64,000 nucleotides of DNA from Candidatus Latescibacterota bacterium (GCA_965237525.1 CBDEFO010000007.1:416001-480000); one strand, 5' to 3'; counted from the stretch's first letter, positions 1 through 64,000 are shown. Notes: generated by a model from the sequence alone, not told the origin. Made by a program: numbers and translations.

Positions 1-1415
1 TCAACCACACTCCTGTCTATAAAGATCCGTAGCTTGAGGGGCTCGCCGGCTTCGAGTTCGAACGGTGCCACCTCAGGTGGACGCGCGAGCACGTCCGGCA
101 ATAGTGAAGAGCGGGACGTGTCGATTACAAGGGCGTCCTGCTGGATTGCCTGTTCCTCTCTGTTCACCGTCAAGTGGCCGTGCCTGTAGAATCTGATGGC
201 TGTATACTCATCACTGTCTGGTGAGCGCAGGACATTGACGCAGACCTCCCGAGCGCCATTCGGATCGATTTCGGCAGCGAGCTCCATGGCGTTTCCTTCT
301 ATGCCCTCGAGCACGATCTCCCGGTTTGCGGGCAAGGAGGTCTCACCGACGTGTTTGCGGTCGAATCGGAGCGATTCGACCGCAGGGATGGGTTTCATGC
401 CCAGCGTGTTGTCCTCGCGCAGGGTCAGCAGGCGCACGAGAGACATGATGTGGTCCCAGCCCTGGGTAGGTTTGCCGTTGTTGATGTTATAGATGACGTA
501 CACACCTCCGGTGCCATCAGGCGTGGCCGATGGGGCATGGGCGCCGCCGGGCTCCATCGGTCCAAAATTGAACCGGCCGTGCGCGAAGGGTTTGAATCTG
601 TGATGTACCTCGTCGTAATCGCCGAGCAGATACTGTGAGCCGCGCAGGTGACTGGCGAACAATAGGATGTACCTATCGCCGATCGGCCAGAAGTACGGTA
701 CAGCGCCGTCCTCACCAGGCGCGGTGAAGATATCGCCCTCGACAAAGGGTCCGAGGTATGTCCAGCGGTTTAGATCCTGCGAAAAAAACAGATGCTGCAC
801 CATCCGGCAGTCGTTCAAGACCATCCCGTCCCAGTGTGTGCCTGACAGCGAGTAGTACCCGTCCTTTTCTTTCCAGATGCAGGGGTCGTAAACACGGTAG
901 GGCCGTCCCTTCTCGTCCGCCTGTATCAGGGGGATAACGGGGTTGCCGGGGATTTTCTCCCAGTTCAGGAGCAGGGGATCGTCTGACACCGCGACCATGT
1001 TGCCCGCCCGCGTGCCGTGGTACATGGCGATGACACGGTCTTTCTCCACGAGAGTGCTGCCGCTGAAACAGCTTCTTTCTATGCCCGGATAGATGGCCAG
1101 GGGCAAGTCTTTCCAGTGCACCAGGTCATCGCTTACCGAGTGGCCCCAGTGCTGGCGCGGGTCTTCCGGAGGGTAGGCCTGGTAAAAGAGGTGATACCGC
1201 CCCTGCCAGTAACACAACCCGTTCGGATCGTTCAGATTGCCCTCGGGATTGACGTAATGATAGATCGGCCGGTAGGGGTCGGAGGACAGTCGTTTGCGCG
1301 ACTCAGCGAATCGCATCATCAGTTCATCAGTTTTCAGTTGTTTCACCTGCTCATCTTGTGCGGTTGCGTAGATGCGCTGCGGGACTTTTGAGGCAAAATC
1401 CATCTGTGTACTCAT
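1..1415 (-). CDS. Glycoside hydrolase family 32 (beta-fructofuranosidase/levanase-like), runs off the window edge
   Basis: Manual translation from ATG at 1415: MSTQMDF...PYRPIYHYVNPEGNLNDPNGLCYWQGRYHLFYQ...HWGHSVSDDLVHW (GH32 NDPNG motif), ending LKLRIFIDRSVV at the edge. Absent from the ORF track because its stop lies outside the window. Confidence 0.92.
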   Translation of the reverse strand, partial: MSTQMDFASKVPQRIYATAQDEQVKQLKTDELMMRFAESRKRLSSDPYRPIYHYVNPEGNLNDPNGLCYWQGRYHLFYQAYPPEDPRQHWGHSVSDDLVHWKDLPLAIYPGIERSCFSGSTLVEKDRVIAMYHGTRAGNMVAVSDDPLLLNWEKIPGNPVIPLIQADEKGRPYRVYDPCIWKEKDGYYSLSGTHWDGMVLNDCRMVQHLFFSQDLNRWTYLGPFVEGDIFTAPGEDGAVPYFWPIGDRYILLFASHLRGSQYLLGDYDEVHHRFKPFAHGRFNFGPMEPGGAHAPSATPDGTGGVYVIYNINNGKPTQGWDHIMSLVRLLTLREDNTLGMKPIPAVESLRFDRKHVGETSLPANREIVLEGIEGNAMELAAEIDPNGAREVCVNVLRSPDSDEYTAIRFYRHGHLTVNREEQAIQQDALVIDTSRSSLLPDVLARPPEVAPFELEAGEPLKLRIFIDRSVV

Positions 1416-2115
1416 GTAATCATCCTTTTCGTCTGATATGAAAATTAGCCGTTCTCATCGGCAGAGGTGAAGCCGCACTTCATAGTAAACTAAAGACCGC
1501 GAGACGAGCGACACCCCTCTGCAGTACACCTTCAGCGACGTCCATAACGCCGACCTACCTGTGGTCGATGTCCAAAGGCACCACCTTGTGCACTACCGAC
1601 TTGAAGCGGGGTGTGTCGACCGTGACAAGGTGGACGAGAAGCTCATTCAGTGACTCCGTAAAGAAGGGACAGATACGCCGAACTGAGTGAGTGCCCGGTA
1701 CGGCCTCCGACGATATCGTATTGTGATACACCTTCCCGTCGAAGATATGATAACACCAGCCCTCCCTGAAAATACGACGGGACTCCAAAGGGATCGCGTT
1801 GCCCGTTGAACTGCACATGTAGCTCATCCTCGTCCTAAAGTTGTCGAAGCCCAGGCGGAAGAGGTGCCGTTGCAAAAGTTCCTGATGATGTATATGGCCG
1901 AGAGTGCAGTAGCGGACGCCCATAATTTCGAGCACATAACATCCACCGCCAGCTTGTGATGACGACTGGCTGGTACCGGGGGGCTCTTCCAGTATAGAAG
2001 CATTTATTGTGTTGTCTGCTGGACCAGGCTAGTCGGGAACCGCCTTCGTTCGATCAGGCGGAACCGGACGCTCTTTGTGGCTCAATTGGCCATTTGTCGG
2101 CGACAGCCATCAGAC

Positions 2116-2330
2116 TGTAGTGCCCCCCTGAAAAGCGACACCAATTAAGTAACCTGGGGTAGCAGATAGAATGGTTTTCTCCACTCTTGTGGGGTCTTAT
2201 GCACCCATCATGAAGTCTGTTGAGAGGATTCCAAAGCTGTTAGCCAGATACACTCTTGCTTAAGCGTCCTGAAAAAGGGATCTACAACACTGTTCTAATT
2301 GTCCCCACTTGTGCTGTTTTGGGTCCCTGC
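2116..2330 (-). mobile_element. IS3-family remnant (terminal IR plus degraded transposase C-terminus)
   Basis: TGTAGTGCCCCCCTGAAAAGCGACACC at 2116 resembles IS3-type ends; minus strand 2276-2241 reads FFRTLKQECIWL (integrase-core motif); no long ORF. Confidence 0.55.
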
Positions 2331-2739
2331 TATTCGACTGTCAGCACCTGCTACTACCCCCAACAGATGATCCAGCTTTTCACAATCTTCGCATCCCTGC
2401 ATTCCATCAGGAGGTCTTTGATAGTCATATTTTTCTCTCACTTTTCGCAGTAATGGGAGGATAACGCTTTCTGGATCCAGTTTGAGTTCCTATACATTGC
2501 CGGAGATCGGCATATAAAACCTATTCTCTGACAAAAGATTATCGATTCCCTCTGCTGTTAGGTCGGTCTGAGGCTCGTAGTATAACAGACCAATCCTGGA
2601 TTTCGCTAAATGTGTACCAACTGACAGACGTACGATCTGAGTTATGACATCTTCTGTCACAGTCTCTACAATTTTGCGTATTCGTCAGTGTCGATCAATG
2701 CAGGAAGAAATATATAAAGGTGCAGATCAATTCGGTGGT

Positions 2740-2790
2740 AAGATACAAAAGAAGATTGGAGATGTCAATGAAATTGTGCAGCGGATCGCT
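2740..2790 (-). promoter_or_regulatory. Sigma70-type promoter module, copy 1
   Basis: Minus strand TTGACA-N17-TATCTT with adjacent conserved AATTGTGCAGCGGATC; homologous copies at 4248 and 7411. Confidence 0.6.
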
Positions 2791-2943
2791 CAGACAAACA
2801 ACAACTGCCAGTAGCTCTGGTTTAGAGCTCATTTTTCAGTGCGTACAACTTTTAGATCGCTTCCATAAACTGCGTGGGAATAGTTACGGCTGACCCGGCG
2901 CAGCTTGCTACCCGCCGTAGCGACTTCGACCTATGAAGCGATG

Positions 2944-3819
2944 TCAGCCGTACTGCTCGTGCAAACTTCGGAAGTCGCGATAGAACAGCTCGGCCGCACG
3001 TCTCAGGTCCTTCTGAAGTGATGTGTCAAAGTAGGTAAAGGCTTCGAATTCTACGCTGAGACATCCCTCGTAGCCGATGCTCTTGATCGCGTCGAAAAAG
3101 TCGGGCCAGTCCACGCAGCCCTCGCCAAGGAAGGGGAAGACGAAGGTGTCCCCAAGACTCTTGCCGGGGACGCCAGCAACGTCCTTTACGTGGCAGTGAA
3201 AGATCCGATCCGCAAGCTGATGGATGGTCCAGGAGACCGTGTTGCCATGCAGGGCCATGTGGGAAGGGTCGTAGTTCACGCCAAAGCAATCCGAGTCGTA
3301 ACGCCTCATCAGCTCGGCAAGGGTGTAATAGTCGCGGCAGATCATGCCGTAGACGGCCTCTACAGCTATCTTGACGCCAGCTTGCTCGGCGACCCGAATA
3401 ACGCGGTCATATGCATTACAGACCATTCCCCAGGCCTCGCCCTCGCTAATCTCCTGATGGAGTGTTGGTGAGCCGATCCTCATGAACGGCGCCGGGCCGG
3501 TGAAGCAGTTAACGACGCCGATCCCCAGATCGCCGGCTGCGCGCAGGCAATCCACGGTAAGCTGGATTTCTCTGTCCCGCACAGCGGAGTCAAAGTGGAC
3601 GAATTCACGCTGTACGACCCACTCCGAGATCGTCAGGCCACCGGCCTCGGTCACGCGCACAAGGGCTTGCATCTGTGCTATGGTCATAGTCTGCGGGTTC
3701 AGGTGACGCATGGAGTATCCGATGCACTGGTAGCCAATCTCTGACAGCATGGCCACGACTTGCTCGTCGGTCATCGAGCCCTGATCCAGATTCAGAAAGA
3801 AGCCTATCTCGTTGTTCAT
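2944..3819 (-). CDS. Sugar phosphate isomerase/epimerase (xylose isomerase-like TIM barrel)
   Basis: 291 aa; AVE, NYDPSH, HCHVKD, LGEGCVDW and SVEFE metal-binding motifs. Confidence 0.9.
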   Translation of the reverse strand: MNNEIGFFLNLDQGSMTDEQVVAMLSEIGYQCIGYSMRHLNPQTMTIAQMQALVRVTEAGGLTISEWVVQREFVHFDSAVRDREIQLTVDCLRAAGDLGIGVVNCFTGPAPFMRIGSPTLHQEISEGEAWGMVCNAYDRVIRVAEQAGVKIAVEAVYGMICRDYYTLAELMRRYDSDCFGVNYDPSHMALHGNTVSWTIHQLADRIFHCHVKDVAGVPGKSLGDTFVFPFLGEGCVDWPDFFDAIKSIGYEGCLSVEFEAFTYFDTSLQKDLRRAAELFYRDFRSLHEQYG

Positions 3820-4247
3820 GACGTACCTTTCTTAAAGTCCAAAGCCGCTTTTCTTAAAGCCCGAAGCCGCTTTGAAATATGCTGGCTGAGGTTCGAGTTC
3901 GAGTACGAAGCACCGGTCTCGTTCCAGTTAGAGCTCTTGTCTCGGCGCCACGTGCTTGCAGATACTTTCGTCGCTTTGCGGATAGGTTGCCCTGCACCAA
4001 TCCATCGCCATCCTTCATCACCTCCGCAGTCTGGATGTTATGGTTGGCAGGGGTATTGTTGACTTTATGCGCTTCTGCGAGCTACATACGGTATCATCAT
4101 ATCTCAAACTTCCTATCTCTCACAGACGTCCTTGCGGGTTCTTCAGATGAACTATGTATTATAGTCCATCGTATTATAGTGCATCTAGGGCCGCGTGTAG
4201 CTTCTGTTCGGGCAGAAAGATAAAAAGGTGTTGGTCTATTTGCTGGG

Positions 4248-4295
4248 AAGATACGAAATCAGGTGGTGGATGTCAATGCAATTGTGCAGCGGATC
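4248..4295 (-). promoter_or_regulatory. Sigma70-type promoter module, copy 2
   Basis: Minus strand TTGACA-N17-TATCTT, upstream of 2944..3819. Confidence 0.6.
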
Positions 4296-4351
4296 TTGTG
4301 ACCGACACACCAGCGAGTTCTGATCACAGTACTGAAAACCGACCCGTGAGC

Positions 4352-4378
4352 CAGTTCCACTGCAACGCTTTGTTAGGT
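4352..4378 (-). other. Possible attC left half-site
   Basis: Minus strand ACCTAACAAAGCGTTGCAGTGGA downstream of the IolH-like gene; resembles the CCTAACAAGACGCTGCAC start of the attC at 45147; no right half seen. Confidence 0.35.
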
Positions 4379-4472
4379 CGCTCTCCGATGCTCGTCAGCG
4401 ATACCAAAAGCAAAATACACGATCATTATGATTGATAAATGGGGATGCTGAGCTGCACTGTTCTTGCTCGGC

Positions 4473-5369
4473 TCAATTGTCCGTCCAATACTTATCCACA
4501 TACTGCTGGATGCGTTCGCGCATGAAGCGCGAGGATTCGACCGCCCGGTCTGGCAGATAGGCAAACGCTTGGCTGGTCATGATCCCGTCGAAGCCGACTT
4601 CGGCCAGTGTTTGGAAGAAGAGATCCCAGTCGATCTCTCCTTCGCCAATGTCGAGATGTTGATGAACCCGAGCTGTAGAACCCGCAGGGTTGACCACATA
4701 GCGCCAGCCAGCTTTGTGGTTGAAGGTATCGGCCACGTGGACGTGGGCCAACACGGGCGCGGCGTGACGGATCATCGCGGCCATGTCATCGCCCAGATGA
4801 AAAGTATGCGGCGCACAGTAGAGATACTTCACCATTGGCGAGCCGATTGCCCGGATAATGTCCACCGCCAGGTTGTTGTCCTCAATAAAATCGTCCGGAT
4901 GTGCCTCCAGGTGCAGGGGAAGGCCCTTGCTCTCAAAGATGGGAACGAGTTCGTCCATTGACTTCCAGAACGCAGTTTCGCACTCCTCTGCCATCTCAGG
5001 TCCCACTCGAAAATTGGACCTTTGCGGCGACGGCCCTCTGTCGAATATGGAGTTCACTGTCTGGCATCCCACCTCGACGGCGATGTCTATGGCCCGTTTC
5101 CAGTAGCGCACGGCTGCTTCGCGCTCGTCTTCGAACGGGCTTGCCCAGCGATACGCCACCAGGGCCGAGACCAAGTCGACGCCGCACTCTCGCAGCCCCT
5201 CCTTGAATGAGCGAATGCGATCGTCGTTTGCCCGTGGCGGGTTGTATTCCGGAAAAAACTCATCACGTGAGCAGAGCTCAAGGTTCTCAAAGTCCATCTC
5301 AGCCGTTAAATGAGGGAGCCTTTCAAAGGGGACATCAGCGTGGCAGAAGGGATCCAATGCAATCTTCAT
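4473..5369 (-). CDS. iolH: IolH-like sugar phosphate isomerase/epimerase
   Basis: 298 aa; MKIALDP start, EAHPDDFIE, YLYCAPHTFH, HVHVADTFNH and HQHLDIGEGEIDW typical of IolH. Confidence 0.8.
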   Translation of the reverse strand: MKIALDPFCHADVPFERLPHLTAEMDFENLELCSRDEFFPEYNPPRANDDRIRSFKEGLRECGVDLVSALVAYRWASPFEDEREAAVRYWKRAIDIAVEVGCQTVNSIFDRGPSPQRSNFRVGPEMAEECETAFWKSMDELVPIFESKGLPLHLEAHPDDFIEDNNLAVDIIRAIGSPMVKYLYCAPHTFHLGDDMAAMIRHAAPVLAHVHVADTFNHKAGWRYVVNPAGSTARVHQHLDIGEGEIDWDLFFQTLAEVGFDGIMTSQAFAYLPDRAVESSRFMRERIQQYVDKYWTDN

Positions 5370-5413
5370 TTGTTCATTCCTTTGCGAAGGGGTTAAAATC
5401 GACAGGTACTTAA

Positions 5414-6932
5414 AAGCCTTGTGAAATAGTTATGTCCCAGGCAGCGTCTGAAGCGCCGATTATGGGTCAAAGAGTAGCATATCGTATCGTTTTGCTGTGG
5501 AATAAGCAAAATAGTCTTATCAGAGTTCTGGTCAGCAAGGAACAGGAGCTGTTTGAAGAACAGGATGCACTGTCTTTGACAGACAGGGCACACATAGACG
5601 CTTTCCCCCTTCTTATGAAAGATACAAGCCTCTTGAGATTCTGTACTGTTGCAACAAGATTCAACTGTTCATTCAGTGAGGCTGGTCCTCTATAACGGGC
5701 TCGTCCCATACCGTGTTGTTGCCTGGCTTCAGCAAAGATATGTTCACTGCGTTTACGGAGTCTCCGGGAGAGTTTGTAGTCAGCTGTTAATGAGATAGAC
5801 CGTGCATGATTTCTGGCTTTCGCCTCTCGCACTTTTCTATCCCGTTCGGCCTGAATATGTGCTGAATTTGTCTTGTTTTTCCATGTAGGAATCGGTTCAA
5901 TCTTCTCATCGGCTCGCAGAGGAATATGGGGTATGATTCCCCGGTCAAGTACATCAGCGATAAAATTACCAGAACCGTAACCGGTATCGGCACTAAGTGT
6001 CTGAATGTCTTTGGGCATGGTGTATGTTTCAAGGTCATCTACCATCTTAAGGGCACTTTCGGGCTCTGCTGTCCCTGTCGCCTGCGTGCCCTGAGTCTCA
6101 AGGATTACTCTGCTTTTTGTGTCGATCAGATCATGGCCCATAAACGAGAGAAAAGCCCCTTTGCCCTTCGATTTGCTGTATAAGCGCGCGTCAGGGTCTG
6201 TAGTCGAACGGTGTGTTTGGTTCGTCCACTTTTCACCATGAAAGTCTTTATCCTGAGGATGCCCGGACCTACCCTTTGTCTTATCACCTTCAAAACCGAT
6301 TCCCTTGAGATAATCATCAAGAGAAACAGGGGGTTCTATCGGCTCAATACTTTTCACTGAAGCATCAGCTTGTATCTGAGTGCCGTCGACACTAAGGTGT
6401 TTACCGCTCACAAGACCGACATCTATGCAACACTGGACTACCTGACGCATTATCCGTTCAAACAACCCACTGGATGCCCACTTGTGATTGCGAAGCTTGT
6501 TGATCGTGCTCCTATCCGGAACCGCATCATCAAATGTCTGATGACAAAACAACCGATATGCCGCATGCATCCCCACTTCCTGACAGAGCCGATTCTCACT
6601 CAAATTATACAGATAGCCAATAAGGATCATTCGAACAACTAATTCAGGATCAATACCGGGTCTGCCATTGTCAGGGCAATAACAATCTGATACAACGTCT
6701 CGTACAAATGAAAAATCAACTGCCTCATCAATCTGACGAAGGATATGATCCTCGGGAACTAAATCCTCCATCTGAAAATAGTGAAACATCGGATTTGTCT
6801 GTTCCTGCTTTTGTGGGGTCATTGTTTCCTCCATGTATAATATTATCAATAACATAATATAATACATCGGAGCTGCTTTATCAATGCTTGTTCTATACTA
6901 CTTTCTGAATCTAAGGGTTTTTCACAAGGCTT
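5414..6932 (-). mobile_element. IS1182-family insertion sequence, apparently intact
   Basis: IRs AAGCCTTGTGAAA (5414-5426) and TTTCACAAGGCTT (6920-6932), flanked by TTAA on both sides (5410-5413, 6933-6936); lower GC than flanks. Confidence 0.9.
5467..6822 (-). CDS. IS1182-family DDE transposase
   Basis: LVPEDHILR, GRPGIDP, SVDGTQIQADAS, TDPDARL, ADTGY and EHIFAEARQQHGM motifs; start chosen at MTPQK (ORF track starts at 6867). Confidence 0.92.
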   Translation of the reverse strand: MTPQKQEQTNPMFHYFQMEDLVPEDHILRQIDEAVDFSFVRDVVSDCYCPDNGRPGIDPELVVRMILIGYLYNLSENRLCQEVGMHAAYRLFCHQTFDDAVPDRSTINKLRNHKWASSGLFERIMRQVVQCCIDVGLVSGKHLSVDGTQIQADASVKSIEPIEPPVSLDDYLKGIGFEGDKTKGRSGHPQDKDFHGEKWTNQTHRSTTDPDARLYSKSKGKGAFLSFMGHDLIDTKSRVILETQGTQATGTAEPESALKMVDDLETYTMPKDIQTLSADTGYGSGNFIADVLDRGIIPHIPLRADEKIEPIPTWKNKTNSAHIQAERDRKVREAKARNHARSISLTADYKLSRRLRKRSEHIFAEARQQHGMGRARYRGPASLNEQLNLVATVQNLKRLVSFIRRGKASMCALSVKDSASCSSNSSCSLLTRTLIRLFCLFHSKTIRYATL

Positions 6933-7079
6933 TTAATGAACTACTAATGAACTACTATATGTGGGTACAGGGAAATTCATTCGATGCCGATTTGCTGCAG
7001 GAAAACGCGGGTGCGTTTGGCGATGGGCAATGGTCTGTCGAATGGCCACCGCATTCATGTCCTACTTGACGCTGGCAAG

Positions 7080-7165
7080 GTTGTTGTAGTCGAATTCATA
7101 CAGCACGTTCCGGAAGGCTAAGAAGTTGACTGTGCCCTTCGGCGGCTCACAGAACATGTCCATAG
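7080..7165 (-). pseudogene. Fragment of an IolE-like/TIM-barrel protein C-terminus
   Basis: Minus strand reads MDMFCEPPKGTVNFLAFRNVLYEFDYNN; lies upstream of the IolH-like gene, across the IS. Confidence 0.35.
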
Positions 7166-7410
7166 CTCCATTCGTAGCTGGCATTCGTAGCTGGCGGGGC
7201 TACCTCATCCAGGAGCCGCTGGCATGGTATCAGCTTTGGATCGCTTGGAAACCGCATGCCCCAGGAGTCCGCTGGACCTCCGATTGTGACATCCCCTGTC
7301 ACAGTGCATATGTAATTTCCATTTGGCCATCTATCAGCAACCCTATGGGCACTTGCAGCTTATATTTGCGAGGAAGGATCCGACGGTAGGGTATTGCTTA
7401 ATCAGCAGTG

Positions 7411-7460
7411 AAGATACGAAATAAGATTGTGGATGTCAATGGAAATTGTGCAGTGGATCG
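7411..7460 (-). promoter_or_regulatory. Sigma70-type promoter module, copy 3
   Basis: Minus strand TTGACA-N17-TATCTT; ~90 bp similar to 2740-2830. Confidence 0.6.
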
Positions 7461-7760
7461 CTCTGGCTAACAACGACTGCCGGCAAACCTGGATTAGATC
7501 CCCGCAATGTTGGAAGGCTCTGACATTCCCGTAATGTTCGAAGGCTATGACATTAACGAAGTGTCCTCCTTGCGGCATCGCATGGTGTTCCACGAGTCAA
7601 GTTCGGTTCAAACCCTTCGTCGTCCCCTCGTTTCAGTTCTTGTTCAGCCTCATGTGATCACTCATTTCTGAAAGCTTGCTCGATCTGCATACGTCGCTTT
7701 GCACCTACTCGACCGATACCTCTGAGACAACTGAATAGCCCGTTGTTATGCATTTTTGGC

Positions 7761-7794
7761 TTGACTTCTGGATGCTCCGATATTATTTTGGGGG
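7761..7794 (+). promoter_or_regulatory. Sigma70-type promoter
   Basis: TTGACT-N17-TATTTT then GGGGG; closely similar copy at 29027. Confidence 0.5.
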
Positions 7795-7850
7795 ATGCGG
7801 ATACGACAGCCGTTGCATGAGACTAGACTTCGGCAGGATGTGGTGAAAGT

Positions 7851-8654
7851 TTGGGTATTCGAGCAGGTGATCCCGCATCCTGTGGTGAAGTTCTAGGTAG
7901 TTTTCGGGTTTCACGCAGCAACTGGCCGCCTTATAATCTGGAAGCACGGCGCCCCAGGAATCAGAGCGGTCGGGAATCTTTATCGTTCAAGCCGACGGCG
8001 CGAAAGAGTATCGTTGGCCCGCGGATTGCCGTCTATGCAGCTACGGCGACGCCGGTGGATCGGCGCGAAGGTCTGCCTGTGCGTTGGCTTCCGGAAAGCT
8101 ACGAGATGCTCCGGGGTTTTGCGGCGGGCAATCTTGCCGCTGGGGCAGACGGCATTAACACGTTTAACTATTTCCTTGCCCGCCATCATCGTCCCGTGAC
8201 GGCCGAGGAGTTCTACGGTGGTCTGCGGGAGATGCGTTCGCTAGAGCAGGCCCGCAACAAGCCACGAATCCACGTAATCACCGCTGGCTTCTCGTTGCCA
8301 GAATGCGACATGCCCGAGCAGGTGCCCGTGCTCATCCGCGCCTGGAGAGAACGAAAATTTGAGATGCTGCTGGCTGCGGAAAGCCAAGGTGCTGAAGTGA
8401 CCGTGCTGGTGTACTTTGAGGGCGAAAACGGTCCCGACGATATGTGGCTCAGGATTGGCCTTCATTCCGGCAGAGAAGCCGTGGAAATTCGAGAAGGTCC
8501 CGAGGGAGATAAAGAGGATAAGTCCAGCCGCAAGAGCAAGATCGCGGTATTCAACGTACCGCCCGGCGACATCAAGGATGGAAGAAACGAACTGATCGTA
8601 CGCACGGGGAAAGTCAGCACCACGATACTGGGCATCGATGTGGATGTGCGCTGA
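7851..8654 (+). pseudogene. C-terminal fragment of a GHL10/DUF187-like putative glycoside hydrolase
   Basis: EMLRGFAA...GADGINTFNYF and terminal DGRNELIV..I.GIDVDVR parallel the C-terminus of 29286..30758; first ~55 codons look non-coding. Confidence 0.55.
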
Positions 8655-8732
8655 TGTTGTCGGTTACTCTTGGATGATCGGGGGAGTTATAAGTATACGT
8701 ATAAGTAAAAGCTGATAAATAGCTTGGGGGTC

Positions 8733-9125
8733 TGGTTCCACTACGCCAACGTGGACGTGATCGGGGACAAGGTGTTCATAAGCTACACTCGTGGTACGCC
8801 TGTAAAGGGAGTTACGGAGGAGAACCTGAAGAAACAGGAAACCGTAATGCGCATCTATCCGCTGGAATGGTTCTACAAGTAGTTTGAAGTGATTGGTGCC
8901 TGCGTGTGACAAATACCGATATGCGCAGAGATGAGTATAGAAGTAAACCGAGGTCAATTCCCTGGTGGGAAGCAAATACAATCTCAGACCGGGCAGACTC
9001 CCACTTGGTATAATGCAGGTTCCTTCGGGCCTTTAACTACAGGAGTTATAAGATGAAACGCATTGCAGTTTTGAGTGTTGTCAGTCTGATTGTAGCGGTT
9101 TGCCTCGGGAGGCAATGTGGCAAAC
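8733..9125 (+). repeat. Direct repeat of 10117-10510 (sialidase 3' end + spacer + RBS + signal peptide)
   Basis: TGGTTCCACTACGCCAACGTGGACGT...GAATGGTTCTAYAAGTAG and the following ~240 bp align with 10117-10510. Confidence 0.9.
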
Positions 9126-10266
9126 GCCGGTCAGGGAGCTTGTCTTCCGCAAGCCCGTCCCGGAGGGCGTCGTGGAGATAAAAGGTTTCAACGTCCCTCT
9201 CGGCGGCATAGTTGAGCTGAAGGACGGCTCGCTAATACTTTCTCAGGGCGGCGGATTTCGCATCTCGACCGATGGCGGCTTGACCTGGGGCGAAGCTCTG
9301 CCGCCGAAGGCGAAGATGAAGAATATTGTGGGTCTTTTCCGACTCAAGTCCGGCGCGTTGGCAATTTATGGACACAATATATCCATAAACGATAAAGACT
9401 GGCTCTTCTCTTTGTCGACCGATGAGGGTAAGACCTGGAGCGAGCCAACGGCGATCTGCCCGCTGTCATTTTCATTGATGAATCACAGCATGGTTCAGCT
9501 CAGCAGCGGTCGATTGCTGCTCACCTTCCAGCAAGGCTGGGCCGGAGCGCACCCGGACCTGGATTATCATGAAAAGTCGGCGTACGGCCTCTGGCGGGGC
9601 AAGCGCATTCAGATAGAGGGTCACGGCCACATCCCCCGAGTTTGGGATGTCAGTCGTTTTTCGTTCTCGATAACGAGGGTAAGAACTGGAATAAAGATGT
9701 TGCTGGCAGATTGATGGGGTGGTTTGACGCCGAGGGCGTACCCAATGGCCGCGACGGGCAGACGAGCTGTTTTGAGCCCACTGTCGCGGAGACTAAAGAC
9801 GGAGGGGAAAACTGGTATGCAGTGACGCCCAGCCAGCTTGGCCAGTTCAGCGTCACCTGCCGTTCTGGCTCGTATCCCCCAGACCGGAGACCTTCTGGTA
9901 GTCTGGAACCAGGTTTCGCGTGATGAGATTCGACTGGGCCATCGGCGAGGTCGGTTATCAGTCGCCATTTCCAGGGACGGTGGACACAGCTGGGAGCACT
10001 TCAAGACTCTTGAACTAAGCGACGGTCTCAGAGACATTTCCCACCTACCTGGCGAGTACCCAATCCAGATGGTGCGAGCTCGTGACTGGGTCGGCCCATT
10101 ACCGGACGGGTGGGCCTGGTTCCACTACGCCAACGTGGACGTCATCGGGGACACAGTGTTCATAAGCTACACTCGCGGTACGCCCGTAAAGGGAGTTGCG
10201 GAGCAGAACCTGAAGAAACAGGAAACCGTAATGCGCATCTATCCGCTGGAATGGTTCTATAAGTAG
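9053..10266 (+). pseudogene. BNR-repeat sialidase-family protein, frameshifted
   Basis: Signal MKRIAVLSVVSLIV; Asp-boxes STDGGLTW, STDEGKTW, DGGENW and SRDGGHSW distributed over ORFs 9100, 9642 and 9838, joined by frameshifts. Confidence 0.85.
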
Positions 10267-10437
10267 CTTGAAGTGATTGGCGCTTGCGTGTCGCAACGAG
10301 CAATATGCGCACAGATGAGTATAGAAGTAAACCGGGGTCAATTCCCTGTTGGGAAACCAGTACAGTCTCAGGCCTGGCAGAGACTCACTTGGCATAAAGC
10401 AGGTTCTTTTGGCCCTTTAGCTAACAGGAGTTATAAG

Positions 10438-11763
10438 ATGAAACGCATTGGAATTGTGAGTGTTGTCAGTCTGATTGCCGCGTTTGCCTGGGGAACGATT
10501 TTGGCAAACGCCGAGGAAACGAGCGAAAGGGGTAAAGCAGAGATGAAGAACTTGCAACAGGATTCCCCAAAACAAGAAAGTGAAAGACCTCTGCAGTCCC
10601 AAGAGGAGTTCATTGCCATTCGAAACCCGCGCCAGCTAAAAGTGGCAGAGATACCAGCGGAACGGGTTCCGATAGGCCAAAAGCTTGAATACAAGCCCAA
10701 CATCGCACACCTGGGTGGAGATGAGTTGCTGCTATTGTGCTACCTGAACGATGTAGCAGCAGGGCTACCCACCTACCTGTATCGTTCGCACGACGGCGGT
10801 CGTACCTGGGAAGGAGGGCGCGACGAGACCAGTCTGCCAGACGGGGGCGAGCCGTATCTGTCGCGCATGCGAGACGGCACGCTGTTGGTCACAGGTGGAC
10901 CATGGGGGTACCGCTCGGAGGACGATGGATACACCTGGTCCCAATACCAGCTGCCTCCGGAATTTGCCACCAGGGTCAGGGGGAACAACTCGCGAAATAT
11001 ACTGGAGTTGGAGGACGGTTCGTTACTGCAGATTGTCGATATACCTGAAGACGATCCCATTCTTCGCCATTCTCAATACGGGAATGGATACGTCGCCCGG
11101 AGCTACGATGGGGGTCGGACCTGGCCGGACTGCTACCCGATAGAAGTAGAAGGGGTGGCGGAAGGCTATCCCCGGTCCATCTTTGGAGAGGTAGTGCTCT
11201 GGCAGGCGCGTTCCGGGAAGATTTACGGTATAGCCAGGCTTGATCATCAGTTCTATCCCCTTCCCGGGCGGGTGTTCACCCCCCAGGAGCTCGGAAACGT
11301 GGCCGTAACCCTGCGGCACTACGGGCAGCCCCCGGTGCAGGATCTTGCCGATACCACCTTCGACCAGTTCGGACGAATGAAAGCTTGGTATTCTACCGAC
11401 GAAGGCCACACGTGGCAGCCCGGTGCGGACCTGGGCGACCACGGCCAGATGTTTCATTCCATTCTGCGGTTGAGGGATGGACGGCTGCTGTTTACTTATA
11501 CGCAGCGTTCGATCGATCCTCCTCTCGGTGTGCGTGCGGTGCTCGGTCGGGAAACCGAAGATGGATTCGAATTCGATTTTGAGCACGATATCTTCATGAT
11601 TGACACCAAGACTCCCATCGATCGCAGCTCGGGCGGAGGTTTTGGCAACACCGTCCAGCTGGACGACGGCACACTGGTGACTAGCTATTCCTATTGGCGG
11701 CCTGACGAAGGAGAATCGGGCAAACTCTTCAATTGTGAAGTGGTTCGCTGGCGTTTACCGTAA
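10438..11763 (+). CDS. Secreted BNR-repeat sialidase-family protein
   Basis: AGGAG RBS, signal MKRIGIVSVVSLIAAFAWGTILANA; Asp-boxes SHDGGRTW, SEDDGYTW, SYDGGRTW, STDEGHTW. Confidence 0.88.
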   Translation: MKRIGIVSVVSLIAAFAWGTILANAEETSERGKAEMKNLQQDSPKQESERPLQSQEEFIAIRNPRQLKVAEIPAERVPIGQKLEYKPNIAHLGGDELLLLCYLNDVAAGLPTYLYRSHDGGRTWEGGRDETSLPDGGEPYLSRMRDGTLLVTGGPWGYRSEDDGYTWSQYQLPPEFATRVRGNNSRNILELEDGSLLQIVDIPEDDPILRHSQYGNGYVARSYDGGRTWPDCYPIEVEGVAEGYPRSIFGEVVLWQARSGKIYGIARLDHQFYPLPGRVFTPQELGNVAVTLRHYGQPPVQDLADTTFDQFGRMKAWYSTDEGHTWQPGADLGDHGQMFHSILRLRDGRLLFTYTQRSIDPPLGVRAVLGRETEDGFEFDFEHDIFMIDTKTPIDRSSGGGFGNTVQLDDGTLVTSYSYWRPDEGESGKLFNCEVVRWRLP

Positions 11764-12282
11764 GAGGAGTCCGGGATGCTGCACAAGGGCCAGTTCTGCC
11801 GGTGGGTTTTTATCCCGCCATTACCTGGGGGGATCATCCATTGCCAGACCGCGGTTACGTCAAAGCATCCGCTGTCCTCGCGGAGAGCACAGGAGCCAGA
11901 TTAGTGCGATGTCCCTAAAGTGCACGCAGGTCTGAGGAGCACCTTGCCTTGACCGTACCTCCGACTGGTAACGTCAGAAGAAGTTCAAATCAGCACAGGC
12001 GGCGCCCGGCAGCGCAGTGGATCGAGGACGGGCTGGCGCTTCAGTACATGCCGAAGAGCGGCTCGATCGGACGCCCGCTGCTCCGGGGGGGGTACGCCGC
12101 ACCCATGCATACTAACGACTGAGGCACCCTGACCGGCGGTTCTGGGGCGAGGATCTGTGGGAGGGATGGGTGAGCGTGGCTAGGTGAATTTTCTGGCAGA
12201 GCTGAGACCGATCTCAGTCCAGGCAGACTCTCACCTGGCAAAAGGCAGGTTTTTCTTGGGCTTTGACTACAGGACATATAAG

Positions 12283-13005
12283 ATGGAATGCATTGCAGTT
12301 GTGAGTGTTTTCAGTCTAATTGTTGCTTTTGCCTGGGGAAGCAGTTTGGCAGACGCCAAGACTCCCGAAGCTGTGGACCTGGCCCGGCTTAACGACTGGG
12401 ACATCGTCGTAGCTGAGGACGCTATCCCCAGTGAGATATACGCGGCTGAGGAATTTCAGAAATGTTTTGGCCGAGCCAGTCGCGTGAAGCTCCCGATCGT
12501 GCGCAAAGTGGATGGGCTTGACAGGCACGTAATTATCGGTCCCAGCCAGGCCATGCGCGCGAGTAACCTTGGCTTCGATGTTCACGACTTCGGTTACGAA
12601 GACCTCCGCATCGTGATCCGCGGCGGTAGCATAGCCATTGTAGGTATCCGGCCTCGCGGCAGGCTTTACGGCGTCTATACGTTTCTGGAAGACTACCTGG
12701 ACGTACGGTTCCTCAGAGATGAACATACACACGTAACTGCTGTCGGCCAGCAGCAAACGATTGGCCCGGTAGACCGTGTCTATCGCGCACCTTTTGCGAA
12801 TTTACGCCCGACCGGGTACAATGCACCTTATCATTACGTGTTTTTTGGGGTCCGTACTCGCAACAATGGCTTCCATGACCAACCGAGGTTTGGTGGCACT
12901 TCGCCATTCGGGAATACCAATCACAGCTTCTATCGGTAAGTGCCTTACCAGGAATACAGCAGAGATCATCCGGAGCACTTTGGTCTCTGGGATTGGAAAC
13001 GCCGG
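12283..13005 (+). pseudogene. Truncated DUF4838-like protein
   Basis: Aligns to the N-terminal third of 19772..21595; CAA>TAA at 12937 (HSFYR*VPYQ); homology ends near 13005. Confidence 0.85.
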
Positions 13006-13107
13006 GAGGGGCGTTACACTGGCGGTTTGAAGGCCGCGGCAAGGGTCATATGTGACCGCTTCGACAGCGGTTTGTCCGCTAAATTTCGGTTATGTAAAGG
13101 AGCTCAG

Positions 13108-14997
13108 ATGGAACAGTTATCCGCACTAATGGTGTTTGCAGCTGTGCTATTGACGGCGATTTTATTGCCGGCTGGAGGCCTTAGGGCTGAAGCTTCGGTG
13201 GAGTTCTATGTTTCACCGACCGGTCATGACAACAATCCCGGCACCAAGCAGAAGCCATTCGCCGGCCTCACTAGAGCTCGGAATGCAGTCAGAGAAAGGA
13301 CTAAGACAGAGCAGACAGCCAACATTGTTGTGTTCCTTCGAGGTGGCACTTATGAAATGAAAGAGCCGCTGATTCTGGGACCGGTAGATTCGGGGACTGA
13401 CAAATTCTCGATCACCTATGCGGCCTATCCTGGTGAGAAACCGATTATCAGCGGGGGAAGAAGAATCACTGGCTGGAAACAGGGGCCCGGCAAGATATGG
13501 GTGGTCGAACTGCCGCAAGTCAAGACGCAGAAATGGTACTTCCGTCAACTTTTCGTTGATGGCAAGCGAGCCACTCGAGCCCGGACTCCCAACGCCGACA
13601 ACAAGGACCAGTATCTGCAGGTGAAGGACGCGGAGCTGAAAGACGATATCTGGAAGGTCATCTTGGCCCCTGACCAGGTCAGAGACTGGTCAAACATGGC
13701 AGATGTCGAGATCGTCGTTCTTGGACTATGGGATATTATGCGCAAGCAACTGGCGAGTGTTGATGAGGCGAAGGGCGAAGTAATTCTGGCCCCGCCTCAC
13801 GTTCCAACACACCACCACGATCCGAGATCGGGCAGTTGGTGCTTCTTCGAAAATGCCATCGAGATGCTCGATCAACCCGGGGAATGGTACCTGGACCGCT
13901 CCAGCGGCGTCCTTTCATATTGGCCACTGGACGGTCAGGATATGTCGAAGGTTGAGGTAGTAGCGCCGGTCCTCGCGCAACTTCTTGAAATTGCGGGCAC
14001 ATCGGATCAATTGGTGCAAAACGTGCATTTCAAAGGTCTGACTTTCAGGCATGCCCGGTGGCCGCTGCCCCCATGGGGATTTGCAGGCAGGCAGGCCGGT
14101 ACGATGTACGGAGGCACAGGATTCATCGGCGAGGCGATTTTGTGGAAATTCGTAGAGTCATGCAGCATGACCGACTCCGAGATCGCCCACGTGGGCGGGT
14201 GCGGGATAAGTCTGCGCAAAGGATGTGTCAAAAACCTCGTTGAGGGAAACCATATTTATGATATCGGTTCCAACGGTATCAATGTCGGAGAGGACTTATC
14301 AATAATTTACGATGAAAATTATACGCCACCTGATTCGGACACGCCTCGCGACAATCGCATCACAAACAACTATATCCACGGATGTGGCGCAGATTTCTAC
14401 GGCGGGATAGGGATATACATTGCCTTCACTGACGGAACGGTCGCTGCGCACAATCTCCTTCACGACCTTCCCTACACAGGTATCAGTGTGGGTATGATGT
14501 GGGGTGGCCAACCTACCGTATGTCGTAACAATGTCATTGAGTACAACCACATCTACGACGTCATGAAAAGGATGGGTGATGGGGCTGGCATATACACGCT
14601 GGGCTTTCAACCTGGCACGGTCGTTCGCAACAACCTGATCCATGATGTCAGGCGCAACCCATTTGCCCGGGGTGCTCCCTACGCTGGGCTGTACGTTGAC
14701 AGTCGTTCCTCCCAGATCCTTGTCGAGGCCAACACGGTCTACGGACTGGCACAGCCCAAATGGCCCTGCACGCCTGTTTTGATTGGCCATTATTCGAGGG
14801 ACATTGTCTTTCGCCACAATGTCTTTGTTGTTTCAGAGGCCGAAGTCAAACCGTTTGCTTACTACAACTCGAAAGAAGAAGATTTCAAGTTCGAGAACAA
14901 TACGACGATTACGCAGGCCGAATGGAAAGCACCACCGGATTTGGAAACTCGGACGGGGCTTCAACCTCCTTATCGCAAGGCGCTTCTGGGACAATAG
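13108..14997 (+). CDS. Secreted right-handed parallel beta-helix protein (GH141/pectin lyase-like fold)
   Basis: AAGGAG RBS, signal peptide, FYVSPTGHDNNPGT, LRGGTY, LDQPGEWY, HDLPYTGISVG, DGAGIYTLG, PbH1-type repeats. Confidence 0.88.
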   Translation: MEQLSALMVFAAVLLTAILLPAGGLRAEASVEFYVSPTGHDNNPGTKQKPFAGLTRARNAVRERTKTEQTANIVVFLRGGTYEMKEPLILGPVDSGTDKFSITYAAYPGEKPIISGGRRITGWKQGPGKIWVVELPQVKTQKWYFRQLFVDGKRATRARTPNADNKDQYLQVKDAELKDDIWKVILAPDQVRDWSNMADVEIVVLGLWDIMRKQLASVDEAKGEVILAPPHVPTHHHDPRSGSWCFFENAIEMLDQPGEWYLDRSSGVLSYWPLDGQDMSKVEVVAPVLAQLLEIAGTSDQLVQNVHFKGLTFRHARWPLPPWGFAGRQAGTMYGGTGFIGEAILWKFVESCSMTDSEIAHVGGCGISLRKGCVKNLVEGNHIYDIGSNGINVGEDLSIIYDENYTPPDSDTPRDNRITNNYIHGCGADFYGGIGIYIAFTDGTVAAHNLLHDLPYTGISVGMMWGGQPTVCRNNVIEYNHIYDVMKRMGDGAGIYTLGFQPGTVVRNNLIHDVRRNPFARGAPYAGLYVDSRSSQILVEANTVYGLAQPKWPCTPVLIGHYSRDIVFRHNVFVVSEAEVKPFAYYNSKEEDFKFENNTTITQAEWKAPPDLETRTGLQPPYRKALLGQ

Positions 14998-15367
14998 CAA
15001 GGGTTCCACCGCCTATGATTGTGAGCACGACTGGTAACTCTTGAGGGCAGAATTAGCGAACAAATCGGGCACTGCCGCGGGTTCCAGATGGGCGATACAT
15101 CTCTAATCGTGTCTCCAGAGCTCGTCTCCCGCCGTCACAATGCGCGTCGGACAACGTGATGGTCACAGAAGCATCAGTCCCGGACGGTCTGGCTGATTAC
15201 TGGTACGATGCAGGCCGCAAGATGCGCAGCCATTTTGTAGAAGTTCAACTAACGCGGCTGATTCTTTTCGCTGTATAGGCGTGATCACTGGCGTATGAGC
15301 AAAGCGCGCTGGTACCGGGTCTGCCGCTTCGTCTCTGATGAGACGCTTATATGAGAGGAGGTTCACG

Positions 15368-17125
15368 ATGTCTTCACACGATCTGCCCTGGCGGGTGATG
15401 ACTTTGTGGCAGCAGATTGACGGAGATGTACTGTTTACCGACGAACCGACAGTTCTTCAGTCGCGGGAGATGCTGAATCCTACTGCGGATTCGGAGCTGG
15501 GCAGGTTCGTGGATTTTATCGCATCGATTGGTATCAACGCGCTGGACCTTCGCTATTACACGGATGAACAGCGTCCTGCGCTGGCGTCGTTTGCTGGATA
15601 TTTGAAGGCCAGGGGCATCCGGCTGTTGATCTGCCGACAGTGGACGGAGTTGGAGACGGGTGAGCTGATCTGGCTGCCTCTCCGTAATCGAGACCTTAAG
15701 CGCACCTCCCCTCTCTTGTGTCCCTTCAATGAGCAGGTCCGGCGATATTGGCAGGAGGCGGTCGGCGCAGACTTCCGGGAGATTCCCGATCTGGGAGGTT
15801 ATTCATTCGGCATTACGACTGAATACTACATGTCGAACGGTGCGCCCTGGATGTGTGACTGTTCCAGGTGTGGGTCTCTGAGCCGCCGGGAGCGTCTGAT
15901 CGAGGCTCTGCGATTTCTAGGGGGACTGCTTGCTGGTCACGGCGGTCTGCTGCTCTGGAACAACCACCAGGACGACCCCTGGGGCCAGCGCGTTGAAATC
16001 GAACTCTTTTCTGACCTGACGGGTCGGCTGCCTGAGAACGTTGTGGTAATGTTCTCTGATCTTTACTGGGACCAGGAACCAGGATGGCCGGCGAATCCAA
16101 TGTATGATCATTTGCGGGTTCCGTCCTCTGGTTGTGCGCCTTATGTGCCGCGCATCCAGTTGCCCGGGCAGTACCGGGGTATGAATCTCTTTCCTTGCTC
16201 GATGGTAGAAGCATGGGCGCGTACGTTTCGGGAGATCAGCCGTTTGCGGCTGTCCGGGTATTGGGTACAGGCGTTCATCAACCGTACTGAGTGGGATCAT
16301 CCCTGGAACATGGCGCACTGGTATGCCCTGGACCGATATGCGAGCGATCCGGAGACGGAGCCTGGGGCCATCATGTTTGACTGGGCTGCGCAGACGTATG
16401 GTGCGGATGCAGCGCCCGCTGTCGTGGAGATTCTTCGTCTCAGCCAGAAGGCGAGCATCAACATGTTCATGTGTCAGGGCCTGATGACCAGTGGGCAGAG
16501 CCAGCTTGCATCTCTGGTCTACCTTGATTCACATCTTTGCGGGCCGTATCGGGAAGCGCCGCGCATACCGGGCCAGATCGGTCTGGACTTTCCGTTGGAC
16601 ATGTACCCCGATCAACGCGCCGCCGAGATCAGAGCCCTCCCTGGCACTCGTCTGCTGTTCGTCCGCGAGCCGATCACGCCGGAAGTAAAGGCCCGAGCAC
16701 TGGCCGAGAAGGATGAGGCAATTGAACTGATCGATCGGATGATCGGCCTCTGGCAGAGCGTGAACGGGACGGTGGATGCGGAGGTGCACAAGGCCATGGC
16801 GGTTCGCCTGAATGGCAATCGCGTGGATGCCATGGTTTTCAGGGTGGTACTGGATCTCTACTTTGACTGGAAGCTGGGTTCTTTAAGTGATGCTCGGATC
16901 GACGAGGTGGTCGGTGGTTTTGCGGGGTTGAAGGGACAGGTGGTGCCCGATCCTGCAGGTCTGCCTCCCACGCATCGGCGGAGTTCGGAGGACGATCTGA
17001 CGCGCAACCTCTTCAGTTTCGCCGAAGAACTGCGCCTTGAAATGCACAAGCCATGGATCGAACAGCATTTCAAGGCCAACCCGCTGGGCGGTGGCATCTT
17101 GCCTGAGGAGGTGAAGTCCGGTTAG
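15368..17125 (+). CDS. GH67 (alpha-glucuronidase)-like TIM-barrel protein
   Basis: ASIGINA, P...VRRYW....FREIPDLGG and MAHWYALDRYASDP resemble GH67 catalytic-domain motifs; GAGGAGG RBS. Confidence 0.6.
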   Translation: MSSHDLPWRVMTLWQQIDGDVLFTDEPTVLQSREMLNPTADSELGRFVDFIASIGINALDLRYYTDEQRPALASFAGYLKARGIRLLICRQWTELETGELIWLPLRNRDLKRTSPLLCPFNEQVRRYWQEAVGADFREIPDLGGYSFGITTEYYMSNGAPWMCDCSRCGSLSRRERLIEALRFLGGLLAGHGGLLLWNNHQDDPWGQRVEIELFSDLTGRLPENVVVMFSDLYWDQEPGWPANPMYDHLRVPSSGCAPYVPRIQLPGQYRGMNLFPCSMVEAWARTFREISRLRLSGYWVQAFINRTEWDHPWNMAHWYALDRYASDPETEPGAIMFDWAAQTYGADAAPAVVEILRLSQKASINMFMCQGLMTSGQSQLASLVYLDSHLCGPYREAPRIPGQIGLDFPLDMYPDQRAAEIRALPGTRLLFVREPITPEVKARALAEKDEAIELIDRMIGLWQSVNGTVDAEVHKAMAVRLNGNRVDAMVFRVVLDLYFDWKLGSLSDARIDEVVGGFAGLKGQVVPDPAGLPPTHRRSSEDDLTRNLFSFAEELRLEMHKPWIEQHFKANPLGGGILPEEVKSG

Positions 17126-17149
17126 CGCCGTAGTGCGGCACGCAGAGTC

Positions 17150-17495
17150 AAGATACTGGGCTGTAAGGCTTTGCAGGAAATAGCTAAGACCTTAGGCCGG
17201 GCGCGAGCCACTGTTGACATTGCTAAGTGGCTGCCGCTAAGTTAGATTATGGGAACCGGAGAAGACAGAAGCCGCTGTCCGAGGAAGTCAGGCAGTTCGT
17301 TCTGCGTATGGCGTGAAGAGCAACCCAGTTAGTGATATGATCGCCTTCAAGGGGCGCTGGGCAATCTGAGTCACGATATATCGCATACGACGATGTGCAA
17401 ATTCTCAAGGCCTATGGCATCGAGCCAGAGCCCGATCGATAGCGGCAGACTACGTCGAAAACGTTTCTGAAAGCGCATCGGGAGGTCACGGCAGA
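17150..17495 (+). mobile_element. Degraded rve-type (IS3/IS481-like) transposase remnant
   Basis: Reads KPLSEEVRQFVLRMA*..YDRLQGALGNLSHDISHTT..ILKAYGIEPEPDR*RQTTSKTFLKAH with stops and frameshifts. Confidence 0.7.
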
Positions 17496-17618
17496 GAATG
17501 TGTATTATGTGGGATGAGCTGAGAATTTGGTGTTTTGCCGTCCGGGGCGTTCCCCGGTCAGGCAAAGCATCATCGCCCGCAAAGGGTCTGAACGGTTACG
17601 AAGATTGGAGGAATCCAC

Positions 17619-19352
17619 GTGCAACGGAATTGTCTTTACGTAATAGGGATCATGTTTTACATCGCGACGACTGTTCCTGATACCGGTTATGCGGTACAGC
17701 CTGCAGTAGGAGAAGAGACTGAGATTCTGAACATCACCGTCGGCGAAGCGACCAAGATCAGCGATCTGGTTTACCAGAATACCGCGAGTCTGTCTGTCTC
17801 CCGGACGGGGGTTGTAGCTGTCTTCTATGCGAAGCCGAATCATAACCCGAGGTTTTACCGGGTTTCGACCGATGGGGGTCAGACCTGGAGCAAGGAGAGA
17901 TGGATGGTCCCGGGATGGCTGGCGGGGCTGAAAGTGTAGGACTCCGCGATGGCGGTGTGTTCAAGCCTCAAGGCGGCACAGTTTCTATTGAAGGAGAAAG
18001 GGACTGGTATGACATGACTGTTTTTCGGTTCACCGACGATTTTATGAGTTGGGAAACCGAAACAGACAAGATGTATGTACCCAATCACATCACCGCTCTC
18101 AGCCATGTATACACTCCTAATCCCGCTAAAGGCAAGATCCTCCAAATGTCCGACGGGGCACTGTTGATGCCGATGGGTGGCCGGTTTAGCGGCGACGTGG
18201 ACGTCCTTCGGGCTTACTTGGTCCGTTCGATCGATGAAGGCAGGACGTGGCTATATTACGTGACTATCAACTATACCCCCCAAGATCCCAACCCAGAACT
18301 GCCGGGTCAGTACGCTGGTTTTGACGAACAGAGCTTCGTGCTCTTGCCGAATGGTCAGATGTTGGCCATTCTGCGTACGCAGTACTCACATCTTGCGGGC
18401 GAATACAGACCGTTGTACGTCTGCTGGTCGAACGATCTTGGCAGGACGTGGGGCAAAGCGACGCCGACCAAGCCGCAGCTGATGAATATCTGGCCTACGC
18501 TGCAACTTCTGGACAATGGTGTGGTAGCCTGTCAGTACGGCCGACCGGGCTTCCATGTAGCCTTCAGTCTGGATAACGGTCATACCTGGCAGGACCGCAT
18601 TACGTTCTCAGATCTACCAGAGCCCTTTATTACCGGTCAGTTCGATATGATCAAGACTGGACCGAACCGGCTGGTGGCGGTCGGCAGCGACGCTGGGGGC
18701 ATAAAGGTCTGGCCGATTACGGTCGAGCGTCTGAAGGTGTCACCGGCCCATGCAGCTTTAGAGGGCCGCGTGCTGGACCAGCAGGGCAGGCCGATTGCCG
18801 GCGCGACTGTCGAGCGCAGTCCCAACCGTTACTATCTCGACTCCTGGCTTGAGCACCCCACCGAATTGGATCCCTGGAAAAAGACCCCTCTGACAATCGA
18901 TTCTCCGGTATTGGGATACAGATCGATTCGTAAGGAGGATTGCTATCCGACGGTGCAGACGGACGCCCAGGGACAGTTCCGGTTCGAGTCGGTCAAGTTA
19001 GGTGAATATGTCTTGACGGTTGAGGCTGACGGTTATGCCCCACAGCATCGGCATATTAAGGTATCGCCGGAGTCCAAGCCACAGGACTTCCGTTTGAAGC
19101 ATGGTCGAAAGATTCGCAGCCGGGTTGTGGATGACACAGATCAGCCGGTTAGCGGTGCTTGTGTGGTACTGAACAGGTGGCACGTCCATACCGATCTTGC
19201 TGGGTTCTTCCACTGGTCGGTGGAGTCCCCGCTGCCAGAGCAGGTGGCGATCATGGTTTACAAGCGTTACAGCGGTCAGTATGAGACACTCCAAGCAACG
19301 GTGTCGTTCTCGCCAGCTTGAGCGCCAGCCGATAGCCTTGAAGAACAGATAA
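17619..19352 (+). pseudogene. BNR sialidase + carboxypeptidase-regulatory-like domain protein, frameshifted paralog of 32927..34651
   Basis: ORFs 17619 and 17900 together align with 32927..34651; frameshifts near 17900 and near 19310. Confidence 0.85.
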
Positions 19353-19403
19353 TTGAACGGTGACGAGTAGCGTCAAGAGCCAGGCTGGAAGAGGACTCGA
19401 TCT

Positions 19404-19602
19404 GTGTCTAACGGGCAGCCATCGAGCCGATTTGGAGACTCAATAAGGACGCCGCAATCCATCCAGCGCTGGCCGAGGAGATACGACCGCTTGTCGAAGA
19501 GTTCTTCCGGCTGTGCGACGACTGTGGGATCGGAGGATGTTTCGCAGGAGCTTGCGAGTGCACCGAAGGTATCTTGGAAACCTCGATCCTGCAGGCAAGT
19601 AG
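19404..19602 (+). pseudogene. Orphan 3' tail of a DUF4838-like gene
   Basis: CGGGCAGCCATCGAGCCGATTTGGAGACTCAATAAGGACGCC...GATCCTGCAGGCAAGTAG matches 21400-21595 and the 23524 end. Confidence 0.85.
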
Positions 19603-19771
19603 GTGGAAAGGCTGAATTGGGATGCATTTCTTCTAACAGACCACTTTAGAAGGAGTTAAGCGATGAAACGGATCGCAGTTGTGAGTGTTATCAGTCTAAT
19701 TGTCCCATTTGTCTGGGGAGGCATTCTGGCAAACGCGTTATGTTGGGTCTTTAACAAGGAGGAGTTTTACG

Positions 19772-21595
19772 ATGAAACTGACCACAGTTGTGAGCGCTGT
19801 CATTGTGGTAGCTATATTTACCTGCGGAAGTATTCCTGCTATGGACAACGCTGATGAGGGCTTAGACCTGGCCCGCCTAAGCGGCTGGGACATCGTTGTG
19901 GCTGACGATGCTATTGCCAGTGAGATATACGCGGCTGAGGAGTTTCAGGAGTTCTTCAGCCAGGCGAGTGGTGTGAAACTCCCTATCGTCCACAAAATCG
20001 AACGTTGGGACAAGCATGTGTTCGTCGGTCCTGGCAAGCTGATGCAAGCCAGTCCTGTGGGATTCGGCGTTGAGAATTTGGGACCTGAAGATTTGCAGAT
20101 CGTTGTACGTGACGACAACATCGCCATAGCCGGAGGACGGCCGCGCGGCACGCTTTATGGGGTTTACACCTTCCTGGAAGATTACCTTGGCGTACGCTTT
20201 CTCACACACGATCATACCCACGTGCCGCCGGTTGGTGAGCAGAGAGTGATCGGCCCGGTGGACCGTGTCTATCGCCCACCTTTTGCGAATTTACGGCTGA
20301 CCGGGTACAAAACATCTTATCATTACCCGATTTTTGGGGTGCGTACTCGCAACAATGGCTACCATGATCAACCGAGATTCGGTGGAACTTCGCCGTTCGG
20401 GAATACCAATCACAGCTTCTATCGGCAAGTGCCTTACCAGAAGTACGGCAAGGATCATCCGGAGTACTTTGGTCTCTGGGATTGGACACGCCGGAACCAT
20501 TTCACGCATACTCATCTATGCCTGACCAATGCGGAGCTGTTACCTATCGTTACCGATGCGGTCTTGAAGGAAATCGAACGCGCCACGAGCATTGGGCGCA
20601 AGAACTTTTCCGTCTCTCAGAACGACACTATCTGGCAGTACTGCCAGTGTGAAGAGTGTACGGCCGTTGACAAGCGCGAAGAATCACACATGGGCGCCCT
20701 GCTGGACTTTGTGAACAAGGTAGCCGACGAGGTGGCCAAGACTCATCCGGACGTCTTTATCGGGACGCTCTCCTATGGTTTTTCGCGCAAGCCGCCCAAA
20801 ACTATCAGGCCGCGAGACAATGTGCAGATAAACCTCTGCAGCATCGAGACCTGCCAGCTTCACCCCTTGGCTGATCCCAGCTGCCCCAGAAATATCGCAT
20901 ACATGCAGGACCTCCGCGGTTGGAGCAAGATTTGCAGGCACCTCTACGCCTGGACGTATAACCGCCATTTTCACGACTTCCTTCTGCCGTATCCAAACCT
21001 GTTTACGATCAAACCGAACATAAATACTCTTGTGATTGCCGGAGTTGAAGGGGTGTTCATGCAATGCAGCTTTGACTTGGTGGCGGAACTGTCGGACCTC
21101 CGCAATTACCTGATGAACCGTCTGTTGTGGAACCCCGATCTCGACGACAGGGCGGTCATCAACGAGTTCCTCGATTTGCACTATGGTAAAGCAGCCCCAC
21201 CAATCCGCCGCTTTATCGACATGACACATAAGCACTACAAAGATGCAGCTACTCACCACACTTCGTTGATCCGCGACCACTGGGATTTGCCGGTCGATGA
21301 ATCCGTTGCCAAAGCCGGGCTTGGTATGTTCTCTGAAGCAATGAAATTGGCTGAGAACGATGAAGTCAAAGAACGAGTGGAAAAGGCTTCCATCTGCGGC
21401 TATCGGGCAGCCATCGAGCCGATTTGGAGACTCAATAAGGACGCCGCAATCGATCCAGCGCTGGCCGAACAGATGCAACCGCTTGTCGAAGAGTTCTTCC
21501 GGCTGTGCGACGACTATGGGATCGGCGGACATGTCGCAGGAGCTCGCGAGCGCATCGAAGGCATCTTGGGTACCAGTGACCCTGCCGGCAAGTAA
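19772..21595 (+). CDS. DUF4838-like secreted putative glycoside hydrolase, array copy 1
   Basis: GGRPRGTLYGVYTFLEDYLGVRF, NHSFY, LCLTN, SVSQND, CxCxxC and RLLWNP motifs; RBS and signal MKLTTVVSAVIVVAIFTCG. Confidence 0.88.
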   Translation: MKLTTVVSAVIVVAIFTCGSIPAMDNADEGLDLARLSGWDIVVADDAIASEIYAAEEFQEFFSQASGVKLPIVHKIERWDKHVFVGPGKLMQASPVGFGVENLGPEDLQIVVRDDNIAIAGGRPRGTLYGVYTFLEDYLGVRFLTHDHTHVPPVGEQRVIGPVDRVYRPPFANLRLTGYKTSYHYPIFGVRTRNNGYHDQPRFGGTSPFGNTNHSFYRQVPYQKYGKDHPEYFGLWDWTRRNHFTHTHLCLTNAELLPIVTDAVLKEIERATSIGRKNFSVSQNDTIWQYCQCEECTAVDKREESHMGALLDFVNKVADEVAKTHPDVFIGTLSYGFSRKPPKTIRPRDNVQINLCSIETCQLHPLADPSCPRNIAYMQDLRGWSKICRHLYAWTYNRHFHDFLLPYPNLFTIKPNINTLVIAGVEGVFMQCSFDLVAELSDLRNYLMNRLLWNPDLDDRAVINEFLDLHYGKAAPPIRRFIDMTHKHYKDAATHHTSLIRDHWDLPVDESVAKAGLGMFSEAMKLAENDEVKERVEKASICGYRAAIEPIWRLNKDAAIDPALAEQMQPLVEEFFRLCDDYGIGGHVAGARERIEGILGTSDPAGK

Positions 21596-21703
21596 GTGCG
21601 CAGGCCGGGCACTTGTGTGTTGCCAGCCTGGTTCCCCTATTTGCCTGCGGAAGTATTCTGGCAAACGCGTTCTGTTGGGTCTTTAACAACGAGGAGTTAT
21701 ACG

Positions 21704-23524
21704 ATGAAACTAACAACAGTTGTGAGCGCTGTCATAGTGGTAGCTATATTTGCCTGTGGAAGGATTGTTACTATGGACAAAACTGCTAAGGGCTTAGACC
21801 TAGCGCAGCTAAATGGGTGGGACATCGTTGTGGCTGACGATGCTATCGCCAGTGAGGTATACGCGGGTGAAGAGTTTCAGGAGTTCTTCCGTCAGGCGAG
21901 TGGTGTGAAACTCCCTATCGTGCACAAGATTGAACGTTGGGATAAACACGTGTTCGTCGGGCCTGGCAAGGTGCTGCAAGCCAGCCCTGTGGGATTCAGT
22001 GTCGATGATCTCGGCCCGGAGGATCTGCATATTGTGGTGAAAGGTGATAACATCGCCATAGCTGGTGGTCGTCCACGTGGCACGCTCTACGGTGTTTATG
22101 GTTTTCTTGAAGATTATTTAGGCGTGCGCTTTTTCACGCACGATCATACCCACGTGCCGCCGGTTGGCCAGCAGCGAGTGATCGGCCCGGTGGACCGCGT
22201 CTATCGCCCACCTTTCGTGAATTACCGTAATGCCGCGTACAGAGCGCCTCATCAGTATCCCTTTCTTGCGGTCCGTACTCGTAACAACGCCGTAGATCAT
22301 GATGAGCCGCGGTTTGGTGGCATTTCGCCGTTCGGAAATACCAACCACAGTTTTTACCGACAGGTTTCCGTGGAGAAGTATGGGAAGGACCACCCTGAAT
22401 ATTACGCGCTGATCGACGGTAAGCGGCAAGCTCATTGGATGAGCCAGCTTTGTATGACCAATCAGGAGGTGTTGAAAATCGTGATTCAGGCGGTACGGGA
22501 TGAGCTCAAAAACAGACCGGGGACCAGGAATATCTCGGTCAGCCAGAACGACGGGGGCACCGACTACTGTCGATGCGAGAAATGTGCCGCCATCGATGAG
22601 CGTGAAGGATCGCACATGGGAGCTCTGCTGACCTTTGTGAACAAGGTAGCCGACGAGGTGGCCAAGACACATCCAGACGTTTTTATCGGGACGCTGGCTT
22701 ACAATTATTCTCGCAAGCCTCCCAAGAATATCAGGCCACGTGACAATGTGCAAATCAACCTTTCCAGCTCTGGGGCCTGTCAGCTCCACCCCTTCGCTGA
22801 TGCCAATTGCCCTAAGAATGTCGCTTATATGCAGGACCTCCGCGGCTGGCGCAGGATTTGCAAGAACCTCTATGCCTGGACATATAACATCTACTTCCGC
22901 GCGCCTCCCTTGCCGTACCCAAACCTGTACACGATCATGCCTAACATAAACAGTCTTTTGGACGCTGGCGTTGAAGGGGTCTTCATGCAGTCTCACGCGG
23001 GACGATGGCCCGACACAGAGATGGCGAAGCTGCCCCATTATATGATGAGCCGCTTGCTGTGGAATCCGAAGCTCAACGACAGGGAATTGATCGATGAGTT
23101 TCTCAATCTACACTATGGTAAGGCAGTCCCACCGATCCGTAGGTTCATCAACATGATACATAAGCACTACAGAGACGCAGGGACTCACAACGATCCGCTC
23201 GCCTACCATCACTGGGAGTTGCCGGTTGATGAAGGCGTTGCCAAAGCTAGTCTGAAGTTGTTCGCCGAGGCTATGGATCTAGCTGAGACCGATGAGGTCA
23301 AAGCTCGAGTAGAAAACGCTTCCATCTGCGCTTATGCGGCAGCCATTGACCCGATTTGGAGATTCAAGAAGGATGCTGAAGTCGATCCGGCTGTTGCTGA
23401 ACAGATGCGACCGCTTGTCAAAGAGTTCTTCCGGCTATGCGAGAAATATGGGCTTGGCGGGTATGACGCACATCGTCAGCACCTCGGAATCATCCTGGGG
23501 AACCTCGATCCTGCAGGCAAGTAG
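21704..23524 (+). CDS. DUF4838-like protein, array copy 2
   Basis: Same motifs; leader MKLTTVVSAVIVVAIFACG. Confidence 0.88.
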   Translation: MKLTTVVSAVIVVAIFACGRIVTMDKTAKGLDLAQLNGWDIVVADDAIASEVYAGEEFQEFFRQASGVKLPIVHKIERWDKHVFVGPGKVLQASPVGFSVDDLGPEDLHIVVKGDNIAIAGGRPRGTLYGVYGFLEDYLGVRFFTHDHTHVPPVGQQRVIGPVDRVYRPPFVNYRNAAYRAPHQYPFLAVRTRNNAVDHDEPRFGGISPFGNTNHSFYRQVSVEKYGKDHPEYYALIDGKRQAHWMSQLCMTNQEVLKIVIQAVRDELKNRPGTRNISVSQNDGGTDYCRCEKCAAIDEREGSHMGALLTFVNKVADEVAKTHPDVFIGTLAYNYSRKPPKNIRPRDNVQINLSSSGACQLHPFADANCPKNVAYMQDLRGWRRICKNLYAWTYNIYFRAPPLPYPNLYTIMPNINSLLDAGVEGVFMQSHAGRWPDTEMAKLPHYMMSRLLWNPKLNDRELIDEFLNLHYGKAVPPIRRFINMIHKHYRDAGTHNDPLAYHHWELPVDEGVAKASLKLFAEAMDLAETDEVKARVENASICAYAAAIDPIWRFKKDAEVDPAVAEQMRPLVKEFFRLCEKYGLGGYDAHRQHLGIILGNLDPAGK

Positions 23525-23584
23525 GTGCAAAGGCTGAATTGGGATGCATTTCTTCTAACGGACCAGCACAAAATGAGATATAAC

Positions 23585-25405
23585 ATGGAATGCATTGCAC
23601 TTCTGAGTGTTATCAGTCTGATTGTGGCTCTTGCCTTGGGAGGCACTGTGGCAGACGCCAAGACTCCCGAGGGTTTAGACCTGGCCCGCCTGATCGGCTG
23701 GGACATCGTTGTGGCTGACGATGCTATCACCAGTGAGAGATATGCGGCTGAGGAATTTCAGACATTCTTCAAACAGGCTAGTGGCCTGAAACTTCCGATC
23801 GTGGACAAAATCGATTCCTCGAGCAAGCACGTGTTCATCGGGCCTGGCAAGCTGATGCAAGCCAGTTCTGTGGGATTCAGTGTTGATGATCTCGGCCCGG
23901 AGGATCTGCGTATTGTTGTGAAAGGTGGCAACATTGCCACAGCCGGAGGACGACCGCGCGGCACGCTTTATGGCGTCTACACGTTCCTGGAAGATTACTT
24001 GGGCGTACGGTTCCTTACACACGATCATACCCACGTCCCGCCGGTTGGCCAGCAGCGAGTGATCGGCCCGCTGGACCGTGTCTATCGCCCGTCTTTCGTG
24101 AATTACCGTTATGCCGTATACAAAGCACCTCTTAAGTATCCTTTTTTTGCGGTTCGCACTCGCAACAATGCCATACATCATGATGAGCCGCGGTTTGGGG
24201 GGAATTCGCCATTCGGAAATACCAACCACAGTTTTTACCGACAGGTTTCCGTGGAGAAGTATGGGAAAGACCACCCTGAATATTACGCGCTGATTGACGG
24301 TAAGCGGCAAGTTAAATGGCAGAGCCAGCTTTGTCTGACCAATCAGGAGGTGTTGAAAATCGTGATCCAGGCGGTACGGGATGAGCTTAAAAATAGACCG
24401 GAGGCCAGGAATATCTCGGTCAGCCAGAACGACGGGTTCAGCGACTACTGTCGATGCGAGAAATGTGCCGCCATCGATGAGCGTGAAGGATCGCACATGG
24501 GGTCCCTGCTGACCTTTGTGAACAAGGTAGCCGACGAGGTGGCCAAGACCCATCCGCAGGTTTTTATAGGGACGCTGGCTTACACTTATTCTCGCAAGCC
24601 GCCCAAAACTATGAGGCCACGTGACAATGTACAGATCAACCTTTCCAGCTGTGGGGCCTGTCAACTGCACGCCTTCGCTGATGCCAGTTGCCCTAAGAAT
24701 GTCGCCTTCATACAGGACCTCCGCGGCTGGCGCAGGATTTGCAAGAACCTCTATGCCTGGACATATAACATCTACTTCCGTGCGCCTCCCTTGCCGTACC
24801 CAAACCTGTACACGATCATGCCTAACATAAACAGTCTTTTGGACGCTGGCGTTGAAGGGGTCTTCATGCAGTCTCACGCGGGACGATGGCCCGACACAGA
24901 GATGGCGGAGCTGCCCCATTATATGATGAGCCGTTTGCTGTGGAACCCGAAGCTCAACGATAGGGAATTGATTGATGAGTTTCTCAATCTGCACTATGGT
25001 AAGGCTGCCCCACCGATCCGTAGGTTCATCAACATGATACACAAGCATTACAGGGACGCAGGGACTCACAACGATCCGCTCGTCTACCATCGGTGGGAGT
25101 TGCCGGTTGATGAAGGCGTCGCTAAAGCTAGTCTGAAGTTGTTCGCCGAGGCCATGGATCTAGCGGAGAATAATGAGGTCAAAGCACGAGTGGAAAAGGT
25201 TTCCATCTGCGCCTATGCGGCAGCCATTGACCCAATTTGGAGACTCAAGAAGGATGCTGAAGTCGATCCGGCTGTTGCTGAACAGATGCGACCGCTTGTC
25301 GAAGAGTTCTTCCGTCTATGCGAGAAGTATGGGCTTGGCGGGTATGACGCACATCGTCAGCGCCTCAGAATCATCTTGGGGAACCTCGATCCTGCAAGCA
25401 AGTAG
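23585..25405 (+). CDS. DUF4838-like protein, array copy 3
   Basis: Near-identical to copy 2 over the C-terminal two thirds but with leader MECIALLSVISLIVALALGGTVADA. Confidence 0.88.
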   Translation: MECIALLSVISLIVALALGGTVADAKTPEGLDLARLIGWDIVVADDAITSERYAAEEFQTFFKQASGLKLPIVDKIDSSSKHVFIGPGKLMQASSVGFSVDDLGPEDLRIVVKGGNIATAGGRPRGTLYGVYTFLEDYLGVRFLTHDHTHVPPVGQQRVIGPLDRVYRPSFVNYRYAVYKAPLKYPFFAVRTRNNAIHHDEPRFGGNSPFGNTNHSFYRQVSVEKYGKDHPEYYALIDGKRQVKWQSQLCLTNQEVLKIVIQAVRDELKNRPEARNISVSQNDGFSDYCRCEKCAAIDEREGSHMGSLLTFVNKVADEVAKTHPQVFIGTLAYTYSRKPPKTMRPRDNVQINLSSCGACQLHAFADASCPKNVAFIQDLRGWRRICKNLYAWTYNIYFRAPPLPYPNLYTIMPNINSLLDAGVEGVFMQSHAGRWPDTEMAELPHYMMSRLLWNPKLNDRELIDEFLNLHYGKAAPPIRRFINMIHKHYRDAGTHNDPLVYHRWELPVDEGVAKASLKLFAEAMDLAENNEVKARVEKVSICAYAAAIDPIWRLKKDAEVDPAVAEQMRPLVEEFFRLCEKYGLGGYDAHRQRLRIILGNLDPASK

Positions 25406-25574
25406 GTGCAAAGGCTGAATTGGGATGTATTTCTTCTAACGGACCAGAGTAGAAGGAGTTATAACATGGAATGCATTGCACTTGTGAGTGTTATCAGCTT
25501 GGTTCCCCCATTTGCCTGCGGACGTATTTTGGCAAACGCGTTCTGTTGGGTCTTTAACAACGAGGAGTTATACG

Positions 25575-27419
25575 ATGAAACTGACCACAGTTGTGAGCGC
25601 TGTCATTGTGGTAGCTATATTTGCGTGTGGAGGCATTGCTGCGATGCACAACACTGCTGAGGGCTTAGACCTGGCCCGCCTAAGCGGCTGGGACATCGTT
25701 GTGGCTGACGATGCTATCGCCAGTGAGATATACGCGGCTGAGGAATTCCAGGAGTTTTTCCGTCAGGCCAGCGATATAAAGCTTCCTATCGTCCACAAAA
25801 TTGAACGTTGGGACAAGCATGTGTTCATCGGACCTGGGGAGGTGATGCAAGCCAGCCCAGTCGGATTCAGCGTTGAGGATTTGGGACCTGAGGATCTACA
25901 CATCGTTGTACGTGATAACAACATCGCCATAGCCGGAGGACGACCGCGCGGCACGCTTTATGGCGTCTACGCGTTCCTGGAGGATTACCTGGGCGTGCGC
26001 TTCCTCACACACGATCATACCCACGTGCCGTCTGTCGGTGAACGGCCAGTGATCGTCCCGGTGGACCGTGTCTATCGCCCGCCTTTCGCAAATTACCGTA
26101 ATGCCGTTTACAAAGCATCACTTCAATACCCGGTTTTTGCAGTTCGCACTAGGAACAATGCCGCTCATGCTGCGCCAAAATTTGGTGGAGTTTCGGCGTT
26201 CATCAATATCAATCACAGCCTCTACCGACAGGTCACCATCAACAAATACGGCAAAGAACATCCGGAGTACTTTGGTCTCTGGGACGGCACACGCCGCAAT
26301 GATGCCCCGCACACTCATCTTTGTTTGACCAATGCGGACCTGATTCCCATAGTTACCAGTGCGGTTTTGGAGGAAATCGGATTTCCCAGTTGCGTTGGGC
26401 GAAAAAACTTTTCAGTCTCTCAAAACGACACGGTCTGGCAATACTGCCAGTGTGAAGAGTGCGCTGCGATTGACGGACCGGAAGAATCCCACATGGGGGC
26501 GTTGCTGAAGTTCGTCAACGCTGTGGCCGATCAGGTTGCAAAGACCCATCCAGATGTCGAGATCGGTACGCTGGCCTATGGCTTCTCACGCAAGCCGCCG
26601 AAGACCATCAAGTGCCGGCCCAATGTGGACGTCAACCTGACCACTCATGGTCGATGTCATGTACATTTAATTACGGAACGCAATTGCCCACCGAATGTCC
26701 AGTTCCTGCAGGAATTGGAAGGATGGAGCAGAATCTGCAAAAACCTATATTTCTGGGATTACCACTTTGGCGCGGGCCACTCTCTTCTGCCCTATCCTGA
26801 TTTGTTTTTCATGAAACCGAACATCAACACTCTGGTAGCCCACGGAGTCAAAGGCGTCTTTATGCAGTCCGATTATCAGGCTGCTACAACAGAACTGGTT
26901 GATCTAAGGCAACATCTGATGACGCGGCTATTGTGGAACCCTGATCTCAACGATAGGGAAATAATTGATGAGTTCGTCAGTCTGCACTACTCAGAGGCAG
27001 CCCCGCCGATCCGCCGTTTCATAGATCTGGTGCACAACCATTACAGAGACATCAAAATACACCATACAAAATGGAAGCCGCATGGCTTACCCGTCGATGA
27101 AGCCGTTGCGGCCACTGGCGTGAACTTGTTCGTCGAGGCGCTGAAACTGGCCAAGAGCGATTCGATCAAAGCGCGTGTGGAAAAAGCCTCGATCTGCGCC
27201 TATCGGGCGGCCGTTGACCCGATTTTCAAACTCGATGAGGATGCGGAAGTCGATCCGGCTGTCGCCGAGCGGATGCGACCCCTCGTGAAGGAATTCTTCC
27301 GATTGTGTAAGACGTACGGTATCGGTCCGGACGTCAAGGGTTTAGCTTACGGTTTCTCGGACACGATCTGTCAGCGTCTTGAAGGCATTCTGGGGAACCT
27401 CGATCCTGCTGGTAAGTAG
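25575..27419 (+). CDS. DUF4838-like protein, array copy 4
   Basis: Same motifs; ends GNLDPAGK like copy 2. Confidence 0.88.
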   Translation: MKLTTVVSAVIVVAIFACGGIAAMHNTAEGLDLARLSGWDIVVADDAIASEIYAAEEFQEFFRQASDIKLPIVHKIERWDKHVFIGPGEVMQASPVGFSVEDLGPEDLHIVVRDNNIAIAGGRPRGTLYGVYAFLEDYLGVRFLTHDHTHVPSVGERPVIVPVDRVYRPPFANYRNAVYKASLQYPVFAVRTRNNAAHAAPKFGGVSAFININHSLYRQVTINKYGKEHPEYFGLWDGTRRNDAPHTHLCLTNADLIPIVTSAVLEEIGFPSCVGRKNFSVSQNDTVWQYCQCEECAAIDGPEESHMGALLKFVNAVADQVAKTHPDVEIGTLAYGFSRKPPKTIKCRPNVDVNLTTHGRCHVHLITERNCPPNVQFLQELEGWSRICKNLYFWDYHFGAGHSLLPYPDLFFMKPNINTLVAHGVKGVFMQSDYQAATTELVDLRQHLMTRLLWNPDLNDREIIDEFVSLHYSEAAPPIRRFIDLVHNHYRDIKIHHTKWKPHGLPVDEAVAATGVNLFVEALKLAKSDSIKARVEKASICAYRAAVDPIFKLDEDAEVDPAVAERMRPLVKEFFRLCKTYGIGPDVKGLAYGFSDTICQRLEGILGNLDPAGK

Positions 27420-27479
27420 CTGCAAAGACTGGCTTAGGATGGCACTCTTCTAACGGACCAGAGTAGAAGGAGTTATACA

Positions 27480-27680
27480 ATGACACGGGACAGTTGTTAG
27501 CGCTGTCATTGTGGTAGCTTTATTTGCCCGCGGAACTATTCCAGGGATAGCCAACAAGGCTGAGGGCGTAGCCTTGGCCAGACTAAACAGCTGCGACATT
27601 GTCGCAGCTGAGAACGCACCCCGGTGAGCAATACGCGGCTGGGGAGTTTCAGGAGTACTTCCGTCAGGTCAGTGGTGCGA
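27480..27680 (+). pseudogene. Degraded 5' fragment of a further DUF4838-like copy
   Basis: RBS then AGCGCTGTCATTGTGGTAGCT...GGAGTTTCAGGAGTACTTCCGTCAGG homologous to array gene starts; indels, then truncation. Confidence 0.8.
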
Positions 27681-27807
27681 AGATTATACAAGAATAGTGG
27701 CCTTTCTGTTTGTCAAGGACACCTATTTGTCAAGGACACCTATTCGGGGAATGCATGCGTGAACTAAAGATGTTGATCACAGCGGTACTTTGAAAAAGGG
27801 GTATACT

Positions 27808-28743
27808 ATGATGACATCGCATCAATGCAGAGGTGCGTATGGCCTGTCGAGAAAGGAAATTGTGCGAGGCTTGCGCGAAACGGGCCTGAAATCCGGCGAC
27901 GTAGTGCTGGTTCATTCTGCAATGCGGACGTTCGGGCCCATCGAAGGGGGCGCCGAGACGGTGGTCTCTGCGCTGCTTGAAGTGCTCGGCCAGAGAGGGA
28001 CATTGATCGTTCCTACTTTTACCCTTGTCCACGAAGCCGAAGAGAACCCTGTAATTGACCCCAGCAAAGATCCCTCCGAAATGGGAGTAATTACCGAAAC
28101 TGTTCGCTTACGGCCGGATGCCCTTAGAAGCACCGCTTTTCGACACAGTTTTGCCGCTGTAGGGCACAGAACCCAAGTATTTACTGACGTCGATCCTGCC
28201 CTATCTCCCTTTGACCTCCGCTCCTCTTTCGGTGTCATGCTCGCCCTAAATACCCAGATTCTTATATGTGGCATGACCTATGACGCTTCAACCAGCCACC
28301 ACTTTGCAGAATTTCTTTGTGATGTACCCTACAGGCATACGATACGTCTGAATGTAAATGTCAAACTTCCAGACGGCTCGGTTGTGAGACAGGAAATGAT
28401 AGACTATCAGCCCAAACCGGGCGAGGACGGTATATATTATGAGCGGGAGCCAGATTTTGGTCGCCTCGGCAGAATGCTCGAAGAACGAGGATTAGTCGGC
28501 ATGGCGGGTATCGGAAACTCGGCCGTACGCAGATTTGGGATGCGGGATCTGATTGATTTAGCACAGATTGAGGCGGCGGAGGATTACAACATCTTCCGTA
28601 TGCCAGAGGGACAGACAGATGACTTTACCCAGCTGACCTTTGGTACGGTGGTCTTCAGTCCAGCAATGCTAGATGGAGCAGGCCGGAGCGATAGATACCG
28701 GTGGTGTGTTATGGACGAATCAAAGCTGGTGATGCCGGGTTGA
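27808..28743 (+). CDS. AAC(3)/YokD-family N-acetyltransferase
   Basis: GDVVLVHSAM, GTLIVPTFT, MGVITETVR, HSFAAVG and TSHHFAE motifs. Confidence 0.85.
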   Translation: MMTSHQCRGAYGLSRKEIVRGLRETGLKSGDVVLVHSAMRTFGPIEGGAETVVSALLEVLGQRGTLIVPTFTLVHEAEENPVIDPSKDPSEMGVITETVRLRPDALRSTAFRHSFAAVGHRTQVFTDVDPALSPFDLRSSFGVMLALNTQILICGMTYDASTSHHFAEFLCDVPYRHTIRLNVNVKLPDGSVVRQEMIDYQPKPGEDGIYYEREPDFGRLGRMLEERGLVGMAGIGNSAVRRFGMRDLIDLAQIEAAEDYNIFRMPEGQTDDFTQLTFGTVVFSPAMLDGAGRSDRYRWCVMDESKLVMPG

Positions 28744-29026
28744 TTAAGAGCAAGTATTGCAGACCGCGTGTTGTGGGCACCGGGGCTGCAACTGAGACGG
28801 TATTCTCCTCGTTGGAACAGGACTTGTGCATAGGCAGTCTCTTTCAAAGCGACCAGGAGATCCAGAGTTGAGATATTGGATGTCAATGGGAATTGCGGTT
28901 ACCAAGGTAATTCAGTGCTCAGTCTACGGGTGAGCCAGTCCTGATGTATCTTGATGGGCTGTTGTGCTTCTACTCGACGGATGCCTTTGAGAAGACTGAA
29001 CAGCACTGGTGGAATGGACTCTTATC

Positions 29027-29060
29027 TTGACTTCTCGACGCTGGGATATTATTTTGGGGG
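29027..29060 (+). promoter_or_regulatory. Sigma70-type promoter, paralog of 7761
   Basis: TTGACT-N17-TATTTT-GGGGG. Confidence 0.5.
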
Positions 29061-29285
29061 CTACCGTGACGATTTCTATAACGATGAGAGGCTCAGGAGA
29101 TTTATGGTTTATACAGAAGAAATGAGTCTACTTATTAGGCAAGTTTAAGGGGACTGTATAAAGGGGACTGTATAATCGTAATTGTGCTTCAAAGAAAGTG
29201 ACGTTTCACGTTAACACAGGAGTGATGAATCGGCACAGGAGAAACAGCGGGTCATGTGTCGATTGATGCGAAAGGGGAAGCCAGG

Positions 29286-30758
29286 ATGAATGATGTCAAT
29301 GCTGCGCGTGGGAGGGTGATCTACAACCTGGACTGCAGTGAGTTCTTCGTGGGGACGTTTGGCCCCATTGTCCCTGAGACGATCGATAAGTTCGTGGACA
29401 CTCACGCCGCTCTTGGAGTCACGGACCTCTTTGTCAACGTGAACGCAAAGCGCACTAACTACCGGAGCGATGTGTGGGAATCATATTGGGACGGCTACGA
29501 CCCGAATCTTGGTGACGACCAGCCGTTTTTCTCAGGGCTCGATCCGAATCGGAGGTTCGAGACGGGGCTCTTCAAGAACGTGCTGGCGCTTCACGAGCAG
29601 GGATGCGACTACCCGAAGAGAATGATCGAACGTGCGCGACGAAACCAAGTAAAGGCGTGGATCTCGCTGCGAATGAATGACGACCACAATCCCCACCTGC
29701 CGGACCACCCGGCCCACAGCACAATCTGGAAGTCGCATCTGGAATGGCGCCTTGCATATGGCCTGGACTACGAACAGCCCGAGGTGCGTGAGCACTACAT
29801 GAAGCTCGTCAGGGAGGTGTGCTCCCGCTACGACCTGGACGGTCTGGAACTGGATTTTCTGCGCTTCTGGCTGTACTTTCGCGCCGGACGCGAGCACGAA
29901 GGCGCGAAGCTGATGACAGCTTTTGTGGAGCAGGTGCGGCAGGCAACAGAAGGGGCTGCGAAGCGATTGGGGCATCCCGTCAAACTCGCCGTGCGCGTAC
30001 CGACAACTCCATGGATCGCGCGCAGGCACGGACTCGATGCGATCTCGTGGGCCAAGGCCGGACTGGTTGACCTGATTATCGCCTCGCCGTTCTATCCCTC
30101 TATTGACAGTGATGTGCCGATCGAGACGTGGAAAGGATTGCTTGTCGGTACGAATGTGGATGTCGCCGTAGGTTTAGAGAGCGGGATGCATCCGGGGACT
30201 GCGAATCGTACCGTAACGCACGAGGAGCTGCGCGGAGTGATGTTAAGCGGGCTGCACCGCGGGGTGGATGCGGTATACTTCTTCAATCTCTTTACGGGAC
30301 CGTACCAGCGCTGGCCGCGTGCGGACCATGACCGGCTACTGAGGGACGCCGGGTCCTATGCCGCGCTTTGCGACGGGCCGCGGCGGCATCCATTAACGAT
30401 GACAAGGCCCTGGGCGGAGGGTGAGCCGGGCGAAGACAGGTCGCTCCCTTACACTGGCACACACGGTGTCTTCCGCCTTCACATCGGACCGAAGCCACTC
30501 TCACAACAGAACGCCCGGATTGAGCTGGTGGTGCTGGAAGACGATCAGCCGCAGGACGTACGTCTTAACGGCATCCCTTGTCCATGGTCAAGCCTTGTCG
30601 AAGCGGAACACGTCAAAGCGTCAGGATGGAAAGAGCCTGAGCCGCGCCGACATGCGTACGACGTGCCCCTGACAGCCCTGAGCGACGGCTACAACCTGAT
30701 CGAAGTGAACTCCGAGGAAGATATCCAGATCACGTGGGTAGAGATCTCGGTGCGATAG
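29286..30758 (+). CDS. GHL10/DUF187-like putative glycoside hydrolase
   Basis: IYNLD, ISLRMNDDH, LDYEQPEVREH, YDLDGLELDFLR and GVDAVYFFN motifs. Confidence 0.8.
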   Translation: MNDVNAARGRVIYNLDCSEFFVGTFGPIVPETIDKFVDTHAALGVTDLFVNVNAKRTNYRSDVWESYWDGYDPNLGDDQPFFSGLDPNRRFETGLFKNVLALHEQGCDYPKRMIERARRNQVKAWISLRMNDDHNPHLPDHPAHSTIWKSHLEWRLAYGLDYEQPEVREHYMKLVREVCSRYDLDGLELDFLRFWLYFRAGREHEGAKLMTAFVEQVRQATEGAAKRLGHPVKLAVRVPTTPWIARRHGLDAISWAKAGLVDLIIASPFYPSIDSDVPIETWKGLLVGTNVDVAVGLESGMHPGTANRTVTHEELRGVMLSGLHRGVDAVYFFNLFTGPYQRWPRADHDRLLRDAGSYAALCDGPRRHPLTMTRPWAEGEPGEDRSLPYTGTHGVFRLHIGPKPLSQQNARIELVVLEDDQPQDVRLNGIPCPWSSLVEAEHVKASGWKEPEPRRHAYDVPLTALSDGYNLIEVNSEEDIQITWVEISVR

Positions 30759-30889
30759 GTTTGATGTATACGCGCTGGTTACGAGGCGGCAAGGCGATCA
30801 TGTTCCTTACCTCCGTGCAGAAATCTCTCACTGAGGCGGGAGTCCCGCAGCGGCTCAACCCTAACATTGGGTGCACAGAGGATGAGGAA

Positions 30890-31972
30890 ATGAGCAGCAG
30901 CGTTGCGCTCAGGTTGGGAATCGTCGGTTGCGGCGTCATTTCGCACATGCACGGTCGTGCGGCAAGCGCAATCCCGGAACGAATCCGGATAGTCAGCTGT
31001 TGTGATATCAGACAGGAAACCGCGGAAGCCTGGGCGAAGCAGTACGGCTGCGACGGCTATTACACCGACTATGTCGAGATGATCCAGAGGGAAGATATGG
31101 ACGGCATCCTGTTGGCGACCTGGCCCAATCAGCACCGGGAACAGATCGAGAGGTGCCTGCGGTGTGGGGTTCGGAGTATCCTTTGCGAAAAAGCTCTCAC
31201 ACTCACCGGCCGCGAGGCAATCGAGATTCGCGACCTGGTACGCGAACACAATGCCTTCGTCACGGAAGGCTTCATGTATCTTCACCATCCCGCCGTAGTT
31301 GCCATGGAGAGGCTCGTGGCGTCTGGCGAACTCGGGGCTGTGGACAGTGTCCGGGCCGACTTCAGCGACTTGGATGCCGAAACGGCACCGGCTGACGACA
31401 CGACACGCAACTGGCGGCATCGGAAAGAGTGCGGGGGAGGAGTCCCCTATGACTTCGCGTGCTACTGCGTGAACGCCTGTGGCCGTTTCGCCGGTGATAT
31501 TCCGACTCGCGTCTACTGCCGGGGGGACGTGAGCCCTCACTACGACACAATCAACCGTATGCACGGGCTCATCGAATATGGCAACGGGTGCGTCGGTGTG
31601 GTGGAGAGCAGCAAGAAAGCGGACCACAGCCAGCGACTGGAGATCGTCTGCACGCACGGCCGGCTCGTACTCCCGATCAGTTGGACTATTCCGGGCGAGA
31701 TTGAGATCGTGGACCAGCGCAGCTTGGGCTGGGCCGACTACCGTCACACGGAACATTTCGTCAAGCAGGCCAATGCCTATCAGCATCAGTTGGAGAACTT
31801 CGCCGCAGTGATCCGCTGCGAGGCGGAACCGGTGCTGTCCCTCGATCAGTCTGTGCTCAACACATTCACTATGGAGGCCCTGGTGATGAGTCTGCTGGAG
31901 AAGCGGGTGGTTGATCTGGACCTGCCGGGCGACGTTGTCGACGCTTGTAGGAGCAAAGGAGGAGAACCATGA
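30890..31972 (+). CDS. Gfo/Idh/MocA-family oxidoreductase
   Basis: LGIVGCGVIS Rossmann motif, ILCEKAL, GGGVPYDFACY. Confidence 0.9.
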   Translation: MSSSVALRLGIVGCGVISHMHGRAASAIPERIRIVSCCDIRQETAEAWAKQYGCDGYYTDYVEMIQREDMDGILLATWPNQHREQIERCLRCGVRSILCEKALTLTGREAIEIRDLVREHNAFVTEGFMYLHHPAVVAMERLVASGELGAVDSVRADFSDLDAETAPADDTTRNWRHRKECGGGVPYDFACYCVNACGRFAGDIPTRVYCRGDVSPHYDTINRMHGLIEYGNGCVGVVESSKKADHSQRLEIVCTHGRLVLPISWTIPGEIEIVDQRSLGWADYRHTEHFVKQANAYQHQLENFAAVIRCEAEPVLSLDQSVLNTFTMEALVMSLLEKRVVDLDLPGDVVDACRSKGGEP

Positions 31973-32838
31973 GACTGGGAGGCTACTTCTCGGCACAGGC
32001 AGTGGATGAACTTTATGGGCTCTGTGAGAAGCTGGACGAGCACGGTTTGTCAGCAATCCCAGCGCCGGAGAATCTGGCCAGAATGACCGATGAGGCCTGC
32101 GCCAGGTTCGGCTTGAAGGCGCGTGACCTCGGCATGGTGGTGGGTGAGGCAGGTATGTGGCAGAACCTGATGACCGATGACGCGGAAGCGCGCCGCGAAC
32201 GGATCGAGACTGTGCGTGCCCTGTTGCGCAAAGCGGAGGTGATGCGATGTGGGTGCGTGGTGACGCTGGTGGGCACCAAGGATCGCTCGGATGCAGTACT
32301 GGCTCCACACCCGTACATGTATACGGACGACTGCAGGCGGGAGTTCCGGGACATCGTGCTCCGCATCCTGGACGGGCTGGACTTGCAGGCCACCAGGTAC
32401 GTCATCGAGCCGTGGCACAACACATTCTTCTACCAGCCGGAAGACATCCGCGCCTTCATCGATAGCGTTGACCATCCCGCCTTCGGCCTGCACTTGGACC
32501 AGATGAACCTAGTGAGCCAGAAGTACTTCTACAACACGACCGAGCTCATCGACCGAACGTTCGACCTCCTCGCCGACACTGTGGCCAGTGTCCACCTGAA
32601 GGACATCCGCTGCGACCATCGCCATATGTTCCTGAAGTGGGACGAAGTCCACATTGGGGACGGCGTGATGGACTATGCCACCTATCTCAAGCACCTCAGC
32701 CAGCTACCGTCGGACACGCCTTGTTTCTGCGAGCACATGCCCGAAGAAAGCGACTACGTGCTGAACTTCTCACGTCTTCATGATCTGGCAGCAGAGCTGG
32801 GATTGCGATTCCTCAGGCGCGGTGAGTCAGCCACATAA
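31969..32838 (+). CDS. Sugar phosphate isomerase/epimerase (TIM barrel)
   Basis: IEPW, HLDQMN, VHLKD, GDGVMDY and CEH motifs; overlaps upstream stop (ATGA). Confidence 0.88.
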   Translation: MRLGGYFSAQAVDELYGLCEKLDEHGLSAIPAPENLARMTDEACARFGLKARDLGMVVGEAGMWQNLMTDDAEARRERIETVRALLRKAEVMRCGCVVTLVGTKDRSDAVLAPHPYMYTDDCRREFRDIVLRILDGLDLQATRYVIEPWHNTFFYQPEDIRAFIDSVDHPAFGLHLDQMNLVSQKYFYNTTELIDRTFDLLADTVASVHLKDIRCDHRHMFLKWDEVHIGDGVMDYATYLKHLSQLPSDTPCFCEHMPEESDYVLNFSRLHDLAAELGLRFLRRGESAT

Positions 32839-32841
32839 ACA

Positions 32842-32900
32842 CTCAAACAGACGCTCCAGCAGACGCGAAGAAGCTGCGCCGCTGAGCTTTGCCGATGAGA
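32842..32900 (+). other. Degenerate attC-like site
   Basis: CTCAAACAGACGCTCCAGCAGACGCG-AAGAAGCTG-CGCCGCTGAGCTTTGCCGATGAGA: attC-like palindrome directly after a stop codon, with the GTT core changed to GAT. Confidence 0.5.
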
Positions 32901-32926
32901 TTCCATAAAGACGAGGAAATGGAAGA

Positions 32927-34651
32927 ATGATCAAGAACGCGAAATCCGCAGAGGAAGAGGTCGAGATTCTGAACGTCACAGTCGGTAAGCCGACCAAATT
33001 GAGCGATCTGACCTATTTGAATAGCGCCAGTCTGTCGGTGTCACGGAGAGGCGTAGCGGCAGCGTTCTATCCAAAGCCGGAAACGGGGCCGAGGTTCTAC
33101 AGAACTTCGACCGATGGCGGTGAAACGTGGGGAGAGGAAATGGAATCGCCACATCAACTCGCCGGCGGCGCCAGTAGCGTGGCGCTGCGCGACGGCGGCG
33201 TACTCAGATTCCTCACCAGTGACTCCTCGTTTAAGGGCGAGGCCGAGTTCCACAAATCGCCTATGGAGGGCGAGTACAAGGCTGGCTGGCTTACGCTCCA
33301 TTCTACCTTTGCCTGGTTCAACGACGACTATACACAATTCGAAGCCAAAGCGGTCCAGGTCTACATGCCCGATGCGGTGACGACCAAACAGGCGCACCTC
33401 GGAGTTTCCACTTGGCCGATCTTCGATAAGGGCAAGATTCTACAGCTTCCCAACGGGGATCTGTTAGCGCCGATGTACGGACTGTTTAAGGGGGACACCC
33501 GCAGTCGCGTTGTTCTATCCGTCTCGAGTGATCGCGGCCACACGTGGCGCTATTACGCGACTGTGGCCGACGGACGCGTTGATCCGAACCCCGAGTTGCC
33601 GGGCCAGTACAACGGCCCGTGTGAGCCGAGCATCGAATTGATGTCCAATGGGCAGATGATCTGCGTCATGCGGACGCAATACTCGCACCTCCCGAGCGAG
33701 TATCGGCCTATGTCCGTCAGTTGGTCGGATGATCTGGGAAAGACGTGGACGGAGCCGCGGCCGACTAATCCGCACCTGATGACGATCTGGCCAACCGTTC
33801 AGATGCTGGATAACGGCGTTCTGGCGTGTGTATATGGGCGGCCGGGTTTCCACGTAGCCTTCAGCACGGACTACGGACGCACCTGGCGCGATCGCATCAG
33901 CTTTTCGCATGCGCCCGAACCGGTTGTCACCGGTCAGGTGGACGGTATCAAGGTTGGCCCGAATAAGCTGCTGTCGATCGGTGGGACGGAAGGGGGAGCG
34001 CAGGTGTTCCCGGTGACCGTTGAACGGGTGAGGATCTCACCGACGCGGATCACGTTGTCCGGCCAGGTCGTTGATGTAGGGGGCGCGCCGATTCCTAGTG
34101 CTACAGTGGAGCGAGGTCCGAATCGTTACGTAGCTGACGACTGGATAGAGGACAAAGAGACTGAGCTGGATCTCTGGAAGGCTGCGCCAAGGCTCATTGG
34201 CAATCCCCGCCTTTCGTATCGATCGATACAGAGCGTCAATGGATATCCAACCGCCAAGTCGGAGGTGGACGGGCGGTTCCGATTCACCGATGTTGAATTG
34301 GGTGAGTGTGTTTTAACGGTGGAGGCGGAGGGCTGCGTGCCGCAGCATCGACACGTTAGAGTCGGGCTTCAGGCCGAGCCGCAGGACTTTACACTCAAGC
34401 AGGGCCGACTTGTCCGCGGACAGGTCGTCGATGAGCGCGGCAAACCAATCGGTGGTGTCTGCGTCGTGTTGAATCGCTGGCATTGCCACACTGACCCGGA
34501 CGGGTATTACCATTGGGCGGTCAAAGCTCCCGTGCCGGAGCAGGTAACGCTGAGAATCTACAAGCGGTACAGCGATCGGTACGAGACGTTGAAAACGACG
34601 GTTGCTCTGTCGCAGCTCGAACGTCAGCCGACCGCCTTGAAGAACAGATAG
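32927..34651 (+). CDS. BNR sialidase-like protein with C-terminal carboxypeptidase-regulatory-like domains
   Basis: Asp-boxes STDGGETW, SSDRGHTW, SDDLGKTW, STDYGRTW; LSGQVVDVGGAPIPSATV and VRGQVVDERGKPIGGV. Confidence 0.85.
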   Translation: MIKNAKSAEEEVEILNVTVGKPTKLSDLTYLNSASLSVSRRGVAAAFYPKPETGPRFYRTSTDGGETWGEEMESPHQLAGGASSVALRDGGVLRFLTSDSSFKGEAEFHKSPMEGEYKAGWLTLHSTFAWFNDDYTQFEAKAVQVYMPDAVTTKQAHLGVSTWPIFDKGKILQLPNGDLLAPMYGLFKGDTRSRVVLSVSSDRGHTWRYYATVADGRVDPNPELPGQYNGPCEPSIELMSNGQMICVMRTQYSHLPSEYRPMSVSWSDDLGKTWTEPRPTNPHLMTIWPTVQMLDNGVLACVYGRPGFHVAFSTDYGRTWRDRISFSHAPEPVVTGQVDGIKVGPNKLLSIGGTEGGAQVFPVTVERVRISPTRITLSGQVVDVGGAPIPSATVERGPNRYVADDWIEDKETELDLWKAAPRLIGNPRLSYRSIQSVNGYPTAKSEVDGRFRFTDVELGECVLTVEAEGCVPQHRHVRVGLQAEPQDFTLKQGRLVRGQVVDERGKPIGGVCVVLNRWHCHTDPDGYYHWAVKAPVPEQVTLRIYKRYSDRYETLKTTVALSQLERQPTALKNR

Positions 34652-34730
34652 TTGGACGGTGACGAGTAGCGTCGAGGCCAAAGTGACCGTACCCGGATCA
34701 GGGAAGCTGCAGATAATTTAGCTCTTTACC

Positions 34731-36032
34731 GGTTGAATATCAAATGAAATCGGTGCACCTAATTTGATCTTTGTTTAGAGTATTAGTAGATTAAGTTGAG
34801 TTGATTGTCTTAACTTTAATCTACGGAGTCCTATGGACAAAGAGAGATTGGCCGTATTAAGACAAGAAGTCAACGAGATGTATTTTAAGAAAGAAATGTC
34901 AAAGCGAGAAGTTATCAAACAAGCGAGAGTTTCCAATGATTTCGTTACGGCTTGGACTAAATCTCCGGATCAGGATTTTGCCATGGATAATCGGGGTTGG
35001 CCAAAAGGAAAAAGGCGAAAATTGGCTAAAGTTGACGAACAGAGAATCAAAGAGATTTACCATAGCTTAGAGGACGATCCTTATCAGTTCTATTCAGGAG
35101 CCACTGTTATTGAACAAGAATGGAGGAATCGATATTCTAGCACCCCTCCTCCGTCGTTGCCGACTATCGGCAGAATGCTTTCAGATTTAGGACTTTCCCA
35201 GAGAAGGAAGAAAGGTAAAAACAAGGGTGCATCTCGTTATCTTTGTTATCCAGAGTATACCATTTACTATCTTTCAGGAGGCAGAGTCCTAGAATCAGAC
35301 TTTATTGGTAAAAAGTATCTTACCGGCAGAACTGAGCCGGTCAACTTCGTTGGATTTTCCTTTAAGAAAGAGCCTAAGTTAAGGTATTTTCGGCGGGTTG
35401 ACGGTCAAACAGCAACTAACTTTATCGAGAAGTGTCAGTCTTTCTTTGACAGGTTTGAAAAACCAGATTTCGTTAAGGTGGACAATTGCTCGGCGACTAT
35501 TGGCAGTGTTTCAGGTAAAAGGAATGTCAGCAAAGCAATGCAGTTTCTCTTGAAAAATCAAGTGATTCCGATATTTGCCGTTCCCAGAAGGCCCTTTTCT
35601 CAAGCATCTATAGAAGGCAACAATTCTGTATTTTCAAGGAAGTTCTGGAACAGAATTCAGTTCAAAAGCTTACAAGAAGTTGATCAGAAGTTAGAATGGT
35701 TTAATCTTTCATCACAGAGATACACCGGCTACCGTCCACCTAAGCAAGAGAAGTCAAACGAGAAAGATTTCATTCCCAAGACCTATTTTATCAGACAAGT
35801 CAAACAGGACACAGAACAGACAGATAAAGCCTTTATCGATGTCCTAAATGAGAAAGTATCTCTTCCCTCCTCTTACACCAACTACTTTGTCCTGGCTGAA
35901 TGGAACCTAAAAGAAGAACAATTATACATCCATTTTGAAAAAGAACAGAAACCAAAGATTGTCGAAAACCTATCATTCAAGATCAATCAAAGATCGAAAG
36001 AGAAGTGCACCGATTTCATTTGATAAATAACC
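34731..36032 (+). mobile_element. Intact insertion sequence, unclassified rve/DDE type
   Basis: 28-bp imperfect IRs GGTTGAATATCAAATGAAATCGGTGCAC / GTGCACCGATTTCATTTGATAAATAACC; 6-bp TSD TTTACC (34725-34730, 36033-36038); paralogous empty site near 51930; low GC. Confidence 0.92.
34833..36023 (+). CDS. Putative DDE transposase (IS481-like architecture)
   Basis: 396 aa; N-terminal HTH-like region, PSLPTIGRML, ESDF, VKVDN, PFSQASIEGNN; fills the space between the IRs. Confidence 0.85.
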   Translation: MDKERLAVLRQEVNEMYFKKEMSKREVIKQARVSNDFVTAWTKSPDQDFAMDNRGWPKGKRRKLAKVDEQRIKEIYHSLEDDPYQFYSGATVIEQEWRNRYSSTPPPSLPTIGRMLSDLGLSQRRKKGKNKGASRYLCYPEYTIYYLSGGRVLESDFIGKKYLTGRTEPVNFVGFSFKKEPKLRYFRRVDGQTATNFIEKCQSFFDRFEKPDFVKVDNCSATIGSVSGKRNVSKAMQFLLKNQVIPIFAVPRRPFSQASIEGNNSVFSRKFWNRIQFKSLQEVDQKLEWFNLSSQRYTGYRPPKQEKSNEKDFIPKTYFIRQVKQDTEQTDKAFIDVLNEKVSLPSSYTNYFVLAEWNLKEEQLYIHFEKEQKPKIVENLSFKINQRSKEKCTDFI

Positions 36033-36296
36033 TTTACCAACTAGGTAGTTGCCCGCCTGGCCGTCGGACGACGGCAGTTCGTTGTCAGGCTCAGACGTGA
36101 CTTTCAAGCACGGCTCTACCACCTGTGGGTGGCAGGTAACTGATAGCTCTTGCTTCGGAGGTGAGCCCATGGACCTGCCTACCAAGACAAATCCACAGGT
36201 GGATATTGGAATAAAGGGCCCTCATCTGGGAAAGTGAATTGGCCGGTCGCAGCGTGCCAACAAAACGGATCTTAACTCGCTGGAGGGAGATGGAAC

Positions 36297-38861
36297 ATGA
36301 AAAAACGGAGCATGGTTGCCTATGCAGTCGTAGCCGTCGGATTAACAGCCTTCAATGTCAGAGGAGAGGGGGAAGCCAACATGCAGGATAGTTCCGTTGC
36401 GCCTATGGAGTGGATGAAACTGGATCGAGACAAGGGTTACGTTGTCTTTAATTACAGCACGCTGAAGAACCTGCCGCCTTCGCATGTGCCCACTCCGGAC
36501 GACGTTGTGAAGAAGGTTTCGTGCGCCTTAGCCAGGGATGAGTACGAGTCCATTCAGATCGGCGTGCACGCGATCTCAGACGGCGTCAAGGACGTCCGGA
36601 TCGAGGTGGAATCGGACCTCGAGGTGACCGTTTACCATCGCATCGACCCTGGCGTCAAACAGAAACTAGCTGAAACGGACATGCCGTGGCTGAGCACGAT
36701 ACCCGGAGAAGTCTTTCTGCAGCGGGGTGATGTCGTAGCCGACCTTCCCAGGGGCACGAGCGTCAATTTCTGGCTGACGTTTCTTGCGGATCGCGAGACA
36801 TCCGAGGGTCCGCACGCGGGCAAGATCCGCATCAAACCCGCGGGCAAGCCGGTGACGGTTGTTGACCTCAACGTACGGGTGCGACCCATAGTGCTGCAGA
36901 CGCCGCGCGCCGCGTTCGGCATGTTCTATCGCGGGGGTTCCCTGCCTGACTATAGGGACATGGCGGTGCACGGGCAGAACTCGGTCACGTTCTACGGGGC
37001 GGGAGACTTCAGTGAGTCGCCACCCAAGAGCAGCCGGCTGCCGAAGTCCCTGGGGCTGGCGAAGGAGGCGGGACTCATCCACCCGGATGTGCCGTGTCTC
37101 ATTCTACAGGGCAACATCCCGAACATCGAGGAAGGACAGAGAAGAGCGGCAGTGGCGTGGCTGGAGGCGCAACGACTGGAGCAGGGATGGCCGGAGATCA
37201 TCGTATACGGCTGGGATGAGCCGCCCTATCCCGCGCCCGGGTTGAGGGAAGAGTATCTTCCTATGCGCGACGTGTCCATGCGGTTGGGGACAGGCATGTC
37301 TGGCACGGCGGCGTACGCGCACGGTGACGTCCACGATGTGTGGATCGTTCATGACGGACATATCACGCCCGAGATGCGGGCCGAGGCGGAGCGCCGCGGA
37401 GCGCAGGTCTGGACGTATTCGTATCGCATACTGAGAAAAGGTTACAAGCCGGTTCGGCAGCGTTACTATGCGGGACTTTACACCTGGGCGCACCGGCTTG
37501 GGGGGAATGTCGTATGGGCCTACACCGACGGAACCCGCCACGGCCATGTCTGGTGGTTGCCCGGCAGTGACGAGCCGATGCCCGTCACCGGCTGGGAAGC
37601 GCGTCGCGAGGGCGTTGACGACTATCGCTATCTCCAGATGGTCGAGGACTGCGCGGCGGCGAACGAGGGTGATCCCCTAGCCGTGGAGGCGGCCGCATGG
37701 CTCGAGGCCCTGCGGGCCCGCCTGACCCCGTTCGATCCCTACCTGGCCGAGGCGGGAAAACCGTTGACCTTCGATGAATACGACGAGATCCGGGCAACGG
37801 CGTCCGACTATATTGAGAAGCTGGGCGCGCCGACCGGACGCGTTGAGCCGTGGCCGGTCACGAACCTCAAGGACGAGGCCGCTTCTTTCCGCGACAGGTC
37901 CGTAAAAGAGTGCATTGCGGGGTTGGGGGGTTCCCATGCCTCCGAGCGTCGAAGCGCTGCGTGGGTGCTCTTTGAGATGGGGGCGGAGGCAGCCCCTGCC
38001 GTAGATGCGCTTGTCGCTGCGCTTGAGGACCCGGAGGTTCGCATCCCCGCTCTGCGAGCGCTTGAGGGTATCGGCCCGGATGCGTACTCAGCGGCGCCGA
38101 GAGTTTCGTCGCTTCTGTCGCATGCCGATGCCTACGTGCGTCTGGGTGCAACGTTTGCCCTCACCGGCATGACGCGTCCCCCGAGCTGGGATGAAGATGT
38201 AAAGGGCTACCTACCGGATGAGCTGTCGTTGTATGCTCGCACTGTTGTCGCACCGCTTCGCCAGGCGCTGCGAGACGGGGACCGCTCGGTCGTGCAGATG
38301 GCCGCACTCGGGCTGTTCCTCTCCGGTGAGGCTGGTGCACCCGCGCTGCCTGACGCGATGGCTCTGCTGGGACCCCACAAGGAGTTCGGTTTACGGGTGC
38401 TATCGGGGATAGGTCCGGGGGCTGCGAGCGCCGTTCCCGTCCTCGTAAAGACGTACGAGGAATCCAAAGGCGGAGGAGACTGGCTCACCGCCCGGACGCT
38501 GGCGGCGATCGGGCCGGCGGCCTCTGAGGCCGTCCCGATTCTGGAGGAGTATCTCACGCCGGAAAACTGGTACCTGGCTGACGCCTGCTACGCCCTCTAC
38601 TGCATTCGTGGGGGCGAGTCGGAGCTCAAGACCCTGGCGGAGATTGTGGGAGAGAAGAGCCGTCCAAGAGGCGGCGCAGAGTGGCGGGCTGCCGCCAGGT
38701 TCCTCTCGGCCCTGGGCAGCGAGGCCGCGTCTGTCGTCCCCCTGGTCAGGGAACGGCTACCACTTCTGGATACCGATCCTTCGCTAAGGCGCTACATCGA
38801 GGACGTTTTCTTCAAGAGAGTGGAGGAAGGGGCGCCGCCTCTCAGATTGCTGTTGCGGTGA
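36297..38861 (+). CDS. GH123/DUF4091-like glycoside hydrolase with C-terminal HEAT repeats, copy 1
   Basis: Signal MKKRSMVAYAVVAVGLTAF; ARDEYESIQ, YGWDEP, WEARREGVDDYRYL; repeated L..IGP.A..AVP.L HEAT units. Confidence 0.8.
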   Translation: MKKRSMVAYAVVAVGLTAFNVRGEGEANMQDSSVAPMEWMKLDRDKGYVVFNYSTLKNLPPSHVPTPDDVVKKVSCALARDEYESIQIGVHAISDGVKDVRIEVESDLEVTVYHRIDPGVKQKLAETDMPWLSTIPGEVFLQRGDVVADLPRGTSVNFWLTFLADRETSEGPHAGKIRIKPAGKPVTVVDLNVRVRPIVLQTPRAAFGMFYRGGSLPDYRDMAVHGQNSVTFYGAGDFSESPPKSSRLPKSLGLAKEAGLIHPDVPCLILQGNIPNIEEGQRRAAVAWLEAQRLEQGWPEIIVYGWDEPPYPAPGLREEYLPMRDVSMRLGTGMSGTAAYAHGDVHDVWIVHDGHITPEMRAEAERRGAQVWTYSYRILRKGYKPVRQRYYAGLYTWAHRLGGNVVWAYTDGTRHGHVWWLPGSDEPMPVTGWEARREGVDDYRYLQMVEDCAAANEGDPLAVEAAAWLEALRARLTPFDPYLAEAGKPLTFDEYDEIRATASDYIEKLGAPTGRVEPWPVTNLKDEAASFRDRSVKECIAGLGGSHASERRSAAWVLFEMGAEAAPAVDALVAALEDPEVRIPALRALEGIGPDAYSAAPRVSSLLSHADAYVRLGATFALTGMTRPPSWDEDVKGYLPDELSLYARTVVAPLRQALRDGDRSVVQMAALGLFLSGEAGAPALPDAMALLGPHKEFGLRVLSGIGPGAASAVPVLVKTYEESKGGGDWLTARTLAAIGPAASEAVPILEEYLTPENWYLADACYALYCIRGGESELKTLAEIVGEKSRPRGGAEWRAAARFLSALGSEAASVVPLVRERLPLLDTDPSLRRYIEDVFFKRVEEGAPPLRLLLR

Positions 38862-39037
38862 AGCAAGAGAACACTCCATGTCCCTACACATTGTCGTCTG
38901 TAGGATCTCCCAAAACGTATCAGGAAAGATAGGGGGCCTTTTCGGTGGGGAAGTCAAGCAGTTCCGGGAGGCTTTGATAGTTGAAGGTGTGGAGGGTCCA
39001 GCCAAGCGTTATGCGGATAGGTTCCCGGAGAGATAGC

Positions 39038-40204
39038 ATGACAAAAGAGGGCAAGATGGTATTCACCGGCGGGGGCTGGGTGATCGAGAGTGCTTCGCAG
39101 AGCCAGAAGCGAAGCAAGATCATCGACGCGCACTACCACATCTTTCCCCGACTCGGTTCACAGCGCAAGGGGATCGACCCAGAGCTGTTCCTGAAATTCT
39201 GGCAGATTCACTCGCGCGAATCTAACAGCTTCTGGCGAAAGGACGACGGCACGCGCGTCAGCGAAAAGTTTCTGCAGTTTGAGTCCTACAAGATAGACGA
39301 TATGCCGAAAGTGAATTTCCGTCTGACCGACTATGGACAGGCAGAAATCACAGTTGCCGGGGTGGATTACGTCATGCAGCTTTACCCGCCCAGCCTCGCT
39401 AACAATGAAGCCCCGCCGCAGCGTATGGTCGCCGAGATGAATCTGGCTGGCGTCGATACAGGTGTCCTCCAACACGATCACGTCTACGGCGATCTGAACG
39501 AATACTTCGGCCAGGCGATGAAAGATCACCCCGGCCGATTCATCGGGCTGGCGCAGATTTGGGAACCGGAGGCTGACAACCGCCGGCGCCTGGAGGACGT
39601 TGAACGGGCGATCTCTGAGTACGGCAGCAAAGGTTTGTACTTCAGCGTCGAGCCTTTCTCAGTGTTGCAGCAGTATTTCATACTCAACGACCCGAAATTC
39701 GACCCCTTGTGGGGCCTCGTGCGGAAACTCGAGATTCCGATTTTCTGGTACCTCGACGACCGGACGATTGATCGCGTCGATATGTTCATGAGGCGAGTGG
39801 CTGAGTTTGATGAATGGGCCCAGAGACATCCTGATATTCAGTCGGTCATCACCCACGGACTTGTCCCCGCTGCGATTATTCATGACATCGGCATCCCCGA
39901 TGAAGTGATTGCATTGCTGGATCGCCCAAACATCTATGCGGAGGTTTTGTTTCCCGCCAAGTCGCCGGACTATCCGTATCCACTTGGCCAGCAACAACTT
40001 GAGCAATTGCGCAATCGGGTAGGCGCTCACAAACTGCTCTGGGGAACGGACAGTCCCTACGGGATGGCCATGTGGTGCACCTACCGCCAGGCATTGGATT
40101 TCATTCGCCTGCACTGCGATTTCCTGTCGCAGGAAGAAAAAGACCTGATTCTCGGCGGCAACGCGGCGAGGCTGTTTGGCATTGCGCAATACCACTCAGG
40201 ATAA
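39038..40204 (+). CDS. Amidohydrolase family 2 protein
   Basis: IIDAHYH, ITHGL, LLWGTDSP and ILGGNAARLF motifs. Confidence 0.88.
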   Translation: MTKEGKMVFTGGGWVIESASQSQKRSKIIDAHYHIFPRLGSQRKGIDPELFLKFWQIHSRESNSFWRKDDGTRVSEKFLQFESYKIDDMPKVNFRLTDYGQAEITVAGVDYVMQLYPPSLANNEAPPQRMVAEMNLAGVDTGVLQHDHVYGDLNEYFGQAMKDHPGRFIGLAQIWEPEADNRRRLEDVERAISEYGSKGLYFSVEPFSVLQQYFILNDPKFDPLWGLVRKLEIPIFWYLDDRTIDRVDMFMRRVAEFDEWAQRHPDIQSVITHGLVPAAIIHDIGIPDEVIALLDRPNIYAEVLFPAKSPDYPYPLGQQQLEQLRNRVGAHKLLWGTDSPYGMAMWCTYRQALDFIRLHCDFLSQEEKDLILGGNAARLFGIAQYHSG

Positions 40205-40326
40205 TCTGTAGTGACAGGAGTTAGAGCTCTCTGGACAGTTAGAAGGTGGAATCCCAATCTATCTGGTCGATAGATGTTGGCAATCCTATTTTCAACAGGA
40301 GGTGCAAGATCACACAAACGAAAAAG

Positions 40327-41139
40327 ATGTCAGGCAAACGTGTGCTCGTGACGGGTTCGGGCACCGGAATTGGCAGGGGCGTCGCACTGGAGTTTGCGAA
40401 GGAAGGAGCTTCCGTCGTTCTCCATTATGCTCACAGCGAGACAGGAGCCCGTACGGCAGTAGATGAAATCAAGCGCGACGGCGGGAAGGCAGAGGCATTC
40501 AAGGCGGATTTCTGTGACATCCATCAGGTTCGGGGATTGGTCTCAACGGCGATGGATTTTCTAGGCGGGATCGATGTCATTGTGAACAACGCCGGCATCA
40601 CGATGAACAGGCCATTCCTGAAGGTGACGCCCGAGCAATTCGACACGCTCTACAACGTAAACATACGTGCTATGTTCTTTGCGACCCAGTCGGCCGTGCC
40701 TGCTATGATCGAACAGGGTCAGGGTGTGGTGATCAACCTGAGTTCGGTGCATGCGTTCACTGGCATGAGCGAGCATACGGTTTACGCCGGCACCAAAGCG
40801 GCAATCGTGGCTTTCACACGTGTTCTGGCGTTGGAACTGGCGCCCAAGGGCATTCGCGTTAACGCGATTGCACCGGGTTGGATTCTCGTGGAAAACCATC
40901 TAAAAGTACTGAAGGACTTGGACCCGGAAGCTGCCGGTCGCACGATTCCCGCGGGTATCATTGGAGACCCCTGGGACATTGGACGGTTGGCTGTCTTTAT
41001 GGCGTCTGAGGATGCGCGGTATATCATTGGCCAGACGTTCATCTCCGACGGGGGCCAGAATGGGATCATGCCGCTGACCGGGGATTTCCGTGAGCCGCGG
41101 CAGGAACAATGGGGGCAAGGTTACGTGCCTGGCCTGTGA
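40327..41139 (+). CDS. Short-chain dehydrogenase/reductase (classical SDR)
   Basis: TGSGTGIG, NNAG, YAGTK, IRVNAIAPG. Confidence 0.92.
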   Translation: MSGKRVLVTGSGTGIGRGVALEFAKEGASVVLHYAHSETGARTAVDEIKRDGGKAEAFKADFCDIHQVRGLVSTAMDFLGGIDVIVNNAGITMNRPFLKVTPEQFDTLYNVNIRAMFFATQSAVPAMIEQGQGVVINLSSVHAFTGMSEHTVYAGTKAAIVAFTRVLALELAPKGIRVNAIAPGWILVENHLKVLKDLDPEAAGRTIPAGIIGDPWDIGRLAVFMASEDARYIIGQTFISDGGQNGIMPLTGDFREPRQEQWGQGYVPGL

Positions 41140-41404
41140 CTGGAGCGGTAAGTGGACAATTCGTCCAGCCTGACTGAATCTATACACAACAGGACAATCT
41201 CGACTGCCTTGAACCGTTGACGCTCATCGCAAAGGAGTGGCGCTTCAGTTTCAACGCTGGGTATGATACTCTCCATTTGACGGTGATGGTTGTCACGCTT
41301 AATCGCACGCGGATCGGCGGCGAGTGCTGGCTCCAATTGAGCACCGCGGGGCGTACAGATCAAGACGAAGTCGAGATCATCGCGCAGAAGTGGAACTCGA
41401 GGCG

Positions 41405-41650
41405 GCCTGCACGGGGGCAAGACGGACAGCAAAGCAGATTGCGCGGACACTGGCCAGTAAGGCGGCCCAGGCGAGGCATTTGTCGTCCCCGGATGGGGTC
41501 ATCGTTCTGCTGTGTCAGCGTTGGCTGATCTCATACAGTCTGGGCGGGTGTGAGCTGTTCCGGATGCTGGCGTTTGGAGCCAGGACGCTGTGATAGCGGA
41601 CTAGCTTGAGGCTTCGTGGCCGTAACAGAACGGCGAGCTTTTCTATGAAT
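41405..41650 (-). mobile_element. IS91-family (Y2) transposase C-terminal remnant
   Basis: Minus strand reads FIEKLAVLLRPRSLKLVRYHSVLAPNASIR and later LAWAALLASV, matching the IS91/ISCR RYHGVLAPNA and WAALL motifs. Confidence 0.7.
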
Positions 41651-41714
41651 ATACCTTGTGTGTCGTTATCTCCCGATGCTTCTGTCGAGTCGCCCCAAAA
41701 TTGTGAAGGTCCTA

Positions 41715-41850
41715 AGAAGATATCGAAAGATAATCTCCAACGGTATCTTGCCGGTGACGCTTCATTGAATGTGTGTGCTCTAAAGTGCGGTTCTAAATGG
41801 TATGATCGAATTCACAGAAAGTGTTGAAATTATGGAAATGGATTCTCCCG
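41715..41850 (+). repeat. Direct repeat of 42750-42880 (3' tail of dehydrogenase + spacer)
   Basis: AAAGATAATCTCCRACGGTATCTTGCCGGTGA...TTGAATGTGTGTG..CTAAAG...CAGAAAGTGTTGAAA occurs both before and at the end of the gene. Confidence 0.85.
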
Positions 41851-41873
41851 GTATTGGTGATGAGGATTGGCTT

Positions 41874-42830
41874 ATGAAGATCGTATTGGCTTTTGATTTA
41901 GGTGAGGAATTCGTCCGAGATTTACGGGCAACTTTCCCGGATGTCGATTTCCGACCCGCCTACAACCTTGAGGATGAGGTGAAAGAGGTAGTTGACGCTG
42001 AAGTCCAGTTTGGATTGATCAGCCAAGGCGCCTTCCAGGAAGCAAATTGCCTGCGCTGGTTCCATTATATTGGTATGGGTTTTGACAATATTTTGAAAGA
42101 AGTACCGGAAATCGTTGAAAGCGATATCCTTTTTACGAACACATTAGGAACTCACGTCATCCCTATGGCGGACCATACCTTTGCTATGATCCTGGCGTTT
42201 GCGCATCACATTCCCGAATTAATAGCCGACCAAAAAGCTCATCGTTGGGACACACAAAATTACATGGATGTGATGATAGAATTGGCAGGTACTACTATGG
42301 GGGTAGTTGCGTTGGGCGATGTGGGCAAGGCCATTGCTCAGCGAGCGCGTGGCTTCGATATGGACGTTTACGCTGTCGATATTCACCCAATGTCACCCCC
42401 GCTGGGTGTCCGGGAAGTGTGGGGTATGGAACGCTTGGACGAGCTCCTGTCTCTATCCGACTGGTTGGTTGTTACTGCTCCCTATACTGCTGAGAGCCGT
42501 AATATGATTGACCGCCGGTGTATCGAGCGCATCAAGCCGGGCGCCCATATCATCGTGATATCAAGAGGGGGGATCGTAGACGAAGAGGCGTTGGTCGATG
42601 CCCTTCGATCGGGACACATCGCAGGAGCTGGATTGGACGTTTTGGCCCAGGAGCCCCCGCCTTCTGATAGTCCCTTATGGGATGTGCCCAATGTTCTTCT
42701 ATCTCCCCATGTATCCGCACACTCTCCGCAGCTCTGGGTGCGTCGTGGGCAGATATTCAAAGATAATCTCCGACGGTATCTTGCCGGTGAACCTTTATTG
42801 AATGTGTGTGATCTAAAGGCCGGTTTTTAA
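41874..42830 (+). CDS. D-isomer-specific 2-hydroxyacid dehydrogenase
   Basis: ALGDVG, ISRGGIVDE, AGLDVLAQEP, SPHVSA. Confidence 0.92.
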   Translation: MKIVLAFDLGEEFVRDLRATFPDVDFRPAYNLEDEVKEVVDAEVQFGLISQGAFQEANCLRWFHYIGMGFDNILKEVPEIVESDILFTNTLGTHVIPMADHTFAMILAFAHHIPELIADQKAHRWDTQNYMDVMIELAGTTMGVVALGDVGKAIAQRARGFDMDVYAVDIHPMSPPLGVREVWGMERLDELLSLSDWLVVTAPYTAESRNMIDRRCIERIKPGAHIIVISRGGIVDEEALVDALRSGHIAGAGLDVLAQEPPPSDSPLWDVPNVLLSPHVSAHSPQLWVRRGQIFKDNLRRYLAGEPLLNVCDLKAGF

Positions 42831-43073
42831 TGGATATCAAAGTGTCAGAAAGTGTTGAAACCGTGGAAATAGGTTCTTCCGCTGGAACACGTATCATCTC
42901 CTTCTACGGCGACGATCTAGCCCGAACCGTTGCTGACTTGGAGGCGAAGCGTAGAGTTCGCAGACAAGATCACGGATGCTGGTTTCTGCCTCATCACTCA
43001 ATGTCGGATGCCAGGCGGAATCGTAGCCGAGCTCTATAAGCCGCGCTACAAACCGGAGTATTAGTAGGTCACG

Positions 43074-43137
43074 GCCTAACAGCGGGATGCAGCTGACGGA
43101 GCGCTTGGCGGTTCCGCGAATGCTCGAAACGTTAGAG
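43074..43137 (+). other. attC site (possibly hybrid)
   Basis: GCCTAAC-AGCGGGATGCAGCTGAC...GTTAGAG; left half nearly matches 47186-47216. Confidence 0.6.
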
Positions 43138-43221
43138 GCGATTAATTAACCGACCATTGTTTCTATTTACTTCGGATGTGTAACAGGTAGTACATAAACT
43201 AAGCTTAAAGGAAGCACACAC

Positions 43222-44268
43222 ATGAAAAGTGTTGTCTCAAGTATCATCGTTTGGAGTATAGTCAGCGCTTTATACTTACTGGTTCGATTTGTGGGTTCCG
43301 AATTCAGACCTGACTGGGCATCTACGAATAAAGCCCTCGTTTCGATGTGGATATTTGCAAGTGTATTCCTGGGTATATCATACTGGTTCAGCTTGGGTCT
43401 ATCTGAAAGACCCAGTGTTCGCAGAAGCTCCTATTTTTACATAATTGTGTATAGAGTCATTATCGTTTTGTTATCGATGGTAATATTAGTTTTCGCTTCA
43501 AGAATGCTGGTAATAATTCAAGACCAAAGTTCCTGGTCACAATTGTTGCCTTCGTTTGCAAGAAGAGTTGCTAAGCCACCTGCCATCGTAGCATTAGCCT
43601 ACTTAGTCACAGCTACTGCTGTACTATCGTTTTTTGACCAGATGGGAAACATGGTGGGGAAACGGGTACTGATAAATCTTATGATGGGTAAGTATCACTT
43701 CCCAAGAGAAGAAAAGCGCATATTTATGTTTTTGGATCTGAAATCCTCAACTACACATGCCGAACGACTCGGACATATCCAGTTTTCCAAACTGATACAG
43801 GACTGTTTCAGTGACCTCACAAACGCCGTAAGAAAGCATGATGTCGAGATATACCAATATGTGGGAGATGAAGTGATACTTACTTGGACAATTGAGGATG
43901 GCATTAGAAATAAAAACTGTATAATGGTATTCTTTGAGTTTCAGAGGGAATTGAAGTCAAAATCAACCTATTACAATGAAAATTACGGAATCGTCCCCGA
44001 ATTTAAGGCCGGCATAAATACAGGTCCAGTTACTGCAGCGGAGGTAGGGGATGTAAAAAGAGATATCGCTTATCTGAGCGATGTTTTGAATACGGCTGCC
44101 AGAATTCAGGGAGAATGCAATAAATACAACGAACCCCTTTTGGTCTCTGCTTACGTGAAAGAGCAACTCCTACAGGATGCAGAGCTTGATTTTGTTCTTC
44201 ACGGAGCCGTGGAGTTACGCGGAAGGATGGAAAAGGTAGAAATATACGGCGTAAATCTGGGGTCCTGA
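43222..44268 (+). CDS. Membrane-anchored class III adenylate/guanylate cyclase, probable gene cassette
   Basis: Four hydrophobic helices then FMFLDLKSST, YQYVGDE, GINTG, DVLNTAARIQ; low GC; follows a GTTAGAG core. Confidence 0.9.
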   Translation: MKSVVSSIIVWSIVSALYLLVRFVGSEFRPDWASTNKALVSMWIFASVFLGISYWFSLGLSERPSVRRSSYFYIIVYRVIIVLLSMVILVFASRMLVIIQDQSSWSQLLPSFARRVAKPPAIVALAYLVTATAVLSFFDQMGNMVGKRVLINLMMGKYHFPREEKRIFMFLDLKSSTTHAERLGHIQFSKLIQDCFSDLTNAVRKHDVEIYQYVGDEVILTWTIEDGIRNKNCIMVFFEFQRELKSKSTYYNENYGIVPEFKAGINTGPVTAAEVGDVKRDIAYLSDVLNTAARIQGECNKYNEPLLVSAYVKEQLLQDAELDFVLHGAVELRGRMEKVEIYGVNLGS

Positions 44269-44354
44269 GATGTCGTCCATAGTTTTCCATTACTCGACTA
44301 TTCGATGAACTTCAGGACAGCGTGTAACGTCAAGTTAGCGCCGCGCAAGGCGGC

Positions 44355-44450
44355 TTGGGAGATGGTTATGATATTCGCACAGTTCAGGAATTACTCGTCC
44401 ATAAGGATGTCAAAACGACAATGATTTATACTCACGTTCTAAGCCGTTGA
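44355..44450 (+). pseudogene. intI: Integron integrase C-terminal remnant
   Basis: [31 protein letters not shown], the typical IntI box II with catalytic Tyr; upstream part missing. Confidence 0.9.
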
Positions 44451-44589
44451 ATTGGGGTTTTATACAGTCTGTATATAATTCCTACAAGACTTATGCTAAT
44501 TATGACTCAACAGAATGATATTTTTAATATTGCAGGTTTCTTCTTAATATTTCAGTGGGGTCTTATATAGCTCACATAGCTGTATATAG

Positions 44590-44629
44590 GTTCTTAGCGT
44601 AGAAAACTGTACAAGCCCTAGTTAGGCGC
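44590..44629 (+). other. Putative attI recombination site
   Basis: GTTAGGCGC at 44621 ends an AT-rich tract after intI; exact reverse complement of GCGCCTAAC at 45145. Confidence 0.65.
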
Positions 44630-44646
44630 AAACAAGAACGAAGGAG

Positions 44647-45144
44647 ATGATATTGGATCAGATTATTTTAGATAGAATCCTGCCATTTAATTTAGCACTG
44701 AGTACGATCATATTTTACTGGGCAGCAATGATATATTTGATGCCAAAGTTAAAAGAAATATCTGCTGCAGCTATATTTGTTCCAATATTGATATTGCATT
44801 CGCTGAGACATCTTGGTCTTATGTTTATGACATCTGGTGCGGTGTATGAAGGCATGCCCCCACAATTTGCGTACCCTTCTGGGATTGGTGACTTTATATC
44901 AGCATTACTGGCGCTGTTTGCGTTATATGCAATTAGGCAAGATAAGCTGTTTAAGATAACAGCTATGTGGGTGTTTAATGTGGTTGGCACAATTGACCTT
45001 ACATACGCCATTTCTATGGGAGCACTACACAACATTGGGCCATATATGGGTGCTTCATACTGGATACCATCATTTTGGGTTCCTGCCCTTCTAGTCACCC
45101 ATTATATTGTGTTTAAGAAACTGTTATTGGATAAGTCAGTATAA
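44647..45144 (+). CDS. Integral membrane protein, gene cassette
   Basis: 165 aa with about five TM helices; AAGGAG RBS; bounded by attI and attC; low GC. Confidence 0.85.
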   Translation: MILDQIILDRILPFNLALSTIIFYWAAMIYLMPKLKEISAAAIFVPILILHSLRHLGLMFMTSGAVYEGMPPQFAYPSGIGDFISALLALFALYAIRQDKLFKITAMWVFNVVGTIDLTYAISMGALHNIGPYMGASYWIPSFWVPALLVTHYIVFKKLLLDKSV

Positions 45145-45219
45145 GCGCCTAACAAGACGCTGCACCTGAGCGCTATTCCGCTACGCTCCATAGCGGCAGG
45201 TGAGCTTGGACGTTAGGGC
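45145..45219 (+). other. Complete attC site
   Basis: GCCTAAC...GCTGCACCTGAGCGCTAT-loop-ATAGCGGCAGGTGAGC...GTTAGGG with R'', L'', L' and R' boxes. Confidence 0.9.
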
Positions 45220-45241
45220 GCGCACCAGCACGAATAACTTT

Positions 45242-45715
45242 ATGAACGTGGAAGCATCATCAGGGCTTGGAATCCGTATTCCGCCGCCACTAATCTACCT
45301 GGCGGCGCTCGCTATAGGATCCGTGCTCAATTACCTATGGCCTACGTCGCCTTTATCAGGCTCCTTGAGATACGTTATCGGGTCGGTTGTTATTTCCGTT
45401 AATTTGCTAATAATGCCGTCCGTCCTCAGGCGCTTTCGTCGAGCGGGTACACCGTTCTTCAACCTACGGAAGCCGGCCTCGGCTTTGATTAGGGAGGGAC
45501 TCTATCGGTTCTCGCGTAATCCTTCCTATGTATCGTTGACGCTTTTGTACTTGGGTATTGGAATCCTCCTTAACAATGGCTGGATCTTAATCTTGGTGGC
45601 ACCAGTGTTCCTTGTGATAGATCTGTGGGTGGTGCGTAGAGAGGAACGTCACCTGGAGGCCAAATTTGGTGAGGAATTTTTGCGTTACAAGGCTGCTGTC
45701 CGTCGGTGGCTATGA
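45242..45715 (+). CDS. Isoprenylcysteine carboxylmethyltransferase (ICMT/PEMT) family membrane protein, gene cassette
   Basis: IPPPLIYL, GLYRFSRNPSY, REERHLEAKFGEEF..Y...VRRWL. Confidence 0.9.
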   Translation: MNVEASSGLGIRIPPPLIYLAALAIGSVLNYLWPTSPLSGSLRYVIGSVVISVNLLIMPSVLRRFRRAGTPFFNLRKPASALIREGLYRFSRNPSYVSLTLLYLGIGILLNNGWILILVAPVFLVIDLWVVRREERHLEAKFGEEFLRYKAAVRRWL

Positions 45716-45724
45716 ACACGCGTG

Positions 45725-45755
45725 GCCCTAACACTCGCTGCAGCCGACCGTTGGG
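45725..45755 (+). other. attC left half (truncated)
   Basis: GCCCTAACACTCGCTGCAGCCGAC; GCCCTAAC complements GTTAGGGC at 45212. Confidence 0.7.
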
Positions 45756-45789
45756 CGGGCTTTCTGTTCATCTCCGGAGTTGGACTGAA

Positions 45790-46010
45790 GATAGGGCGTA
45801 TTCAATTTATACCTTGGCCCAGAAACCAGAGTTTCGCCACCAGATCGACCGACTGAGCGACGAAGCCTGGCCTCCCTTTCTGCTGCATGGCAATATCTAC
45901 CACTGGCATCTGTTGTTCGAAATGTTCCCGGATTATCAACTCTTGCTTTGCGATTCAGCGGATACCTTGATTGCCGTGGGCCAAGCGGTTCCCTTCATCT
46001 GGGATGGGAG
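45790..46010 (+). pseudogene. N-terminal fragment of a GNAT-like protein
   Basis: YTLAQKPE...AWPPFLLH...FPDYQLLL...IAVGQAVPFIWDG, then abrupt change. Confidence 0.5.
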
Positions 46011-46059
46011 TTTCATACCGCTCCCTCACTTAGAAAAGAGCCATTGGACTCGAAGATAC

Positions 46060-46380
46060 AAGGGAGCTTGTTTTTGACGTAATTAGAAAAGCTTGTGATT
46101 CGTTCGAGTATCCATTTGAGATAGTTCGAGCCGAGCAACAGATTAGGGCTATCGATCTGTCCAGCAACATTCAGGAAAGTATTAAATCTTCGGATATGGT
46201 TCTAGCAGAACTCTCGGAGAGAAATCAAAATGTCTATTTTGAAGCGGGACTGGCAATGGCACTTAATAAGCCGCAAATATTAATTACCCAGTCGCCAGAT
46301 ATTATTCCATCAAATCTATCAAGGCTATTATATATACAATATACACTAAATAAGGAAGGTCTCGAATATTCGGTAGATAG
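46060..46380 (+). pseudogene. Fragment of a nucleoside 2-deoxyribosyltransferase-like domain
   Basis: IQESIKSSDMVLAELSERNQNVYFEAGLAMALNKPQILI. Confidence 0.55.
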
Positions 46381-46400
46381 GCTGAGCTTAGCCGTTAGCC
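46381..46400 (+). other. attC right half
   Basis: GCTGAGCTTAGCCGTTAGCC, 10 bp before the ATG at 46411. Confidence 0.7.
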
Positions 46401-46410
46401 AGAGAAGACC

Positions 46411-47166
46411 ATGAAGAAATGCGTAATAGTAACCGGTGGTGCAAGTGGAATCGGGAGGTCAGTAGCTGAAGCCTTGAGTCAAGAAGGGCATAACGTCGTC
46501 GTTGCTGACAGGACGGAGGAGGAGGGTCTTTCGGTAACCGAAAAGGTCGGTGGTTATTTTGTCAACGTTGATCTGACTGAACGCGAATCGTGCCGACACT
46601 TGGTCGATGCAACGGTTAGCGAATACGGAAGAGTCGACATCCTGGTAAACAATGCGGGGTTTCAGCATGTCTCTCCGCTTGAGGATTTTCCAGAAGAAAA
46701 ATGGGATCAAATGTTGAGAGTGATGCTGACAGCGCCCTTTCTGCTGACCAAATATGTGTGGCCCCACATGAAAACTCAAGAATGGGGTCGTGTTGTGAAC
46801 ATCGCCTCAATATATGGACTGGTTGCTTCCCAGAACAAGGTTGGATATATATCAGTCAAACATGGTCTAATAGGATTGACCCGTACGGCCGCCCTTGAAG
46901 GTGGGGCTCATGGGATAACCGTAAATGCCCTTTGTCCAGCCTATGTACGGACTCCCTTAGTTGAAAACCAAATCGCCGATCAGGCCAAAATACACCAGAT
47001 TCGTGAAGAAGAGGTAGTGGCGAACATCATGCTCAAATCAGCTGCCATAAAGAAATTAATAGAACCAAAGGAAGTTGCCGACCTTGTGCTCTATCTTTGT
47101 TCTGAAAAAGGCGTATCAATAACTGGAGCATGTTGGACGATTGATTGTGGCTGGACAGTCCAATAA
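46411..47166 (+). CDS. bdhA: 3-hydroxybutyrate dehydrogenase (SDR)
   Basis: NNAGFQHVSPLEDFPEEKW, GLVASQNKVGYISVKHGLIGLT, CPAYVRTPLVENQIADQA, DCGWTVQ. Confidence 0.88.
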   Translation: MKKCVIVTGGASGIGRSVAEALSQEGHNVVVADRTEEEGLSVTEKVGGYFVNVDLTERESCRHLVDATVSEYGRVDILVNNAGFQHVSPLEDFPEEKWDQMLRVMLTAPFLLTKYVWPHMKTQEWGRVVNIASIYGLVASQNKVGYISVKHGLIGLTRTAALEGGAHGITVNALCPAYVRTPLVENQIADQAKIHQIREEEVVANIMLKSAAIKKLIEPKEVADLVLYLCSEKGVSITGACWTIDCGWTVQ

Positions 47167-47185
47167 CAGAGTACCGTCAACAAGC

Positions 47186-47216
47186 GTCCTAACAACGGGA
47201 TGCACCTGACTGAGCG
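47186..47216 (+). other. attC left half (truncated)
   Basis: GTCCTAACAACGGGATGCACCTGACTGAGCG, ~20 bp after the bdhA stop. Confidence 0.65.
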
Positions 47217-47323
47217 ATGAGGGACAATTATATTCCCCCTCTGCGAGGCCGGGATGTCCCACATGCGCCTGCCAGGACACTGCTCACAACAGGTGAGTGG
47301 TACTCACCGCGAAGGGATATCGT

Positions 47324-48295
47324 ATGGAATATCGCGTGCTCGGCAATACAGGACTAAAAGTGTCGAGGATTGGTCTCGGCACAGCCGGTCTGGGTAGTGC
47401 GGAGCTGCCAGATGCCCACGTGGAAAAGGTGCTCAATGAGGCCTTGGCCCTGGGCATCAACTTCCTTGACACTGCTGCACTCTATGGTCTGAGTGAACAG
47501 CGCATTGGCAGGTTGCTGACTCAGCGAAAGGATGAATTCACCATCGCTACCAAGTGCGGCAGCTATTGGGTGGAAAGTGACGGCAGACGAGAGATCGCCG
47601 AAGACTATACGCGCGAAGGTATCCTCCGGACTGTGGACCAAAGCAGGCAGAAGCTGCGTGTGGATATGATCGATCTGGTGCAGTTCCACGGCCTTCCCCC
47701 CGTGGGACAGGTGGAGCAAGCCTTCGAGGTTCTTCTGGGCCTTAGGGAGAGGGGCTGGGCCCGCTTCGTCGGGGTTTCGGCTGATGGGCCTGCGGCCGGG
47801 GCCTTTGTCGGGAAGCCAACCGGTGAGCTAGATGCCGCTGAACTCGTTCGGCAGTGGCCGGTGGACACCTGGCAGTTCACCTACAACTTTCTGTCTCAGG
47901 AAGCGGTCACTGAGCTGATTCCGGCGCTTCAGGAAAGCGGAGTTGGCACCATCGTAAAGCGGCCAATCTCAAATGTAGTGTGGGACCTGAAGGAAGAACC
48001 CGAGGACGACTTCTATCGGAAGCCGTGGCAGCGGGCTCGCCAGTTGCCTCTGGAAGAACTCGCAGGAGACTTATCCATGGTGGAATTTGCGTTGCACTTC
48101 ACACTCTCACACGCTGATGTAGATACAGCTCTTCTCGGCTCGACGAACTCTCAACATGTGGCGGAGGCCGTGCGGTTCTCGAAAAGGGGGCCGCTGCCGG
48201 ATGAAACGCTCGAGAGAGCCAGAGGCCTCTTTGATGGTGTCCGATGGGTAGCGAGACGGTCAAGGCCGGTCTCCGGATGCCAGGCCGCTTTTTAG
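47324..48295 (+). CDS. Aldo/keto reductase
   Basis: MEYRVLGNTGLKVSRIGLG, FLDTAALYG.SE, IATKCG, IDLVQFH. Confidence 0.92.
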   Translation: MEYRVLGNTGLKVSRIGLGTAGLGSAELPDAHVEKVLNEALALGINFLDTAALYGLSEQRIGRLLTQRKDEFTIATKCGSYWVESDGRREIAEDYTREGILRTVDQSRQKLRVDMIDLVQFHGLPPVGQVEQAFEVLLGLRERGWARFVGVSADGPAAGAFVGKPTGELDAAELVRQWPVDTWQFTYNFLSQEAVTELIPALQESGVGTIVKRPISNVVWDLKEEPEDDFYRKPWQRARQLPLEELAGDLSMVEFALHFTLSHADVDTALLGSTNSQHVAEAVRFSKRGPLPDETLERARGLFDGVRWVARRSRPVSGCQAAF

Positions 48296-48299
48296 TAGA

Positions 48300-48420
48300 C
48301 TGGTCCCCGAATGAATCTATCGGGGACAGGGGCACCGCGTCCCATCCCAGCTTGGGTCATTGCGAGTCACAGATTGAACCCCCAATAAATTCAATTGGTG
48401 GTTGGGGGCAGGTAGAGCCA
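48300..48420 (+). repeat. Intergenic palindromes (REP-like)
   Basis: GTCCCCGA-N9-TCGGGGAC and CCCCCAA...TTGGGGG hairpins, with a GTCATTGCGAG motif. Confidence 0.45.
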
Positions 48421-49033
48421 CTACTCAAAGGGGGCATATTTGCATCTCTTGAAGTAGCTCAAGACACTGCTTCTGGGTAGGAGGAACTGTTTCCCCGGTT
48501 TGTGGCTGCGACCAATCCAGACTCTATAAACATTGTGCACGTGCCTTTCCAAGCACCTTAAGAACTGGGCTTCCTCTTTGACTGTAACGAGGTCTTAAAC
48601 ATTCATTTTTTCCTCCCTTGAGAAAACGTTCCCTGGCTATTACGTTTTTTTGTCCAGGGAGACTGAAGAGATTGAAGGGTTTTCTATGAACTTTTCCAGA
48701 AAAAAGAAAAAATGTTTTTGAAAAAGTTACTGTCTAAGGGTTCAAACCCTTCAGTCCTTCACTATTCTCTCTATGTTTTTGAAGCCGGAAACCACGATAG
48801 TAAACGCTACCGCCGTTCCTCTATCCCAGCCCGCGAAGCCCGGCTCATCAGGTGGATATTGGAATAAAGGGCCCACATCTGGAGAAGCCAATTGGCCGGT
48901 CGCGGCAGGCTGACAACTCGGATCTTAACTCGCTGGAAGGAGATGGAACATGAGAAAACGCAGCATAGTTGCCTATACGGTCCTAGCCGTCGCATTAACA
49001 GCTCTTGATGTCAATGGAGAGGGGTAAGCTAAC

Positions 49034-51571
49034 ATGCAGGATAATTCAGGTGCACCCATGGAGTGGATGAAACTGGATCGAGACAAGGGCTACGTAGTAT
49101 TCAATTACGGTACGCTTAAGAACCTGCCGCCTTCGCACGTACCCACTCCGGATGACGTTGCGAAGGAGGTTTCATGCGCGTTAGCCAGGGATGAGTACGA
49201 GTCTATTCAGTTCGGCGTGCACGCGCTGTCGGACGACATCAAAGATATACAGGTGAAGGTGGAATCAGACCTGCAAGTGACCATTTATCATCGGATCAGC
49301 CCGCGTGTTAAAGAAAAACTGGCATCCGAACCAGCCGAATTGGATGAGATTGCGCGGCGGACACCAAGTCAGATACATCTGCAGCGAGGGAACGTGTTTG
49401 AAGAGCTTCCGACAGGTCAGAGCGTCAACTTCTGGCTTACGTTCAGGGCGGATGCCGAGACGACAGAGGGTCTGCACCGGGGGAAGGTCCGGATAGAAGC
49501 TGTGGGCAGGCGGGGGACTGTGCTGGATCTCGAGGTGAAGGTGCGGCCGTTCCAGCTTCAGCGCCCCAGAGTGCCGTTTGGCGTGTACTTTCGAGAAGAC
49601 ATGCTTCCGAAACGTTTTGGGGGCTTGGCGACGCCGAAGGAATCGGTACTGGCCATGTACCGGGACATGGCGGAGCACGGCCACAATTCCAGTTGGTTCT
49701 ACCCGACCGGAAGCTTTCGCGACTTGCCGCCCAGGAACGGCCATGCGCTTGATAAGCTGATCCCGCTGGCCCAGCAGGCCGGCCTCCTTGACCCGGAAGT
49801 GCCCAGCTTTATCTGCGGCGGAATTCCCGGGGGCCTCAATGATGAGCAACTGAAGGCGGCGGCTGCCTGGTTGGAAGCCGAGCGAAGGCAACGGGGATGG
49901 CCTGAGTTGATTGTATTTGGCACGGACGAGCCGAGTTACCCGCGGGACTATGATGCTGTCAGCAGAGAGTTGAGGAATCTGCGCGGTTTTCCCGTGCGTG
50001 TGGCCGTGGATCTGTCCGGAACGTCGGCATACGGGTATGGCGGCGATCTTTGCGACATCCAGAACGTGATGGATGGAATGATCTCGCCTGAGATGCTGGA
50101 CGAGGCGAGACGCATAGGAACGGAAATCTGGACATATTCGTTTCGCATATGGCGAGAGGATTTCCATCCTTTCCGCCAGCGCTACTTTGCGGGCCTCTAC
50201 ACCTGGACATACCAGCTCGGGGGCAATTGGGTCTGGGCGTATCACCACGGCCCTCACCGGCATGTCTGGTTTGCGCCTGAGAGTCACGAGCCGATGCCCG
50301 TAACTGCCTGGGAGGCCCGGCGGGAAGGGATTGATGACTACCGATACCTGCAGATGGTCGAGGACTGCGTTGCGGCCAATCCAGACGAGACACTGGCGAT
50401 TGAAGCGTCAGCGTGGTTGCAGGCCCTGAGGGTCCGTCTTTCGGCCACCGTTCCCAACGAAGTGGAGGTCGGCAAGCCTCTGGAGCTTGATGAATACGAC
50501 CAGATTCGAGCCAGGGCGGCCGACTATATCCAGAGGCTGGGTCCTGTTTCGAACGAGGCTGTAGCTCGTCCGCCGATATCGCACGCCAAGGATGAGGCAG
50601 CATCTTACCGGGGTAAGTCGGTGAGACAGTGTATCGCCGGCCTGGCCAGTTCGGATGTGTCAGAACGTCGCGCTGCTGCCTGGGCACTCTTTGAGCTAGG
50701 ACCGAAAGCGGCGCAGGCCGCAGAGCCGCTGGCCCGGTTGCTTGATGATCCCGAGGTGCGAATACCCGCCCTGCACGCACTTGAGCACATCGGTCCGGAG
50801 GCATTTCGGGTAGTGCCCGAGATAGTACGGCTACTGAATCATCCCGATTTCTACGTTCGTGTGGGTGCCGTCTTGGCTCTGGGTGAGATCGGGTGCCCGT
50901 TGAATAAACGCGACCGCAGCGGGCGCAGATCGCCTTCGGAATGGGTCGCGATCGTCGCCGAACCGTTGATGGTCACCTACCGAGATGATGATGCATCGCT
51001 GTCATCCCAGGCCGCGGGAATGCTCTCCGTCATGGAGAATCTAGCCAAGCCCGTTCTGGCGGAGGCGATCACAATGCTCGATGACCCTTCTCACAGGCGT
51101 CAAAGCGCAGCAATCGGCCTCATCACTGGACTGGGTCCGGATGCCGCAGCAGCAGTGCCAAAGCTTATCGAAATGCACGAGAACAAATCTGAGGACATCA
51201 GGTACATTAACACGCTGGCTGCTATCGGTCCGGCTGCCAAATCGGCCATTCCGGTTCTGGAAGAATACGCTGCAAAGGAGGACTCCGGTCCTAACCGGGC
51301 AGAGTCATACTATGCGCTTTTCTGTATCCGGAATGAGCTTTCCGACCTCCGGAAAATGGTCGAATTGCTAAAGGACGCGGATGAGGACCTCGAGACGAAG
51401 AAGCGGGTTGTAAAGCTGCTCAATGAACTGGGAGCGAAGGCCGCACCTGTTGCGGATGAGATCCGCCAGATGGTCGAGTCGGGGAAGTTTTCCGATTGGG
51501 AAGAGGACCTGGAGTCTTTCCTTGACAAAGTGAAAAGGGGAGAGGTGCCGGGTGTTTCTTTCAGGTGGTAG
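49034..51571 (+). CDS. GH123/DUF4091-like + HEAT-repeat protein, copy 2 (signal peptide cut off by an in-frame stop)
   Basis: FGTDEP, WEARREGIDDYRYL, HEAT units; in-frame leader from ATG 48950 ends in TAA at 49025. Confidence 0.8.
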   Translation: MQDNSGAPMEWMKLDRDKGYVVFNYGTLKNLPPSHVPTPDDVAKEVSCALARDEYESIQFGVHALSDDIKDIQVKVESDLQVTIYHRISPRVKEKLASEPAELDEIARRTPSQIHLQRGNVFEELPTGQSVNFWLTFRADAETTEGLHRGKVRIEAVGRRGTVLDLEVKVRPFQLQRPRVPFGVYFREDMLPKRFGGLATPKESVLAMYRDMAEHGHNSSWFYPTGSFRDLPPRNGHALDKLIPLAQQAGLLDPEVPSFICGGIPGGLNDEQLKAAAAWLEAERRQRGWPELIVFGTDEPSYPRDYDAVSRELRNLRGFPVRVAVDLSGTSAYGYGGDLCDIQNVMDGMISPEMLDEARRIGTEIWTYSFRIWREDFHPFRQRYFAGLYTWTYQLGGNWVWAYHHGPHRHVWFAPESHEPMPVTAWEARREGIDDYRYLQMVEDCVAANPDETLAIEASAWLQALRVRLSATVPNEVEVGKPLELDEYDQIRARAADYIQRLGPVSNEAVARPPISHAKDEAASYRGKSVRQCIAGLASSDVSERRAAAWALFELGPKAAQAAEPLARLLDDPEVRIPALHALEHIGPEAFRVVPEIVRLLNHPDFYVRVGAVLALGEIGCPLNKRDRSGRRSPSEWVAIVAEPLMVTYRDDDASLSSQAAGMLSVMENLAKPVLAEAITMLDDPSHRRQSAAIGLITGLGPDAAAAVPKLIEMHENKSEDIRYINTLAAIGPAAKSAIPVLEEYAAKEDSGPNRAESYYALFCIRNELSDLRKMVELLKDADEDLETKKRVVKLLNELGAKAAPVADEIRQMVESGKFSDWEEDLESFLDKVKRGEVPGVSFRW

Positions 51572-51780
51572 TCCTGATGTCACTTTGGAATTGCTGGCCG
51601 AATCAGACGGGACGGTTCTATTTGATCGAATTGCCGTCAACTGCCCCGTCAAGATAGGCAATGGCTTGCATAAAAAACCTCTATCAGTTCCTGTGCGGTT
51701 GGTCAGTTGTTTCCATGTCATTGGAGGCGAACAAAGAGATCAGGGCCAATAGCATTCGGCGTGCTCATTGCTGCCCGGCG
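49500..51780 (+). repeat. Long direct repeat of ~55690-57965
   Basis: Offset ~6185 bp; 50275-50900 differs from 56460-57085 by about one base on visual alignment. Confidence 0.9.
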
Positions 51781-52765
51781 TTCAGGGTCGAATTTTGATT
51801 GTGCCGGCATAGATGCTGGTTATGGGCTTGGTGGCGTGGGCGATCCTGGCGCCGTTTGTCGCCTTGGCGGAGGCCGGCGAGGTCAAAGTGACCGTACCCA
51901 GACAACCGAATCTGGAGGTAATTGATCTCTTCACCAACAAGGTAGTGGCTCGCCTCGACGCCGGACCTTCGACGTCAAGCTTAGACGGAACTTCCAGGGG
52001 AGGCTCTACCACCTGCGGCTGGCAGGTAACTGATAGCTCTTGTTTTGAAGGTGAACTCATGTCCCGGCCTAGCAAACCGGATCATCAGGTGGATATTGGA
52101 ATAAAGGGGAAATAAACGGCCCATATCTGGGAAAGCGAGTTGTCCGGTCGCAGCGTGCGGACAACTCGGATCTTAACTCGCTGGAAGGAGATGCAACATG
52201 AGAAAACGCAGCATAGTTGCCTATACATTGCTGGCCGTTGGATTAACGGCTCTCAATGCCTGTGGGCCCATGGAGTGGATGAAACTGGATCGAGACAAGG
52301 GTTACGTTGTCTTTAAGTACAGCACGCTTAAGAACCTGCCGCCTTCGCACGTGCCCACGCCGGGCGACGTTGCCGAGAAGGTTTCATGCTCGTTAGCCGG
52401 GGATGAGTACGAGCCGGTTCAGATTGGTGTTCACGCGCTGGCAGGTGGCTTGACCAACATCCGGGTCACGGTGATATCTGACCTCAAGGTGACGGTCTAT
52501 CACCGCATCGATCCAGGCATCAAGCAACAAGTGGCCTCAGAACCCGGCGCGACGGTGCTAATGCGGGTGCCAAGCGAAGTGTATTTGCAGCGAGGAGAGG
52601 TTGTTGGCGAACTTGCTAAAGGCGAATCCATCAATTTTTGGCTGCTGTTCCGTGCTGATGCTGAAACTTCTCCCGGCGTGCATCAGGGTAAGATCCGCAT
52701 TAAGCCGGACGGGCGGGCAGCGACGGAGTTGGACCTGGCGGTGCGCGTCAGGCCTTTTCAACTGG
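51215..52765 (+). repeat. Long direct repeat of ~60383-61930
   Basis: Gene tail + ~620-bp spacer + next gene head, highly similar at offset ~9166 bp. Confidence 0.9.
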
Positions 52766-54801
52766 CGGCACCGCGAGCAGTATTTGGCATGTGGTTTCGG
52801 GAGGATATGTTACCTGAGCGATTTGGATCCTGGGAGATAGAGGATCAGGATGCTCTGGCGATTTACCGGGATATGGCGGCGCACGGCCAGAACTCGGTCA
52901 CATTATATCATGCGGGACACTACGCCCAGTTGCCGCCACGAGGCAGCCGGATGATGGACAAGTCCCTTGCACTGGCCGTCGAGGCGGGGCTTATTCGCCC
53001 GGAAATTCCTGTTGTAGCCGTGCAAGCCGGAATCACCGGCCCGGCGTTTTCCCAAGCGCAGACGGAAGCGGCGGTGGCGTGGCTGGAGACGGAGCGGCGC
53101 AAGCGCGGCTGGCCGGAAATCATAATATTCGGCCGGGATGAAGGGCTTTATCCAGCGCCTGGGCTGAGAGAAACCTACGCTCCTCTGCGCCCGTTGCCCA
53201 TTCGCCTTATGACGGACACGGGTCACATCTCGACGCCGTACGCGTATGGTGATTTTCACGACGTGTTGAGCTTAGCCGATGGTATAGGCCCACCCGAGGT
53301 GCAGGCCGAGGCCAGCCGGATGGGCGCAGAAGTCTGGACCTATTCCTATCGCGTATGGAGGGAGAACTACAGCCCGCTTTGTGAGCGATACTATGCGGGG
53401 CTGTACCCGTGGGCACACAGGATCGGCGGCAATATGGTCTGGGTATACTCGGGCACCGGGGTTCACAGTCACGTCTGGTGGAAACCAGACAGCAACGAGC
53501 CGATGCCCATTACGGGTTGGGAGGGCCGCCGCGAAGGCGTTGACGACTACCGCTACCTTCAGATGGTCGAGGATCTTGTGCAGGCGAAGACGCCCGCCCC
53601 GTTAGCCATCGAGGCGGGGGTATGGCTGGAGGCGCTGAGGGCACGCCTCGCGCGCACGGCCATCAAAACGTACGATGTGGAGGCCGGCAAGCCCCTGGAT
53701 ATCGAGGAATATGACGCGATTCGAGCCACGGCGGCCGATTACATTGAGAAGCTCGGCCCGGTGGCGGACCGAGAAGAGCCACCCGTAGTCAGGGGTCTGA
53801 AAGACGAGGCTGCCGCCTTCCGCGGCAAATCGGTGGAACAGTGTGTCGCGGGACTGGGTGGTTCTGATGTCTGGCAGCGCCGGGCGGCGGCGTGGGCCTT
53901 GGTTGAACTGGGTCCCCAGGCCGCTCAAGCCACACCGGCGCTTGTCCGATTGCTCGATGATCCGGAAGTTCGCTTCCCCGCCTTGCGCGCACTTGAGGCG
54001 ATCGGCCCCGAGGCGTATCCGGCGTCGTCGAAACTAACCTCGCTTCTGTCACATCCCGATGCTTTCGTGCGCCTGGGCGCGACTTTTGCCTTGGCCGGCA
54101 TCGCTGGCCCACGGAGCTGGGATGTCGCTGTGAGCGGATATGCACCCGAGGATGTGTCGCCGTATGCTCATATGGTCGTGGCGCCGTTGCGGCAAGCGCT
54201 GCGTGATTCGTATTTGGACATCGCGCGGGTTGCTGCGTACGGGCTATCCCGTTGCGGCGAGGTCGCTGCACCGGCACTTCCCGACGCCATGAGGCTGGTC
54301 GCGGGCAAACCCACCGACGCGTCCACCGCCGCGATGCGGGTACTGGCCGGGATGGGACCGGCAGCCGCGGCTGCCGTCCCCCTTCTGATCAAATCTTACG
54401 CGGCCGCCGAAGGAAAAGATCGCGCCATCACCTGGACGCTGGCAGCCATCGGCCCGGCTGCGTCCGACGCCGTTACGGTCCTGGAGCAGTACCGCACGCC
54501 GGAAAACCCGCACCTGGCTGACACCTGCTACGCCCTGTTCTGCATTCGCGGCGAGGAATCAGACCTTAAAACAATGGCCGGGCAGCTGGGTGACAAGAGC
54601 CGGCCGGGGGGTTCCTCAGAATGGCAGGACGTCATCAGATTCCTCAATGCCCTCGGCGCCCGAGCTGCACCCGTCGTCCCCCTGGTGCTAGAGCGATTAC
54701 GGCTCCTGGACTCTGAACCTGATCTGAAGCGCCAACTCGAGTCGATACTTCTCCAAAGAGTCAAAAAAGGTGAAAGTCCCCTCAGATTGCTGCCGCGCTG
54801 A
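52198..54801 (+). CDS. GH123/DUF4091-like + HEAT-repeat protein, copy 3 (lipoprotein-like signal)
   Basis: MRKRSIVAYTLLAVGLTALNA-CG; FGRDEG, WEGRREGVDDYRYL, HEAT units. Confidence 0.82.
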   Translation: MRKRSIVAYTLLAVGLTALNACGPMEWMKLDRDKGYVVFKYSTLKNLPPSHVPTPGDVAEKVSCSLAGDEYEPVQIGVHALAGGLTNIRVTVISDLKVTVYHRIDPGIKQQVASEPGATVLMRVPSEVYLQRGEVVGELAKGESINFWLLFRADAETSPGVHQGKIRIKPDGRAATELDLAVRVRPFQLAAPRAVFGMWFREDMLPERFGSWEIEDQDALAIYRDMAAHGQNSVTLYHAGHYAQLPPRGSRMMDKSLALAVEAGLIRPEIPVVAVQAGITGPAFSQAQTEAAVAWLETERRKRGWPEIIIFGRDEGLYPAPGLRETYAPLRPLPIRLMTDTGHISTPYAYGDFHDVLSLADGIGPPEVQAEASRMGAEVWTYSYRVWRENYSPLCERYYAGLYPWAHRIGGNMVWVYSGTGVHSHVWWKPDSNEPMPITGWEGRREGVDDYRYLQMVEDLVQAKTPAPLAIEAGVWLEALRARLARTAIKTYDVEAGKPLDIEEYDAIRATAADYIEKLGPVADREEPPVVRGLKDEAAAFRGKSVEQCVAGLGGSDVWQRRAAAWALVELGPQAAQATPALVRLLDDPEVRFPALRALEAIGPEAYPASSKLTSLLSHPDAFVRLGATFALAGIAGPRSWDVAVSGYAPEDVSPYAHMVVAPLRQALRDSYLDIARVAAYGLSRCGEVAAPALPDAMRLVAGKPTDASTAAMRVLAGMGPAAAAAVPLLIKSYAAAEGKDRAITWTLAAIGPAASDAVTVLEQYRTPENPHLADTCYALFCIRGEESDLKTMAGQLGDKSRPGGSSEWQDVIRFLNALGARAAPVVPLVLERLRLLDSEPDLKRQLESILLQRVKKGESPLRLLPR

Positions 54802-54899
54802 AGAAGGGCTCGTCGCCGCGGTTGCTCATCTGGAATCAGAGGGAGATAATACTTATATACAGGCGGGACTGCTTGTTCAATTATTTCCGCGTTGAAAAC

Positions 54900-54928
54900 T
54901 TGACCGGGCTTTCCGATAATGCTAAAAT
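54900..54928 (+). promoter_or_regulatory. Sigma70-type promoter
   Basis: TTGACC-N17-TAAAAT in the AT-rich spacer before copy 4. Confidence 0.5.
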
Positions 54929-55146
54929 TCAGAATACTGGAACAAGACAAAGTCTCAGAAAAACATGTCCGACCCTGGCTGAAAAAACTAGCTTCGTGTC
55001 ATTTCACCGGCCGCAAAAGAGTTACCTAATTATTGAGCCTTAACAAAAGCGACCTTTTTTTATTGACTCAAACCGACGGCAAGGGCAAAACAGTCCTTCA
55101 TGCGAGGACAATCCGGAGTAACGCCGAGCGAAAGGAGAGAGGCAAG

Positions 55147-57756
55147 ATGAGAATGTATAGTCTTATGGCAACAGTATTGTTGATGGGACGCAGTCTGGGA
55201 GCAGGGACGGGATACGCCGAGAACGGTGAAGGCGGGCCGGGGACAAACTGGACGGCAGCCGAAAAGCTGAAGGGGTACGTGGTCTTTGAGTACAGTACGC
55301 TGGAGAATCTTCCGCCCGCTCACGTACCGACTAGGGAGGCGATCGTGGACACGGTCTCATGCGCTTTAGCCAGGGATGAGTACGAGTCTATTCAGTTCGG
55401 CGTGCACGCGCTGGCCGATAGCTTGACGAACATCCGGGTCACGGTAGTATCTGACCTCGAGGTGACGGTCTATCACCGCATCGATCCAGGCATCAAGCAA
55501 CAACTGGCGTCAGAACCAGCCGAATTGGATGAGATTGCGCGGTGGGTGCCGAGCCAGATACATCTGCAGCGAGGGGACGTGTATGAAAAACTTCCGGCAG
55601 GCCAGAGCGTCAACTTCTGGCTGACATTCCGGGCGGATGGTGAGACGCCAGAGGGTCTGCACCTGGGGAATATCCGAATAGAGGCTGCGGGCAGGCGGGG
55701 GACTGTGCTGGGTCTCGAGGTGAAGGTGCGGCCGTTCCAGCTTCAGCGCCCCAGAGTGCCTTTTGGCGTGTACTTTCGAGAAGACATGCTGCCGAAACGT
55801 TTTGGGGGCCTGGCGACACCGAAGGAATCGGTACTGGCGATGTACCGGGACATGGCGGAGCACGGCCACAATTCCAGTTGGTTCTACCCGTTGGGAAGCT
55901 TTAGCGACTTGCCGCCCAGGAACAACTATGCGCTTGACAAGCTGATCCCGCTGGCCCAGAAGGCCGGCCTCCTTGACCCGGAAGTGCCCAGCTTGATCGC
56001 AGGCGGAATTCCCGGGGGCCTCAATGATGAGGAACTGAAGGCGGCGGCTGCCTGGTTGGAAGCAGAGCGCACGCAACGGGGATGGCCTGAGTTGATTGTA
56101 TTTGGCACGGACGAGCCGAGTTACCCGCGGGACTATGATGCTGTCAGCAGAGAGTTGAGGAATCTGCGCGGTTTTCCCATGCGGGTGGTCGTGGATCTGT
56201 CTGGAACGTCGGCATACGGGTATGGCGGCGATCTTTGCGACATCCAGAACGTGATGGATGGAATGATCTCGCCTGAGATGCTGGACGAGGCGAGACGTGT
56301 GGGAACAGAGATCTGGACGTATTCGTACCGCATATGGCGCGAGCATTTCTATCCTTTCAGCCAGCGCTACTTTGCGGGGCTCTACACCTGGACATACCAG
56401 CTCGGGGGCAATTGGGTCTGGGCGTATCACCACGGGCATCACCGGCATGTCTGGTTTACGCCTGAGAGTCACGAGCCGATGCCCGTAACTGCCTGGGAGG
56501 CCCGGCGGGAAGGGATTGATGACTACCGATACCTGCAGATGGTCGAGGACTGCGTTGCGGCCAATCCAGACGAGACACTGGCGATTGAAGCGTCAGCGTG
56601 GTTGCAGGCCCTGAGGGTCCGTCTTTCGGCCACCGTTCCCAACGAAGTGGAGGTCGGCAAGCCTCTGGAGCTTGATGAATACGACCAGATTCGAGCCAGG
56701 GCGGCCGACTATATCCAGAGGCTGGGTCCTGTTTCGAACGAGGCTGTAGCTCGTCCGCCGATATCGCACGCCAAGGATGAGGCAGCATCTTACCGGGGTA
56801 AGTCGGTGAGACAGTGTATCGCCGGCCTGGCCAGTTCGGATGTGTCAGAACGTCGCGCTGCTGCCTGGGCCCTCTTTGAGCTAGGACCGAAAGCGGCGCA
56901 GGCCGCAGAGCCGCTGGCCCGGTTGCTTGATGATCCCGAGGTGCGAATACCCGCCCTGCACGCACTTGAGCACATCGGTCCGGAGGCATTTCGGGTAGTG
57001 CCCGAGATAGTACGGCTACTGAATCATCCCGATTTCTACGTTCGTGTGGGTGCCGTCTTGGCTCTGGGTGAGATCGGGTGCCCGTTGGATAAACGCGACC
57101 GCAGCGGGCGCAGATCGCCTTCGGAATGGGCCGCGATCGTCGCCGAACCGTTGATGGTCGCCTACCGGGATGATAATGCATCGCTGTCATACCTGGCGGC
57201 GGGAATGCTCTCCGTCATAGGTGGGTTTGCCAGGCCCGCTCTGCCGGAGGCGATCACAATGCTCGATGACCCTTCTCACACGCGTCAAAGCGCAGCAATC
57301 GGCCTCATCACTGGACTGGGTCCGGATGCCGCCGCAACAGTGCCAAAGCTCATCGAAATGCACAAGAACAAATCTGAGGACATCAGGTACATTAACGCGC
57401 TGGCTGCTATCGGCCCGGCTGCCAAATCGGCCATTCCGGCTCTGGAAGAATATGCTGCAAAAGAGGACTCCGGTCCTAATCGGGCAGACTCATACTATGC
57501 GCTCTTCTGCATCCGGAATGAGATTTCCGACCTGCGGAAAATGGTCGAGTTGCTAAAGGACGCGAATGAGAACACCGATACGAAGAAACACGTTGTAAAA
57601 CTCCTCAACCAACTGGGAGCGAAGGCCGCACCTGTTGGGGATGAGGTCAATCAGATGCTCAAGTCGGGAGAGTTTTCCGACTGGGAAGAGGACCTGCAGT
57701 CTCTCCTTGAGAAAGTTGAGACGGGAGAGGTGCCGGGTGTTTCTTTCAGGTGGTAG
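55147..57756 (+). CDS. GH123/DUF4091-like + HEAT-repeat protein, copy 4
   Basis: AAGGAG/GAGG RBS, distinct leader MRMYSLMATVLLMGRSLGAGTGYA; body near-identical to copy 2. Confidence 0.82.
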   Translation: MRMYSLMATVLLMGRSLGAGTGYAENGEGGPGTNWTAAEKLKGYVVFEYSTLENLPPAHVPTREAIVDTVSCALARDEYESIQFGVHALADSLTNIRVTVVSDLEVTVYHRIDPGIKQQLASEPAELDEIARWVPSQIHLQRGDVYEKLPAGQSVNFWLTFRADGETPEGLHLGNIRIEAAGRRGTVLGLEVKVRPFQLQRPRVPFGVYFREDMLPKRFGGLATPKESVLAMYRDMAEHGHNSSWFYPLGSFSDLPPRNNYALDKLIPLAQKAGLLDPEVPSLIAGGIPGGLNDEELKAAAAWLEAERTQRGWPELIVFGTDEPSYPRDYDAVSRELRNLRGFPMRVVVDLSGTSAYGYGGDLCDIQNVMDGMISPEMLDEARRVGTEIWTYSYRIWREHFYPFSQRYFAGLYTWTYQLGGNWVWAYHHGHHRHVWFTPESHEPMPVTAWEARREGIDDYRYLQMVEDCVAANPDETLAIEASAWLQALRVRLSATVPNEVEVGKPLELDEYDQIRARAADYIQRLGPVSNEAVARPPISHAKDEAASYRGKSVRQCIAGLASSDVSERRAAAWALFELGPKAAQAAEPLARLLDDPEVRIPALHALEHIGPEAFRVVPEIVRLLNHPDFYVRVGAVLALGEIGCPLDKRDRSGRRSPSEWAAIVAEPLMVAYRDDNASLSYLAAGMLSVIGGFARPALPEAITMLDDPSHTRQSAAIGLITGLGPDAAATVPKLIEMHKNKSEDIRYINALAAIGPAAKSAIPALEEYAAKEDSGPNRADSYYALFCIRNEISDLRKMVELLKDANENTDTKKHVVKLLNQLGAKAAPVGDEVNQMLKSGEFSDWEEDLQSLLEKVETGEVPGVSFRW

Positions 57757-58195
57757 CCCTGATATCACTTTAGAATCGCTGGCCGAATCGGACGGGACGG
57801 TCTATTTGACCGAATTGCCGTCAACTGCCCCGTCAAGATAGGCAATGGCTTGCAGAAAAAACACCTATCAGCTCCTGTGCAGTTGGTCAGTTGTGTCCAT
57901 GTCATTGGAGAACGAATAAAAGGATCAGGGCCAATAGCGTTCGGCGTGCCCATTGCTGCCCGGCGTTCATGCTTGAATTTTGATTGTGCCGGAATGGCTT
58001 GGGGGCGTGGGCGATCCTGGCGCCGTTTGTCGCTTTGGCGGAGGCCGGCGAGGTCAAAGTGACCGTACCACGACAACCGAATCTGGAGGTAATTAATCTC
58101 TTCACCAACAAGGTAGTGGCCCGCTTGGAGGCCAGACGACGGGCCTTCGACGTCTGGATTAACGGCTCTCAATGTCAACGGAGGGGGAAGCTAAC

Positions 58196-60739
58196 ATGAA
58201 GGATAATTCAGGTGCGCCCATGGAGTGGATGAAACTGGATCGAGACAAGGGTTACGTTGTCTTTAATTACAGCACGCTGAAGAACCTGCCGCCTTCGCAC
58301 GTGCCCACGCCGGGCGACGTTGCCAAGCAGGTTTCATGCTCGTTAGCCGGTGATGAGTACGAGCCGGTTCAGATTGGTGTTCACGCGCTGGCCGATGGCT
58401 TGACCAACATCCGGGTCAAGGTGGCATCGGATCTCGAGGTGACGGTCTATCGCCGCATTGATCCAGGCCTCAGGAAACAGCTGGCTGCAGAACCCGAGTC
58501 GGTGGTGCAGGAGTTGGTGCCAAGCGAGGTGTATCTGCAGCAAGGCGAGGTTGTCGGAGAACTTGCTAAAGGCCAATCCATCAATTTTTGGCTGCTGTTC
58601 CGTGCTGATCCTGACACACCTCCCGGGGTGCATCAGGGTAAGATCCGCATTGAGCCGGACGATCGGGCAGCGACCGAGCTGGACCTGCGGGTGCGTGTCA
58701 GGCCGTTTCAACTGGCAGAGCCGCGAGCCGTATTTGCCGTGTACTTTCGTGAGGACATGCTGCCCAAGCGCTTTGGGACCTGGGACGTGGAGGATCAGAT
58801 GGCGCTGGCGATTTACCGTGATATGGCTGCGCACGGGCAGAACTCGGTTACATTCTATGGTGGGGGAGACTACCGGACCCAGTTGCCGCCGCTAAACAGC
58901 CGGATGGTGGAGAAGTCCCTCGCACTAGCCCAAGAGGCGGGGCTCACTCGCCCGCGAATTCCCGTTGTAACCGTGGCCAGCATGGTCGGTGATGACATTT
59001 CCCGAACGCAGCAGAAAGCGGCGGTGGCCTGGCTAAGGAAGGAGGGGCGCCGGCTCGGCTGGCCGGAGATTGTCTTATTCGGCCGGGATGAAGGGATGTA
59101 TCCAGCGCTCGGGATGAGGGAAACCTATGCTCCCCTGCGCCCGTTGCCAATTCGCCTGTCGACGGACATGAGTCACATCTCGCCGGCGTACGCCTATGGA
59201 GATTTTCACGACGTGTGGACCATGCACGACGGCTTGCTCACACCAGAGTTGCAGGCCGAGGCAAGACGGATGGGTGCAGAGGTCTGGAGCTACTCCTATC
59301 GCATATGGAGGGAGAGCTTCAGCCCGGTTACTCAGCGCTACTACGTCGGACTGCACACCTGGGCGCACCGGATCGAAGGCAATTGGCTGTGGGGATACAC
59401 TCATGTGCGTCACAGTCAGGTCTGGTGGAAACCGGATAGCCACGAGCCGATGCCCCAAACGGGTTGGGAAGGCCGCCGCGAAGGTGTTGACGACTATCGC
59501 TACCTGCAGATGGTCGAGGACCTGGTCGAGGCGAAGACACCCGACCCGACAGCCATCGAGGCGGGGGCATGGCTGGAGGCGCTGAGGGCACGCTTCACGC
59601 TCACGACCATCGATCCGCACGAGGTGGTGGCAGGCAAGCCCCTGGACGTCCAGGAATATGACGCGATTCGAGCCACGGCGGCCGATTACATTGAAAAGCT
59701 CGGCCCGATAGTGGACCGTAAAGAGCGGCGGACCGGTAGGCGTCTGAAGGACGAGGCTGCGGCCTACCGCGGCAAGTCGGTGAAACAGTGTGTCGCGGGG
59801 CTTAATGGTTCTGATGTTTCTAAACGCCGGGCGGCGGCGTGGGCGTTGTATGAACTGGGCCCCCAGGCCGCTCAAGCGACACCGACACTTATCCCGTTGC
59901 TCGATGATCCGGAAGTGCGCTTTCCCGCCCTGCACGCACTCGAGGCGATCGGCCCCGATGCGTATCCGGCGGCGCCGAACATAGCCTCGCTTCTGTCACA
60001 TCCTGATGCTTTCGTGCGCCTGGGCGCGACTTTCGCCTTGGCCGGCATCGCCCGCCCACGAAACTGGGATGAAGATGTGAACGGATACGCACCCGAGGAT
60101 GTGTCGCCTTATGCTCAGACGGTTGTACCGCCGTTGCGGCAAGCGCTACGTGATGTGCATCAGGATGTCGTGTGGATTGCTGCGTACGGGCTGTCCCGTT
60201 GCGGAGAGGCCGGCGCGCCGACACTGCGCGACGCAATGAAGATGGCCCAGGAAACAAGCGACAACCGCGCGGCCGGGCTGCGGGTGCTGTGTGGGATGGG
60301 TCCGGCAGCCGCGGCAGCCGTCCCCCTTCTAGTCGAATCTTACACGGCCGCCAAAGGTGAAGATCGCCCCGTCACCTGGACGCTGGCAGCCATTGGCCCG
60401 GCTGCCAAATCGGCCATTCCGGCTCTGGAAAAATATGCTGCAAAGGAGGAATCCGGTCCTAACCGGGCAGACTCATACTATGCGCTTTTCTGCATCCGGA
60501 ATGAGGTTTCCGACCTCCGGAAAATGGTCGAGTTGCTAAAGGACGCGGATGAGGATCCCGAGATGAAGAAGCGGGTTGTAAAGCTCCTCAATGAACTGGG
60601 AGCGAAGGCCGCACCTGTTGCGGATGAGGTCCGCCAGATGGTCGAGTCGGGGAAGTTTTCCGATTGGGAAGAGGACCTGGAGTCTTTCCTGGAGAAAGTG
60701 AAAAGGGGAGAGGTGTCGGGTGTTTCTTTCAGGTGGTAG
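58196..60739 (+). CDS. GH123/DUF4091-like + HEAT-repeat protein, copy 5 (leaderless chimera)
   Basis: Core like copy 6, last ~110 aa like copy 2; upstream RBS and leader deleted. Confidence 0.8.
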   Translation: MKDNSGAPMEWMKLDRDKGYVVFNYSTLKNLPPSHVPTPGDVAKQVSCSLAGDEYEPVQIGVHALADGLTNIRVKVASDLEVTVYRRIDPGLRKQLAAEPESVVQELVPSEVYLQQGEVVGELAKGQSINFWLLFRADPDTPPGVHQGKIRIEPDDRAATELDLRVRVRPFQLAEPRAVFAVYFREDMLPKRFGTWDVEDQMALAIYRDMAAHGQNSVTFYGGGDYRTQLPPLNSRMVEKSLALAQEAGLTRPRIPVVTVASMVGDDISRTQQKAAVAWLRKEGRRLGWPEIVLFGRDEGMYPALGMRETYAPLRPLPIRLSTDMSHISPAYAYGDFHDVWTMHDGLLTPELQAEARRMGAEVWSYSYRIWRESFSPVTQRYYVGLHTWAHRIEGNWLWGYTHVRHSQVWWKPDSHEPMPQTGWEGRREGVDDYRYLQMVEDLVEAKTPDPTAIEAGAWLEALRARFTLTTIDPHEVVAGKPLDVQEYDAIRATAADYIEKLGPIVDRKERRTGRRLKDEAAAYRGKSVKQCVAGLNGSDVSKRRAAAWALYELGPQAAQATPTLIPLLDDPEVRFPALHALEAIGPDAYPAAPNIASLLSHPDAFVRLGATFALAGIARPRNWDEDVNGYAPEDVSPYAQTVVPPLRQALRDVHQDVVWIAAYGLSRCGEAGAPTLRDAMKMAQETSDNRAAGLRVLCGMGPAAAAAVPLLVESYTAAKGEDRPVTWTLAAIGPAAKSAIPALEKYAAKEESGPNRADSYYALFCIRNEVSDLRKMVELLKDADEDPEMKKRVVKLLNELGAKAAPVADEVRQMVESGKFSDWEEDLESFLEKVKRGEVSGVSFRW

Positions 60740-61362
60740 TCCTGATGTCACTTCGGAATTGCTGGCCGAATCAGACGGGACGGTCTATTTGACCGTATTG
60801 CCGTCGACTGCCCCGTCAAGATAGGCAATGCCTTGCATAAAGAACGCTATCAGCTCCTGTGCGGTTAGTCAGTTGTGTCCATGTCATTGGAGACGAATAA
60901 AGGGATCAGGGCCAATAGCATTCGGCGTGCTCATTGCTGCCCGGCGTTCAGGGTCGAATTTTATTGTGCCGGCATAGATGCTGGTTATGGGCTTGGTGGC
61001 GTGGGCGATCCTGGCGCTGTTTGTCGCCTTGGCGGAGGCCGGCGAGGTCAAAGTGACCGTACCAAGACAACCGAATCTGAAGGTAATTGATCTCTTCACC
61101 AACAAGGTAGTGGCTCGCCTCGACGCCGGACCTTCGACGTCAAGCTTAGACGGAACTTCCAGGGGAGGCTCTACCACCTGCGGCTGGCAGGTAACTGATA
61201 GCTCTTGTTTTGAAGGTGAACTCATGTCCCGGCCTAGCAAACCGGATCATCAGGTGGATATTGGAATAAAGGGGAAATAAACGGCCCATATCTGGGAAAG
61301 CGAGTTGTCCGGTCGCAGCGTGCGGACAACTCGGATCTTAACTCGCTGGAAGGAGATGGAAC

Positions 61363-63957
61363 ATGAGAAAACGCAGCATAGTTGCCTATACATTGCTGGC
61401 CGTTGGATTAACGGCTCTCAATGCCTGTGGGCCCATGGAGTGGATGAAAGTGGATCGAGACAAGGGTTACGTTGTCTTTAATTACAGCACGCTTAAGAAC
61501 CTGCCGCCTTCGCACGTGCCCACGCCGGGCGACGTTGCCAAGCAGGTTTCATGCACCTTAGCCGGGGATGAGTACGAGCCGGTTCAGATTGGTGTTCACG
61601 CGCTGGCCGATGGCTTGACGAACATCCGGGTCACGGTGGTATCTGACCTCGAGGTGGCGGTCTATCACCGCATCGATCCAGGAATCAAGCAACAAGTGGC
61701 CTCAGAACCCGGCGCGACGGTGCTAATGCGGGTGCCAAGCGAAGTGTATTTGCAGCGAGGAGAGGTTGTTGGCGAACTTGCTAAAGGCGAATCCATCAAT
61801 TTTTGGCTGCTGTTCCGTGCTGATGCTGAAACATCTCCCGGCGTGCATCAGGGTAAGATCCGCATTAAGCCGGACGGGCGGGCGGCGACGGAGCTGGACC
61901 TGGCGGTGCGCGTCAGGCCTTTTCAACTGGCGGAGCCGCGAGCAGTATTTGCCGTGTACTTTCGTGAGGATATGTTACCCAAGCGATTTGGATCCTGGGA
62001 ACTGGAGGATCAGGTTGCGCTGGCGTTTTACCGTGATATGGCTGCGCACGGGCAGAACTCGGTTACATTCTATGGTGGGGGAGACTACCGGACCGAGTTG
62101 CCGCCACTAAACAGCCGGATGGTGGAGAAATCCCTCGCATTGGCCAAAAAGGCGGGGCTCACTCGCCCGCGAATTCCCGTTGTAACCGTGGCCAGCATGG
62201 TCGGTGACGACATTTCCCGAACGCAGCAGAAGGCGGCAGTGGCCTGGTTGGGGAAGGAGGGGCGCCGGCTCGGCTGGCCGGAGATTGTCTTATTCGGTCG
62301 GGATGAAGGGATGTATCCAGCGCTCAGGTTTCGGAAAATCTTTACTCCCCTGCGCCCGTTGCCGATTCGCGTGTCGGCGGATATGAGTCACATCTCGCCG
62401 GCGTACGCCTATGGTGATTTTCTCGACGTGTGGACTGTGCACGACGGCTTGCTCACACCCGAGTTGCAGGCCGAAGCCAAACGGATGGGTGCAGAGGTCT
62501 GGAGCTACTCCTATCGCATATGGAGGCAGAGCTTCAGCCCGATTACTCAGCGCTACTACGTCGGACTGCACACCTGGGCGCACCGGATCGAAGGCAATTG
62601 GCTGTGGGCATACTCTCACGGGCCTCACAGTCAGGTGTGGTGGAAACCGGACAGCCACGAGCCGATGCCCCATACTGGTTGGGAGGGCCGCCGCGAAGGC
62701 GTTGACGACTATCGCTACCTGCAGATGGTCGAGGACCTGGTCGAGGCGAAGACACCCGACCCGACAGCCATCGAGGCGGGGGCGTGGGTGGAGGCGCTAA
62801 GGGCACGCCTGACGCTAAAATCCATCCTGCCGCACCAGGTGGAGGCAGGCACGCCGTTAACGATTGAGGAGTATGACGCGATTCGAGCCACGGCGGCCGA
62901 TTACATTGAAAAGCTCGGCCCGATAGTGGACCGGAAAGAGCGGCGGACCGGTAGGGGTCTGAAGGACGAGGCTGCGGCCTTCCGCGGCAAGTCGGTGAAA
63001 CGGTGTATCGCGGGGCTGCGTGGTTCTGATGTTTCTAAACGCCGGGCAGCTGCGTGGGCGCTGTATGAACTGGGCCCCCAGGCCGCTAAAGCCACGCCGG
63101 CGCTTATCTCGTTGCTCGATGATCCGGAAGTGCGCTTTCCGGCCCTACATGCACTCGAGGCGATCGGCCCCGATGCGTATCCGGCGGCGACGAAAATAGC
63201 CTCGCTGCTGTCACATCCTGATGCTGTCGTGCGCCAGGGCGCGACGTTCGCCCTGGCCGGCATCGCCCGCCCACGAAACTGGGATGAAGATTTCAACGGA
63301 TATGCACTCGAGGATGTGTCGCCGTATGCTCACGTAGTCGTACCTGCGTTGCGGCAAGCGTTGCGTGATTCGCATCAGGACATCGTGTGGATAGCCGGGT
63401 ACGGGCTGTCCCGTTGCGGCGAGGCCGCTGCACCGGCACTGTCCGACGCAATGAAGCTGGTCGCAGGCAAACCGCACGATAACGTCGGCGCCGCGACGCG
63501 GGCGCTGGCCGGGATGGGGCCGGCAGCCGCGGCAGCCGTCCCGCTTCTAGTCGAGCATTACACCGCTGCCAAAGCCAAAGATCGCTATGTCACGCTGGCG
63601 CTGGCAGCCATTGGACCGGCTGCATCCGACGCCGTTGCCGTCCTGGAGCGGTACCGCACGCCGCAAAACTCACACCTGGCTGACACGTGCTACGCCCTGT
63701 TCTGCATTCGTGGCGAGGAGTCAGACCTCAAAACAATGGTCGGGTTGCTGGGCGACAAGGAGAATTGCGGGGCGTGGGAGGATGTCGTCAGGTACCTCAT
63801 CGCTCTCGGCGCCAAAGCCGCACCGGTCGCCCCCCTGGTGCGGGATCGATTGTCCCTTCTGAAGGCTAGACCTGATCTGGTCAGCCAACTCGAGTTGACA
63901 TTTTTCCGCAGAGTTGAGGAAGGCGGAAGCCCCCTCAGGTTGCTGCCGTACAACTGA
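61363..63957 (+). CDS. GH123/DUF4091-like + HEAT-repeat protein, copy 6 (lipoprotein-like signal)
   Basis: First ~190 aa like copy 3, core like copy 5, tail like copies 1 and 3. Confidence 0.82.
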   Translation: MRKRSIVAYTLLAVGLTALNACGPMEWMKVDRDKGYVVFNYSTLKNLPPSHVPTPGDVAKQVSCTLAGDEYEPVQIGVHALADGLTNIRVTVVSDLEVAVYHRIDPGIKQQVASEPGATVLMRVPSEVYLQRGEVVGELAKGESINFWLLFRADAETSPGVHQGKIRIKPDGRAATELDLAVRVRPFQLAEPRAVFAVYFREDMLPKRFGSWELEDQVALAFYRDMAAHGQNSVTFYGGGDYRTELPPLNSRMVEKSLALAKKAGLTRPRIPVVTVASMVGDDISRTQQKAAVAWLGKEGRRLGWPEIVLFGRDEGMYPALRFRKIFTPLRPLPIRVSADMSHISPAYAYGDFLDVWTVHDGLLTPELQAEAKRMGAEVWSYSYRIWRQSFSPITQRYYVGLHTWAHRIEGNWLWAYSHGPHSQVWWKPDSHEPMPHTGWEGRREGVDDYRYLQMVEDLVEAKTPDPTAIEAGAWVEALRARLTLKSILPHQVEAGTPLTIEEYDAIRATAADYIEKLGPIVDRKERRTGRGLKDEAAAFRGKSVKRCIAGLRGSDVSKRRAAAWALYELGPQAAKATPALISLLDDPEVRFPALHALEAIGPDAYPAATKIASLLSHPDAVVRQGATFALAGIARPRNWDEDFNGYALEDVSPYAHVVVPALRQALRDSHQDIVWIAGYGLSRCGEAAAPALSDAMKLVAGKPHDNVGAATRALAGMGPAAAAAVPLLVEHYTAAKAKDRYVTLALAAIGPAASDAVAVLERYRTPQNSHLADTCYALFCIRGEESDLKTMVGLLGDKENCGAWEDVVRYLIALGAKAAPVAPLVRDRLSLLKARPDLVSQLELTFFRRVEEGGSPLRLLPYN

Positions 63958-64000
63958 AGAATGAGTCGCAAGGAGCAGTAGCATGAGTGACTAAATCGTG

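Follow-up and report, generated by a model that had tools for sequence, protein, structure and literature searches.

The tandem array of GH123-like/HEAT genes at positions 48,950 to 63,957 of the window is a real, still-evolving mosaic of a known kind and not a new molecular system, and its chimeric copies were most likely produced by general homologous recombination, that is, by unequal crossover and gene conversion, with the products likely filtered by purifying selection. The window is the whole stretch of DNA that was analysed, 64,000 nucleotides of a Candidatus Latescibacterota genome (GCA_965237525.1, CBDEFO010000007.1:416001-480000; genome G000 below). The preliminary description of this DNA had proposed an undescribed diversification system akin to antigenic variation. 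The recombination between copies that it inferred, without a dedicated recombinase, is supported and has continued after the split from a congener, as seen from the differences between the two genomes. The undescribed system is not supported, because other arrays of the genome behave alike, no conserved expression locus was found and the events are rare relative to point mutation.

The array region is made up of five ORFs of 845-907 aa on the same strand (copies 2-6). The family also comprises a seventh copy, frameshifted and lying immediately beyond the window, an eighth on contig C8, and two remote relatives. The features of the region are as follows.

36297..38861, plus strand: copy 1, outside the array, yet exchanging sequence with it
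48950..51571, plus strand: copy 2, head resembling that of copy 1, catalytic core and tail of A type
51572..52197, plus strand: spacer present three times in the array, once behind each A-type tail
52198..54801, plus strand: copy 3, 867 aa, B1-type core, head ending LNAC
54802..55146, plus strand: unique spacer, in which two sigma70-like matches (10/12) lie at 54892-54928
55147..57756, plus strand: copy 4, core and tail of A type, with a head and a signal peptide not shared with the others
~55404..55518, plus strand: conversion patch of copy-3/6 type within copy 4, matching those two copies at 95-96% identity
56459..57159, plus strand: near-identical tract common to copies 4 and 2 (50274-50974 in copy 2), exact matches of 412 and 216 nt
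57757..58171, plus strand: spacer upstream of copy 5, ~260-nt deletion at 58154/58155
58172..60739, plus strand: copy 5, head and core of B2 type joined to an A-type tail, without signal peptide
60394..60406, plus strand: B-to-A tail junction of copy 5, in LAAIGPAA, where the parents share ~14 exact bases
60740..61362, plus strand: third copy of the spacer, with 96.8% identity to 51572-52197 and the remnant ORF at 60978-61280
61363..63957, plus strand: copy 6, 864 aa, copy-3-like head, copy-5-like core, B-type tail
61081..61933, plus strand: conversion tract common to copies 6 and 3 (51916-52768), 97% in the coding part

The block consisting of an A tail, the spacer and a B head is present three times. 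The spacer at 51572..52197 contains a degraded 3' terminus from an unrelated family that occurs in tandem on contig C8; the 100-aa ORF within it (51813-52115) is this remnant and was ruled out as an accessory gene. The shortened heads of copies 3 and 6, which end in LNAC, presumably represent a lipoprotein-like signal, as the ending resembles a lipobox by eye; all signal types were assigned by eye and hydropathy only. Sigma70-like matches occur across the region at chance level (six found, 5.1 expected).

Junctions were mapped by triplet max-chi tests, with permutation p ≤ 0.0005 for all of them. The patchwork structure recognised in the preliminary description was confirmed at most of the points that it named. 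Copies 2 and 4 are alike in core (84-100%) and tail (82-94%), whereas their heads are not shared, with 42-73% identity over the first ~360 columns. Copy 5 groups first with copy 6 (698 of 772 informative sites) and then with copy 2 (151 of 158), changing partner within LAAIGPAA at 60394-60406. Copy 6 groups first with copy 3 (50 of 59 sites) and then with copy 5 (221 of 284), and its change near VRPFQLA maps to 61932-61934 (VRPFQL^A). The patch of copy-3/6 type in copy 4 was likewise recovered at ~55404-55518 (35/37 sites). The return of copy 6 to a copy-3-type tail, which had been placed near 63410, was not recovered; a sharp change was found instead at 63612-63625, where it is copy 5 that departs, besides a weaker change at ~63300, and the tails of copies 6 and 3 are only 67-88% alike, which points to old shared ancestry.

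One congruent tree for all segments, named at the outset as evidence against a mosaic, was not obtained. With segments picked after the breakpoints had been seen, the segment trees conflicted by tens to hundreds of log units, and AU tests rejected the core tree both for the patch data and for the tail data. The conversion tracts measure ~0.1-0.85 kb and connect many copy pairs, and the exchange partners are often only ~60% identical, although mutS and mutL look intact. Junctions were not consistently located in the most similar windows (29th-98th percentile).

Comparison with a congeneric genome assembled as a single contig (Ca. Latescibacterota, ~95% identical at the locus; G001), an approach recommended in the preliminary description, showed that the copy-5 junction and the copy-3-like head on copy 6 are present there too, and that other chimeras have arisen. 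The G001 array has the order copy 2/4, 5, 6, 7, without copy 3 and without the copy-4 head and upstream region, and thus holds four copies against six in G000 when copy 7 is counted. Its single A copy is copy-2-like until columns 545-551 and copy-4-like beyond, and the tail of this copy has been homogenised with that of its own copy 5, to which it is 98% alike; in one window the two G001 tails are 98% alike, compared with an 88-90% match to their orthologs. Copy 1 of G001 carries a swapped head of the copy-3/6 type (LNAC), and its signal type differs from that of copy 1 in G000. A dispersed copy lying among IS-like repeats in G001 is a three-way chimera of a copy-1 body, a patch from the C8 copy and a copy-6 tail, and it switches a few codons past LAAIGPAA. 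Two independent tail switches, in copy 5 and in this dispersed copy, therefore fall within ~30 nt at LAAIGPAA; as two events among ~10 junctions they are not distinguishable from chance, and LAAIGPAA was rejected as a true hotspot. By tally, ~6 events separate the gene sets of the two genomes, against 290 synonymous differences in five ortholog pairs, or ~1 fixed rearrangement per 50 synonymous changes.

Four sequencing runs (X1, X5, X6 and X8) were compared as contigs, which drop rare variants, so that rare forms are invisible in them. When short-sided joints in X5, X6 and X8 (side of 21-40 nt) were left out of the count, one well-supported alternative junction was found across the four runs: a contig of run X1 (depth 3.8) joins 49180 to 55366, which is another copy-2/4 junction. 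An X1 contig at 55366-55713 spans the copy-4 patch. No inter-copy joint was present in runs X5 and X6, and X8 contained only short-sided ones. Close homologs were found only in G001 among 60 relatives, and among loci from other genomes (41 of them at least 12 kb long) two matched stretches occurred in 6 of 68 and more than two in none, some of the pairs perhaps being split genes. The expansion thus looks lineage-specific among the genomes searched.

Exchange between divergent copies has its junctions outside the catalytic domain. Ten separate junctions inside the genes join copies of this kind, and each of them maps either to residues 1-191 or to residue 677 and beyond; none lies in residues 192-520, which make up 37% of the columns (p ~0.01, post hoc), and none in residues 192-676 (p ~0.0004, post hoc). 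The conversion tract common to copies 3 and 6 (61081..61933) stops at the boundary between beta-sandwich and barrel. Exact runs of at least 12 nt are about equally dense in the catalytic part and in the tail (4.5 and 4.6 per kb), and missing homology is therefore no explanation for the junction-free core. Tracts within the barrel connect only sister copies of one type, which means that the shuffling re-pairs accessory parts and builds no new active sites; many tracts homogenise copies, and catalytic domains of different types are not joined to each other. Selection against hybrid catalytic domains would be the simplest cause of this pattern. Modular polyketide synthases provide a precedent (PMC1592344, in the portion available): homologous recombination replaces some of their domains, the catalytic KS domain is never seen to be replaced, and purifying selection is the only kind detected. 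The array genes differ from these in being stand-alone predicted hydrolases rather than assembly lines.

Pfam recognised nothing in the array proteins except HEAT repeats, located around residues 540-630. Copy 3 was modelled with AlphaFold2 (pLDDT 93, pTM 0.91, 86-row alignment), and the model predicts a beta-sandwich at ~35-188, then at ~192-520 a (beta/alpha)8 barrel whose end is helical, and a HEAT solenoid at 543-860. The best structural matches of this model were all GH123-type beta-N-acetylgalactosaminidases, with 8k2j found at E 1.7e-18 by Foldseek and aligned over 433 residues with Z 24.1 and rmsd 3.2, compared with Z 14.9 for the next family. A profile of the N-terminal part also matched 8k2j at 5e-14 and placed the DE pair of the family on ADEP of 8k2j and MDER of BvGH123. 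This pair, which corresponds to the consecutive DE motif reported to be catalytic in GH123-type enzymes (PMC11087588, in the part available), is kept in 13 of 13 aligned copies from both genomes and is invariant in 38 of 38 rows. PF13320 (DUF4091 / GH123_cat) did not match the N-terminal parts of copies 1, 3 and 4, two of which gave a weak GH123_N match (E 0.05-0.06); the family profile aligns through the region of 8k2j and 8k2f that corresponds to PF13320, and PF13320 was present in 2 of the 120 homologs listed.

The predicted fold, the profile match and the DE pair together make glycosidase a sound prediction, GH123-like in mechanism. The array proteins resemble the GH123 beta-N-acetylgalactosaminidases (NgaDssm 8k2j, NgaCa 8k2f, BvGH123 and CpNga123; PMC11087588, in part) in the N-terminal beta-sandwich followed by a (beta/alpha)8 barrel, in Z scores of 21-24 over ~410-455 residues, and in the alignment of the DE pairs; they differ in being 11-17% identical to them, in carrying ~320 extra residues of HEAT repeats, and in that their activity is predicted only. 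Among related loci (L089-L101), some homologs match the catalytic part only and others have FG-GAP/ASPIC or GH2-type extra domains, the family being modular across Planctomycetota, Lentisphaeria and Armatimonadota.

The copies had been described as having intact ORFs throughout, which does not hold, since copy 2 has a stop, copy 5 a deletion, copy 7 a frameshift and copy 3 a deletion in run X6. The signal peptide of copy 2 is interrupted by an in-frame TAA (49025-49027), and an 845-aa ORF restarts at the ATG at 49034. In copy 5 the ~260 nt lost at 58154/58155 included the 5' leader together with the greater part of the signal peptide. Both lesions are common to G000 and G001, and the dispersed copy of G001 carries a third, different stop, so that loss of the signal peptide arose in three separate ways while the rest of the gene stayed under purifying selection. 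Copy 3 is missing or frameshifted elsewhere: it has no ortholog in the G001 array, and in run X6 it carries deletions of 26 and 12 nt, the truncated database protein P0013 matching the copy-3 deletion. Orthologs in the two genomes have dN/dS values of 0.19-0.27, which do not stand out from those of neighbouring genes (mostly 0.16-0.48).

These observations also bear on the possibility that accessory-domain shuffling is adaptive, in other words that general recombination supplies the chimeras and selection keeps new pairings of core, export signal and HEAT tail. Such a reading fits the avoidance of the catalytic domain by the junctions, the different signal types of copy 1 in the two genomes, the retention of the copy-5 chimera in both, and the fact that the signal-less copies 2 and 5 keep ORFs of 845-855 aa with dN/dS of 0.25-0.27 in both genomes. 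The same junction pattern, however, is expected from purifying selection alone, no segment has dN/dS above 1, constraint can be mimicked when functional copies act as donors in conversion, copy 3 is absent or broken elsewhere, and the signal types rest on eye and hydropathy. We regard adaptive shuffling as unlikely. It is equally doubtful that the lineage uses routine tandem-array recombination as an evolvability device, in which a small set of fixed GH123-like cores would be re-paired with export heads (secreted, lipoprotein-anchored or cytoplasmic) and HEAT tails and the pairings selected; if it did, the new pairings would alter the location and the partners of each glycosidase.

Under general recombination filtered by purifying selection, the history of the array may have run as follows. 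A pair consisting of an A copy, the spacer and a B copy may have been duplicated first. A single unequal crossover, in which a B copy recombined with an A copy at LAAIGPAA, would then have produced copy 5, the third spacer and copy 6, which would also account for the sisterhood of copies 5 and 6 and makes a separate return of copy 6 unnecessary. Later conversions may have laid down the head tract of copies 3 and 6, the patch in copy 4, the core tract of copies 2 and 4 and the tail tract of copies 2 and 5, and crossovers between copies 2 and 4 would have deleted copy 3, leading to the state in G001 and in run X1 if the direction was that of loss. Exchange of this kind would presumably depend on RecA. 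Hybrids within the catalytic domain were probably purged by selection, which would explain why only the signal/beta-sandwich parts and the HEAT tails are seen to move.

Exchange is not confined to the GH123-like array, and the same pattern occurs in other tandem arrays of the genome. One mosaic test was applied to 43 of the 45 paralog families with at least three members (two IS-like families were omitted), with low power for three-member families and with family 2 reduced to 12 of its 18 members. Mosaics were detected in 8 of the 43 families, comprising 6 of the 14 with at least three tandem neighbours (the GH123-like family included) and 1 of the 16 fully dispersed ones. The GH123-like family had the highest max-chi of the 43 (494), followed by 414, 282 and 233, which are values of the same order. 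Among the mosaic families are an array of eight TPR genes on contig C6, whose heads are GT2 or methyltransferase domains, a GHL10 array, a DUF4838 array, and a six-gene array on contig C8 that holds a 1113-nt exact tract.

The eight tandem TPR genes (C6:308220-323697, L103) have different catalytic heads, GT2 in one and an FkbM-type methyltransferase in the other of the two that were scanned, together with a 913-nt exact shared tract, and they illustrate the swapping of heads onto common tails more strongly than the GH123-like array does. The C8 array (C8:737654-758310, L104) consists of six secreted-looking mosaic paralogs of ~770 aa, with no Pfam match in the two that were scanned; its copy number differs in G001, its 3' end is the source of the remnant in the GH123-like spacers, and copy 8 adjoins it. 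Within the window, four tandem DUF4838 genes at ~19700-27419 are mosaic (max-chi 282), and G001 has three copies of them, the first apparently broken. The genome as a whole carries many tandem paralog families.

Several dedicated or permissive mechanisms were considered and rejected. Since the frames of mutS (885 aa) and mutL (614 aa) are open, as is that of recA, loss of mismatch repair was dismissed as the cause of exchange between divergent copies. A diversity-generating retroelement was rejected because G000 (96.6% complete) has no RVT_1 match and mismatches were not A-biased in any of the four pairs examined. A shufflon was rejected because all copies lie on one strand, no arm of the 25 longest of 95 inverted pairs spans a mapped junction, and the search for tyrosine-family recombinases in the window found none intact, only a 27-aa integrase-like remnant at ~44361-44441.

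A dedicated system resembling antigenic variation, with copy 4 as expression site and copies 2 and 5 as silent donors, is very improbable. Copy 4 is indeed the only copy with a unique upstream region bearing promoter-like matches, and copies 2 and 5 lack export signals; yet the head and upstream region of copy 4 are absent in G001, the promoter matches are at chance level, copies 3 and 6 and the C8 copy exchange sequence as well, contigs of X5 and X6 (in which rare variants are dropped) contain no inter-copy joint, and ~6 events against 290 synonymous differences, with no adenine bias, do not fit such a system. Cassette antigenic variation needs one promoter-bearing copy and silent donors (PMC8223754, in part). 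The array resembles it in its segmental chimeras derived from paralogous copies and differs in the lack of a conserved expression site, in exchange among many pairs of copies and apparently in several directions, in an apparently slow rate as judged between the two genomes, and in encoding predicted enzymes rather than surface antigens. That the chimeras reflect misassembly, the artefact anticipated in the preliminary description, or strain mixing is likewise very improbable and was rejected: the genome is a MAG with 4% contamination, and the X5 and X6 contigs listed end 18-30 nt beyond the copy-5 junction, too short to count as bridging it, but a separate, ~95% identical genome also has the copy-5 junction, the copy-3-like head on copy 6, the stop in copy 2 and the deletion in copy 5, an X1 contig spans the copy-4 patch, and the swapped tracts are 3-11% different from their donors, which is not expected of misjoined reads.

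General recombination among paralogs is thus the reading that is retained. Weighing against it are the top max-chi of this family among the 43, exchange at only ~60% identity with mutS and mutL looking intact, the inconsistent placement of junctions relative to the most similar windows, the two neighbouring tail switches at LAAIGPAA, the three separate routes to signal-peptide loss, and the limited power of the mosaic control. The reading has precedents. Gene conversion and unequal crossover occur among bacterial paralogs such as tuf and nifH (PMC8223754, in part), and PE/PPE paralogs undergo conversion and duplication more rarely than point mutation (PMC12046097, in part). The array shares with such concerted evolution the patches of hundreds of bases, the chimeric copies, the rarity relative to point mutation and the lack of a dedicated enzyme, and both of its marks were found here, namely within-genome tracts too alike for the history of the genes (the G001 tails) and incongruent segment trees. 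It differs in that its partners are often ~60% identical, in that it encodes predicted glycosidases, and in that it belongs to an uncultured Latescibacterota lineage with several such arrays in one genome. Literature searches found nothing on gene conversion in Latescibacter, on tandem duplication in Latescibacterota, or on mosaics of glycosidase/polysaccharide paralogs, and the main text of PMC12993501 does not contain the terms GH123, paralog, duplicat or tandem. The array accordingly offers a clean two-genome case of recombination reshaping paralog arrays in an uncultured phylum, between ~60% identical copies and with mismatch-repair genes present. Its natural chimeras also indicate which parts of the GH123-like/HEAT family are exchangeable, and this family may hold new hexosaminidase specificities.

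Additional observations were made in the neighbourhood and in the genome. Copy 7 (L001:5763-8878, just beyond the window), frameshifted in G000, is intact (~1050 aa) in G001 and has an extra C-terminal domain with a weak match to a GH2 sugar-binding domain (E 0.07). Two 99.8% identical IS-like copies, 31 kb apart, flank the region (34774-36036 of the window and ~3845-5107 of L001), and both are missing at the corresponding sites of G001. A GH67-like gene at 15338-17125 is present once in G000 and twice in G001, and a gene of the aminoglycoside 3-N-acetyltransferase family (PF02522) lies at 27790-28743 among genes for glycan use. Two IS-like ORFs of 466 and 396 aa have 133 and 51 near-identical copies in the 4.6-Mb G000 genome, a recent expansion.
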